This document shows, piece by piece, positions 1 through 41,957 of a DNA stretch of 41,957 nt. Under the pieces are notes generated by a model that was not told the DNA's origin, searched no databases, and was given only the letters and a program-made list of their open reading frames with translations. Each line of letters begins with the position of its first letter. The first letter of the stretch is position 1. The stretch is from an uncultured Eubacteriales bacterium. GTDB lineage: Bacteria > Bacteroidota > Bacteroidia > Bacteroidales > P3. Where the stretch lies: NCBI GenBank assembly GCA_963627985.1, contig CAVGDP010000017.1, positions 1 through 41,957 of the forward strand, given 5' to 3'. The translations under genes and the position numbers were made by a program.

Positions 1-45
1 GCTGCTGCTTTCAAAGAAAGAATTGGAGAGTTCGGCAAAGATTAA
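1..45 (+). CDS. 3' end of an upstream CDS cut by the window edge (...AAAFKERIGEFGKD*)
   Basis: Frame 1 is open from base 1 to TAA at 43-45. Too short to identify. Confidence 0.25.
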   Translation, partial: AAAFKERIGEFGKD

Positions 46-151
46 AAAAAAGTTGAAAAAAAACACAAATTTTGAAAGAAAAAAATAATAAATGTATCTT
101 TTTTGAGTTTTATGCGTAAAACACATATTGGAATAAAAAAAATAAAGAGTA

Positions 152-1138
152 ATGATTGTTTCTATATTCAAAAGAAATTATTTTCTACAGTTGGTATTAC
201 TTATTGTTTTGCCGATATTGTGTTGGATACCAGCGTTTATCAATCCACCGCAGGTAATAATGAACGGAAGATTGGATATGCCTTTGTATGATGTTTTGCA
301 GTATGTTTTTCCTTTGAAAAGTGTTCTAAATACAATAATTGCTTTTCTTTTAGTATTAGGGCAGGCATTTCTGCTTAATCATATTTTTACTTATTACGAC
401 CTAACAAAAAAGAATTCTTATTTCCCTGCCTTTCTCTATATGTTGCTTTTTAGTTGCGATTATAGGATAATGACTTTTAGTAGTATTTTGTTTGCTAATT
501 GTTTCATTATATTGGCAATAGGAAGTTTTTTGCAATGCTATAATAAGAATGAGGGATTGGATCAAGTCTTTTTGACGGCTTTTTTGGTGTCTTTGTCCTC
601 GTTATTTTATGTTCCGTATATACTATTTATGCTATGGATTTGGATAGGATTGTTTAATTTCAAAATATATAATTTCCGACCTTTTATCGTTAGTGTACTT
701 GGATTATTGGCACCGTATTTGGTCTTGATAATAATCTATTATCTATCTAATCAAGTAGATACTATTATGACTTTCTTTCCACTCCATTTTGCTCTATTAC
801 CTGATTTCTCGTTTTTGAATCAACCTATTCAAATAGTTTATATGGCTTATTTATTAGTTTTGATTCTGCCTGCGATAATATACACATTTGGCTACAAAAA
901 CGAACAAAAACTATCCGTAAGAAAACGCTCCTCTACGATAGTAATCTTGTTTGCTTTCTGTTTGTTACCTTTTTCGTACGCACTTAGTCAACCTATTATG
1001 AGTTTGATATTTGCTCCCTCAATGGTATTTATAATGACTATTTTCTTCTTTTCCATAAAACGACAATTATATACAGAGATATTTGTTTTGATTTTTTTAA
1101 TTTTGACAATTGCGAAAATATATATAAACATACAATAA
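152..1138 (+). CDS. multi-pass integral membrane protein, function unknown
   Basis: 328-aa ORF with an ATG start. It is very hydrophobic with many predicted TM segments (LVLLIVLPILCWIPAF, FLLVLGQAFLL, ILFMLWIWIGLF and others). No catalytic motif recognised. Confidence 0.6.
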   Translation: MIVSIFKRNYFLQLVLLIVLPILCWIPAFINPPQVIMNGRLDMPLYDVLQYVFPLKSVLNTIIAFLLVLGQAFLLNHIFTYYDLTKKNSYFPAFLYMLLFSCDYRIMTFSSILFANCFIILAIGSFLQCYNKNEGLDQVFLTAFLVSLSSLFYVPYILFMLWIWIGLFNFKIYNFRPFIVSVLGLLAPYLVLIIIYYLSNQVDTIMTFFPLHFALLPDFSFLNQPIQIVYMAYLLVLILPAIIYTFGYKNEQKLSVRKRSSTIVILFAFCLLPFSYALSQPIMSLIFAPSMVFIMTIFFFSIKRQLYTEIFVLIFLILTIAKIYINIQ

Positions 1139-1156
1139 ATAAAAAGATAATAAGTA

Positions 1157-3196
1157 ATGAAGATGACAAAATTAGCACCTGTATTGTTCTTTGCTTCGTT
1201 TGCAATGGGAACAATGGCACAAGGTCAATTGAAATCAGGAATTAATCTAAAAAATTTGGACCAAAGTGTTCAACCCGGTAGTGATTTTTATGAGTATTCT
1301 TGTGGTGGTTGGATGAAGAATAATCCTTTGCCTGCTGCGTATTCTCGTTTTGGGTCTTTCGACCAATTAGCAAAAGATAATAGCGAGAGATTGAATAATA
1401 TACTTACCGACCTTATGAGTAAGTCGTACGCACAAGGTACAACAGAGAGAAAACTTTCGGATTTGTACAAACTTGCAATGGATTCTACTCGCCGTAACCA
1501 AGAGGGAGTAAAACCTGTTATGCCGATAATCAATGAATTAGAAGCTTGCAAGACAAATCAAGATCTTTTTAATTGGGAATTGAATCAAGGTAAGTGGGGC
1601 AATCAGGAGTTTATGTATTTAATGTTTAGTGCAGACGAAAAAGACTCCAAGAATAATATTTTGAACATTTATCAAGGGGGTATAACTTTGGGACAAAAAG
1701 AATATTATTTGGATAACGATGCTCCAACAACTGCTATTCGTGAGGCTTACAAACAACATATTGTGCGTATGTTCAAATTATTTGGTTTCAAAGAAAAAGT
1801 TGCCAAAAAGAAAATGGAATACGTTATCAAAGTAGAGACAGCATTAGCGAAAGTATCTTTGTATCCAACAGAAATGCGAGACGTTGAGGCTAATTATAAT
1901 AAGATGACTTTGGCAGATTTCGAGAAAAACTACCCTAACGTTCAACTAACCAAAAGAATGTCTGCACAAGGAGTTGATAGCAAATATTTTCAAACTATGG
2001 TAGTCGGTCAGCCTACTTTCGTAAAAGGGGCAAATGATGTAATTGCATCGCTTAAACCAGAAGAGTACAAAGCGTATTTAGAGTGGGATGTAATAGTTTC
2101 TTCTGCGTCTTTGTTATCAGATGAAATAGCAGAGGCAAATTTTGACTTTTTCGGCAAAACACTTAGTGGTAGCAAAGAGATGCAACCACGTTGGAGACGT
2201 TGTACCTCACAAGTAGAGAGACAAATGGGAGAAGCCTTGGGTAAGATGTATGCAGAGAAGTATTTTCCAGAGTCTTCCAAAAAACGTATGGAGAAATTAG
2301 TAAAGAATTTACAGATTGCTTTGGCAGAAAGAATTAAAGCGCAAGATTGGATGACAGATAAGACAAAGATAGCAGCATTGGAAAAACTAATGACTTTCTA
2401 TGTAAAAATAGGTTATCCAGATACTTGGACAGATATGACAGATCTAAACATAGACCCAACGAAGACTTATTATGAGAATATTCGTGAATGTAGTCGTTTT
2501 TGGACAAAACACGATTTGGACAAGAAAGTTGGCAAGCCTGTTGATATAGAAAGTTGGCAAATGTACCCACAAACAGTTAATGCTTATTACAATCCGACTA
2601 CGAATGAGATTTGTTTTCCTGCAGGTATTTTGCAATATCCATTCTTTGACCCAACGGCAGATGATGCTTTCAATTACGGAGCGATAGGGGTTGTTATTGG
2701 GCACGAGATGACGCACGGTTTCGACGATCAAGGTTCTCATTATGACAAAGATGGTAATATGTCTGATTGGTGGTTAAAGAGCGATGTAGATAACTTCAAA
2801 ACAAAAGGCGAACAATATGCTAACTTTTTCTCCAAAATCAAAATATTGCCTGACTTAAACGCTAATGGACAATTAACTTTGGGCGAAAATCTTGCCGATC
2901 ACGGTGGTTTGCAAGTTGCTTGGTATGCTTACAAAAATGCAACTAAAACAAATCCATTGCCTGTTATAGACGGTTTTACGGCAGATCAACGTTTCTTTTT
3001 GGCGTATGCAGGTGTATGGGCAAGTAACATAACAGAGCAAGCGATTCGTTCGCAAACCAAGTCCGATCCTCATTCATTAGGACGTTGGAGAGTTAATGGA
3101 GCCTTACCTCATATAGATATGTGGTACGATGCGTTCAATATAAAACCGAGTGATAAAATGTATTTAGCACCATCGGAGCGTTTGAAACTTTGGTAA
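1157..3196 (+). CDS. pepO: M13 family zinc metallopeptidase (PepO / endothelin-converting-enzyme-like), secreted
   Basis: 679 aa with an N-terminal signal peptide. Carries the HExxH zinc motif VIGHEMTHGFDD, the downstream GENLADHGG (ExxxD) motif and a NAYY motif. Length is typical of M13 peptidases. Confidence 0.93.
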   Translation: MKMTKLAPVLFFASFAMGTMAQGQLKSGINLKNLDQSVQPGSDFYEYSCGGWMKNNPLPAAYSRFGSFDQLAKDNSERLNNILTDLMSKSYAQGTTERKLSDLYKLAMDSTRRNQEGVKPVMPIINELEACKTNQDLFNWELNQGKWGNQEFMYLMFSADEKDSKNNILNIYQGGITLGQKEYYLDNDAPTTAIREAYKQHIVRMFKLFGFKEKVAKKKMEYVIKVETALAKVSLYPTEMRDVEANYNKMTLADFEKNYPNVQLTKRMSAQGVDSKYFQTMVVGQPTFVKGANDVIASLKPEEYKAYLEWDVIVSSASLLSDEIAEANFDFFGKTLSGSKEMQPRWRRCTSQVERQMGEALGKMYAEKYFPESSKKRMEKLVKNLQIALAERIKAQDWMTDKTKIAALEKLMTFYVKIGYPDTWTDMTDLNIDPTKTYYENIRECSRFWTKHDLDKKVGKPVDIESWQMYPQTVNAYYNPTTNEICFPAGILQYPFFDPTADDAFNYGAIGVVIGHEMTHGFDDQGSHYDKDGNMSDWWLKSDVDNFKTKGEQYANFFSKIKILPDLNANGQLTLGENLADHGGLQVAWYAYKNATKTNPLPVIDGFTADQRFFLAYAGVWASNITEQAIRSQTKSDPHSLGRWRVNGALPHIDMWYDAFNIKPSDKMYLAPSERLKLW

Positions 3197-3238
3197 AACA
3201 CTAAAATACAAAGATATATATAAATATATTCACGTATT

Positions 3239-3274
3239 AAGAAAGAGGGAGTATGAGGCTATTCCTTCTTTCTT
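3239..3274 (+). terminator. hairpin terminator candidate after the M13 peptidase gene
   Basis: AAGAAAGAGGGA (3239-3250) pairs with TCCTTCTTTCTT (3263-3274) with one G-U, around a 12-nt loop, followed by TGTGTT. It lies 43 nt after the stop. Confidence 0.5.
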
Positions 3275-3565
3275 TGTGTTGGGATTGTTTATGTTTTGAT
3301 AATCAAAAGATAAGAGTTTTGTTTAGGATAAAATTAGGATAGAATTTATTTACAAGAATAATTATATTGAACGTTTTGTTAATAAGTAAAGATATTTAGA
3401 TGATTATTGAAGATAAATGAATGGTTATTAAGTATATTTGTAGGATTTAAGATAGAGTAGAGATGAGCTATAAAAATGTTTTGTTTTTGGGAGACTTTCT
3501 TTGGGAGATAAATTTAAGGATAATATTTTTTTTGGAAAAAATGTTTGTATGTCCAAAAAATTTCT

Positions 3566-3573
3566 TAACTTTG
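3566..3573 (+). promoter_or_regulatory. Bacteroidota -7 promoter box (TAnnTTTG) for the hexosaminidase gene
   Basis: TAACTTTG lies about 30 nt upstream of the ATG at 3604. Confidence 0.4.
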
Positions 3574-3603
3574 CTCCTCTAAAACAAACATATATAAAAA
3601 AAG

Positions 3604-5946
3604 ATGAACACACGTACAAAAATAATAAGTTTGGTTATTGCTATCATTTTTATCACAAATCTTAATGCTCAAGTAGTTAGCATAATACCCAAACCACAAA
3701 AGCTTGAAATAAAAAGCGGTAATCAAGTTTTTAATTTCTCTGCACAAAAGACAAAAATATTTGCTCCAAAAGATTGTCTTACAGCTCAAATACTTGCAGA
3801 GAGTTTGCAATATTACTACCCAAATAGAGAAGGTGTGCAGGTGAAAGATGATAATCTCCGTCAGAATATGGACGAAAGTATTATATTTGTACTTACAAGT
3901 CTAAAAAATTTGGGAGAAGAAGGCTATATAATGGATGTAAATAACCGTAGAATCACTATTGAAGCAAATACAGAGACAGGTTTCTTTTACGCCTTGCAAT
4001 CTTTGTGGCAGTTGATTGGTACGGATTTCTATCTTAATAGGTATAATAGTGATTATAAGGCAATTGATGGGTATAAGAAGCAAATACCTGCTTTGCATAT
4101 AGAGGATTATCCACGTTTTGAGTATAGAGGCAAACATTTGGATTGTGCTCGTCATTTCTTTGATGCTCAATACATAAAGAAATATATAGATTTATTGGCA
4201 TTACATAAGATAAATGTCTTTCATTGGCACTTAACAGACGATCAAGGTTGGCGTTTGGAAATAAAGAAATACCCACGATTACAACAAGTTGCGGCATATA
4301 GAAACGGAACTCTTATAGGACATTATTCCGATAGACCAGAGAGCGAGCATATTTACGATACTATTCGTTATGGTGGTTATTATACGCAAGAGGAAGTAAG
4401 ACAAATTGTTCAATATGCGAAAGATAGACACATAACCATAGTACCCGAGATAGAATTGCCAGGACATGCACAAGCGGCATTAGCTGCCTATCCAGAATAT
4501 TCTTGTAAGGGGGAACCGATAGAGGTTTGTAAGACTTGGGGAGTAATGAACGATGTGTTCTGTTCAAAAGAAGAGACGTTTAAGTTTTTGGAAGATGTGT
4601 TAGATGAAGTAATGGCTTTGTTTCCATCGGAATATATTCATATAGGAGGCGATGAATGTCCTACTGTTCGTTGGAAAGAATGTAAGAATTGTCAATCTTT
4701 GATGAAACAAAAGGGTTGGAAATCAGAAGATAGCATACAAGGTTATTTTACCAAAAGAATTGAGGATTATTTAACAAAACATGGTAGGAGGATAATAGGT
4801 TGGGATGAGATTTTGGAGAAAGGTGTGCGTCCTACGGCTACAATTCTTTCTTGGCAAGGCGAACAAGGTGGAATTAATGCCGCAAAACAAGGCAACGATG
4901 CTATTATGGCAGCAAGTGCTTATCTGTATTTCAATTTCTATCAAGGTGTTGCACAGGGAGAACCTTTGTCTTTTGGGGGATTTACTCCGTTGAAAAAGAC
5001 TTATTTATTTGAACCAGTGTCGAGTGTACTAACCGAAGAGGAGGGCAAACACATAATAGGAATGCAAGCATGCACCTGGACAGAATATATACTCTCAACA
5101 AACTTATTAGAATACAACGATTTGCCACGATTATCGGCAATGAGTGAAAGAGGTTGGAGTAATAAGCAAGTAAAAGATTATGATGATTTCGTAAAACGTT
5201 TAGATAACTTATTGAGTATCTATGAGGACGCAGGTTTTAATTATTCCAAATCGCATTATTCAGTTCAAATCAATAGCACCTCCAAAGACGGCAAAATAAA
5301 TGTAGAAATGTTTTCTGCTTTGCGTAATGGAGATATATATTATACGATTAATGGTGAGAAACCTACACAAAATAGCACGAAATATACAAAACCATTTACG
5401 ATAAAGAACGATGCTACCATACAAGCAATTGTATATAAGGGAGATAAAATCTATTCTCCGTTCTTTAAGGCAACATATCATATCAATAAAGCAACGGGTA
5501 AAAAATATACAATGCCAAATATTAATCCTCAATACAATGCCGGTGGGGGATATGCCTTAACTGACGGAATTAGAGGTAATAAGAAATCCTATGATGCGTG
5601 GGTTGGTACGTATGGTAAGGATTTTTGTCCTATTTTGGATATGGAAAAAGAGATTCAAATTGGTAATATAAATATCAACTTCTTAGATGAACAAGGTAGT
5701 TGGATATTTTTGCCAGAGTATGTAAAATTCTATGTTTCCAACGATGGCAAAGAGTGGAGAGAAATCACAGAAGTATACAAACAAGACGTAAAAGACAACC
5801 CAAAGGTTGTTAATTATTCTGTTTCGTGCAACGAAAAAGCAAGATATATAAAGATATTTGCAAAAAGTATAGGCAATTGTCCAAAAGGTCATTCGGGCGA
5901 AGGATATCCTTCTCATTTATTTGGCGATGAAATAGAGGTTAAATAA
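3604..5946 (+). CDS. GH20 beta-N-acetylhexosaminidase with a C-terminal discoidin/F5-8-type-C-like domain
   Basis: 780 aa with a signal peptide. GH20 signatures FHWHLTDDQGWR and IHIGGDE (catalytic D-E pair) are present. The C-terminal roughly 150 aa look like a carbohydrate-binding beta-sandwich. Confidence 0.93.
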   Translation: MNTRTKIISLVIAIIFITNLNAQVVSIIPKPQKLEIKSGNQVFNFSAQKTKIFAPKDCLTAQILAESLQYYYPNREGVQVKDDNLRQNMDESIIFVLTSLKNLGEEGYIMDVNNRRITIEANTETGFFYALQSLWQLIGTDFYLNRYNSDYKAIDGYKKQIPALHIEDYPRFEYRGKHLDCARHFFDAQYIKKYIDLLALHKINVFHWHLTDDQGWRLEIKKYPRLQQVAAYRNGTLIGHYSDRPESEHIYDTIRYGGYYTQEEVRQIVQYAKDRHITIVPEIELPGHAQAALAAYPEYSCKGEPIEVCKTWGVMNDVFCSKEETFKFLEDVLDEVMALFPSEYIHIGGDECPTVRWKECKNCQSLMKQKGWKSEDSIQGYFTKRIEDYLTKHGRRIIGWDEILEKGVRPTATILSWQGEQGGINAAKQGNDAIMAASAYLYFNFYQGVAQGEPLSFGGFTPLKKTYLFEPVSSVLTEEEGKHIIGMQACTWTEYILSTNLLEYNDLPRLSAMSERGWSNKQVKDYDDFVKRLDNLLSIYEDAGFNYSKSHYSVQINSTSKDGKINVEMFSALRNGDIYYTINGEKPTQNSTKYTKPFTIKNDATIQAIVYKGDKIYSPFFKATYHINKATGKKYTMPNINPQYNAGGGYALTDGIRGNKKSYDAWVGTYGKDFCPILDMEKEIQIGNININFLDEQGSWIFLPEYVKFYVSNDGKEWREITEVYKQDVKDNPKVVNYSVSCNEKARYIKIFAKSIGNCPKGHSGEGYPSHLFGDEIEVK

Positions 5947-6047
5947 TTCTATATCATTATATTATCTTACGAAAAGTAGATAGTAACGAGATAACTACTA
6001 AAAAGAATTTATCAACTACAATAACCAATCAGATAACTACGAACAAA

Positions 6048-6584
6048 ATGAATCTGAAGTTAAAGAAAACTATAGTCAGAATATTTGATAAGTCTATAAA
6101 AGCAGGACGTTTTTTTAGATTTATGGTTATTTTGTCTGCGATTTGGGGATTGATTTATACGTTATTTAATCTATTTGTAGTATTTTGTAAACAGAATATA
6201 ATTGATTATATTTCAACTCTTTTGGTTTCGGATAGTTTGTTTTTTTACAAAGAAAATCTTCTCTTTTTTGTATCTACTAATAGATTGATGTATATCTTTT
6301 GTCTCGTGGTAGGGTGTTTAATTTTGTATGGGTGTCATTTGCTGTTTAGGGGATATAAATGGGGGCTACTGTTTTATACTATTGCCAAAATATTTCAGGT
6401 AATCATTCCAATATTTTTCTTAGGTTATCGTGCGTTAGCCGTTGGAGATGTGATGATTATATTATTCTTTTTGGTGTATTACTATTATTATTCTTTCACT
6501 CATAATATAGAGAAATCTTGTAGACGATATAATCAAATTCAAGTCAAAGAATTATCGCAGGATGTTACAGAAAAAGAATCCTAA
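6048..6584 (+). CDS. small integral membrane protein, function unknown
   Basis: 178-aa ORF with an ATG start and 4-5 hydrophobic segments. Its stop overlaps the tilS stop on the opposite strand. Confidence 0.5.
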   Translation: MNLKLKKTIVRIFDKSIKAGRFFRFMVILSAIWGLIYTLFNLFVVFCKQNIIDYISTLLVSDSLFFYKENLLFFVSTNRLMYIFCLVVGCLILYGCHLLFRGYKWGLLFYTIAKIFQVIIPIFFLGYRALAVGDVMIILFFLVYYYYYSFTHNIEKSCRRYNQIQVKELSQDVTEKES

Positions 6585-7918
6585 TCCAATTCTAATTTGT
6601 AGATTGTCTGTGTTTTATTAGTTATCTTGTATCTATCGTCAATTCTTTCGCCAATTACCCAAACTATATCCTCTCCACTACACAACAACCATTGACTTTC
6701 TTTCTCTAAAAGCGAAAATTTATTGTTTGAAAAGTAGTCGGAAAGTTTTTGTTTTCCCTTGAAACCGAACGGAATAAAGTAATCCCCATTTTTCCAATGC
6801 CTTAGAGTTAGAGGAAATCGCAACTTATCGTAATCTAACATAGCAATACTCTTACTTTTTGGGATTTTGATGAATTTCAAATCTCTTAATATCTCTTGAT
6901 GGAGACTAATGGGCGAGGAGATATTTGTCTGATAATCATATAAAAGGTAATCTTGTTTGAGTGTTTTGTCTTTTTCGGTATGAGTTATCAAAAGATGATT
7001 TCTGTCGATAATAAGACGATAATTTTCGCTGTAAAATTGTTTGCCCGATGAGTTACTTTCGTCTATTGCATCGCAAATAGAATTGATATTTGTCTCATTA
7101 AAACCATATTCACTAAGTATTTCAAACATATATATATGAATGGGTTTCAGTGATTTAATCTTTTCTAATTCTATTTCTATAACTCCATTTTTGGAGATTA
7201 GAATTTCTTTCTTTATTTTCTCAATTACTTCCCTAAATACTTGTTCTGTCTCCCTTAATCGCTCAATATCTTTGCGAATTATAATATCAAAATTAGGCGA
7301 AATTTCTCTTAAAATAGGTATTATTTCGTTACGAATCTTGTTTCTTGTGTATTTATTGTCGCTATTTGTGGAGTCTTCTACGTGTTCAAGGTTGTGTTTT
7401 TGAGCATATTCCTTAATTTTTCGTCTTGAAGTAAAAAGCAACGGACGAATAATATAATTGCTTTTTGGCAATATGCCATGCAGACCAGCAATACCAGTAC
7501 CACGCAAAAGATTGATAAGAAAAGTTTCAGCACTATCATCGCCGTGATGAGCAGTTGCTAATAGAGTGAAACCGTGTTCTTTAACGATTTTTTCAAACCA
7601 ATCATAACGTAGATCACGGGCAGACATTTCCAAACTTTTCTTGTTTTCCTCCATATAAGTAAAAGTATCGAATTCTTGTTTATACAAAGGAATGTTATAT
7701 CTTGTAGCATAATCTGTTACGAACTTTTCATCACGCATAGATTCTTCGCCACGCAAATGAAAATTACAGTGTGCAATAGCATAATTACACCCCAAACGGC
7801 GAAATAAATCCACCATAACCATAGAATCTATACCACCACTAACGGCAAGTAATATTTTATCTTTATTTGGATCAAATAAGTTGTTCTCTTTGTTGTATTT
7901 AAGAAATTCTTGGTACAT
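6581..7918 (-). CDS. tilS: tRNA(Ile)-lysidine synthase
   Basis: 445 aa with the PP-loop motif LAVSGGIDSMV near the N-terminus and the HHGDD motif. Length and C-terminal domain are typical of TilS. Confidence 0.92.
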   Translation of the reverse strand: MYQEFLKYNKENNLFDPNKDKILLAVSGGIDSMVMVDLFRRLGCNYAIAHCNFHLRGEESMRDEKFVTDYATRYNIPLYKQEFDTFTYMEENKKSLEMSARDLRYDWFEKIVKEHGFTLLATAHHGDDSAETFLINLLRGTGIAGLHGILPKSNYIIRPLLFTSRRKIKEYAQKHNLEHVEDSTNSDNKYTRNKIRNEIIPILREISPNFDIIIRKDIERLRETEQVFREVIEKIKKEILISKNGVIEIELEKIKSLKPIHIYMFEILSEYGFNETNINSICDAIDESNSSGKQFYSENYRLIIDRNHLLITHTEKDKTLKQDYLLYDYQTNISSPISLHQEILRDLKFIKIPKSKSIAMLDYDKLRFPLTLRHWKNGDYFIPFGFKGKQKLSDYFSNNKFSLLEKESQWLLCSGEDIVWVIGERIDDRYKITNKTQTIYKLELD

Positions 7919-8032
7919 ATTCGAAGTTGGTTTTCTTAATTTTTGATAAGTATATTAAATTCTTAATATTTAGTATTTTATCTTTTTTGTGAATTGTTTT
8001 TACTTGTCCGAATTTTTTTTAATTCTATCAAA

Positions 8033-8095
8033 ATAATATTTGATTTTATTCTAATAACCTTTGATAATATTCTAATAAGTACGTTTATTATCAAA
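8033..8095 (-). repeat. short (3-unit) degenerate member of the 21-bp phased array family, upstream of tilS
   Basis: Plus-strand units are ATAATATTTGATTTTATTCTA / ATAACCTTTGATAATATTCTA / ATAAGTACGTTTATTATCAAA, each exactly 21 nt. Minus-strand reading includes TAGAATAAAATCAAATATTAT, matching units in the 36580 array. Confidence 0.55.
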
Positions 8096-8211
8096 TTCTT
8101 TACTGATATTAATTCATTTCTTGTAGGTCGATAATAAACTATTACCAGTAAAGAATATTTGATTAAATGATATTAGCGACATTATCTTTTATGTTATTCA
8201 CATTGAATATA

Positions 8212-10383
8212 TTATAGATTTTTTTCTAAAAAGTTTGTCATCATCGTATAGAGATGATAGCGAGTGTTTCCTCCATAAATGGAGTGGTTTTTGTCAGGAT
8301 AAGTGAATTGTAAGAATTGTTTATTGTTTTTTATTAAGGCATCGGTGAATCGCATTGTGTTCTGTAAGTGTACATTATCGTCAGCACTACCATGGATTAA
8401 CAAGAAATTACCTTCTAATTGGTCAGCAAAATTTATAGGACAATTCTTATCATAACCATCGGCGTTCTCTTGAGGCGTACGCATAAATCTTTCAGTATAA
8501 ATATTATCGTATGTACGCCAATTAGTTACAGGGGCAACAGCAATAGCGGTCTTGAAATATTCATGTCCCCTTGTGATACACAAAGAAGACATATAACCGC
8601 CGTAAGACCAGCCAAATATACCGATTCTTTTGCTATCAATATAATCCAAAGACCCAAAATATTTTGCTGCTTCTATTTGGTCGATACATTCTTTGTCTCC
8701 TAAATTAAGATAAGTGCATTTTTTGAAATTACTTCCTCTCATACCCGTACCTCTTCCATCAACACAAGCAACGATATACCCCTTCTGTGTCAGACATCTA
8801 AACCACATATAATCGAAAAAACGAGCCTGAGAATTTAATACCTCCTGACTACCAGGACCACCATAGACATAGAAAAGAATTGGATATTTCTTCGTTTTAT
8901 CAAAGTCAATAGGCTTCAAAATCCAGTAATGCAAAGTATCACCTAAGGTAGTAGTGAAACTATTAAACTCTTTGTTTGGAAGATTATACTTTTGGAGTTG
9001 TGTTCTTAAAGTTTGATTGTCTTGCAAAGTAGAAAGGACCTCTCCTTTATGGTTATTAATAGTGTAAATAGTTGGAGTAGAGGCATTAGAAAAGGTGCTA
9101 ATATAATATTTGCCATTGTTAGAGAATTTAGCAGAGTACATACCTAAATTGTTTTTATTAGAGATTTGTGTTAGTTTCTTTCCATTGAAATTAATCTTGA
9201 AAAGTTCTCTATTATATGAGTAAGTACTTGCAACAGTGAAGTATATACATTTTTCTTTTTCGTTTACAAAGCAAACATTATCTATATCGAAATTATTAGA
9301 GGTTATAGGCTCGACCTGTTTTGTTTTCAAATCCAAAAGATATAAATTCATAAATCCATTTCTTTCGCTTTTGACTATAGCATGTTGTTTATCATCCAAA
9401 AAGATAGCGTTTTCGGGCTGTTCAACATAACATTTGTCAGTATCGGTAAAGACCAAATCGCTTTGCATTGTGGACATATCAACCAAATATAACCTTAATT
9501 CGTTTTGATGTCTATTCATCCAAGTGTAACACAATTGATTATCTGTTTTTGTCCAAGACATACGAGGCAGATATATATCATTATGCTCTGGGATATTGAT
9601 TTTATTAGTTTTATTAGTTTGAATATCATATACATATATATCAACAAGAGAATTATCTTCGCCAGCCTTTGGGTATTTGTACGTGTAGTTATTAGGATAA
9701 ATAGAATCTACTAAATAAAAAGGGATAGTGTATTCTTTTACATTGCTTTCGTCGAAACGATAGAAGGCAATTTTATCAGAAGAATTATTCCAATAGAAAC
9801 CTTTTGTGATAGCAAACTCTTCTTCATACACCCAATCAGTTGTACCATTGATTATATGATTTTTTTCGCCGTCGAAAGTTATTTGTTTTTCGGTCATAGT
9901 AGTCAAATCGGTGATATAAAGATTATTATTCATAACAAAGGCAACTTTTTTACCATCCGGACTAAATTCTGCTAATTGTACTTTGTTGTGTCTTAACTTT
10001 ACAACGCTTTTATCTTCCATATTATATATATAATAGTAGGCAAGAAATGAATGGCGATAAATATAATCTGGGTTAGAGGTTAAAAGAATTTTCTTATTGT
10101 CCTTACTAATTGCGTAATCTGTAATCATAGAGTTAGCATCTAAGGAAAGAGTAGAAAAATCAATTAAATAGCCAATTTTTTTACCTGTCTTGTATTCGTA
10201 TTGTTCTATTCCCTTTGGAGTAAGTATGCAATATTCTTCTCCATTAGACAAGGAACGAATCTCACTTATATACATAGGACGAAATTTGTAGTTTAGCCAA
10301 ATATCTTCTAGTGTAATACTACTTTGGGCATTGATATTACCAAAACAAATCAATGCAAATAATGAAATAATTAAGTTTTTCAT
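8212..10383 (-). CDS. dipeptidyl-peptidase IV-like S9B serine peptidase, secreted
   Basis: 723 aa with a signal peptide and an N-terminal beta-propeller-like region. The C-terminal alpha/beta hydrolase domain has the nucleophile elbow GWSYGGY, then HGSADDNVH and DKNHSI (Ser-Asp-His). Confidence 0.92.
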   Translation of the reverse strand: MKNLIISLFALICFGNINAQSSITLEDIWLNYKFRPMYISEIRSLSNGEEYCILTPKGIEQYEYKTGKKIGYLIDFSTLSLDANSMITDYAISKDNKKILLTSNPDYIYRHSFLAYYYIYNMEDKSVVKLRHNKVQLAEFSPDGKKVAFVMNNNLYITDLTTMTEKQITFDGEKNHIINGTTDWVYEEEFAITKGFYWNNSSDKIAFYRFDESNVKEYTIPFYLVDSIYPNNYTYKYPKAGEDNSLVDIYVYDIQTNKTNKINIPEHNDIYLPRMSWTKTDNQLCYTWMNRHQNELRLYLVDMSTMQSDLVFTDTDKCYVEQPENAIFLDDKQHAIVKSERNGFMNLYLLDLKTKQVEPITSNNFDIDNVCFVNEKEKCIYFTVASTYSYNRELFKINFNGKKLTQISNKNNLGMYSAKFSNNGKYYISTFSNASTPTIYTINNHKGEVLSTLQDNQTLRTQLQKYNLPNKEFNSFTTTLGDTLHYWILKPIDFDKTKKYPILFYVYGGPGSQEVLNSQARFFDYMWFRCLTQKGYIVACVDGRGTGMRGSNFKKCTYLNLGDKECIDQIEAAKYFGSLDYIDSKRIGIFGWSYGGYMSSLCITRGHEYFKTAIAVAPVTNWRTYDNIYTERFMRTPQENADGYDKNCPINFADQLEGNFLLIHGSADDNVHLQNTMRFTDALIKNNKQFLQFTYPDKNHSIYGGNTRYHLYTMMTNFLEKNL

Positions 10384-10453
10384 TTTATATACTATATTTT
10401 TTATTTGTTTCTATTGTGAAATAATCGACGTTGAATCTATTTTCGTTTGAATA

Positions 10454-11404
10454 TTAATCCATTAGATTATCAATTAATATGTCTTCGTATTTCAAAAGAG
10501 GGTCAATATTTTTTCTATTTTTAGGAAAAAGACTTTCTATAACCCACGCATCAATATCATTAGAAAAACGATATTTATTTAATGCTAAACGATGTACAAA
10601 TTCTGTCATATATTTTCCCCAATCGGTCTCTGTATGAGCACGATAATAGGTTTGTAAGGCGTCTTTATATTCTTTTTTGATTACTCCTTTATCATCATAA
10701 ATACTAGTATTCTCCAAACCCTTCGTAAGAATGAAACAAAGTTCTTCTATTTCCCTTGTAACTAAATCATTACGAGAAAAATCTTTCACTCTATACAAAA
10801 GTTCATCACGCCATTGGATTCTATTCATTATTTCTTTGATAGAATATATTTGAGTTGCGTGTCTATAAGGAGGAAATTTCTCAAAAGTTGGAGGATAGTC
10901 GTATTCTTGAATCCAACGTGAGCGATAAAATCTATAATCGTCCGTTAGATATTTTTCTAATTTATCGAAAAGAAAATTAGGATTTACTACAACAGCGTAT
11001 GAAGTATCTTCAAAGGAAAATACTCTATAACCATATTTAGCATATTCTTTTTCAAAGGATTTCATACCGCTACGAATACCCCCAATTACTTCTATATCTT
11101 TTAGTTTTAAGGCACGAATTTCTTCATTTGACCAATGAACATGTAGAGTATTCGTTTTGTCCTCACAAGATATTTCATGATAGAAATAAAGTAATTGATA
11201 AGCCCAATCGGCACACTCTTTATCGTCCTTGAATTGCTCCTTGAACAAATCTATTGCCTTTAGGATAACGTCTCTTTCGGTAAAAGGTAATTTTGTTAAA
11301 TCGTTTGCAAATTTTTCTAACTTTTTATCATCAAGAAATTGTGTATTCTGTCCATAACAAAGCACACTAACAAACATAACTATTGCAAAAAATATTTTCT
11401 TCAT
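10454..11404 (-). CDS. secreted hypothetical protein
   Basis: The track ORF starts at a TTG (11413). The ATG at 11404 gives MKKIFFAIVMFVSVLCYGQ, a typical signal peptide. No family recognised. Confidence 0.6.
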   Translation of the reverse strand: MKKIFFAIVMFVSVLCYGQNTQFLDDKKLEKFANDLTKLPFTERDVILKAIDLFKEQFKDDKECADWAYQLLYFYHEISCEDKTNTLHVHWSNEEIRALKLKDIEVIGGIRSGMKSFEKEYAKYGYRVFSFEDTSYAVVVNPNFLFDKLEKYLTDDYRFYRSRWIQEYDYPPTFEKFPPYRHATQIYSIKEIMNRIQWRDELLYRVKDFSRNDLVTREIEELCFILTKGLENTSIYDDKGVIKKEYKDALQTYYRAHTETDWGKYMTEFVHRLALNKYRFSNDIDAWVIESLFPKNRKNIDPLLKYEDILIDNLMD

Positions 11405-11451
11405 ATCTCTCAATATTACTTTTTTAGTAAAAAAGCATTTAATTCGCCGTG

Positions 11452-11459
11452 CAAAGTTA
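11452..11459 (-). promoter_or_regulatory. TAnnTTTG -7 box for the 10454-11404 gene
   Basis: The minus strand reads TAACTTTG about 48 nt upstream of the ATG at 11404. Confidence 0.4.
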
Positions 11460-11521
11460 AGAAAATAATCTAAAACTTAACACAAAAAGCAAGAAAATTT
11501 GGTAGAAATAAAAATAAATTG

Positions 11522-11529
11522 TACTTTTG
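11522..11529 (+). promoter_or_regulatory. TAnnTTTG -7 box for the small ORF/efp unit
   Basis: TACTTTTG lies 27 nt upstream of the ATG at 11556. Confidence 0.45.
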
Positions 11530-11555
11530 CAATTCCATTTTAAAGCATTATAGAG

Positions 11556-11825
11556 ATGAATAAATTAATAATATCAAAATTTTTGGATACTTTATCACTT
11601 ATTGCGATGGTAGTTATATTTGCCTTGTATTTATTTCAAAAACCATCAGTTATATTACTTAGTATTTATTTGATATTAGTTGCTTTGATAAAAATGGGTG
11701 CTTCTATGATGAGGGCTTCGTATTATAGCAAATTATATAATGAAATCAAACAGGAGCGAGATATACTCAAAGAGCAGAATACATATTTGGAAAACGAGAT
11801 AAAACAAAATAATAATAAAAAATAA
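11556..11825 (+). CDS. small membrane protein with a C-terminal coiled-coil-like tail, function unknown
   Basis: 89 aa with two hydrophobic helices followed by a charged heptad-like tail (KLYNEIKQERDILKEQNTYLENEIKQ). It has its own promoter box and lies 15 nt upstream of efp. Confidence 0.5.
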   Translation: MNKLIISKFLDTLSLIAMVVIFALYLFQKPSVILLSIYLILVALIKMGASMMRASYYSKLYNEIKQERDILKEQNTYLENEIKQNNNKK

Positions 11826-11840
11826 AAAAAAGAGTAATTT

Positions 11841-12407
11841 ATGGCAACAACTGCAGATATTAAAAAGGGACTTTGTATTGAGATGAACGGAGATTTGCTT
11901 TCCGTTGTTGATTTTTTGCATGTTAAACCAGGTAAAGGAAGTGCTTTTGTACGTACTACATTGAAATCTTTCAAAACCGGAAGAACCTTAGAACATACTT
12001 TTCCTTCTGGCACAAAGATAGATATAGCACGAATAGAAAGAAGAACATATACGTTTTCTTATAAAGACGATTTAGGTTATCATTTTATGAACTCTGAAAC
12101 ATGGGAGGAAATAACTATTCAAGAGGATATAATCAACGCACCACAATTCCTAATGGAAGGACAAAGTGTGGAGATGCTAATTCATGCAGATACAGAGACT
12201 CCTTTAAGTTGTGAATTGCCTGCATTTGTAGAGATGACAATAGTATATACTGAACCGGGCGTAAAAGGTAATACGGCAACTAATGCAATGAAAGACGCTA
12301 CAGTAGATACAGGGGCAAAAGTAAGAGTACCTTTGTTTATAAATGAAGGAGAAAAAATCAAAGTAGATACTCGTACGGCAGAATATTCAGAAAGAGTTAA
12401 GAGTTAG
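11841..12407 (+). CDS. efp: translation elongation factor P
   Basis: 188 aa with the EF-P signature KPGKGSAFVRTTLK and the expected length. Confidence 0.97.
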   Translation: MATTADIKKGLCIEMNGDLLSVVDFLHVKPGKGSAFVRTTLKSFKTGRTLEHTFPSGTKIDIARIERRTYTFSYKDDLGYHFMNSETWEEITIQEDIINAPQFLMEGQSVEMLIHADTETPLSCELPAFVEMTIVYTEPGVKGNTATNAMKDATVDTGAKVRVPLFINEGEKIKVDTRTAEYSERVKS

Positions 12408-12430
12408 ATTTTTGATATTTTTGATTGAGA

Positions 12431-12466
12431 GTTCGGAACAAATCTTTGTTTCGGACTTCTTTTTTT
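12431..12466 (+). terminator. rho-independent terminator after efp
   Basis: GTTCGGAACAAA pairs with TTTGTTTCGGAC (two G-U pairs) and is followed by TTCTTTTTTT. Confidence 0.7.
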
Positions 12467-12717
12467 GTGGAATTGTATTTATTTCGATTTGAAATAATAA
12501 AATAGACCTTTGTATAATAATGATTTTATGGTTATTATAGGGGTTATTGATTTAGCTTAAAGTCTATATTATATATTATTAAAAGGCAATTAAACAGAAT
12601 TAATTGTTTATTGTTTTTAGATTATTTTTCCTTCCGTGAACCATTGCTTAAATTTTTACGATAGGGGAAATAGAACATTTTAAAGAAATAGAAAATAGAA
12701 TAGTATCGCATTTTATC

Positions 12718-12801
12718 AAAATAAAATCAATAATCATTCGAATAAAATCAATAACTATTCAGATAAAGTCAATAATTATTTTGATGATTTTAGTATCTAT
12801 T
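12718..12801 (+). repeat. 21-bp phased tandem array (3 good units plus 1 degenerate)
   Basis: Units are AAAATAAAATCAATAATCATT / CGAATAAAATCAATAACTATT / CAGATAAAGTCAATAATTATT / TTGATGATTTTAGTATCTATT, preceded by TTTATC as in the 27625 and 36580 arrays. Confidence 0.75.
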
Positions 12802-12811
12802 TTAATTATTA

Positions 12812-12904
12812 TATAATCAAATCATTATAAAGACGAAAGAATTGTCCATTTTTGCTCAAAATATACCTCTCAAAAATACATTTATAGGAAAAATAGAATA
12901 TTTT
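12812..12904 (+). repeat. conserved 3' module of the array element (copy 1)
   Basis: TATAATCAAAT (12812), TCTCAAAAATACA (12868) and AAATAGAATATTTT (12891) lie at offsets 0/56/79. The copy at 27844 has the same offsets. Confidence 0.65.
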
Positions 12905-13212
12905 TGGGTATTAGGATAAAGTAGAATTTTTGGTGTATATCTTGGCGATTAATCCGCAACGGGCGATGGTGGAGATTTTATGATATTTCCCGCTTATAAG
13001 TAGAGAATATTTTTGTAGCAAAAATTAAACAAATGAAATAAATCTATTGTGGGTAAAGTTATATATTAGAGCAATAAATAAAAGGTCTTATTTGGTATAT
13101 TTTACAAACGATAATATGCGGTGAATTTTTATGTTATGCAAAAAATTATACCCTCGTAATACAATAAAAATAAATTTTTTGTGTTATATACGTAATATTA
13201 TTTTGTGTAGTT

Positions 13213-16200
13213 ATGTTAAATAAGAGAATAAGCATCTTGTTATTGTTGTGTATAATGATAGGTTATAATCTTTATTCACAGGTAACTACCTATCCTCAAA
13301 ACAGCGTTTTGAATAGTGGTAAGTGGTATTCTGTAAGTGTGATAGAAGATGGTGTTTATAAACTCACGTATAACGATTTTATAAAATTAGGTGTTGATCC
13401 GCAAGATATTAATTGGGATAATCTATCTATATACGGCAATGGAGGGAAAGCAATAGGAGAAAATAAATCATCTTATACTTTTTCGGACTTAAAGGAGAAT
13501 GCGATCTTTGTAGATACGAAAGAGAATTGTGTCTTATTTTATGCAAAAGCAACTACACAAATAAATTATGATAAAAATACGGAAACCTTTTCTTTTACAC
13601 TTCACCCGTATGCTACATCTACCAAATATTTTATTACTTTCGATCCTAATATTGGACAGAAGAAAAGAATTACCACAATGACCGGTGTGCCGAGTGAGGT
13701 AAGTAAAGAAACTAATACTGTTAAAGGATTTGCTTATCACAAAAGAGAGTTGAATAATTTGTATCAATCGGGTAGATATTGGGTTGGAGAAAAATTTTTA
13801 TCTGTATCTGCTGACTTGCAAATACCGATGAATCTTACAAATATTCTCTCCTCGGATAGTGCTTTGGTTAAGATACAACTATTAACTAATAGTTCGCAAA
13901 AGAGTAGTTATGATATAAGTTTGAATAATAATCAAATAGGGTCGCTTAATATAGGAAACAGCAAAGGAGGTGGTCTATCTTCTGGGATTTTCTCTCAAAA
14001 GATGAAAATCTCTAATACCTCTAATAACTTTAATATTCACTTCAATTCCTCACTTTCAACAGCGGTTGGATATTTGGATTATATACTAATAAATTATACT
14101 CAAAAACTAACTCTAAATAATAATTATTTACATTTCTATTCAATAGGGCAGGAGGCAGAAAAGTCAATAAAATATAATGTAGATAATGTGCGTACGACAA
14201 ATGTAATGATATGGGACGTAACAGAGGCAAATAATATTAGAAAAGTAGATTATGCTACATTAAACGATAATATACTATCTTTTTATTTACCATCGGATAC
14301 GATTAGAGATATAGTTGTTTTGGCAAATTATTCTTTTCCTTCTCCGACATTAGAAGATACGGTAAAGAATCAAAATCTACACGGAATAGATTCTTCGGAA
14401 TTTATTATAATAACTCATCCAAAATTTATCAATCAAGCAGAAAGGTTGGCTGAAATCCATAGAAAATACGATAATATCAAAGTTAGTGTTGTTCAATTGC
14501 AAGAAGTTTTCAATGAGTTTTCTTCTGGAACAAAGGACTTTTTGGCAATAAGAGAGTTTATCGCTATGGTTTATAATAAGACTAATGGACAATATCCGCA
14601 AAATGTACTTCTGTTTGGCGATGGGACGTTTGATAATAAGAATATTTTGGGTTATGATAATAACTATGTGCCTACATATCAAAGTATAGTATATAATTTA
14701 TCGGGTGATAATAATTTTACCTCAGATGACGTATTGGCAGCCTTTGGAGTAAGTTCTACGAATAGTACGCAAGATACATTATTTGTTGGTATTGGTAGAA
14801 TTCCTGTTGTAGATACGAATCAGGCAAATATTGTTGTAGATAAATGCGAGAGATATATAACCAAATCGGATATTTTGGCAGGAGAATCGGGTGATTGGCG
14901 TAATGCAGTTCTTTTGACAAGTGATGATATGGACGAATCGTATGAAAAATATTTTAGAGATAATGCAGAGCATATTTTCTACCAAATAGAAGAGAGTAAT
15001 CCGGGTCTAAATGTTCAAAAGGTCTATGAAGACGCTTATAAAGAATATAATTCTTCTTCGGGATCTACATATCCTGACGCCTCGAAGGCAGTAAATGAAA
15101 GGATGAATAAAGGTTGTTTGTTGATGAATTATTTAGGACACGGTTCGCCCGATCATTTATCAAGTGAGAGGTTGATACAGATAACAGACATAACTTCTTG
15201 GAAAAATTATAATAAGTTGTGTTTGATGATTACTTCAACTTGTGAATTTAATCGCTTTGATTTGGCAGATAAACAATCAGCAGGTGAGTATGTTTTATTG
15301 AGTGAGAATGGTGCAGGTATTGGTTTGATTGCTGCTGCAAGAAAAATATCCTCTAATGATCCTATTAATCGTGCACTTTTTAGATTTGCGTTAGAAAAAC
15401 AAAGTAATGGTAAGAATTATACGTTTGGGCAAATTATGAAAAATGCTAAAAATTTGGTTAATACGGGTTATTATGGAAGTAGATTAACAACAGCCGAGCG
15501 TAGTATTACTTTTATAGGAGATCCTGCTTTGAGGTTATCTATACCAGAATACAATGTGAATACTTTGGATGTATCAGTATTAGGAGTAGAAAAGACTAAC
15601 AGCAAAGGTATTAGCGATACAATACGAGCATTATCTACCGTAACCGTTACAGGAGAGATAACGGACAATAACAATCAAAGAGTAGATTCTTTTAATGGAA
15701 CAATACAAGTATCTTTGTATGACAAGAAGTCGGTATATTATATGTTGAATAATACTAATTTGGATATAAGTAAAGAAGATCTTGCATTTGAACAACAGAA
15801 TAATGTATTACACAAAGGTATAGCGAAGGTAGAGAATGGATATTTTACTCATACATTCGTAGTACCAAAAGATATTGCTTACAATTATGGCAATGGCAAA
15901 TTGAGTTATTATGCTCAATCCGATTCTATGGATGCTACTGGATATTATAAAGATTTTATTTTGGGTGGTATAGATACCAATAATGTAGATACAATGGTGG
16001 CAAGACCGCAGTTAAGATTATATTTGAATGATACTAATTTTGTGAGTGGTGGTATAAGTAATGAAAATCCTAAATTATACGCTGTGGTTTTCGATTCCTT
16101 ACCTATTAATACAGTTGGTTCAGGTTTAGGACATAATATTGTTGCTCGTTTGGATAATGCCGCTAATACTTTTATTCTTAATGAATATTATGTTAAGAGT

Positions 16201-16650
16201 GAGGATGATGAAAATATTGGTTATATAACTTATCCTTTTGAAAGTCTAACTCAAGGAGAGCATACCTTAACTTTGAAAGTTTGGAATATATATAATCTTT
16301 CTGCCGAGCAGACTATTAAATTTGTTGTTAAAAATTCCAAAGAAGAGGAGTATGAAGCAATTGCTTATCCTAATCCTTTTAGAGATTTTGTAGATATAGA
16401 ACTTCGTTATAATCAACCTCAAACAATTAGTTCGGCTTATATCAAAATTTTCAATACTCAAGGAGCAATTGTTAATGAATTTGATATTTCCAACAAAATA
16501 GGTTCTTATACTATTGGTCCTATACATTGGGATGCTACAACTATAGGAGGAGCCAAAGTAAATGAAGGTATCTATTTTTATAATATTATCTTAAATACGA
16601 ATAATGGAGAAAAAATTGTGCGAGGTAACAAGATGATTCTTATAAAATAA
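13213..16650 (+). CDS. porU: type IX secretion system C-terminal-signal peptidase/sortase PorU (C25-like cysteine peptidase)
   Basis: 1145 aa with a signal peptide. Clan-CD-like His/Cys dyad contexts YLGHGSPD and ITSTCEFN are present, and the C-terminal domain starts AYPNPFRDFVDIEL (T9SS CTD-like). It sits immediately upstream of porV, the known synteny. Confidence 0.85.
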   Translation: MLNKRISILLLLCIMIGYNLYSQVTTYPQNSVLNSGKWYSVSVIEDGVYKLTYNDFIKLGVDPQDINWDNLSIYGNGGKAIGENKSSYTFSDLKENAIFVDTKENCVLFYAKATTQINYDKNTETFSFTLHPYATSTKYFITFDPNIGQKKRITTMTGVPSEVSKETNTVKGFAYHKRELNNLYQSGRYWVGEKFLSVSADLQIPMNLTNILSSDSALVKIQLLTNSSQKSSYDISLNNNQIGSLNIGNSKGGGLSSGIFSQKMKISNTSNNFNIHFNSSLSTAVGYLDYILINYTQKLTLNNNYLHFYSIGQEAEKSIKYNVDNVRTTNVMIWDVTEANNIRKVDYATLNDNILSFYLPSDTIRDIVVLANYSFPSPTLEDTVKNQNLHGIDSSEFIIITHPKFINQAERLAEIHRKYDNIKVSVVQLQEVFNEFSSGTKDFLAIREFIAMVYNKTNGQYPQNVLLFGDGTFDNKNILGYDNNYVPTYQSIVYNLSGDNNFTSDDVLAAFGVSSTNSTQDTLFVGIGRIPVVDTNQANIVVDKCERYITKSDILAGESGDWRNAVLLTSDDMDESYEKYFRDNAEHIFYQIEESNPGLNVQKVYEDAYKEYNSSSGSTYPDASKAVNERMNKGCLLMNYLGHGSPDHLSSERLIQITDITSWKNYNKLCLMITSTCEFNRFDLADKQSAGEYVLLSENGAGIGLIAAARKISSNDPINRALFRFALEKQSNGKNYTFGQIMKNAKNLVNTGYYGSRLTTAERSITFIGDPALRLSIPEYNVNTLDVSVLGVEKTNSKGISDTIRALSTVTVTGEITDNNNQRVDSFNGTIQVSLYDKKSVYYMLNNTNLDISKEDLAFEQQNNVLHKGIAKVENGYFTHTFVVPKDIAYNYGNGKLSYYAQSDSMDATGYYKDFILGGIDTNNVDTMVARPQLRLYLNDTNFVSGGISNENPKLYAVVFDSLPINTVGSGLGHNIVARLDNAANTFILNEYYVKSEDDENIGYITYPFESLTQGEHTLTLKVWNIYNLSAEQTIKFVVKNSKEEEYEAIAYPNPFRDFVDIELRYNQPQTISSAYIKIFNTQGAIVNEFDISNKIGSYTIGPIHWDATTIGGAKVNEGIYFYNIILNTNNGEKIVRGNKMILIK

Positions 16651-16732
16651 AGAAAATAAATTATTTGATAAATAATAAAAAAGTAAATATAACGTTTTAG
16701 AAAAATATAATAAAATAATAAAATAAACAATT

Positions 16733-17926
16733 ATGGAAATCAACAAAAAAATAATAGTTGTTACATTATTAACAATTGTGTCTATGTGTGGTTTTGCACA
16801 AACAAGTCCGAGTATTATTGATGATGAGGATTATCAAGCGAATGTATTGAGACAACAAAAAGAAGGAGCAAGAATAATTTCTACCGCTGTGCCATTATTA
16901 ACTATATCGCCAGATTCTCGTTCGGGATCTATGGGAGATGTAGGTGTTGCTTCAACGCCAGATGCTAATTCTAATCATTGGAATGCTGCGAAATTGGCTT
17001 TTGCAGACAAAAAGATATCAGCTTCGTTTACTTATTCACCATGGTTAAGAGACATAGTTGGAGATATAGATCTTGCTTATTTGGCAGGATATTATAAATT
17101 GGATAATAAAAGTGCGATAGGTTTTTCATTAACTTATTTTTCTTTGGGAAATATACAATTTACAGATCAACAAGGTTCTTCTATAGGAATATATAATCCT
17201 AATGAGCTTTCTATTGATTTGTCTTATTCTATGAAACTTACAGAGAATTTGTCGGCTTCTGTAACGGGTAGATATATTCGTTCGGATCTAACGCAAGGAC
17301 AAAATATTGGTACTACTTCTACACACGCTGCTAATGCAGTTGCTGCAGATTTGGGATTGTATTATCAAAAAGATATTGCGGCAGATAAGCCTCAACAAAT
17401 GGCATTTGGTATGCAAATCTCTAATTTGGGTAATAAAATGTCTTATTCAAATGATGATATGGAGTCAAGTTTTTTGCCTACTAATTTGCGTTTAGGAGGT
17501 AGATATACCTATAATATGGATCAGTTCAATAAATTTTCTTTCATGTTAGATTTGAATAAACTTTTGGTACCTACTCCTCCTATTAGAGACGATGAGGGGA
17601 ATGTTGTTTCGGGTAAAGAAAATGATATAAGTGTTGTAAAAGGAATATTTCAGTCTTTTTATGATGCTCCGGATGGATTTTCTGAAGAGATGAAAGAGAT
17701 TAATGTTTCTCTTGGTGGAGAATATTGGTATAGTGATATGTTAGCAGTTCGTGCTGGTTATTTCTATGAAAATAAGAAAAAAGGAGATAGACAGTATATT
17801 ACTATGGGTTTAGGTTTGAGATATAATTCATTAGGAATAGATGTTTCATATCTTGTACCGACCACATCACATAACACTAATCCATTAAAAAATACTTTGA
17901 GAGTTTCTTTGTCCTTTGATTTTTAA
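16733..17926 (+). CDS. porV: type IX secretion outer-membrane shuttle protein PorV (LptO)
   Basis: 397 aa with a signal peptide, beta-barrel-like alternating pattern and terminal ...LSFDF. Its position directly after porU fits PorV. Confidence 0.85.
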   Translation: MEINKKIIVVTLLTIVSMCGFAQTSPSIIDDEDYQANVLRQQKEGARIISTAVPLLTISPDSRSGSMGDVGVASTPDANSNHWNAAKLAFADKKISASFTYSPWLRDIVGDIDLAYLAGYYKLDNKSAIGFSLTYFSLGNIQFTDQQGSSIGIYNPNELSIDLSYSMKLTENLSASVTGRYIRSDLTQGQNIGTTSTHAANAVAADLGLYYQKDIAADKPQQMAFGMQISNLGNKMSYSNDDMESSFLPTNLRLGGRYTYNMDQFNKFSFMLDLNKLLVPTPPIRDDEGNVVSGKENDISVVKGIFQSFYDAPDGFSEEMKEINVSLGGEYWYSDMLAVRAGYFYENKKKGDRQYITMGLGLRYNSLGIDVSYLVPTTSHNTNPLKNTLRVSLSFDF

Positions 17927-17980
17927 TGTTTGGTTGTAGATAAATCTATAAAAAACAACTAAATATTTATTATTAGATTT

Positions 17981-18463
17981 ATGAAAATAAAAGTAGGCAT
18001 AGGGTACGATGTTCATAGATTAGAAGAAGGAAAGAAATTGTACTTGGGAGGAATAGAGATTATAAATTCTTCAATAGGTGCCGTTGGACATTCTGATGCG
18101 GATTGCTTAATACATTCTATAATAGACGCTCTATTAGGGGCGTCTAACTTAAGAGATATAGGGTTTCAATATCCGGATACAGATAATAAATATAAGGGTA
18201 TAGATAGCAAAGAATTATTAAAAGATACTTTTTCAAAGATTACAGACAAAGGATATACGATAGAAAATATAGATTCTATAATTTGTCTACAACAACCCAA
18301 GATTAGTCAATTCATTCCTCAAATGCAACAAACAATAGCAAACATACTTCATTTGGATACAGAGGATTTGACTATTAAGGCAACAACAACTGAAAAATTG
18401 GGTTTTGTTGGTACAAAAGATGGAATAGCAACATATAGTGTATGTCTTTTGAAAAAAATATGA
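17981..18463 (+). CDS. ispF: 2-C-methyl-D-erythritol 2,4-cyclodiphosphate synthase
   Basis: 160 aa with GYDVHRL and GHSDADCLIHSIIDALLGA, the IspF metal- and substrate-binding signatures. Confidence 0.96.
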   Translation: MKIKVGIGYDVHRLEEGKKLYLGGIEIINSSIGAVGHSDADCLIHSIIDALLGASNLRDIGFQYPDTDNKYKGIDSKELLKDTFSKITDKGYTIENIDSIICLQQPKISQFIPQMQQTIANILHLDTEDLTIKATTTEKLGFVGTKDGIATYSVCLLKKI

Positions 18464-18646
18464 GAAAATGTAACCTTATTATAGAATAATAAGTATAAGA
18501 TAAGAAGACAAAAAAAAGATTGAGAAATTAGTATTTAATAATATTTGGTGATATTTTTTTTAATAATTTTAGTGCTATGTCAGTTTTTTTTTGTAATATT
18601 GCAAATTGAAAAGTAAAACGAAATAAATAAAAATAAAATAGGACGT

Positions 18647-19660
18647 ATGTTTTTATTATCTATAATGAAAAAGAAAGTATTTTGGTTATTAATAGTGTGC
18701 GTAACAATAGCATACAACTCGAGTGTAAAGGCTCAAGATCCACATTTTTCTCAATTCTTTGCTAATCCGATATACACCAATCCAGCTTTTGCGGGCTCTG
18801 CTGTCTGTCCAAGAGTTGGTATTAGTTATAGAGATCAATGGCCATCATTAGGAGCTTTTAAGACTTTTTCGGCAGCGTACGACCAATATTTTGATGCCAT
18901 TTCTGGTGGTATTGGAGTTTATATTATGAGTGATAAGCAAAGTGATTTTTATAGAGTTAATTCTGCTGAGTTGATTTACTCTTTGCGTTTAAGACTAAAT
19001 AGAGATATAACTTTGAATCTTGCTGTTCAAGCAGACATAACGAATCATTCTTTGGATTGGGATCAATTAATCTTTCCAGATATGATAGATACTCGTTATG
19101 GACATATATATAGTACAACTTTGGCACAAAAGCCAGATGAGACTTCTAAAACTTATTTTGACGTGGGTGCAGGTGCTGTAGTATTTTCAGAAAATTGGTA
19201 CGCCGGTATTGCAGTTGTTAATTTATTGAGACCAGACGAAGGTTTTATTTCTTATAATCGTCTTCCTATTAAATTCACTGCTAATGCAGGTATGAAATTC
19301 AATCTTAGACGTGATACAAGAAGAACAAACGCATTCTTTGGTCAGCCGGTTATTTCACCAAATATAATTTATCAACATCAAGGTAAGTTCAATACTTTGA
19401 ATTATGGAGCGTATTTAGATTGGAGTCCATTTATTTTTGGAGCATGGTTTCGTCAGTCTATGTCTTTCAAAAATAGAGATGCTTTAGTTTTGTTGTTTGG
19501 TTTGGAGTGGAATAATTATAAGATAGGATATAGTTATGATATTACAGTGTCTTCTTTGTCAAACGTTTCGGGTGGAGCCCACGAGATTTCTTTAGGAGCA
19601 AAATTCCCATGTCCACAAAAACATAAGAAGATAAGAGCTATAAAATGTCCATCTTTCTAA
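18647..19660 (+). CDS. PorP/SprF family type IX secretion membrane protein
   Basis: Family-typical N-terminus AQDPHFSQFFANPIYTNPAFAG follows the signal peptide, and the beta-barrel-like protein ends in Phe. The true start may be the second ATG at 18665 (MKKKVFWLLIV...). Confidence 0.86.
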   Translation: MFLLSIMKKKVFWLLIVCVTIAYNSSVKAQDPHFSQFFANPIYTNPAFAGSAVCPRVGISYRDQWPSLGAFKTFSAAYDQYFDAISGGIGVYIMSDKQSDFYRVNSAELIYSLRLRLNRDITLNLAVQADITNHSLDWDQLIFPDMIDTRYGHIYSTTLAQKPDETSKTYFDVGAGAVVFSENWYAGIAVVNLLRPDEGFISYNRLPIKFTANAGMKFNLRRDTRRTNAFFGQPVISPNIIYQHQGKFNTLNYGAYLDWSPFIFGAWFRQSMSFKNRDALVLLFGLEWNNYKIGYSYDITVSSLSNVSGGAHEISLGAKFPCPQKHKKIRAIKCPSF

Positions 19661-19726
19661 TATAAATTGTAACAAAAAGAATATTTTTTGCGTATTAATA
19701 AGTAAGAATAAAAAAAGAATAATAAT

Positions 19727-21304
19727 ATGAAAATCGTAGTGTCGTTAAGTAAGATTGTATTAGGTGTTTTGATTGTGTCGCTATTTATTGGTTGTGGCAA
19801 CAAGAATAAATCTGCTAAAACAGGTTGGAATTACGATGATTCCAAATGGGGAGGATTTGAATCCGCTAAAAACACAGAGATGGCTACCCCTCCGGGTATG
19901 GTATTTATAGAAGGTGGTGCCTTTGTTATGGGTAGGACTACAGATAACGTAAAATACGAATGGGATAATCAACCTCGTAAAGTTACAGTTTCATCTTTCT
20001 ATATGGATGAGTGTGAGGTTACTAACCAGGATTATAGAGAATATCTATATTGGTTAAATAGAGTTTATGTAGATTATCCTGAATATTGCGAGAAACAATT
20101 GCCTGATACTTTAGTTTGGCGTACAAAACTTACTTATAACGAACCTATGGTTGATTATTATTTCCGTCATCCTGCTTGGGCTAATTACCCAGTTGTAGGT
20201 GTTAATTGGGTACAAGCAACAGATTATTGTGCCTGGAGAACAGATCGTTTGAATGAAAAAGCGTTGATTGATGCCGGAGTATTAGAATTGGACCCAGACC
20301 AAAGTAATGAAAATGTGTTTACCACAGAGGCATATCTTACAGGACAATACGAAGGTTATGTAAAGAAAGATCTAAAAGACTTGGATCCAAATAGCGAAGG
20401 AACAAGAAAAGTTAATATGGGTGATGGTATAATATTTCCTAAATTTAGACTACCGACCGAAGCAGAATGGGAATATGCTGCACTTGGTTTGATAGGTAAT
20501 ACTACAAAAGAAGGACGTATTATAGAGAGAAGAATATATCCTTGGAATGGACACGTTGTACGTACAGATCAAAAGAAATATTATGGTGAAATGCTTGCTA
20601 ATTTCAAACGTTCAAGAGGTGATGGTATGGGTGTAGCAAGTGTATTGAATGACCATTGGGAATATACTGCTCCTGTTAACTATTATTTCCCTAATGATTA
20701 TGGTCTTTATAATATGGCGGGTAATGTATCCGAATGGGTAATGGATGTTTATCGTCCTAACACTCATGCAGATGCAGGTGATATAAATCCTTTCCGTGGT
20801 AATGTTTATATGACAAAAGTATTAGACGAGGATGGTATGGTTGCCGAGAAAGACTCTTTGGGACGTATACAATATAGAGAGGTTACCGTTGAGGATAATA
20901 TAGGTAGAAGAAATTATAGACAAGCTGATAATATCAATTATCTTGACGGAGATTTGGCTTCTCAATTAGATCAAAGTGCGTGGGAAGAGAATAGTAAAGA
21001 ATATGCAAGAAGTTCTGGCCTTTCTACTTCCGCAGACGATGAAGAAGATCTTACTACTTCCGCAGACGATGAAGAAGAATCAACTAATGCTAACCAGTCT
21101 ATATCTAATGGTATGTACGAGTATGGCAAACATTCTTTATTGAATGATAAAGCAAGAGTTGTTAAAGGTGGTTCTTGGAAAGATAGAGCATTATATTTAT
21201 CTCCTGGTGAAAAAAGATACTTGGATCAAGCACAAAGTACAGATTGGATAGGTTTCCGTTGTGCAATGGATAGAGTTGGTTCAAGAGAATTGAAAAAGAA
21301 ATAA
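19727..21304 (+). CDS. gldJ: gliding motility / T9SS lipoprotein GldJ (SUMF1/FGE-fold, PorK paralogue family)
   Basis: 525 aa with the lipobox LFIGCG. FGE-sulfatase-fold motifs YPVVGVNWVQATDYCAWR, RLPTEAEWEYAA and GGSWKD are present. It directly follows a porP/sprF gene, as in gliding Bacteroidota. Confidence 0.8.
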   Translation: MKIVVSLSKIVLGVLIVSLFIGCGNKNKSAKTGWNYDDSKWGGFESAKNTEMATPPGMVFIEGGAFVMGRTTDNVKYEWDNQPRKVTVSSFYMDECEVTNQDYREYLYWLNRVYVDYPEYCEKQLPDTLVWRTKLTYNEPMVDYYFRHPAWANYPVVGVNWVQATDYCAWRTDRLNEKALIDAGVLELDPDQSNENVFTTEAYLTGQYEGYVKKDLKDLDPNSEGTRKVNMGDGIIFPKFRLPTEAEWEYAALGLIGNTTKEGRIIERRIYPWNGHVVRTDQKKYYGEMLANFKRSRGDGMGVASVLNDHWEYTAPVNYYFPNDYGLYNMAGNVSEWVMDVYRPNTHADAGDINPFRGNVYMTKVLDEDGMVAEKDSLGRIQYREVTVEDNIGRRNYRQADNINYLDGDLASQLDQSAWEENSKEYARSSGLSTSADDEEDLTTSADDEEESTNANQSISNGMYEYGKHSLLNDKARVVKGGSWKDRALYLSPGEKRYLDQAQSTDWIGFRCAMDRVGSRELKKK

Positions 21305-21381
21305 TGTAAGATTAATAATGAATTTACCAATGATATTGTAGGGTTTTAGAATAAAAATAAAGTAAATTCATATAACGAAAA

Positions 21382-21421
21382 AAGAATCTTGTGTGGTCTA
21401 TTTATTACATAAGATTCTTTT
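21382..21421 (+). terminator. hairpin terminator candidate after gldJ
   Basis: AAGAATCTTGTG pairs with CATAAGATTCTT (one G-U) around a 14-nt loop, followed by TT. The loop is long, so this is only moderate. Confidence 0.4.
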
Positions 21422-21536
21422 GAAGTTAAATACAAATAGGCTTATTGAATAGTATAGAAAACACGAAATATAATTTAGAATATCTATATCTTTCTTGATT
21501 GAGACTAAAATTGATATTTAAATAAGTGAATGAATT

Positions 21537-22571
21537 ATGGCTGTGGCAACATCTATTGATACTCAAATAAAACAAATTAGAAATGATATAAAAAATAAAA
21601 GTTTATCATCTTTGTATTTACTCAAAGGCGATGAGCAGTATTATATTGATTTGATTTGTAATGATTTTGAGAATAAGGTTATAGATAAAACCAGTAGAGA
21701 CTTCAATCAAGCAATAGTTTTTGGTAAGCAAACAAATGCCTCTCAATTAATATCTCTTTGCAGACAATATCCTTTAATGGCAGACAAAAGGTTAGTTATT
21801 CTCAAAGAAGCACAATTAATGGATAAGAATCAATGGGGCAAACTATTGATTTATTTGAAAAGTCCTCAACTTTCAACCGTGTTTGTTATTTGTAACAAGG
21901 TCAAAGAATTTGATATTAAATGCAAAAATGCCATAGTTAAAAGTGGAGGAGTTGTTGTAGAAAGCAATAAACTCAAAGATTATCAGGTACCTAAATGGAT
22001 AATGAATTTTTTTGCAGACAAAAAATTCAAAATAGATGATCAGTGTGCAAATATGTTGTGCGATTACTTGGGCAATGATTTACAAAAGATTGCTAATGAA
22101 GTAAATAAAATGCTTCTTAATATAAAGGATCGTACAGAGATAACTAAAAACGATATTAACGAATTTATAGGTATAAGTAAGGATTATAATGTTTTTGAAC
22201 TTCAAAATGCTTTAAGTAGGAAAGATGTTATAAAAGTTAATACTATAATTAATTATTTTGAACAAAATCCAAAAGAAAACCCTATACAATTAATATTCCC
22301 TATTTTGTTTTCTTTTTTTTGTAAATTATTGATTGCCTCCCAAGTACCTACAAGAAACGATACCGATATTGCTACTGCACTCAATCTCAAAAGTATTTAT
22401 GTTGCCAAAGATTATATAGTTGCTCTTAACTATTATTCTACCAAACAATTATTAAATATTGTTGCCTTATTCAACGAATATGATCTAAAATCCAAAGGTA
22501 TAGGTGCTTCACCGATGCTAACCGAAGGTAATTTATTAAGAGAATTTGTTTTCAAAATATTACATATATAA
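21537..22571 (+). CDS. holA: DNA polymerase III delta subunit
   Basis: 344 aa with an N-terminal LYLLKGDEQYYID-type segment. Overall length and helical C-terminal domain are typical of HolA. There is no strong catalytic motif, so the call rests on remembered family resemblance. Confidence 0.75.
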   Translation: MAVATSIDTQIKQIRNDIKNKSLSSLYLLKGDEQYYIDLICNDFENKVIDKTSRDFNQAIVFGKQTNASQLISLCRQYPLMADKRLVILKEAQLMDKNQWGKLLIYLKSPQLSTVFVICNKVKEFDIKCKNAIVKSGGVVVESNKLKDYQVPKWIMNFFADKKFKIDDQCANMLCDYLGNDLQKIANEVNKMLLNIKDRTEITKNDINEFIGISKDYNVFELQNALSRKDVIKVNTIINYFEQNPKENPIQLIFPILFSFFCKLLIASQVPTRNDTDIATALNLKSIYVAKDYIVALNYYSTKQLLNIVALFNEYDLKSKGIGASPMLTEGNLLREFVFKILHI

Positions 22572-22595
22572 AAACACTTACTAATACGTACTAAA

Positions 22596-24899
22596 ATGAA
22601 AAAAATATTTTCCTTATTCATATTTGCTTTTGTTTCTTTCACTTTGTTTGCTCAAACAGGTACAATAAAAGGATTTGTATACAATATTATGGACGGAGAG
22701 CCAATAATGTTTGCTAATATTATTGTAGATAAAACTCAATTAGGTGCAAGTTCGGATATAAATGGTTTCTTTGTAATTAACAAAGTACCTGTTGGTAAGC
22801 AAAATATCAAAGTTCAAGTAATAGGTTATGCAGATACAATAATAAGTTTGGAAGTATCGCAAAACAAAGCCTTGAATATAAAAATAGAATTGACTCCTCA
22901 ATCACAAATACTTGAAACAATAGAAATTTCTGCTGCAAAAGAAATGGCTAAAACAGAATCGCGTGTGTCTGTAAAGAAAGTTACCGCTGTTGAAATTCAA
23001 AAAATGCCTTCTGTCGGAGGACAAGCCGATTTTGCACAGTATATACAAGTACTTCCTGGTGTTGTTTTCTCTGGCGACCAAGGTGGACAATTATATATTA
23101 GGGGAGGTTCTGCAATTCAAAACAAAGTTCTTTTGGATGGTATGACTATCTATAATCCTTTTCATTCTATTGGTTTATTCTCTGTTTTTGAGACAGATAT
23201 TATTCGTAACGCAGATGTTTATACGGGCGGATTCAATGCTCGTTATGGAGGACGATTATCCTCTATTATGGACATAACTACTCGCGATGGTAATAAGAAA
23301 AGAACAACAGGTAAAGTCTCTTTATCTACCTTTGGAGCGTCTGCCATTGTAGAAGGACCATTAATTGCCGATAAGGAAGATAGAGATTTCTCCGTTTCAT
23401 ATCTATTAACCGAAAAGAATTCGTATCTTTCGCAAACATCCAAATCAATTTATTCTTATACAAATACAGAATTGCCATACGACTTCTTAGATTTGTATGG
23501 TAAATTAACAATAGCATCCAGAACAGGTAGTAAGGCAAATATTTTTGGTTTTAATTTTACGGATAAAGTAAACGGATACAAGAGTATAGCAGATTTTAAT
23601 TGGAAAAATAGTGGAGCAGGTGCTAATTTTGTAATTGTTCCGCAAAATTCGTCCTCTATCGTTCAAGGTGTAGTCGCTTATTCTAATTATACAATGAATA
23701 TGAACGAGACGACTAATCAAAGTGAACAAAAAAGTAATATAAGTTCTTTCAATGGTAGTATTGATGTTACACAATTTTTCAACAAGAATCAATTGCGTTA
23801 TGGTGTTGATTTGATGTGGAATACTACCAAAACATTATTCGAAGGACAAGAGGAAGAACAAAAAGATTATTCCTCCGATTTGGGAGCCTATATGATATTC
23901 AAAGGTTTTGTTGGTAATCTACTCTATGAACCAAGTATTAGATTATCTTATTATGCCTCTTTGGCAGAAGCTGTTTTTGAGCCTCGTTTATCGTTGAAAT
24001 ATAATCTTACAGATAGATTTAGATTCAAAGCTGCATTAGGAAAATATTCTCAAACCTTTATTGATACTAAATCGGATAGAGATATAGTTAATTTATTTAC
24101 AGGTTATTTGACCACAAGCCCCGATCTTTTTGGTGGCGTTGTGAATACTTACAAAGGGGACGAAGTTACGCATTATATAGAAAAATCTAATCATTATATC
24201 TTCGGATTTGAATACGATATAATCAAACAACTAACCGCTAATATAGAAGGATACTACAAGACTATGACCAATCTTATTTCCGTTAATAGAGATAGAATTT
24301 ATGATAATGATAACGCTCATGCTTCATACCCAGATTATTTGAAAAAGAATTTTGCCGTAGAGGAAGGCAAAGCGTATGGTATGGATATGAGTTTGAAATA
24401 TGATAACGGTAGGTTATATGTTTGGGCGATATATTCATACGGTAAAGTAGAGAAAACAAGCGAGACACAGACCTATAATCCTCATTATGATAGAAGACAT
24501 AATGTTAATATTTTGGTTTCATATCAATTAGGAATGGAACGTTCGTGGGAGATTAGTGCTCGTTGGAATTACGGTTCAGGTTTTCCTTTTACTGCTACTG
24601 CAGGATTTGGGGAGATACTTTCTTTCTCTGGTGGAGTTAATAGCGATTATACTTCTCGCTCTGGTAGTTTAACTACAATGTATGGTAGTTTGAATGCAAA
24701 GCGATTACCATCTTATCATCGTTTGGATGTTTCTCTCAAGAAGCGTTTTACTCTTTTCCGCCATTCTATCTTGGAAGTAGAAGCAAGTGTTACCAATATT
24801 TATAATAGAAATAACATGTTCTATTACGATAGAATAACTTCCGAGCGGATAGACCAATTACCAATTATGCCGTCCTTAGGTATGACCTTACGGTTCTAA
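22596..24899 (+). CDS. TonB-dependent outer-membrane receptor with N-terminal carboxypeptidase-regulatory-like domain
   Basis: 767 aa with a signal peptide and a CarbopepD_reg-like start (GTIKGFVYNIMDGEPIMFANIIV). Plug-region motifs (LPGV, IRGG, DGMTIYNP) and a long beta-barrel ending ...LRF are present. Confidence 0.9.
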   Translation: MKKIFSLFIFAFVSFTLFAQTGTIKGFVYNIMDGEPIMFANIIVDKTQLGASSDINGFFVINKVPVGKQNIKVQVIGYADTIISLEVSQNKALNIKIELTPQSQILETIEISAAKEMAKTESRVSVKKVTAVEIQKMPSVGGQADFAQYIQVLPGVVFSGDQGGQLYIRGGSAIQNKVLLDGMTIYNPFHSIGLFSVFETDIIRNADVYTGGFNARYGGRLSSIMDITTRDGNKKRTTGKVSLSTFGASAIVEGPLIADKEDRDFSVSYLLTEKNSYLSQTSKSIYSYTNTELPYDFLDLYGKLTIASRTGSKANIFGFNFTDKVNGYKSIADFNWKNSGAGANFVIVPQNSSSIVQGVVAYSNYTMNMNETTNQSEQKSNISSFNGSIDVTQFFNKNQLRYGVDLMWNTTKTLFEGQEEEQKDYSSDLGAYMIFKGFVGNLLYEPSIRLSYYASLAEAVFEPRLSLKYNLTDRFRFKAALGKYSQTFIDTKSDRDIVNLFTGYLTTSPDLFGGVVNTYKGDEVTHYIEKSNHYIFGFEYDIIKQLTANIEGYYKTMTNLISVNRDRIYDNDNAHASYPDYLKKNFAVEEGKAYGMDMSLKYDNGRLYVWAIYSYGKVEKTSETQTYNPHYDRRHNVNILVSYQLGMERSWEISARWNYGSGFPFTATAGFGEILSFSGGVNSDYTSRSGSLTTMYGSLNAKRLPSYHRLDVSLKKRFTLFRHSILEVEASVTNIYNRNNMFYYDRITSERIDQLPIMPSLGMTLRF

Positions 24900-24981
24900 T
24901 ATTCTTCTCTTACTAATTAATATTTCTTCTTTTACTAATTAATATTATTCTCGTGCCGATTAATATTACTAACCGACTATT
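24897..24981 (+). repeat. four tandem 21-22-bp units each starting TAATATT
   Basis: Units are TAATATTCTTCTCTTACTAAT / TAATATTTCTTCTTTTACTAAT / TAATATTATTCTCGTGCCGAT / TAATATTACTAACCGACTATT. The first unit includes the receptor stop codon. Confidence 0.55.
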
Positions 24982-25043
24982 TGATTAAGAGGCAGGAAGG
25001 TTATATCTTTTTCGGATAGAACGGCAGAAGAAAATAAGAAAGA

Positions 25044-25286
25044 TTAATAAATATTCTCCCTTTTCCATAATAGAAGACCTTGTTCTACTAATTGGTCGTT
25101 TATCTTCTGTGCTAAAACGTCCCTTGCATCAAAAAATTCCTTGAAGATTGGCAAGTACTCACTATTTACTGCATATTTTATTGTGTTTCTACCGAAACCT
25201 CTTGTCCCTTTGGTAGTCTTTAGTTTGGTTATACGAGTATCTTTGTCCGTTTGTAAGTCTTGGAAATTCTCGGGGTCTTTTCCCAT
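25044..25286 (-). CDS. 80-aa ORF, probably the severed C-terminal tail of the methyltransferase gene
   Basis: It is in frame with the upstream 489-aa ORF. The 11 codons between the TAG and this ATG are open (NDSFYDITNAI). Confidence 0.35.
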   Translation of the reverse strand: MGKDPENFQDLQTDKDTRITKLKTTKGTRGFGRNTIKYAVNSEYLPIFKEFFDARDVLAQKINDQLVEQGLLLWKRENIY

Positions 25287-25319
25287 AATAGCATTAGTGA
25301 TATCGTAGAAACTATCGTT

Positions 25320-26789
25320 CTAATCCTTGTTTTTGTAGCAATCTTGCGAATGATAATATTTGAATACTTGCAAAGCAGCAGCGTACAAATTCTTTGCTTC
25401 CTCGGAATACTTGAAACTATGAAAGAACTCTCTAAAATCAAATGGTTGTTCTGCTTTATCGGAGAATAAATCCGTATTTGTATCTTGAGGAAATAACACA
25501 TTTAGATCATTTTTCGCACACCCCAACTCTTTACTCATAAAAGGCATTATATAGTTCTTTTGTCCCTTATTAGTAAACGCATTGCCTATATAGAATTGCG
25601 AAAACATTATTGCATTATTAAATAACTCTTCGCTAATATCTTCTATTTCTCCTTTATATACATAGTCATTCCATTCAAAATATTTGGCATGTGTATTAAA
25701 ACAAATCCCTTTGGAGAGTAAACAATATTTTAGATTATTTACTGTTACACAATTTAAGTTCTTTGCTTGTTTATTAGTCATATTAATACAACTTTGCACA
25801 TAACTAAAATTACCTAATAATAGTCCTGTTTGATTTTGTTTGATAATATTTTGCAGGTTGTTAAATAGGTCAGGACGAGAATTGTTGTAAATATATGTTC
25901 CCTTATAAACAAAATCTCCTCTTACTAATTCATATCTATTCGTTTCTATATGATTATCTTGTATTTCTCTGCCATTATCTTTATCGAAGATTATTTGAGA
26001 AATAGGCCATTCGGATAGTTGAAACGTTGTTTTAGCATTAGAAAAAATATGTGAGACTATTTTGTAGTTGGATTTCTTATACTGCTCTATTTCGGAGCGA
26101 AGAAAACTTTCTGTCATATAATAGAATACTATTACTTGCGGTTGTAATTCAACTACTTTATTAAAAAATTCTATTGCAAGATTATATTGAAATCCTTTTT
26201 GGCGAGTATATGGCGGATTCATTATTACCATAAGTTTTCTTTTCTCCCTTTTGCAGATCTCATCTATACCGAGAAGCAAACCTTTGTACTTAAACTTGGG
26301 TTGAGTATCGTCTTTGAGATAATCGAATTGAATGGCATTCTCGAAATCTTTTATCTTACAAATATCAACGTCCGTCTGCTCCAACGTAGATAAATAAACA
26401 TATTGCTTATAGTCCTTACCAAATTGATTTTCCAAATTACCAACGCCACAACAAGGGTCAAAGACGATATATTCATTCAAATCGTAATGTTGGTTGAGGA
26501 TCTCATTTTGTTTTTCAACGAAAAAGAAAGGAGTATATTCGCCTCCGGTATCTTTACGATACTGCTCGGAATAAAGAGTATGGGAGTGCTCCAAAATTTT
26601 TAGGAACTCCTCCTTTTCGGGTGGGCGATTATATTTATTCCAAAAGAATTCGTACTTGTCTTTATCGGAAAAGGTATAATAAAAAGACTTGTTATGCAGA
26701 AGTTGTTTGCTTTCGTAAGTTATAATCTTTCTACCGTCCGAGAAACTTTCCAATTTGTAGCAATTAAGATTAGTACCCTCTCTTATCAA
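25320..26789 (-). CDS. gamma-class N6-adenine DNA methyltransferase segment (motif X-I-IV order) with target-recognition-like C-terminal half
   Basis: Motifs GGEYTPFFF (motif X-like), VFDPCCGVGNL (motif I, SAM binding) and VIMNPPY (motif IV) are present. The track start is a TTG, and there is no ATG upstream of motif I. Confidence 0.8.
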   Translation of the reverse strand: MIREGTNLNCYKLESFSDGRKIITYESKQLLHNKSFYYTFSDKDKYEFFWNKYNRPPEKEEFLKILEHSHTLYSEQYRKDTGGEYTPFFFVEKQNEILNQHYDLNEYIVFDPCCGVGNLENQFGKDYKQYVYLSTLEQTDVDICKIKDFENAIQFDYLKDDTQPKFKYKGLLLGIDEICKREKRKLMVIMNPPYTRQKGFQYNLAIEFFNKVVELQPQVIVFYYMTESFLRSEIEQYKKSNYKIVSHIFSNAKTTFQLSEWPISQIIFDKDNGREIQDNHIETNRYELVRGDFVYKGTYIYNNSRPDLFNNLQNIIKQNQTGLLLGNFSYVQSCINMTNKQAKNLNCVTVNNLKYCLLSKGICFNTHAKYFEWNDYVYKGEIEDISEELFNNAIMFSQFYIGNAFTNKGQKNYIMPFMSKELGCAKNDLNVLFPQDTNTDLFSDKAEQPFDFREFFHSFKYSEEAKNLYAAALQVFKYYHSQDCYKNKD

Positions 26790-26831
26790 GTCTTGTTCGT
26801 TCTCTGCAAGAGTGGATTTGGTTTTCGTGGG

Positions 26832-27323
26832 TTAGAATAAGGAGTTGTCATTAATATCTTGTATAACAGATTTCTTATATACAGCACCGTTAAGTATATC
26901 TACCAAAAAGAGATTAATCAATTCCTGCTCGTTTTTGATAGTTTCCTTGAAGGTAACATCTCTTTTCCAGGCGTTATAGACAACATTAAAATTCTTATCC
27001 GTTATATCTATTTTGGTATTCTTGCCATTTTTGAGGGCAGAATACATTTCCTTGATTTCATCGTTAATATATCTTGTAATTTTACCTTTGATTCTGTCGT
27101 TTATTCTATCTACTGCATCTTTGGTTGGGTTACTTGGTCGTTCTTTTTTCCAATTAATATCATTATTATACATAACCGAATCGGTAGAGCAATCGATTAG
27201 TTCCAAAATATCGTTATTCTCTTTGTCTTTGTATATTAAGGCTACTTCACTTAGGATATTGTTTTGTTTTTTTGTTAGTAAGAATAACTTGTGCGAGGGC
27301 TCTACGATGGTCGTTTTCGTCAT
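26832..27323 (-). CDS. 163-aa ORF, probable linker/helical segment of the disrupted RM fusion
   Basis: It overlaps the upstream 73-aa ORF by 77 nt in the +1 frame and ends at a TAA that is in frame with the methyltransferase ORF. Confidence 0.4.
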   Translation of the reverse strand: MTKTTIVEPSHKLFLLTKKQNNILSEVALIYKDKENNDILELIDCSTDSVMYNNDINWKKERPSNPTKDAVDRINDRIKGKITRYINDEIKEMYSALKNGKNTKIDITDKNFNVVYNAWKRDVTFKETIKNEQELINLFLVDILNGAVYKKSVIQDINDNSLF

Positions 27324-27468
27324 TTATAATATACTTACTTTCAATATAAAGCAACAAGTTACCACTTCTATCGGTTAGGATAACATCTACCATATTTATG
27401 TCCAACTTCCAAACACCGCTATCAAAATATTTTTCGCAGAAATCTTTCTTAAAATTTACCTCAGGCAT
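27247..27468 (-). CDS. 73-aa N-terminal fragment carrying a PD-(D/E)xK-like nuclease motif
   Basis: NMVDVILTDRSGNLLLYIESKYI contains D-x9-E-x-K, followed by RRALAQVI. The ATG start has a TATCTTTG promoter box 43 nt upstream. Confidence 0.45.
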   Translation of the reverse strand: MPEVNFKKDFCEKYFDSGVWKLDINMVDVILTDRSGNLLLYIESKYIINDENDHRRALAQVILTNKKTKQYPK

Positions 27469-27510
27469 ATATTACAAAATAATTATAATTGTTCTTTAAT
27501 AAATGAGTTG

Positions 27511-27518
27511 CAAAGATA
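27511..27518 (-). promoter_or_regulatory. TAnnTTTG -7 box for the RM remnant
   Basis: The minus strand reads TATCTTTG, followed by CA. Confidence 0.45.
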
Positions 27519-27624
27519 TGATATATTTTTAGAAAAAAGGGGATAAATCAACAAGTTTTTTAGAGAATAGATACAAATATTGTCTTTCGTGGTAAGATAT
27601 TTTCTCTATTATTACTCTTTATCA

Positions 27625-27813
27625 AAATAAAATCAATAACTATTTAAATAAAATCAATAACTATTTAAATAAAATCAATAACTATTTAAATAAAATCAAT
27701 AACTATTTAAATAAAATCAATAACTATTTAAATAAAATCAATAACTATTTAAATAAAATCAATAACTATTTGAATAAAATCAGATGTTATTTCAACGAAA
27801 TCAGATATTATTT
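27625..27813 (+). repeat. 21-bp phased tandem array, 9 units (7 identical)
   Basis: AAATAAAATCAATAACTATTT is repeated 7 times with no substitution (27625-27771), then GAATAAAATCAGATGTTATTT and CAACGAAATCAGATATTATTT follow. Confidence 0.92.
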
Positions 27814-27843
27814 TGCTGTTTGGGGTACTTAGTCTAAATATTG

Positions 27844-27936
27844 TATAATCAAATTATCACAGAGGTAGGAGTTTTTTCTATTTTTTGCTAAAAAACAATT
27901 CTCAAAAATACACATACAAGGAAAATAGAATATTTT
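27844..27936 (+). repeat. conserved 3' module of the array element (copy 2)
   Basis: TATAATCAAAT (27844), TCTCAAAAATACA (27900) and AAATAGAATATTTT (27923) lie at offsets 0/56/79, identical to copy 1. Confidence 0.65.
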
Positions 27937-28040
27937 GTGGCAATGAAATAATATAAGATTTGTGTGTTTGGACTAAATAAGTTTCTAAATGGAAGCAAAC
28001 AAGTCTATTCTTTACAGATAGAGTGTTATATTTGTGAGTA

Positions 28041-28080
28041 GAAAAAAGTCAGGTATTCACTTTTGATATGAATACCCGAC
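28041..28080 (-). terminator. rho-independent terminator of rpsA
   Basis: The minus strand reads GTCGGGTATTCA-loop-TGAATACCTGAC (one G-U) followed by TTTTTTCT, 25 nt after the stop. Confidence 0.75.
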
Positions 28081-28104
28081 AATATTTAGATATAGAACGA
28101 AAAT

Positions 28105-29898
28105 TTAGTTTTCTTTCTTTTCCATCTCTTCTTTTAATGAAGCCAAAACGTCCAAATCACCGAGAGTAGTTTTCTCTAAGTTTTGATTGATTTGTTTCAT
28201 AACGTTACCTTCTTTTCTTGGTTTGTTTTCGTCTTCTTGTTTCCAAGTTTTAGTGTGAGAAAGAACGATACGTTTTGCTTCTTTTTGGAATTCTATTACC
28301 TTAAATGAAAGTTTTTCATCTACTTTTGGCATAGTCTTGTCCTCTTTTTGCATTTGACCTTTTGGACAGAAACCTTCTATTCCGTATGGTAAATTAACAA
28401 CTGCACCACTCTTTTCATTAACACTTGTTATAGTGCCTTCGTGAACAGAACCAACGGTAAAGATGGTCTCGAAGACGTCCCAAGGATTTTCTTCTAATTG
28501 TTTGTGTCCCAAAGATAATCTTCTGTTTTCAGGATCTATGCTAAGAACAACAACATCTAACTTCTCGCCAATTTTTGTAAATTCAGCAGGGTGTTTAATT
28601 TTCTTATTCCAAGACAAATCAGAGATATGAATCAAACCATCTACGCCTTCTTCTAATTCTACAAAGATACCGAAATTAGTAAAGTTGCGAACAGTTGCAG
28701 TGTGTTTGCTTTCAACAGGATATTTCTTATCAATATCTATCCAAGGATCAGGCATTAGCTGTTTCATTCCTAAAGACATCTTTCTCTCTTCTCTATCCAA
28801 GGTCAAGATTATTGCCTCTACTTCATCACCTACTTTCAAGAAATCTTGGGCAGTACGTAAGTGTTGGCTCCAACTCATTTCTGTTACGTGAATTAGACCT
28901 TCTACGCCAGGGATTATTTCTACGAATGCACCGTAATCTGCTATCACAACAACTTTACCTTTAACCTTATCACCAACTTTTAAGTTTGGATCTAATTGAT
29001 CCCAAGGGTGAGCGGTAAGTTGTTTCAAACCAAGAGCGATTCTTTTCTTTGTCTCGTCAAAGTCTAAAATTACGACTTTTAGTTTTTGATCCAAATGAAC
29101 AATTTCTTCTGGTGAATTAATTCTACCCCAAGACAAATCCGTAATATGAATAAGTCCATCAACGCCACCTAAATCGATAAATACACCGTATGAAGTTATA
29201 TTCTTAACTATACCTTCTAATACTTGACCTTTTTCTAAATGAGACATAATCTCTATCTTTTGAGCCTCTATCTCATCTTCTATCAAAGCCTTATGAGATA
29301 CTACGATATTCTTGTATTCATTGTTGATTTTGATAATCTTAAATTCCATCGTCTTATCAACAAATACGTCGTAATCTCTTATAGGTTTTACGTCTATTTG
29401 CGAACCTGGTAAAAATGCTTCTATTCCAAAAACGTCTACAATTAGACCTCCTTTGGTTCTTGACTTAACGTAGCCTTTTATTATCTCTCCACTTTGGAAT
29501 GCTTCATTAACTCTACCCCAAGATTTTAGAATTCTTGCTTTCTTGTGGCTCAAAACCAATTGACCATTAGAATCTTCTTGATTCTCGATAAATACTTCAA
29601 CTTTGTCACCTATCTTCAAATCTGGGTTATAGCGAAATTCTGAAGCAGGTATAACGCCATCGGATTTGAAATCAATATTTACAACAACTTCTCTGTCGTT
29701 AATAGATACAACAGTGCCGTCTGCTAATTGATCATCTCCTATGCTACCGAATGTTTTGTCGTAAGCAGCTTGAAGTTTTTCCCTGTCTTCTTTGCTGTAA
29801 GTTTGTTTGGAATCAACCGAAGCCCAATCAAAATCTTGTAAAGGCTGAACGTCTTTTAAATCTCTCATATTGAGAATAAATTTGTTTGTTTTGTACAA
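28105..29898 (-). CDS. rpsA: 30S ribosomal protein S1
   Basis: Six S1/OB repeats are visible (for example GIVKNITSYGVFIDLGG, GKVVVIADYGAFVEI, ATVRNFTNFGIFVEL). The more likely start may be the internal ATG at 29868 (MRDLKDVQPLQDFDW). Confidence 0.96.
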   Translation of the reverse strand: MYKTNKFILNMRDLKDVQPLQDFDWASVDSKQTYSKEDREKLQAAYDKTFGSIGDDQLADGTVVSINDREVVVNIDFKSDGVIPASEFRYNPDLKIGDKVEVFIENQEDSNGQLVLSHKKARILKSWGRVNEAFQSGEIIKGYVKSRTKGGLIVDVFGIEAFLPGSQIDVKPIRDYDVFVDKTMEFKIIKINNEYKNIVVSHKALIEDEIEAQKIEIMSHLEKGQVLEGIVKNITSYGVFIDLGGVDGLIHITDLSWGRINSPEEIVHLDQKLKVVILDFDETKKRIALGLKQLTAHPWDQLDPNLKVGDKVKGKVVVIADYGAFVEIIPGVEGLIHVTEMSWSQHLRTAQDFLKVGDEVEAIILTLDREERKMSLGMKQLMPDPWIDIDKKYPVESKHTATVRNFTNFGIFVELEEGVDGLIHISDLSWNKKIKHPAEFTKIGEKLDVVVLSIDPENRRLSLGHKQLEENPWDVFETIFTVGSVHEGTITSVNEKSGAVVNLPYGIEGFCPKGQMQKEDKTMPKVDEKLSFKVIEFQKEAKRIVLSHTKTWKQEDENKPRKEGNVMKQINQNLEKTTLGDLDVLASLKEEMEKKEN

Positions 29899-29983
29899 TT
29901 CCCTGTTGAATTGAAAGATTAAACACTAAATTTTATTTATTCGCTTAATGATAACAGGCTCATTACTTGCGAATATCAGGGTG

Positions 29984-29991
29984 CAAAGATA
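29984..29991 (-). promoter_or_regulatory. TAnnTTTG -7 box for rpsA
   Basis: The minus strand reads TATCTTTG followed by CA, about 85-115 nt upstream of the candidate starts. Confidence 0.5.
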
Positions 29992-30129
29992 CAAAAATTT
30001 TCTATTCTACCAATATTTTTGCAGTTTTTTACTATTTTTAAGGTCATTTTTTGTTATTTCCTATTTAGTTTTCTTTCAACAAAAACTTTTTTAATACTAC
30101 CTCTTAAAACAATATCAGTATCCTTCGAA

Positions 30130-30276
30130 ATAAGTATTGATTTTATTTTAATAAGTATTGAAGTTATTTTGATAAGTACTTTATTTATTTTGATAAGTAC
30201 TTTATTTATTTTGATAAGTATTGAAGTTATTTTGATAAGTACTTTATTTATTTTGATAAGTATTGAAGTTATTTTG
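30130..30276 (-). repeat. 21-bp phased tandem array, 7 units of two interleaved subtypes, upstream of the rpsA promoter
   Basis: Plus-strand units are ATAAGTATTGATTTTATTTTA, then ATAAGTATTGAAGTTATTTTG (A) and ATAAGTACTTTATTTATTTTG (B) in the order A,B,B,A,B,A. The minus-strand reading of the first unit is TAAAATAAAATCAATACTTAT. Confidence 0.88.
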
Positions 30277-30565
30277 ACCAAGTGTGATATTATGAAAATG
30301 TTAGATTTTTAGAAATATGTTATTTCGCTATCTGCTGTTTTCTTACTTAAAGATAATACTTCAAAGAGAGACAATTTTGGAATGGAGTTTGTTTTTGGTC
30401 GCTCCGAACTACTAAAACTCTATTTCTTTATTCAATTTTAAAAGAGAATACGAAAGATTATTAAGCAAAGATGCTTGAAAATTATAGTAGAATAAAAATT
30501 CACCAAAACACAGATACGATTTATTTTATTTATTCTTATATGTAGACAATTATAAATAATTATAG

Positions 30566-30573
30566 TATCTTTG
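30566..30573 (+). promoter_or_regulatory. TAnnTTTG -7 box for the EamA transporter gene
   Basis: TATCTTTG followed by CA lies 22 nt upstream of the ATG at 30595. Confidence 0.5.
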
Positions 30574-30594
30574 CAAACTGAAAGTTAGAAAAGA

Positions 30595-31533
30595 ATGACA
30601 AAGAAAAAACTAAAAATATGGGGTTATATAGCAATAATTATTGCTGTTGTTTTGTGGGGAATGAGTTTTGTTTGGACTAAACAACTTTTGCAACTAAATT
30701 TTCCTGTCTTTACTATTATAATAGCACGATTGGTGATTGCGTCTATTGTTTTACTTCTGATATTCAAACCAAAAAATCAAATAGAACATATAGATAGGAA
30801 AGATTTTCTTTTGTTTATTCTCTTGGCTTTATGCGAACCGTTCTTGTATTTTATAGGTGAGAATTTTGGATTAGTATATGTTTCACCCTCTCTTACTGCG
30901 GCAATAATAGCATTAATTCCCATAGCGACAGCATTTGGATTGAATATATTTTATAAAGAAAAATTGAGAAAAAAAATATTCTTTGGTGCAATAATCTCTA
31001 CTATTGGTATAGTGATAATGAGTTTCTCTTCGGAGGGTTTTGTTATTGGTTGGCAAGGGTTATTATTGCTTTTGTTAGCAGTTATTTCGGCTACTGGTTA
31101 TGGTCTAATCTTGCAAAAAATATTAGCGAAAGGTTATGGACCTGTAACAATTACGACTTGGCAAAATATTATCTCTATAATATATTATTTACCTTGTTTT
31201 TTGATCGTTGATTGGGATAAATTACCTACGATAAATTGGTCTGCGCAAGCAATTTTTAATCTAATAGTATTAGGAGTCTTGTGCTCGGCAGTGGCTTTTG
31301 CTTTGTATTCTGCTTCTGCCAAAGTAATAAGTGTAGCAGGTGCGACAATATTTACTAACGTTATTCCCATCGTTACGCTTATTGTTAGTGTGGCAATAGG
31401 TTTGGAGGTGTTGAATATACAAAAAACAGTAGGGATATTAGTAGTTATAGGAGGGGTATTACTTAGTCAAATAACATATCAACACAAGAGTAAATTGAGA
31501 GGAGATAAAGAAATATCAAAATCTAATAAGTAG
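30595..31533 (+). CDS. DMT superfamily (EamA-type) transporter
   Basis: 312 aa with about ten TM helices arranged as two EamA-like halves. Confidence 0.82.
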   Translation: MTKKKLKIWGYIAIIIAVVLWGMSFVWTKQLLQLNFPVFTIIIARLVIASIVLLLIFKPKNQIEHIDRKDFLLFILLALCEPFLYFIGENFGLVYVSPSLTAAIIALIPIATAFGLNIFYKEKLRKKIFFGAIISTIGIVIMSFSSEGFVIGWQGLLLLLLAVISATGYGLILQKILAKGYGPVTITTWQNIISIIYYLPCFLIVDWDKLPTINWSAQAIFNLIVLGVLCSAVAFALYSASAKVISVAGATIFTNVIPIVTLIVSVAIGLEVLNIQKTVGILVVIGGVLLSQITYQHKSKLRGDKEISKSNK

Positions 31534-31551
31534 TTAAAAGAAACAAAAAAA

Positions 31552-32424
31552 ATGAAAGTCAAAATTGGTATGATACAAATGTCTTGTCAGAAAGATAAGA
31601 CGAAAAATATAGAGAAAGTAGTAGAAAATATAAAGGATTTGGCGAAAAGAGGAGCGAATATTATTTGTACTCAAGAGTTGTTTGCGTCTTTGTATTTCTG
31701 CGATGTAGAAGAGCACGATAATTTCTTATTAGCAGAACAAATACCAGGACCAACGACAGAAATTCTATCCAAATTAGCAAAACAATTAAATATAGTAATT
31801 ATTGCCTCAATGTTTGAAAAACAAATGGCGGGTTTGTATTATAATACTACGATAGTGATAGATGCTGATGGGACGTATTTAGGAAAATATCGCAAGATGC
31901 ATATACCAGATGACCCGGGTTATTATGAAAAATTCTATTTTACGCCAGGAGATTTGGGTTATAAGGTATTTGAGACCAAATTTGCTAAAATAGGTGTGCT
32001 TATTTGTTGGGATCAATGGTATCCGGAGGCTTCTCGGCTTACGGCTATGAAAGGAGCACAAATTATTTTCTATCCAACGGCGATTGGTTGGGCTACTTCG
32101 CAAGATGAACAGACAAATAAAGAGCAGTATATGGCATGGCAAACGATACAAAGGGGACATGCTATTGCTAATGGCGTACATACTGTTTCTATTAATAGAG
32201 TTGGACAAGAAGGAGATATGATGTTTTGGGGAGGAAGTTTTGTTTCTAACCCTTTTGGTACGATTTTGTATGAGGCTTCTCACACAAAAGAAGAAAATCA
32301 AATCATAGAAGTGGATTTATCTCAAACAGATTATTATCGTGTACATTGGCCATTTTTTAGAGATAGGAGAATAGATTCCTACAAAGATATTACACGAAAA
32401 TATATAGAAACAAAAGAAGAATAA
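31552..32424 (+). CDS. aguB: N-carbamoylputrescine amidase (carbon-nitrogen hydrolase family)
   Basis: 290 aa with CN-hydrolase Glu/Lys/Cys contexts CTQELF, YRKMHIP and VLICWDQWYPE. It is adjacent to agmatine deiminase. Confidence 0.86.
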   Translation: MKVKIGMIQMSCQKDKTKNIEKVVENIKDLAKRGANIICTQELFASLYFCDVEEHDNFLLAEQIPGPTTEILSKLAKQLNIVIIASMFEKQMAGLYYNTTIVIDADGTYLGKYRKMHIPDDPGYYEKFYFTPGDLGYKVFETKFAKIGVLICWDQWYPEASRLTAMKGAQIIFYPTAIGWATSQDEQTNKEQYMAWQTIQRGHAIANGVHTVSINRVGQEGDMMFWGGSFVSNPFGTILYEASHTKEENQIIEVDLSQTDYYRVHWPFFRDRRIDSYKDITRKYIETKEE

Positions 32425-32451
32425 TAACAAATATTTAAGTGATTATTGCTA

Positions 32452-33513
32452 ATGAAAAATATACAAATATACGATTCTAAACCAGTAGAAGAGAATTTCT
32501 TTTTTCCTGCAGAGTGGATAGAGCATCAAAGTACGTGGTTGTCTTATCCACATAACGAGAATTCGTGGCCGGGTAAGATAGAAAAGATTTTTCCTTACTA
32601 CAACGAGTTTATAAAACAATTAGCAAAAGACGAACAAGTTAATATAAATGTAGAAAATGAAAAGAAATCAAACCAAATAGACAAAGAGTTGTCCTTATTA
32701 GGTGTAAATATGAAAAATATTTGCTTTCATATCTTTCCAACTAATGATGCCTGGATAAGAGATCACGGTCCTGCGTTCGTAATAAATGATAACCAAAAGG
32801 CAATAGTTAATTGGAAATACAACGCTTGGGGAGAAAAGTATCCGTATGATAAAGATAATTTAATACCTCATAAGATTGCAGAGTGTTTATCATTAAAAGA
32901 GTTTGTGGCAGATATAATTATGGAAGGCGGAAGTGTAGATTTTAATGGCAAAGGAGATCTTATTACAACAGAAAGTTGTCTTTTGAATAAGAATCGTAAC
33001 AATAATCTAACGCAAACAGAAATAGAGCAACGCTTGTGTGATTATTACGGAGTGAATAATATTATCTGGCTAAAAGAAGGTATAGAGGGCGATGACACAG
33101 ACGGACATATAGACGATTTAACGCGTTTTGTGGATGCAAATACAGTTATTACGATGGTAAGTGATAACAAAAATAGTGCGGATTATGAAATTTTGCAGAC
33201 AAATCTTCGTTTACTAAAAAAGGCAAGACTACAAAATGGCAAACAAATTGATATAATAGAGATGCTTTTGCCACAAGATGTAATATATGAGGAACAAAAA
33301 TTGCCGGCTTCTTACGCTAACTTCTACATTGCTAATAAGAAGGTAATAGTTCCTTTGTATAAATGCGAAAATGATGATAAAGCGATGCAAATATTTGAAA
33401 AAGTTTTCGCAGATAGACAAGTTATCGGTATAGATTCTACTGATATTGTTTGGGGATTAGGTAGTTTTCATTGTTTATCTCAACAAGAGCCTCGTTTGAT
33501 AAGAAAAGAATAA
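32452..33513 (+). CDS. aguA: agmatine deiminase
   Basis: AWIRDHGP and the C-terminal catalytic-Cys context GSFHCLSQQ are present. The track start at 32446 is a TTG, and the ATG at 32452 (MKNIQIY) is preferred. Confidence 0.9.
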   Translation: MKNIQIYDSKPVEENFFFPAEWIEHQSTWLSYPHNENSWPGKIEKIFPYYNEFIKQLAKDEQVNINVENEKKSNQIDKELSLLGVNMKNICFHIFPTNDAWIRDHGPAFVINDNQKAIVNWKYNAWGEKYPYDKDNLIPHKIAECLSLKEFVADIIMEGGSVDFNGKGDLITTESCLLNKNRNNNLTQTEIEQRLCDYYGVNNIIWLKEGIEGDDTDGHIDDLTRFVDANTVITMVSDNKNSADYEILQTNLRLLKKARLQNGKQIDIIEMLLPQDVIYEEQKLPASYANFYIANKKVIVPLYKCENDDKAMQIFEKVFADRQVIGIDSTDIVWGLGSFHCLSQQEPRLIRKE

Positions 33514-33552
33514 AAAATATAGAAATAACAATAAAACAAAATAATAAAAAGG

Positions 33553-35277
33553 ATGAAAAAAGTAACATTTTTGTTAATTGCTTTGATTTTTGGAATAAAT
33601 CTTATAGCACAAAATACTTTCGAAAAGATGTATAATCAATCGGATGCAATACTTCCTTTGGGTAATGACTTCTTTTCGGTAAAGAAAGGTAGTAAATGGG
33701 CGGTTATGAAGAATAATGTAATGATACTTGATTATTATTATGATTCTATTGACGTATTAAGCGATGGTATTATTACATATATCAAAAATAATCAAGCAGG
33801 TTTTGCCGATACTTTGGGAAATATTATAACTTTGGCTATATATCCCTTGAATACTCCTTATATTCGTAGCGAAGAATCATTATTAAATGTATTTCAAAAG
33901 GGTAGTGCTTTGGTCTATGACAAAGATAAATTAATTCTTTTGAGCAAAGAGGGTACTCAAATCAATAATGAGGACTGTCAAATTATTTCTAAGGCGGATA
34001 ATGTAGTAATATTTAGAAATAAATCTGCATACGGCTTAATGGATGCCAAAGGAAATATAATTACACAGAATAAATATCGCAGAATTGAGACTGTTATAGC
34101 GGGTGAATTGTATGCTTATATCAAAAATATAGATAATAGAGATTATGTTGGCTTAATAGATAAGAACGGAGTTATAAAATCGGAGGCTCTTTACGATGAT
34201 ATGACAATTATTAGTAAAAATGATAAATTCTATATCAAAGCATTTGTTTCTTCTGGCAAACAAGCGTTGTTTGATAATGAAGGTAATCAAATTTTTTCTC
34301 CTTTGTATCAAAATATAGAGCCATTAAGCAAAGAAGATAACTATTTTATCTATACTGACAACGGACGTAAAGGTCTAATAGATAGAAATTATAACATTCG
34401 TATTAGTGCTTCTTACGATGATTTGAGACTTCTGTCCATTAAGAAGGATACTTTTGTGGTTGCAAAGAATGATAATATAACTTATATCGTTACTTTGGAT
34501 AATCAAATGGTAGATTTTCTCACTGGAGCCATAAAAGATTTTGTTTCATACACTAATAACGAGTTGATATACATAGCAGATAGTATGCTTAACTATGGTA
34601 TTCGTTCCAATAAGAGAGGTTGGTTGGTTGAACCCAAATATTTGGATATTTTTGCCGAATGTAAAGGTACTTATATCGTGCGTCAGAAGGATAAATGGGG
34701 AGGAATTGATATTAATGGAACAGAAAAAATCCCGTTTGAGTACAATAAAGTACGTGCCTCCAAAAGTAAATCTTGTATTGTCTTCTATGACGGCAAGAAG
34801 AATTCTATATTATTAAAAGAAAATGGTCAAAAAATGGAATTTACCAAAACTGATAATATTTTCCCTATGTCTAATTATGTGGAATACAAAACAAAAGGCA
34901 AGAGATATCGTTTATATTTTGATGGTAGAGAAATAAAAGGTAATTTTACTTTAATTGCTTCCGATAAGGATGGTATTCTGTGTGCTAAAACGAAAAAAGG
35001 ATGGTCTTACTTTGATAATAAAACCTATGAGAACCTAACTAATGAGTATTTTGATATGGCAACTTACTTTGATAAGGGTGTTGCGTACGTTGTTAAGGAT
35101 AAAAAATTATATCAAATAGATACTTCTTTTGCTATTATTCAAACTATTTTGGATGATAATTACATGGATCTGAATGATATCGCAAGTTCGTTGAGTGCGA
35201 TAGGTAAATTGAAGAAAAATTACATTATTCTAACCGATAAGAATAAGAAAAAAACTTTATTAAAGATAAATAATTAA
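33553..35277 (+). CDS. WG-repeat (KWG-type) containing secreted protein
   Basis: 574 aa with a signal peptide and repeated modules such as KKGSKWAVMKNN, SAYGLMDAKGNII, DYVGLIDKNGVI, KDKWGGIDINGTEKIPFEY and KKGWSYFDNKTYE. Confidence 0.8.
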   Translation: MKKVTFLLIALIFGINLIAQNTFEKMYNQSDAILPLGNDFFSVKKGSKWAVMKNNVMILDYYYDSIDVLSDGIITYIKNNQAGFADTLGNIITLAIYPLNTPYIRSEESLLNVFQKGSALVYDKDKLILLSKEGTQINNEDCQIISKADNVVIFRNKSAYGLMDAKGNIITQNKYRRIETVIAGELYAYIKNIDNRDYVGLIDKNGVIKSEALYDDMTIISKNDKFYIKAFVSSGKQALFDNEGNQIFSPLYQNIEPLSKEDNYFIYTDNGRKGLIDRNYNIRISASYDDLRLLSIKKDTFVVAKNDNITYIVTLDNQMVDFLTGAIKDFVSYTNNELIYIADSMLNYGIRSNKRGWLVEPKYLDIFAECKGTYIVRQKDKWGGIDINGTEKIPFEYNKVRASKSKSCIVFYDGKKNSILLKENGQKMEFTKTDNIFPMSNYVEYKTKGKRYRLYFDGREIKGNFTLIASDKDGILCAKTKKGWSYFDNKTYENLTNEYFDMATYFDKGVAYVVKDKKLYQIDTSFAIIQTILDDNYMDLNDIASSLSAIGKLKKNYIILTDKNKKKTLLKINN

Positions 35278-35282
35278 AAACA

Positions 35283-36449
35283 ATGAAAGTAATGAAAACA
35301 ACAAAAGTACAAATAATTATTCTATGTTTTGCCATAATGATACCTTGGTGTTTATCGGCACAAACATATAGGTCATATCCGTACAACAGTGGTAAGAATA
35401 TAACAGAGGGTACTGTTTATTATCTACCAAAAACGGATTTGGTTATCAAATTTCAAGTAAAGAAAACAACAAGAACGAAAGGTATTTATTCAGATAATGC
35501 TTATCTTTTGGGAATAGATAATTCTGCTCTAAAAAATAGTACAACGTATCAAATAGTTGGCGTTGATATTCAAGAGAAAACATCTGCCGATGCGGATAAA
35601 TGTTATATCTTGGAAACAGATAAGAATATTACCGTTGATAAGACTTCTATTGGTACATTAAGAAGTATTTTGCAAAAAAACGCTAAAGAACAAAATACAG
35701 GAAATAGTATTCAAAAGCCAAGAAAATGTTCTCAAAAGCAAGAGAATAGACCACCTGCTATGCCACCTACACTAAACAAAGAAGATAATAGTCTAATGGT
35801 AAGACCAACGTATGAAAAGATTTTGATGCAAGAAGGTTTGCTTACCAAATATCCACAAATGACTGCCGAGAAAGTAGTTGCCGAGATAAAAAGATTAAGA
35901 GATAAGCAATTAGAGATACTTACCGGTGCTATGGAGGGTACATATATGAATACGACCGTTGATTATATGTACAAACAAATAGACGAAATTATTTCTTCAT
36001 ATATTGCCTTGTTTACAGGTATAGAAAGCAGTACAATAGAAGAATATGTTTTTGTTATTACACCACAAAAACCTATAATATTAGAGGAAGATTTGGTAGT
36101 ACCTGTTTGTAAATTCTCTACCACACAAGGACTTATGGATTTGAATAGCAAACAAGAGGGTATAAGAATTAATGCTTCTATTCATTCATTTGTTTCGAGC
36201 GAGGAAAGCAATAAGATTAATTCTACCGAGTTTGTCTCCAAGAAACAAAAATCAAAAATTGAGAACGAGGGTGTTGGAGTTTATTATTTGAATCCGCAAA
36301 TGGTTAGGGTTACTTTGCAAGGTGCAGATATAATGACAACTTCCAAGATGGTTAATCTTATGCAATACGGCAATATAGGTTATACAACGTCTCATACTTC
36401 TAATATTCTGTTTGATAATCGCACATCGGAGATTATCAATATGTGGTAG
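35283..36449 (+). CDS. secreted hypothetical protein (resembles the Bacteroidales DUF4831 family from memory)
   Basis: 388 aa with a signal peptide and an N-terminal GTVYYLPKTDLVIKFQV segment. The family assignment is unverified. Confidence 0.6.
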   Translation: MKVMKTTKVQIIILCFAIMIPWCLSAQTYRSYPYNSGKNITEGTVYYLPKTDLVIKFQVKKTTRTKGIYSDNAYLLGIDNSALKNSTTYQIVGVDIQEKTSADADKCYILETDKNITVDKTSIGTLRSILQKNAKEQNTGNSIQKPRKCSQKQENRPPAMPPTLNKEDNSLMVRPTYEKILMQEGLLTKYPQMTAEKVVAEIKRLRDKQLEILTGAMEGTYMNTTVDYMYKQIDEIISSYIALFTGIESSTIEEYVFVITPQKPIILEEDLVVPVCKFSTTQGLMDLNSKQEGIRINASIHSFVSSEESNKINSTEFVSKKQKSKIENEGVGVYYLNPQMVRVTLQGADIMTTSKMVNLMQYGNIGYTTSHTSNILFDNRTSEIINMW

Positions 36450-36579
36450 TAGGGGATAAGTATATTGAATTACTACAATTTGTCTTAATAAAGGGATGAG
36501 TTGTAGTAATTTCTTTATTATTAGTAGTTAATAGGGTATGATAGTCTATGCGAATATTTATAGAAAGAGTAATTTTATC

Positions 36580-36789
36580 AAAATAAAATCACGAATCATT
36601 TGAATAGAATCAGATTTCATGAAAATAGAATCACATTTCATGAAAATAATATCAGTACTTATTAAAATAACTACGCTACTTATTAAAATAACTACGCTAC
36701 TTATCGAAATATCTTTTGAAGTTATTAGAATAAAATCAAAGATTATTAGGATGAAATCACATTTTATGAGAATAAAACGACATTTTGTT
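36580..36789 (+). repeat. 21-bp phased tandem array, 10 units with a conserved 5' half and variable core
   Basis: Ten consecutive 21-nt units run with no indel, and only one adjacent pair is near-identical (AAAATAACTACGCTACTTATT/C). The array is preceded by TTTATC. Confidence 0.85.
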
Positions 36790-36958
36790 TTGATAGAAGC
36801 GATTTTTCTTCTAAAATCTCTATAATTACTGTCCAGGAAATAGATTTCTGTGTTTTTGAGTAATATATTTAGTAATTGATATGCAGTTTTTTATACGCAA
36901 AAATAAGATTTGAGTAAAATAAATTGTCTAAAAATTTGTATAGTAACAAAAATGAATA

Positions 36959-36966
36959 TAATTTTG
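36959..36966 (+). promoter_or_regulatory. TAnnTTTG -7 box for the arginine decarboxylase-like gene
   Basis: TAATTTTG followed by CA lies 75 nt upstream of the ATG at 37041. Confidence 0.4.
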
Positions 36967-37040
36967 CAATCTTAAAGTAAGTTGATTGGATTATTAAATT
37001 TTTACTAAACTAAATAGATTAGATAGACATAAAAAAAGAA

Positions 37041-38438
37041 ATGAAAAATAAGTATATTGATCTTATTGAACAGACATTTGAGTTTCCGCAAGACGAATTT
37101 TCTGTGACAGGGAGCGAATTAAATTTCCACGATATCCCATTGATGGACATTATTAAACAGTATGGAACGCCGTTGAGATTGACTTATTTACCCAAAATAT
37201 CTTTTCAAATTCAAAGAGGCAAACGTTTTTTTAATGTAGCAAGAGCAAAATTAGATTACAAAGGTACATATAATTATTGTTATTGTACAAAATCTTCGCA
37301 TTTTGCTTTTGTTTTGGATGAGGTATTGAAAAATGAGGTTAATTTGGAAACTTCTTCCGCTTTTGATATTAATATAATTGAGGAATTGTATAACCAAAAA
37401 AAGATAACTAAACAACAATTTATTATCTGTAATGGGTTTAAGCGTCCGCAATACATTGAGAATATTTGTCATTTAATTGATGATGGTTTTTGCAATATTA
37501 TACCGATTATTGACAATATAGAGGAGTTGGATGCTATGGATAAGCGAGTTAATGTTGATTGTAATGTTGGTATTCGCATTGCAACAGAGGAGGCTCCGCA
37601 ATTCGATTTCTATACTTCTCGGTTAGGAATTCGTTATAACGAAATACTTGATTTCTACAAAAGTAAAATACAAAATAATCCTAAATTCAAACTAAAAATG
37701 CTTCATTTCTTTATTAATACGGGTATAAAAGATACGGCGTATTATTGGAGTGAATTGGGTAAGTGCGTTAATGTTTATTGCGAATTGAAAAAGATTGCTC
37801 CTTATTTGGATAGTTTGAATATTGGTGGGGGATTTCCGATTAAGAACTCGTTAGGTTTTGAGTACGATTACGAATATATGACCGAGGAAATCTTGGGACA
37901 AATCAAGGATATTTGCAATAAAAACGATGTTGAGGAACCAAATATCTTTACTGAGTTTGGATCATTTACTGTTGGTGAATCTGGATGTATTCTTTACTCT
38001 ATTATAGACCAAAAACACCAAAATGATAGGGAACTTTGGTACATGATAGACTCGTCTTTTATAACAACCCTGCCGGATACTTGGGGAATAGGACAGAGAT
38101 TTATATTGTTGCCGATAAATAAATGGAATAATGAGTACGGAAGAGTATTTTTAGGAGGATTAACTTGCGATTCGCAAGATTATTATTCGGCAGAAACTCA
38201 TTCTAATGCGATATTCTTGCCAAAATTTCAAAATAATGATAACGAACCTTTGTATATAGGATTTTTTCATACGGGGGCATATCAAGAAACATTGGCAGGA
38301 TATGGAGGAATACAGCATTGTTTGATTCCTCAACCGAAACATGTTATATTAGATAAGGATGAAAATGGAGAATGGACCACAAAATTATTCGCCAAAGAGC
38401 AGTCGCATAAGGCTATGCTCAAAATATTAGGATATTAG
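37041..38438 (+). CDS. speA: PLP-dependent group IV (Orn/DAP/Arg) decarboxylase, probable arginine decarboxylase
   Basis: 465 aa with the PLP-Lys context YCYCTKSSH, the glycine loop LNIGGGFPI and the Cys motif GGLTCDSQDY. Proximity to aguA/aguB supports arginine as substrate, but this is inference. Confidence 0.8.
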   Translation: MKNKYIDLIEQTFEFPQDEFSVTGSELNFHDIPLMDIIKQYGTPLRLTYLPKISFQIQRGKRFFNVARAKLDYKGTYNYCYCTKSSHFAFVLDEVLKNEVNLETSSAFDINIIEELYNQKKITKQQFIICNGFKRPQYIENICHLIDDGFCNIIPIIDNIEELDAMDKRVNVDCNVGIRIATEEAPQFDFYTSRLGIRYNEILDFYKSKIQNNPKFKLKMLHFFINTGIKDTAYYWSELGKCVNVYCELKKIAPYLDSLNIGGGFPIKNSLGFEYDYEYMTEEILGQIKDICNKNDVEEPNIFTEFGSFTVGESGCILYSIIDQKHQNDRELWYMIDSSFITTLPDTWGIGQRFILLPINKWNNEYGRVFLGGLTCDSQDYYSAETHSNAIFLPKFQNNDNEPLYIGFFHTGAYQETLAGYGGIQHCLIPQPKHVILDKDENGEWTTKLFAKEQSHKAMLKILGY

Positions 38439-38672
38439 GACTAAATATAAGATTAAATTGTATATAGAATTGTAGAGAAATTCTTTCCAAAGGGCGATTT
38501 GCAGATAGGAGAGAATTTTTTGCTATTATAATAAGAATAAGAAGGAAAGAGAAGATACGATTAAAGAATAATAATGGGATTTAATCAAAAGAAGAGAGGA
38601 TAAATTATATTATTAAATGGTTAATGAGAATGATATTAAAGAAAAGGTTAGCAGAGAATCAAAAATTTTTTG

Positions 38673-38680
38673 TAATTTTG
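38673..38680 (+). promoter_or_regulatory. TAnnTTTG -7 box for the MFS permease gene
   Basis: TAATTTTG followed by CA lies 30 nt upstream of the ATG at 38710, inside the N-terminal extension of the track ORF. Confidence 0.45.
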
Positions 38681-38709
38681 CAGACGTTTTGAATATATAT
38701 GATAATAAG

Positions 38710-39957
38710 ATGAAAAAGAGAAGTTATGCTTTCAGTCTTACCATAATTGGTATTTTGTATTTTACATTTGGATTTATTACATGGTTGAATAATCAATTGA
38801 TACCTTTTCTCAAAATGGCTTGTCAATTGTCTGATACGCAAGCGTATTTAGTTACATTTGCATTCTATATATCATATTTTGTGATGGCATTGCCTTCGGC
38901 AGAGATATTAAAGAAAACAGGTTTCGCAAAAGGTATGTCTTTGGGGTTATTGGTAATGGCATTAGGGTGTTTGATTTTCATACCTGCTGCAATGAGTAGA
39001 AATTATATAGTATTCCTAATAGGTTTATTCGTACAGGGAACAGGTTTAGCATTATTGCAAACGGCGGCTAATCCATACGTTACCATATTAGGACCAATAG
39101 AATCCGCAACTCAAAGAATGTGTATAATGGGATTATTCAACAAGATTGCAGGAATTATTGGTATTTATATTTTCTCCAAAGCGTTGCTTTCTAATTTTGA
39201 TACTATTTCGCACAATATTACTACTGCTCAAGGAATAGAACAAATTACTCTGTTAAATGATTTAGCAAACAGAATAATAGTGCCTTATATAGTTATGGCG
39301 TGTAGTTTGGTGTTGATATCTTTAATGGTTTATGTTGCAAAATTACCAGATATTAACGCTTCAAGTGATAGTGTGCTGGAGAAAGATGATAATAGAAAGA
39401 ACAAATTACCAATCTATCTATGGTTAGGTGTTTTGGCTTTGTTTTTCTATGAAGGAGCGGAAGTTATGGCAATAGATACTTTGGTACCTTATAGTAAAAG
39501 TATAGGTTTGTCGGATACTGTTTATTCCAAAATAGGAATGTTTGCTTTAGCTGCTTTACTAGTAGGTTATATATCAACAATAGTATTGATACCTAAATAT
39601 GTATCACAGACAAGAGCATTAATCTATTGTTCTATTTTATCGTTAATCTTTGTTTTAATCGCATTGCTAACGAGTGGTATTGTATCTCTGACATTTCTTA
39701 TTTTACTTTCTTTCTCCAATTCTGTAATGTGGGGAGCGATTTGGGCTTTGGCAATTGATAAATTAGGAAATAAAACATCGTTTGCTTCTGCTTTGTTGAT
39801 TATGGCAATTGTTGGTGGAGCACTTATACCATTGCTTTACGGAGGATTATCAGATTTATTAGATAATAAACATTTACCTTATATTTTATTTTTACCTTGC
39901 TACCTATTTATATTATGGTATGCTATTAAGGGGCATAAAATTGATAAAAAAGACTAA
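38710..39957 (+). CDS. sugar MFS transporter (glucose/galactose or fucose:H+ symporter type)
   Basis: 12-TM MFS pattern with an N-terminal FGFITWLNNQLIPFLK segment typical of the GluP/FucP group. The start was moved from 38617 to 38710 (MKKRSYAFSL) because of the promoter box and the non-hydrophobic extension. Confidence 0.85.
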   Translation: MKKRSYAFSLTIIGILYFTFGFITWLNNQLIPFLKMACQLSDTQAYLVTFAFYISYFVMALPSAEILKKTGFAKGMSLGLLVMALGCLIFIPAAMSRNYIVFLIGLFVQGTGLALLQTAANPYVTILGPIESATQRMCIMGLFNKIAGIIGIYIFSKALLSNFDTISHNITTAQGIEQITLLNDLANRIIVPYIVMACSLVLISLMVYVAKLPDINASSDSVLEKDDNRKNKLPIYLWLGVLALFFYEGAEVMAIDTLVPYSKSIGLSDTVYSKIGMFALAALLVGYISTIVLIPKYVSQTRALIYCSILSLIFVLIALLTSGIVSLTFLILLSFSNSVMWGAIWALAIDKLGNKTSFASALLIMAIVGGALIPLLYGGLSDLLDNKHLPYILFLPCYLFILWYAIKGHKIDKKD

Positions 39958-39960
39958 TTC

Positions 39961-41211
39961 ATGGCAAAAAACGATAAAACTATATGTATTTTCTGCGGAA
40001 GAGACGATAAGCATGTTAAGAATATGAATACGTCTATGTTTGAAGGCGTAGGTATATGCGAAGATTGTTTGAGGGCAATTAATAAATTTAACGCAGAAGA
40101 TAGAAAACAAGATACTATTAAGGGTAGTGGTGAGAGTATAGAATTGAAAACTCCCAAGCAAATCACTTCTTTTTTGGATCAATATGTAATAGGTCAGAAT
40201 AGAACCAAGAAAATACTTTCTGTTGCAGTTTATAATCATTATAAAAGATTGAATTACATTTCGCAAGGACGGAATATAGACGATGTAGAATTAGAAAAAT
40301 CTAATATAATAATGGTTGGACAGACAGGAACAGGTAAGACATTATTAGCACGTACGATAGCAAATCTATTGAATGTTCCTTTCTGTATTGCAGATGCGAC
40401 TACATTAACACAAGCAGGGTATGTGGGCGAAGATGTTGAGAATATTATTACACGTTTATTGCAAAATGCTAATTACGATGTAGAAAGAACCCAAAGAGGT
40501 ATTGTCTTTATTGACGAAATAGATAAAATAGCGAAAAAAGGAGACAATCCCTCCATAACAAGAGATGTTTCGGGCGAAGGAGTACAGCAATCTTTGTTGA
40601 AAATATTAGAAGGTACGATAGTAAATGTACCACCCGAGGGAGGAAGAAAACATCCCGAACAACGTTTTATTCAAGTAGATACAAGAAATATTTTATTTAT
40701 TGCAGCAGGTGCTTTTGATGGTATAGAAAGATCTATTGCCACAAGAATGAACTCGTATGCTATTGGTTTTGCAGAGTCATTGAAAAGAGAGTCTCTAAAT
40801 ACGGATAACTTCTTGAAATATGTACAGCCACAGGATCTTAAAAAGTATGGTTTAATACCAGAACTAATAGGTCGTTTTCCTGTTGTTACGTCATTAGACA
40901 ATTTAGACGCCAAAGCATTGAAACGTATTTTGATAGAACCTAAAAATGCTATCACAAAACAATATCAAAAACTTTTTGAAATGGATGGAAAGAAACTTTC
41001 TTTTCAAGAAGATGCTTTGGATTATTTTGTACAAATTGCCTTGGATTATTCTTTGGGAGCAAGAGGTTTGCGAGGTATAATGGAGAATGTAATGAATGAT
41101 TTAATGTACACTATTCCTGATAGCAAATCCAAAAAAGAAATAGTTATCACCAAACAATATGCGAAAGAAATATTGGATGGTCAGATGATGGAATTAAAAA
41201 AAATAAAATAA
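39961..41211 (+). CDS. clpX: ATP-dependent Clp protease ATP-binding subunit ClpX
   Basis: N-terminal zinc ribbon CIFCG...CEDC, Walker A GQTGTGKT and Walker [10 protein letters not shown]. Length is 416 aa. Confidence 0.97.
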
Positions 41212-41224
41212 TAATACATTAACG

Positions 41225-41812
41225 ATGAAAAAGATAATAATTCTATTTGTATTGGTTTGTGCATTATTCTCTCTAAAAGCACAAAATGGAGGAGGAATAA
41301 CAGTGTTTGGTACGATATATCAAGGAGATACTATTCCATTATCTTATTTGGAACCTGTTATTGTCAAAGGTTATGTTACTCCTTTGACACCTGCCGAACA
41401 GAAAAAGTATTCTAAACTGATTCGTAACGTTAGAAAAACTTATCCTTTGGCAAAACAAGTCCAACAGTTATACGATTCTTATTCTTATATGATAGAAAAT
41501 GCACAGAATGAGGCACAAATAGATAAAATAAAGAAACAAGCATATACGGATATAAAAAATAAATTCAAGGATAAGGTAAGTCATTTCAATAAAAGTCAAT
41601 CTCAATTGTTTTCTAAATTAATTTATCGCCAAACAGGTTATTCATCCTATAATCTAATTAAAACATTTGGCGGTGGATTGCGTGTAAAAATGGCTTCTGC
41701 TACTTCCAAAGCGGTGGGTATTAGTCTAAAAGATAAGTTTGACCCTCAAAATAATGAAGAGGATAGAATAGTAGAACGTATTATCTATTGTTTGGACGCA
41801 GGTAAGTTATAA
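41225..41812 (+). CDS. small secreted hypothetical protein (DUF4294-like from memory)
   Basis: 195 aa with a signal peptide (MKKIIILFVLVCALFSLKAQ). No catalytic motif found, and the family call is unverified. Confidence 0.6.
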   Translation: MKKIIILFVLVCALFSLKAQNGGGITVFGTIYQGDTIPLSYLEPVIVKGYVTPLTPAEQKKYSKLIRNVRKTYPLAKQVQQLYDSYSYMIENAQNEAQIDKIKKQAYTDIKNKFKDKVSHFNKSQSQLFSKLIYRQTGYSSYNLIKTFGGGLRVKMASATSKAVGISLKDKFDPQNNEEDRIVERIIYCLDAGKL

Positions 41813-41902
41813 TCAATAAATAAGAAGTCTTTTTACTTGGATAAGAGTGCAGAGAAATTAATTATTAGAAAAGAATAGAGTTGTCTTAAAGCAGAAACAT
41901 AA

Positions 41903-41957
41903 AAATAAAATCAATAACTATTCAAATAACTTCAATAACTATTCAAATAACTTCAAT
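41903..41957 (+). repeat. 21-bp phased tandem array, truncated by the window end
   Basis: AAATAAAATCAATAACTATTC / AAATAACTTCAATAACTATTC / AAATAACTTCAAT... The AACTTCAATA subtype also occurs in the 30130 array. Confidence 0.8.

Follow-up and report, generated by a model that had tools for sequence, protein, structure and literature searches.

Several families of short repeats in bacterial genomes share features with the arrays reported here. MIRU elements are 40-100 bp long and GC-rich, and many of them contain small ORFs that overlap the stop and start codons of neighbouring genes, and the STRR units of heterocystous cyanobacteria are 7 bp long. REPs, which are associated with RAYT transposases, are imperfect palindromes of 20-40 bp, rich in GC and with a GTAG/CGTC head; linkers separate them, and they do not follow one another head-to-tail at a strictly fixed period. 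Plasmid iterons and centromere repeats, such as R6K gamma, sopC and parC, have the architecture of a cooperative protein-binding array. A close analogue by description is BrickBuilt (also MITEPgRS/MITE464) of Porphyromonas gingivalis, a minisatellite/MITE (Klein et al., Mob DNA 2015, PMC4596501). It is present in 19 intergenic copies in 2.35 Mb, and its bricks expand and contract between strains (PMC4596501). The element has 23-nt bricks, a leader and tail, and the TIR GAGACCTTTGCA, although only 4 of the 19 copies have both TIRs and three are bricks only; BrickBuilt regions also yield transcripts (PMC4596501).

Here we describe six arrays of 21-bp tandem units from an uncultured gut Bacteroidales bacterium (~32% GC, with a T9SS), all within one window, by which we mean the whole stretch of DNA that was analysed (41,957 bp). 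We call the units bricks, by analogy with BrickBuilt. We favour, with a probability of roughly 0.6, the reading that each array represents one copy of an interspersed minisatellite, non-coding and lineage-specific, that belongs to this uncultured genus. By analogy, the family would be a bacterial minisatellite akin to those known in Porphyromonas and mycobacteria, with no sign that it serves as a special regulatory device. The initial annotation had recognised no named Bacteroidota repeat in the arrays; BrickBuilt (and MITEPgRS) is a named repeat that resembles them in description, and our literature searches for the brick 11-mer and for 21-bp repeats in Bacteroidetes found no prior description.

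The arrays and their bricks

A PWM scan of the window detected arrays only at the six loci listed below. These are, within a few bases, the loci of the dispersed, phase-locked 21-bp family that had been proposed from the sequence.

8031-8093, minus strand: short array of two to three bricks, in the 293-bp spacer between tilS and an S9 peptidase gene, identical in three strains
12698-12802, plus strand: efp-porU array, with three good bricks at 12719-12781 and one decayed brick on each side
27625-27771, plus strand: seven perfect 21-bp bricks, AAATAAAATCAATAACTATTT, that form the core of the focal array (sequence, TRF, 21-mer search and PWM scan)
27772-27792 and 27793-27813, plus strand: two in-phase variant bricks of the focal array, GAATAAAATCAGATGTTATTT and CAACGAAATCAGATATTATTT (sequence and PWM), the array terminating in ...TTATTTTG
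30128-30274, minus strand: seven-brick array with a 63-bp super-period (AAATAACTTCAATACTTATCA / AAATAAATAAAGTACTTATCA), inverted relative to array 27625
36581-36790, plus strand: ten heterogeneous bricks between a DUF4831 gene and a speA-like gene
41903-41957, plus strand: array of 2.6 bricks truncated at the window end, within which another assembly of this strain likewise terminates

Both TRF and the PWM scan gave a strict 21-bp period in every array. In the focal array, the sequence and TRF (27625-27782, period 21, 7.5 copies, 99% matches, score 309) agree with the original description of seven identical units at 27625-27771 followed by two in-phase variants. The AAATAAAATCAATAACTATTT 21-mer, with up to three mismatches allowed, has 13 matches in the window, compared with 0.05 expected from shuffles. 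Independent short-read assemblies of this strain break off precisely at arrays, so the copy number of seven may be assembly-dependent. Outside the arrays, the PWM scan of the window found almost no solitary bricks. The arrays account for 1.8% of the window and 13.6% of its intergenic DNA.

The bricks are ~86% A+T and have a conserved 21-bp frame, (A/G)AATAA-aaTCA-nnnnn-TTATY. The two ends of this frame are mutually complementary, and thus palindromes (TTATTT/AAATAA) arise at the brick junctions. Across ~25 array blocks from two species, positions 2-6, 9-11 and 17-19 are near-invariant, and positions 12-16 and 21 are variable. Pure neutral drift would erode such position-specific conservation, which therefore counts against the minisatellite reading and implies that the bricks are constrained, by a protein that binds them or by a copying mechanism. 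Bricks are more similar within an array than between arrays, and the array flanks are enriched in decayed in-phase bricks (of the 21 phases, phase 0 scored best in 6 of 10 flanks). Bricks of a similar kind are present in other, more GC-rich Bacteroidales bins (L020 and L005), which likewise counts against that reading, and in other lineages the 21-bp bricks are perfect palindromes. In L020, L001 and a second brick subfamily of a sister species (see below), the inner arms of the palindromic bricks differ yet remain complementary.

Three resemblances were considered and rejected. Apparent terminal inverted repeats at the ends of the window arrays, TATCAAAATAA...TTATTTTGATA, are unconserved in the sister species and are simply the brick frame. 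The ARG-box (ArgR, 18+3 = 21 bp) was compared by eye, and its half-sites would sit 2 bp too close. A DnaA-box, also compared by eye, has at least two mismatches and is absent from the perfect array.

Reading the unit by eye, we likewise find stops in five of the six frames, with only AAT AAA ATC AAT AAC TAT TTA open; the open frame of array 30128 is in a different register, and the assessment that the arrays are non-coding stands. So does their exclusion from CRISPR, as the units are head-to-tail, identical and spacerless and the window has no cas genes. The gene tables list no transposase or integrase in the window, consistent with the earlier remark that no transposase is nearby, and no tRNA or tmRNA genes were found in the window.

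Genomic placement and variation

All six window arrays are intergenic, as first described. Given 11.8% intergenic DNA (arrays set aside), this placement has P = 2.7e-6, and each of the four longest spacers in the window holds an array. For comparison we used a sister species (GCA_963588535.1; 95% amino acid identity in RpsA, 79-85% nucleotide identity), where 13 of 13 arrays in the loci examined are intergenic. Eight of these 13 are located 10-120 bp after stop codons, often directly past terminator hairpins, one lies between convergent genes, and single arrays mix forward and reverse blocks. In the window, four or five of the six arrays are 100-170 bp upstream of a canonical Bacteroidetes -7 box. 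In detail, array 30128 lies upstream of the rpsA promoter at 137 bp from its -7 box (29991), array 36581 is ~169 bp upstream of the -7 box of speA (36959), and array 27625 is ~107 bp upstream of that of the divergent ORF 26832-27323. The proposal that arrays point toward the start of the next gene did not emerge as a general rule, however, as the sister-species arrays are bidirectional and mostly follow stop codons.

The efp-porU array has three bricks in the window versus four in a 98.4%-identical strain, with the units homogenised. Contigs of independent assemblies end at 12683, 12728 and 41931, and also at the two positions 27773 and 30164. At least 14 contigs of the sister species carry the brick core, in blocks of both orientations, yet its rpsA locus and the site after DUF4831 have no array. 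The tilS-S9 spacer, which is 293 bp with its array, is 3 bp and 67 bp in two relatives that are too diverged for the ends to be aligned. All three orthologous sites compared in relatives were without an array.

In total, ~140 kb of the host genus was examined. A loose three-unit frame pattern matched at least 28 loci across genome contigs, including the sister species and unrelated 21-bp repeats in archaea and Firmicutes. We detected no arrays in ~1 Mb of other Bacteroidota loci, and metagenome relatives found via EF-P (≤70% identity) provided ~0.8 Mb of negative background. BLAST against plasmids and phage returned no match. Among viral contigs, searches with a two-unit pattern and with an exact 19-mer and 25-mer gave only single, non-tandem, coding-like chance matches.

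One pair of arrays, 12719 and 27625, was copied along with ~100-125 bp of flank. The arrays also appear to act as rearrangement substrates, as illustrated by an inversion at rpsA.

28105-29999, minus strand: rpsA and its promoter; the segment has the opposite orientation in the sister species and lies between the inverted arrays 27625 (plus) and 30128 (minus)

We also considered whether 771-aa "RpsA" proteins (P0009-P0012) are products of read-through into an array; they are instead internal duplications in other species.

If the arrays are an interspersed minisatellite, slippage at replication together with unequal recombination would make them grow and shrink. New loci could be seeded by ectopic recombination, by segmental copying or by trans-acting mobilisation; neither TIRs nor target-site duplications were found at the arrays that would indicate a dispersal mechanism, nor were there filled and empty sites of sufficiently low divergence to compare. 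The persistence of the arrays may reflect tolerance of insertions in the DNA that separates a terminator from the promoter that follows it. Effects on neighbouring genes, through promoter spacing, readthrough RNA or the provision of a recombination substrate, would then be a by-product rather than designed regulation. In practical terms, the arrays break up the short-read assemblies of what is a common, uncultured lineage of gut Bacteroidales, can mislead gene callers, and are usable as VNTR markers for strain tracking.

Alternative explanations

An alternative that we regard as rather unlikely is that the arrays form a phased protein lattice. The brick, or the junction TTATTT/AAATAA, would be the site of a dimeric or cooperative protein (HU/IHF-like or a regulator), with sites on one helix face, and the resulting filament would insulate, silence or organise transcription units. 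The strict 21-bp period of all arrays fits this proposal, as do the conserved and variable positions that are kept across arrays and two species, the related bricks in other Bacteroidales and the distances of window arrays to -7 boxes. The palindromic junctions also favour it, and in the predicted folds adjacent junctions pair. The AATCAA within the brick resembles the IHF core, WATCAA, which also speaks for the lattice, although the remainder of the IHF consensus is unmatched. However, arrays are not retained at orthologous promoters in the sister species, and they also occur between convergent genes and directly after stop codons. The near absence of solitary bricks outside arrays is unusual for regulator sites, and the units are homogenised within arrays in the manner of a satellite. 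The complementary but differing inner arms (L020, L001 and sister-species subfamily 2) fit a nucleic-acid structure or copying mechanism better than a fixed half-site, and no candidate protein was found. If a protein does read the 21-bp lattice, the arrays would be a candidate for a new nucleoid or insulator element.

A broader version, which we consider unlikely, combines the lattice with a second option. Here the bricks would be genus-wide, perhaps wider Bacteroidales, two-turn-phased sites that are either read by a conserved DNA-binding protein for insulating or organising transcription units, or copied via the AAATAA...TTATTT frame without TIRs or transposase ends. This suggestion derives from the conservation of positions across species at ~80% nucleotide identity and from the complementary inner arms seen elsewhere.

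It is more doubtful still that the arrays are a non-autonomous transposon (MITE) of the BrickBuilt type. Under this explanation an element with a leader, a tail and IS5-type TIRs would have the bricks as its internal minisatellite, a transposase encoded elsewhere in the genome would mobilise it in trans, and most of its copies would by now have eroded to bricks; the BrickBuilt copies that lack TIRs offer a precedent. The flanks relevant to this are the following.

12504-13088, strand not assigned: possible MITE-like boundaries, at the efp-porU array only, with AGACCTTT at 12504-12511 (plus) and its complement at 13081-13088; the core of the BrickBuilt IS5-type TIR
12803-12909, plus strand: tail of the efp-porU array, with -7-like boxes at 12878 (minus) and 12899 (plus)
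27814-27940, plus strand: tail of array 27625, which overlaps an A/T tract predicted to be curved (27866-27973) and has a minus-strand -7-like box, TATTTTTG, at 27910

The tails of arrays 12719 and 27625 are alike (27835-27936 versus 12803-12904, 75% over 103 bp), which fits a MITE. This shared tail is the sole flank homology between arrays in the window and the sister species. Moreover, array 12719 is located within AGACCTTT...AAAGGTCT, which are inverted, 577 bp apart, have 18-nt arms that are 78% complementary, and represent two of only four exact occurrences in the window. This pair is probably coincidental, as no other array has one: GACCTTT/AAAGGTC brackets none of the other window arrays and 0 of the 13 sister-species arrays examined. 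Matches to the IS5-type 12-bp TIR GAGACCTTTGCA, with up to two mismatches, were at chance level. Against the MITE there is also no conserved leader at the arrays and no further leader or tail homology in the window or the sister species. Many sister-species arrays are 10-90 bp from genes, and thus have no space for a leader and tail. No target-site duplication is evident at 12504/13088, and the window has no transposase.

The initial annotation suggested that the arrays are intrinsically curved, A-tract-phased DNA that acts as an upstream promoter element, which we now judge very improbable. The period does equal two helical turns, every brick has A-runs and several arrays are upstream of promoters. 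However, three dinucleotide wedge models (prediction only; De Santis and AA-wedge parameters included) have the seven-unit array straight, with end-to-end/contour ratios of 0.978-0.996, compared with 0.28-0.33 for a phased A-tract control. Its predicted straightness exceeds that of 80-99.7% of the 147-bp segments of the window and that of 96% of shuffled-unit arrays. One model ranks array 30128 among the 2% of 147-bp segments with most curvature, but this signal is gone in the other two, and the models predict no consistent curvature across arrays. The curved DNA that they do predict is just downstream of the arrays, not inside them.

Equally remote is the idea that the arrays encode a structured or processed non-coding RNA, such as an sRNA array or guide-like array. 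Compared with shuffles, plus-strand RNA from 27610-27830 has the better predicted fold (z = -5.9), and BrickBuilt, as described above, is transcribed. As some sister-species arrays are ~20-30 bp from a start codon or between co-directional genes, they have to be transcribed, by readthrough at the least. However, the fold consists of all-A:U pairing of adjacent palindromic junctions, which is automatic from the repeat, and the opposite strand (z = -2.1) and DNA (z = -1.9) score lower. The whole window has no Rfam match at the gathering threshold, the focal array has no TAnnTTTG box ahead of it on the same strand, the identical units within an array leave no spacer or guide diversity, and there are no associated protein genes.

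Comparison with known repeat systems

The bricks share with plasmid iterons and centromere repeats (e.g., the seven 22-bp repeats of R6K gamma) a head-to-tail arrangement of at least seven dyad repeats of ~21 bp, spaced at integral helical turns. Iterons and centromeres occur once per replicon, by rep or par, whereas here six arrays are distributed over 42 kb of ordinary chromosome with no rep or par gene. The arrays are amid housekeeping genes and none were found on plasmids, phage or viral contigs, in line with the first impression that they are not plasmid iterons.

Like the REP/BIME and REPIN sequences of proteobacteria, the bricks are high-copy and extragenic, are often just past stop codons, occur in both orientations in clusters, appear to serve as recombination substrates and cause trouble for assembly and annotation. 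In contrast to REPs, we saw no GTAG/CGTC heads, linkers or link to a RAYT in the bricks. We rejected a REP/BIME (REPIN) assignment, given the high A+T content of the bricks, an A:T frame of only 5-6 bp, and the absence of a Y1 transposase from the window.

The resemblance to MIRU, other interspersed VNTRs and STRR is in organisation: one tandem family at many intergenic loci, with a copy number that differs between strains, which is what we found for the bricks. As in these families, some copies are between co-directional genes of one transcription unit. The 21-bp palindromic frame separates the bricks from both MIRU and STRR.

BrickBuilt also has a Bacteroidales host and consists of spacerless tandem short repeats (23 nt in BrickBuilt, 21 nt here) in many copies that are always intergenic. 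In both families the bricks have conserved and variable positions, whole bricks are gained or lost between strains and some copies are bricks only. Both also have no Rfam match, have promoter-like elements in their flanks, and break or complicate assemblies. The likeness is one of description, and there are clear differences. The arrays reported here have no conserved leader and a tail in two copies only, IS5-type TIRs are absent but for the one doubtful pair at array 12719, and no target-site duplication was seen. The palindromic brick frame and the forward and reverse blocks within one sister-species array also set them apart, and they are packed far more densely in this region (6 arrays in 42 kb versus 19 in 2.35 Mb). 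The brick family sharpens the question of how tandem families without TIRs spread. With it, interspersed minisatellites of the BrickBuilt/MIRU type extend to a further lineage of Bacteroidales, where they are locally very dense and without recognisable transposon ends.

Arrays of a 21-bp brick in intergenic DNA

As described in the initial annotation, the focal array opens with seven perfect head-to-tail units of AAATAAAATCAATAACTATTT (27625-27771), directly followed by two variant units in the same phase (27772-27813), and TRF confirmed this structure (period 21, 7.5 copies, 99% matches, score 309). The 21-mer has 13 matches at ≤3 mismatches in the window, versus 0.05 expected. Scanning with a position weight matrix (PWM) derived from the array units recovered the same six dispersed arrays that had been picked out from the sequence, and almost no solitary bricks (single 21-bp units) outside them.

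Brick arrays detected by PWM in the window
8031-8093, minus strand: tilS array
12698-12802, plus strand: efp-porU array (core at 12719)
27625-27813, plus strand: focal array
30128-30274, minus strand: brick array
36581-36790, plus strand: brick array
41903-41957, plus strand: brick array cut by the window end

All six are intergenic (P = 2.7e-6). Array sequence takes up 13.6% of the intergenic DNA, or 1.8% of the whole window, and each of the four longest spacers holds one array. The perfect array is open in one frame (NKINNYL repeated) and array 30128 in another register; this difference makes coding not credible, in agreement with the initial annotation. A check of Rfam for an earlier description gave zero matches anywhere in the window, a tRNA search of it found none, and a gene survey detected no transposase or integrase genes there, as had been reported for transposases near the arrays.

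The brick consensus over 25 array blocks is AAATAAAATCAgaaaTTATTt. Positions 2-6, 9-11 and 17-19 are nearly invariant and positions 12-16 and 21 are free, a profile that is somewhat circular because the blocks were chosen by PWM. Brick ends are complementary (AAATAA...TTATTT), so every junction is a palindrome (TTATTT/AAATAA). Array edges consist of decayed bricks that are still in phase: phase 0 outranks the other 20 phases in 6 of 10 flanks. In the sister species (MAG GCA_963588535.1), a forward-brick block can adjoin a reverse-brick block inside one array, and a second subfamily, AAATAAAGTT-A-AACTTTATTT, is a near-perfect 21-bp palindrome. Perfect 10-1-10 palindromic 21-bp bricks occur in some lineages (AAATAATGTC-A-GACATTATTT, AAATAATCCT-T-AGGATTATT and AAATAAAGTT-A-AACTTTATTT). 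Their outer arms, which the search pattern imposed, are shared; their inner arms differ yet are mutually complementary, which the pattern did not impose.

Palindromic bricks at loci from other assemblies
L020, 5811-5873
L001, 6129-6176
L008, L009 and L013, arrays of the sister species

Two further features of the window were noted. At 24897-24967, 3.3 copies of another unit, TAATATTCTTCTCTTACTAAT, form a second tandem repeat of 21/22 bp. This repeat overlaps the stop codon of a TonB-receptor-like gene (22596-24899) and could be related to the brick, in reverse orientation and decayed. On the minus strand of 27324-27470, an ATG-initiated frame (MPEVNFKKDFCEKYFDSGVWKLD...), read by eye, starts near 27467, downstream of a -7 box at 27518. 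It is in frame with the ORF at 26832-27323, with a stop between, and could be a small ORF or that gene's 5′ end, frameshifted or interrupted.

Carriers, turnover and placement

Gene content (efp, porU/porV, rpsA and tilS) and the nearest homologues assign the window to an uncultured gut Bacteroidales of ~32% GC. The same species was found in JGI 3300001528 (98.4% identical across 20.5 kb) and in two Logan runs. Every short-read contig of this strain stops at an array (12683; 12728; 41931; 27773 and 30164), including a 2.4 kb contig bounded by 27773 and 30164 that carries rpsA only. Thus, the arrays are real repeats that break assemblies, and the figure of seven copies needs caution.

A loose frame pattern was scanned over one genome per species; at least 14 contigs of GCA_963588535.1 have the brick core AATAAAATCAGTAAT. 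The RpsA of this genome is 95% identical to that of the window, shared blocks have 79-85% nucleotide identity, and one protein end reads, in our own translation (locus L016), as a typical T9SS C-terminal sorting-domain end. Judged from these sequences, the genome (contigs CAVAII01...; loci L002, L008-L019, L025 and L032) is a Bacteroidales sister species, and its label Erysipelotrichaceae is wrong. The bin with locus L020, labelled “Clostridiaceae bacterium Marseille-Q4149,” encodes a 331-aa EF-Ts and a long RpsB and looks like Bacteroidales. The only carriers in a phased PWM scan were the window and its own species, GCA_963588535.1, L020 and L005 (labelled Bacteroidaceae); ~1 Mb of other Bacteroidota loci gave no array. 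No brick arrays were found in the viral contigs, phage records and plasmid records searched.

At efp-porU, the window has three bricks and the 98.4% strain has four, which are more homogeneous; three strains share an identical short tilS array. Similarity among bricks is greater within an array than across arrays, which points to concerted evolution. In the sister species, arrays are missing both upstream of rpsA and downstream of DUF4831, and the efp neighbourhood is rearranged. The tilS-S9 spacer measures 293 bp with its array in the window; in two other relatives its length is 3 bp and 67 bp. At the loci compared, array positions are not conserved between species.

For four or five arrays of the window, a TAnnTTTG -7 box follows 100-170 bp downstream. 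Of 13 sister-species arrays, 8 start 10-120 bp past a stop codon, often right behind a terminator hairpin; one is placed between two convergent genes, and some finish no more than ~20-30 bp from a start codon. In the window, 5/6 arrays show the proposed orientation towards the next gene; the rule does not extend to the sister species, where orientations are mixed.

The arrays at 12719 and 27625 share a downstream tail (12803-12909 and 27814-27940; 103-125 bp, 75% identity), the only inter-array homology outside the bricks, and we infer that an array was copied with flanking DNA at least once. The end first annotated for the focal feature (27942) approximates the end of this tail. In addition, rpsA and its promoter (28105-29999) are inverted relative to the sister species, in which rpsA leads straight to an EamA gene 82 bp downstream. 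The segment is flanked by the mutually inverted arrays 27625(+) and 30128(-), which suggests recombination between them; alternatively, the arrays may have been inserted after the inversion.

Other short repeats occur near rpsA. In another Bacteroidales (RpsA 89% identical), the DNA ~220-310 bp upstream of rpsA holds a 22-bp array of TTTTCAAAAAACATATGTATT unrelated to the bricks (L033/L034, 9689-9777), whose ~4 copies all contain the dyad ACATATGT, indicating that short tandem arrays arose upstream of this gene more than once. In the sister species, a restriction-modification island upstream of rpsA includes a DUF6371 gene (L032 5437-5637; also L141-L146) with 21-bp tandem repeats in its coding sequence, also unrelated to the bricks.

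Origin of the arrays

The arrays lie between genes, do not encode protein, vary in copy number, are homogenised and are unstable in position between species; they are associated with assembly breaks and one inversion, and one was copied with its flank. The likeliest mechanism, to which we assign a probability of roughly 0.6, combines slippage or unequal exchange, ectopic spread or mobilisation in trans, and survival where tolerated. Arrays would lengthen and shorten via slippage and unequal exchange, new loci would come from ectopic recombination, segmental copying or trans-acting mobilisation, and arrays would persist between a terminator and the next promoter, where insertions are tolerated.

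The main rival is a protein-binding lattice phased at two helical turns. It best accounts for the conservation of the same brick positions across species, but poorly for the missing positional conservation, for the small number of solitary sites and for the placement of arrays between convergent genes, and we regard it as unlikely. That either a lattice read by a protein or a copying mechanism of a new kind, recognising the palindromic frame, is involved seems quite unlikely.

Descent from an eroded MITE is improbable. Only array 12719 is flanked by AGACCTTT...AAAGGTCT, the AGACCTTT octamers (12504-12511 and 13081-13088) being in inverted orientation and two of only four exact copies in the window. 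The IS5-type TIR of ISPg1 and of BrickBuilt, a Porphyromonas gingivalis repeat (PMC4596501), has AGACCTTT at its core. The bracket is absent at all other arrays examined; it is intriguing but unsupported by them. Matches resembling the BrickBuilt TIR are at chance level.

Curved DNA, the mechanism first proposed, is very improbable. Helix-axis paths were computed under three wedge models for dinucleotide steps: Bolshoy-Trifonov, De Santis and AA-wedge, the latter two with hand-entered parameters. All predict a straight seven-brick array (end-to-end/contour 0.978-0.996, versus 0.28-0.33 for a phased A6 control), straighter than 80-99.7% of the window's 147-bp segments and than 96% of arrays of shuffled bricks. 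Array 30128 is curved under one of the three models only. Four of the strongly curved tracts predicted by Bolshoy-Trifonov in the window sit just downstream of arrays, between array and promoter (12838-12903, 27866-27973, 29984-30049 and 36806-36964); the arrays themselves are not curved.

An RNA product is hardly credible: RNA and DNA folds pair neighbouring junctions because these are palindromic, and the fold signal, of A:T or A:U pairs only, is an automatic outcome of the repeat.

Comparison with known repeats

REP/BIME, CRISPR, iterons and Rfam families each fail on defining features, in keeping with the initial annotation for REP/BIME, iterons and CRISPR. It had also recognised no named Bacteroidota repeat; BrickBuilt is alike in behaviour, but its transposon features are not matched here. 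BrickBuilt is a 23-nt spacerless tandem repeat in 19 copies, always intergenic, with conserved and variable brick positions, and its brick number grows and shrinks between strains (PMC4596501). Some copies consist of bricks only; the element has distinct leader and tail segments that end in IS5-type TIRs (GAGACCTTTGCA), and its flanks have promoter activity (PMC4596501). The 21-bp family behaves as BrickBuilt does, but the window arrays have no conserved leader, and no leader or tail homology was detected beyond the pair 12719/27625. On the minus strand, both tails of this pair have a -7-like box facing the array (12878 and 27910), a perfect TATTTTTG, and the efp-porU tail also has a plus-strand box at 12899, facing outward; these recall the bidirectional promoters reported for the BrickBuilt tail.

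We found no pointers to a new kind of system. The arrays are a real and striking local feature, belong to a known kind of bacterial repeat, and matter both for the assembly and typing of this gut Bacteroidales lineage and as a clean case of a tandem family that lacks terminal inverted repeats. Compared by described features, the family is not a member of BrickBuilt. Since it shares the behaviour of BrickBuilt but not its transposon features, it is placed in the broad class of interspersed intergenic minisatellites (BrickBuilt, MITEPgRS, MIRU, STRR).

What the first reader, a model, noticed from the sequence alone, without database searches (positions are those of the whole stretch)
36580..36789. 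Ten-unit array that keeps exact 21-bp phase while the unit cores diverge
The units read AAAATAAAATCACGAATCATT, TGAATAGAATCAGATTTCATG, AAAATAGAATCACATTTCATG, AAAATAATATCAGTACTTATT, AAAATAACTACGCTACTTATT, AAAATAACTACGCTACTTATC, GAAATATCTTTTGAAGTTATT, AGAATAAAATCAAAGATTATT, AGGATGAAATCACATTTTATG and AGAATAAAACGACATTTTGTT. There is not one indel over 210 bp, although most units differ from each other at many positions. Differences concentrate in roughly positions 8-18, while the RAAATA start and the TTATT/TCATG end are retained. An old slippage product drifting neutrally would be expected to lose phase. Retained phase together with a diversified core suggests selection on periodicity, or a set of related but distinct recognition sites. 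The array lies 250 bp upstream of the arginine decarboxylase-like gene and in the same orientation.
Basis: partly seen in the sequence, partly recalled or inferred. Interest (0 to 1): 0.65.

Follow-up and report, generated by a model that had tools for sequence, protein, structure and literature searches.

The report
Dispersed 21-bp palindromic minisatellite family
The ten-unit array upstream of the arginine decarboxylase gene is real, but it is one copy of a genome-wide family of strictly 21-bp-phased, palindrome-built repeat arrays that litter the intergenic DNA of an uncultured gut/rumen Bacteroidales bacterium and sit at genome rearrangement points, rather than a switch made for that gene.

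Summary
It is not unique. The 42-kb window holds six arrays of the same family, all intergenic. A related genome (assembly CAVAII01, 78-85% nt identity in genes) holds at least 22 more. Across 28 arrays and 176 units there are 712 mismatches between adjacent units and no phase shift. Each unit is an imperfect 19-bp palindrome (AATAAWATC-A-GATWTTATT) plus a 2-bp linker, so dyad axes recur every two helical turns. Arrays are mosaics of recurring unit types, and several A5 units match units in other arrays or the other species better than their own neighbours. The link to speA is not conserved. SpeA orthologues at 85-93% aa identity keep the same promoter and 5'UTR but have no array, and the left-hand gene has a different, array-free neighbour in relatives. 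Window arrays lie where synteny with relatives breaks, including an inverted rpsA segment flanked by inverted arrays. Closest known analogue: the BrickBuilt 23-nt minisatellite element of Porphyromonas gingivalis. No family-wide terminal inverted repeats were found, so it is not filed as a MITE. Verdict: a new variant of a known kind of dispersed intergenic repeat. A protein-binding lattice remains possible.

The parts
36580..36789 (+). Array A5: ten 21-bp units, the finding itself. It is the most diverged array of the family in this window.
   Evidence: Units 1, 4, 7 and 8 match units elsewhere at 19-20/21. Units 2, 3, 9 and 10 are private, 4-5 mismatches from any CAVAII unit.
36573..36797 (+). 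Array plus its two boundary half-units. The left end TTTTATCAAAATAAAA and the right end TTTTGTTTTGATAGAA are inverted copies (14/16) and pair in the predicted fold.
   Evidence: 14/16 against a shuffle maximum of 13. RNA fold z = -3.6, with the ends paired. This is not a family-wide property.
35283..36449 (+). Upstream gene, a DUF4831 protein. Collinearity with relatives ends about 10 bp after its stop codon.
   Evidence: Pfam. L103 11847-17757 aligns to window 30549-36458.
36467..36512 (+). Terminator-like hairpin of the DUF4831 gene, lying before the array.
36935..36966 (+). The speA gene's own Bacteroidetes-type promoter: -33 TTTG at 36935-36938 and -7 TAATTTTG at 36959-36966. It starts about 145 bp after the array end.
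   Evidence: Read directly from the sequence. The -7 box and about 70 nt of leader are conserved in five array-free relatives. The consensus TTTG / TAnnTTTG is from general knowledge of Bacteroidetes promoters.
37041..38438 (+). Arginine decarboxylase-like gene (speA-type PLP decarboxylase).
8032..8115 (-). Array A1, four units, between the DPP-IV and tilS genes.
12697..12780 (+). Array A2, four units, between efp and porU. It is flanked on both sides by motif M.
27624..27812 (+). Array A3, nine units, seven of them 20-21/21 identical. It lies next to the 3' end of the inverted rpsA gene.
30129..30275 (-). Array A4, seven units of two alternating types. It lies upstream of rpsA and is inverted relative to A3.
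41902..41957 (+). Array A6. It runs off the end of the window.
28105..29999 (-). The rpsA gene with its promoter, inverted relative to three related genomes and bracketed by A3 and A4.
   Evidence: L103 9873-11764 aligns to window 29999-28105.
12665..12681 (+). Motif M (GGRAAATAGAAYATTTT) upstream of A2. Further copies are at 12888-12904 and 27920-27936. It belongs to a roughly 130-bp 'tail' shared by A2, A3 and CAVAII arrays.

Best explanation
A5 is one locus of a lineage-specific, dispersed, non-coding repeat family in an uncultured Bacteroidales genome. The family consists of tandem arrays of a 21-bp unit that is itself an imperfect 19-bp palindrome plus a 2-bp linker.

The arrays occupy intergenic DNA anywhere in the chromosome: after genes, before genes, and between convergent genes. 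They are gained, lost and reshuffled faster than gene order is conserved.

They most likely evolve by whole-unit events. These would be slipped-strand or unequal-exchange gain and loss of 21-bp units, and ectopic recombination or gene conversion between arrays drawing on a shared pool of unit types. Such events would produce mosaics of recurring unit variants while keeping the 21-bp register exact.

As dispersed homologous sequence, the arrays also serve as substrates for rearrangement, for example the rpsA inversion between the inverted arrays A3 and A4.

At speA the array merely fills the space between the terminator of the upstream gene and the conserved speA promoter. Any effect on speA is secondary.

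Shown: the family, its strict phase, dyad symmetry, mosaicism, cross-species unit types, lack of positional conservation, and coincidence with synteny breaks.

Inferred: the whole-unit turnover mechanism and the causal role in rearrangements.

My split for why the phase is kept:
- whole-unit turnover alone, about 0.45
- an added constraint from a protein that binds the palindromes on one face of the helix, about 0.4
- other explanations, about 0.15
For: - Six arrays in the 42-kb window, with 48 PWM hits against 14 in shuffles.
- At least 22 arrays in 18 loci of assembly CAVAII01, which is 78-85% nt identical to the window in shared genes.
- Period 21/42/63 accounts for 10 of 12 window tandem repeats and 37 of 48 CAVAII tandem repeats.
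- 28 arrays, 176 units, 712 adjacent-unit mismatches, 0 phase shifts. Flanks show 0.195 gap openings per mismatch.
- Dyad axis at unit position 12: 57% complementarity against about 33% at other centres.
- Unit types are shared across arrays and species beyond a column-shuffled null.
- All arrays are intergenic, in mixed orientation, often 4-40 bp after stop codons, and next to housekeeping genes with no transposase nearby.
- Orthologous intergenic regions in relatives are short and array-free.
- Every testable window array junction is a synteny break: efp|porU, both rpsA flanks, and DUF4831|speA.
- Short-read assemblies break inside the arrays.
- Precedent: BrickBuilt, PMC4596501.
Against: - No mobilisation signature was found: no family-wide terminal inverted repeats, no identifiable target-site duplication, and no empty-versus-filled site pair.
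- Zero indels in 176 units is stricter than in BrickBuilt, which has 0-6% indels. Near-identical unit types persist in two species whose genes differ by 15-22%. Both facts suggest constraint on the sequence itself, not just a turnover mechanism.
- The link between arrays and rearrangement is a correlation from four junctions.
- No strain-level relatives exist in the databases, so copy-number change has not been observed directly.
Confidence: 0.6

Rival explanations
1. Selected protein-binding lattice. The arrays are functional docking platforms for an unidentified dimeric DNA-binding protein, such as a nucleoid-associated, silencer- or insulator-type protein, or the family's own recombinase. 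This protein would recognise the 19-bp palindromes. The exact two-turn spacing puts all sites on one face, so the protein can polymerise cooperatively. Different unit types would tune affinity or recruit paralogues.
For: - Dyad symmetry is centred at unit position 12.
- The period is exactly 21 bp, about 2 x 10.5 bp, with no indel in 176 units despite 712 substitutions.
- The register is preserved even where units switch to the reverse orientation (L037, L038).
- Unit types are conserved between species beyond the null.
- AT-only stems make stable hairpins unlikely, and A5 as single-stranded DNA folds only weakly (z = -1.7).
- Predicted static curvature is not elevated, so shape alone does not explain the phasing.
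Against: - No candidate protein was identified.
- The arrays are not conserved at orthologous positions and are absent from close relatives.
- Copy number ranges from 2 to 11 units with no positional rule relative to promoters.
- Palindromic units and strict period could be inherited from a single ancestral unit.
Confidence: 0.28
2. Dedicated cis-regulatory array of the speA promoter. The ten related sites would be operators or an upstream activating region that controls arginine decarboxylase.
For: - The array is on the same strand as speA and 251 bp upstream of the ATG.
- The neighbouring genes are polyamine-pathway genes, agmatine deiminase and N-carbamoylputrescine amidase.
- A 21-bp spacing of palindromes recalls tandem ARG boxes. 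This is a resemblance from memory and was not tested.
Against: - The same arrays sit next to tilS, porU, rpsA, EF-Ts, mutL, ispH and other genes, and between convergent genes.
- Five SpeA orthologues keep the promoter and leader without any array.
- The DUF4831|speA adjacency itself is unique to this genome.
- The array ends about 145 bp before the -33 box of the promoter.
Confidence: 0.05
3. RNA-level element, analogous to REP/BIME. The arrays would be transcribed as 3' or 5' UTR segments whose hairpins stabilise or terminate transcripts, or as small RNAs.
For: - Many CAVAII arrays start 4-40 bp after a stop codon.
- The A5 RNA fold has z = -3.6 on the + strand and -2.4 on the - strand.
Against: - In A5 a terminator-like hairpin precedes the array.
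- The stems are AT-only, and most of the A5 signal comes from one 17-bp end pairing.
- Array orientation relative to flanking genes is mixed.
- There is no Rfam match.
Confidence: 0.05
4. Small heptad-repeat proteins. The 21-bp period equals 7 codons, and the arrays would encode amphipathic repeat peptides.
For: - Two frames are stop-free in about 90% of unit types. These are sense frame 0 (for example KIKSVIS) and antisense frame 1 (for example ITDFILI).
- A 68-codon ORF lies at 36619-36825.
Against: - There is no consistent start codon or strand.
- Arrays sit 4-40 bp after other genes' stops or between convergent genes.
- 22-bp variants exist in the same genomes.
- The stop-free frames largely follow from the conserved A/G-initial triplets: column-sampled (PWM-sampled) units are about 83% stop-free in the antisense frame.
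Confidence: 0.02

Closest known systems
BrickBuilt minisatellite/MITE of Porphyromonas gingivalis (Klein et al. 2015, PMC4596501)
   Same: - The host is in the same order, Bacteroidales.
- Both are spacer-less tandem repeats about two helical turns long (23 nt against 21 nt).
- Both have imperfect units with conserved and variable positions.
- Both are multi-copy, always intergenic, and 49-591 nt from coding sequences.
- Both have conserved flanking 'leader/tail' sequence at some copies.
- Both have dyad symmetry and no Rfam match, and a terminator of the upstream gene can precede the element.
   Different: - BrickBuilt has IS5-like terminal inverted repeats on its leader and tail. No family-wide inverted termini were found here, and the flanking motif M occurs as direct, not inverted, copies.
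- BrickBuilt arrays carry 0-6% indels. These carry none in 176 units.
- There is no sequence similarity between the two.
- Density is much higher here: 6 per 42 kb against 19 per 2.3 Mb.
BOX elements of Streptococcus pneumoniae (boxA-boxB(n)-boxC); comparison from general knowledge
   Same: Both are modular dispersed intergenic repeats with a variable number of internal tandem units between conserved end modules. Both are non-coding and are scattered next to unrelated genes.
   Different: The BOX unit is 45 bp and not palindromic at unit level. The host phylum is different, and BOX elements have defined A and C end modules. Nothing here was tested against BOX.
REP/BIME (including IHF-binding RIP/RIB) elements of enterobacteria; comparison from general knowledge
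   Same: Both are palindromic units clustered in intergenic DNA, often just after genes and in alternating orientation. Some REP/BIME elements bind nucleoid proteins (IHF, gyrase).
   Different: REP units are GC-rich hairpins of 35-40 bp with variable linkers, are not strictly phased, and are mobilised by RAYT transposases. No RAYT-like gene or GTAG-type motif was seen here.
Plasmid iterons and tandem ARG-box operators; comparison from general knowledge
   Same: Both are direct repeats or palindromes spaced at about 21-22 bp, so that bound proteins lie on one helical face.
   Different: Iterons and ARG boxes occur at one or a few loci tied to an origin or a regulon. These arrays occur at dozens of chromosomal loci with no common gene class. 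The window shows no GC-skew switch and no plasmid or phage match.

Membership tests
[quoted passage not shown] | Spacer-less tandem direct repeats of about 2 helical turns, in multiple intergenic copies | tested here: met
[quoted passage not shown] | [quoted passage not shown] | tested here: inconclusive
   A tail of about 130 bp with motif M is shared by A2, A3 and several CAVAII arrays. A5, A1 and A4 have only degenerate or no counterparts, and no common leader was found.
[quoted passage not shown] | Terminal inverted repeats matching an IS family | tested here: not met
   Only 2 of 22 arrays (A5 at 14/16, L084b at 13/16) exceed shuffled controls. Motif M flanks arrays as direct copies. No transposase lies beside any array.
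[quoted passage not shown] | Target-site duplications, or empty versus filled sites showing insertion | not testable with these tools
   Every array junction in the window coincides with a change of neighbouring gene in relatives, so no clean empty site exists. No strain-level relatives are in the databases.
[quoted passage not shown] | Sequence homology to BrickBuilt | not tested
The TIRs printed in the paper (GAGACCTTTGCA) are GC-richer than anything at these array ends.
Gene-specific operator or upstream-activating array (for example ARG boxes) for speA | Sites conserved upstream of the orthologous gene in related genomes | tested here: not met
Gene-specific operator or upstream-activating array (for example ARG boxes) for speA | Sites restricted to a functionally coherent regulon | tested here: not met
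Intrinsically curved (phased A-tract) upstream DNA | Predicted static curvature above the genomic background | tested here: not met
   A5 6.7, A3 3.4 and A4 10.6 degrees per turn, against a window mean of 7.8 and a phased-A6 control of 23. The wedge angles were recalled from memory, so this is indicative only.
Known structured RNA family | Match to an Rfam covariance model | tested here: not met

The most novel reading that the evidence does not exclude
The arrays are a genome-wide, selected lattice of palindromic sites for a so-far unknown Bacteroidales DNA-binding protein. This could be a nucleoid organiser or silencer, or a recombination system. It would polymerise on one face of the helix at two-turn spacing. 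The repertoire of unit types would be maintained by selection across species, and the arrays would actively shape chromosome architecture and rearrangement.
Probability: 0.25. Interest if true: 0.75.

Novelty: new variant of a known kind. Interest (0 to 1): 0.42.

Why it matters
If the family is as dense genome-wide as in this window (about one array per 7 kb, about 1.8% of the DNA), it is a major and undescribed component of the intergenic space of a rumen/gut Bacteroidales lineage.

- It fragments short-read assemblies, because contigs end inside arrays. This biases MAG quality for the clade.
- It marks, and may cause, synteny breaks.
- The combination of a strict two-turn register, palindromic units and cross-species unit types gives a clean system for one question. 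Are bacterial minisatellites kept in phase by their turnover mechanism or by a bound protein?

For speA itself the result is sobering. The gene's real control region is the conserved promoter and leader downstream of the array.

Tried and rejected
- **Static DNA curvature from phased A-tracts.** Predicted curvature of the arrays is not above the window background.
- **MITE with terminal inverted repeats.** The inverted ends seen in A5 are not general to the family (repeat finder did not report them either).
- **Known RNA.** No Rfam hit in the window, in the A5 region at E<=1, or in six CAVAII loci. No tRNA or tmRNA was found.
- **Plasmid or phage origin.** No blastn match. The viral-contig pattern scan gave only scattered single hits.
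- **Genome-contig scan with two 21-bp-spaced AATAAAATCA cores.** It was useful only for CAVAII01 and ruminal_MAG_7.
- **Metagenome-contig scan with three cores.** It returned 40 loci of heterogeneous 21-bp repeats that share only the 10-mer, many from very AT-rich, probably eukaryotic contigs. It was not informative about this family.
- **Orthologous-locus test for A5.** This could not be done in the strict sense, because no relative shares the DUF4831|speA adjacency.
- **Longer S1 and EF-P database proteins (P0129-P0132, P0243).** These were suspected of reading through arrays. They turned out to be internal duplications of the protein.
- **Coding hypothesis.** Stop-free frames are largely explained by unit composition.
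- **Resemblances to Fur boxes (GATAA-N9-TTATC frame), DnaA boxes (TTATCAAAA against TTATCCACA), IHF sites (WATCAR) and dif cores.** I noted these from memory and did not test them. The spacing or key bases differ, and the genome-wide distribution does not fit a regulon.
- **Search for window proteins next to A1, A3 and A6 in the fetched loci.** No homologues were found, so those junctions could not be compared.

Full report
**1. The observation**

Self-identity of the region is 0.66 at lag 21, 0.58 at lag 42 and 0.53 at lag 63, against about 0.31 elsewhere. TRF reports period-21 arrays over 36572-36777.

Two short-read contigs from run SRR13434610 (L097, L001) carry the identical left and right halves. 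They break at the nearly identical units 5/6. The array is therefore real, although the copy number of that one unit is not independently confirmed.

**2. It is not a singular object**

TRF on the whole window finds period-21 arrays at six intergenic sites. A position-weight scan built from the units finds 48 hits against 14 in shuffles. The hits chain in exact 21-bp steps at these sites:

| Array | Coordinates | Strand |
|---|---|---|
| A1 | 8032-8115 | - |
| A2 | 12697-12780 | + |
| A3 | 27624-27812 | + |
| A4 | 30129-30275 | - |
| A5 | 36580-36789 | + |
| A6 | 41902 to the window end | + |

Ten of the 12 window tandem repeats with period >= 7 have period 21 or 63.

The host is an uncultured Bacteroidales bacterium with 31% G+C. 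It carries type IX secretion genes porU, porV and porP. Its SpeA, S1 and EF-P homologues are all named as Bacteroidales MAG proteins.

**3. The family in a second species**

A pattern scan of species-representative genomes found 18 loci in assembly CAVAII01 (GCA_963588535.1). The record title says Erysipelotrichaceae, but the contigs are 78-85% identical in nucleotide sequence to window genes and collinear with them over several kb.

These loci hold at least 22 arrays of the same family, plus other 21/42-bp arrays with unrelated units. Thirty-seven of 48 tandem repeats there have period 21, 42 or 63. Many of those contigs begin or end inside an array, as do L001 and L097. The repeats therefore break short-read assemblies.

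**4. Anatomy of the unit**

I laid out all arrays in 21-nt rows. This gave 28 arrays, 176 units (148 distinct) and 148 adjacent pairs. There were 712 mismatches between adjacent units and not one shift of register.

- Conserved positions are 3-6 (AATA), 10-13 (TCAG) and 17-21 (TTATT).
- Positions 1-2, 7-9 and 14-16 vary.
- There is a sharp dyad axis at position 12, with 57% complementary pairs against about 33% for neighbouring centres.

The archetypal unit is therefore a 19-bp palindrome, AATAAWATC-A-GATWTTATT, followed by 2 bp. Toward the right-hand end of many arrays the units are effectively in reverse orientation: the junction TTATTTTGATAA is the reverse complement of TTATCAAAATAA. The lattice still stays in register (L037 and L038). 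Twenty-one bp is two turns of B-DNA, so all dyads face the same side.

**5. Is phase retention meaningful?**

The homologous non-array tails that follow A2, A3 and several CAVAII arrays align at 61-84% identity with 103 gap openings per 527 mismatches, about 0.2. At even a tenth of that rate the arrays should have accumulated more than ten indels. They have none.

BrickBuilt arrays, the closest analogue, carry 0-6% indels.

**6. Are the cores random?**

No. Several A5 units have their best match outside A5:

- Unit 1 matches A2 and L054 at 19/21.
- Unit 4 matches L016 at 20/21.
- Unit 7, the most aberrant unit in A5, matches L060:4517 at 20/21.
- Unit 8 matches A1 and L095 at 20/21.

The best chance matches are 15-17.

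Over all 27 distinct window units, the mean distance to the nearest CAVAII unit is 2.44 mismatches, against 3.68 +- 0.25 for column-shuffled units. Seven units lie within one mismatch, against 1.1 expected and a maximum of 5 in 500 trials. Unit types are thus a shared repertoire, and arrays are mosaics of them. Examples are the a/b alternation in A4, and the AAAATATTATCAGTACTTATT and AAAATAAAATCAGTAAAGAAT types recurring in many CAVAII arrays.

A5 is the most degenerate member. Units 2, 3, 9 and 10 are 4-5 mismatches from anything else.

**7. Relation to genes**

All arrays are intergenic. In the window, four of five arrays point toward a downstream gene. A3 points at the 3' end of rpsA.

In CAVAII the orientation is mixed. 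Several arrays lie between convergent genes or 4-40 bp after a stop codon. Neighbouring genes are ordinary housekeeping genes with no common theme and no transposase. They include:

- rhomboid, an LptD-like protein and a YitT-family protein
- a Na/Pi transporter, ispH and mutL
- a helicase, mlaD and EF-Ts
- ETF, a fucosidase and a glycosyltransferase

**8. Relation to speA**

The layout around A5 is as follows:

| Feature | Coordinates | Source |
|---|---|---|
| DUF4831 stop codon | 36449 | |
| Terminator-like hairpin | 36467-36512 | |
| Array A5 | 36580-36789 | |
| -33 box TTTG | 36935-36938 | |
| -7 box TAATTTTG | 36959-36966 | |
| speA ATG | 37041 | |

SpeA orthologues at 93, 91, 86 and 85% aa identity (L002-L011, L098-L100) have upstream regions of only 160-235 bp. 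These conserve the -7 box and about 70 nt of leader but contain no array, and their flanking genes differ.

Conversely, in three relatives (L101-L103) the block EamA, amidase, agmatine deiminase, WG-repeat protein and DUF4831 is collinear with window 30549-36458. It is then followed by an HU-HIG gene after 311 array-free bp. The array therefore sits exactly at a synteny break and is not part of conserved speA control.

**9. Arrays and rearrangements**

In L101-L103, rpsA and EamA are co-oriented and 131 bp apart. In the window, rpsA with its promoter (28105-29999) is inverted. It is bracketed by A3(+) and A4(-), which are inverted relative to each other.

The efp region is homologous to relatives only up to 4 bp past the efp stop codon. 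After that comes A2 and a different neighbour: porU here, yceG there. Every window junction I could test (efp|porU, both sides of rpsA, DUF4831|speA) is both an array site and a synteny break.

This fits recombination between dispersed arrays, or insertion together with rearrangement. It is still a correlation.

**10. Flanks and mobility**

A2 and A3 share about 130 bp after the array. This tail, with a 17-25-bp motif M (ATAAGGAAAATAGAACATTTTTGAG), recurs next to CAVAII arrays. It lies typically about 40 bp on one side and about 95 bp on the other, as direct copies about 220-240 bp apart.

A5 has only a degenerate counterpart. Its ends are inverted copies (14/16), and they pair in the RNA fold (z = -3.6). 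Across 22 arrays, however, only two exceed shuffled controls, so there is no family-wide TIR. No target duplication or empty site could be defined.

**11. Other readings tested**

- Curvature is not elevated (wedge parameters recalled from memory).
- There is no Rfam match.
- There is no plasmid or phage similarity.
- Two reading frames are mostly stop-free. Unit composition largely explains this, and there are no consistent start codons.

**12. Comparison with the known**

The closest described system is BrickBuilt of P. gingivalis. It is a 23-nt spacer-less minisatellite with leader, tail and IS5-like TIRs. It has 19 intergenic copies, dyad symmetry and promoter activity (PMC4596501).

The present family behaves like it: a dispersed, intergenic, roughly two-turn minisatellite in Bacteroidales. 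It fails the TIR criterion, is indel-free, is built of palindromic units and is far denser. I therefore call it a new variant of a known kind, not a member of the BrickBuilt/MITE family.

**13. Verdict**

The 'selection on periodicity / related sites' idea is partly supported. The speA-specific reading is not supported.

The most likely explanation is a dispersed minisatellite family evolving by whole-unit turnover and acting as a recombination substrate (0.6). The main rival, or addition, is a selected protein-binding lattice (about 0.25-0.3).

Noticed in passing
window 36935-37040; L002 9885-10000, L006, L009, L098, L099: The speA promoter (-7 box TAnnTTTG) and a leader of about 70 nt (AAAGTAAnTTGAnTGGATT ... 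AAAGTAAC ... TTAGATA) are conserved across SpeA orthologues at 85-93% aa identity, even though the flanking genes differ. This could be a regulatory 5'UTR. It has no Rfam match.
   Followed up: partly
window 24897-24967; L060 3570-3810: Directly after the orthologous TonB-dependent receptor gene, both genomes carry 21/22-bp tandem units of different sequence: TAATATTCTTCTCTTACTAAT here and CTGCCGTCTTCTCGTTTTTAT in L060. They share a TCTTCTC core. In L060 they are arranged as a long inverted repeat around three 22-bp units. This may be an orthologous array that has diverged while keeping its period.
   Followed up: partly
window 12665-12681, 12888-12904, 27920-27936; L016 91-107, L051 296-312 and 538-554, L061 3628-3644 and 3847-3863, L083 1804-1820 and 2022-2038: Motif M (GGAAAATAGAACATTTT, often extended to ATAAGG...TTTGAG) flanks arrays as direct copies about 220-240 bp apart in two species, including arrays of an unrelated unit type (ATAAAGTGCCACTTTAT). 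Its role is unknown. It could be a promoter-like -7 element or a module boundary.
   Followed up: partly
window 28105-29999: The rpsA gene with its promoter is inverted relative to L101-L103 and bracketed by the inverted arrays A3 and A4.
   Followed up: yes
L016-L095, L103 (assembly CAVAII01, GCA_963588535.1): The record title says 'Erysipelotrichaceae bacterium'. However, the contigs encode T9SS cargo (CHU_C) and are 78-85% identical and collinear with this Bacteroidales window. The label looks wrong, or the bin is mixed.
   Followed up: partly
L061 3750-3809, L083 1905-1986, L022 1-45, L084 345-419, L060 4601-4666, L056 5581-5705: These genomes contain further 21/42-bp arrays with quite different cores, such as ATAAACTGCCAGTTTAT, TTTCGACCATTCA and GGAGTAAGGGG. 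Some share the ATAA...TTAT frame, and some lie directly next to the main family. The 21-bp period seems more general than any one unit sequence.
   Followed up: no
L002 11436-11568 and 18415-18520; L003 18177-18264, 19542-19633: The genome whose SpeA is the closest match (93% aa identity; ruminal_MAG_7 and a bovine metagenome contig) carries 42-bp intergenic tandem repeats (AGAAATTGGGGTGGCTTCAAAGAAGACGGCCAAATTGCTCCA). Gene callers annotate these as 45-aa ORFs.
   Followed up: no
window 21020-21078: A 30-bp repeat (two copies, 96% matches; CTTACTACTTCCGCAGACGATGAAGAAGAT) lies inside the FGE-sulfatase-domain gene at 19727-21304.
   Followed up: no
P0129-P0132 (S1, 771-772 aa) and P0243 (EF-P, 307 aa): These database proteins from ENA/NCBI assemblies contain an internal duplication of about 180 or 120 residues. 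They are probably assembly artefacts rather than array read-through.
   Followed up: yes
window 36619-36825 (+) and the antisense frame across 36580-36789: Long stop-free frames run through the array on both strands, giving heptad-like peptides (KI..LI and ITDFILI types). Composition mostly explains this, but real unit types are slightly more stop-free than column-sampled ones (92% against about 83%).
   Followed up: partly
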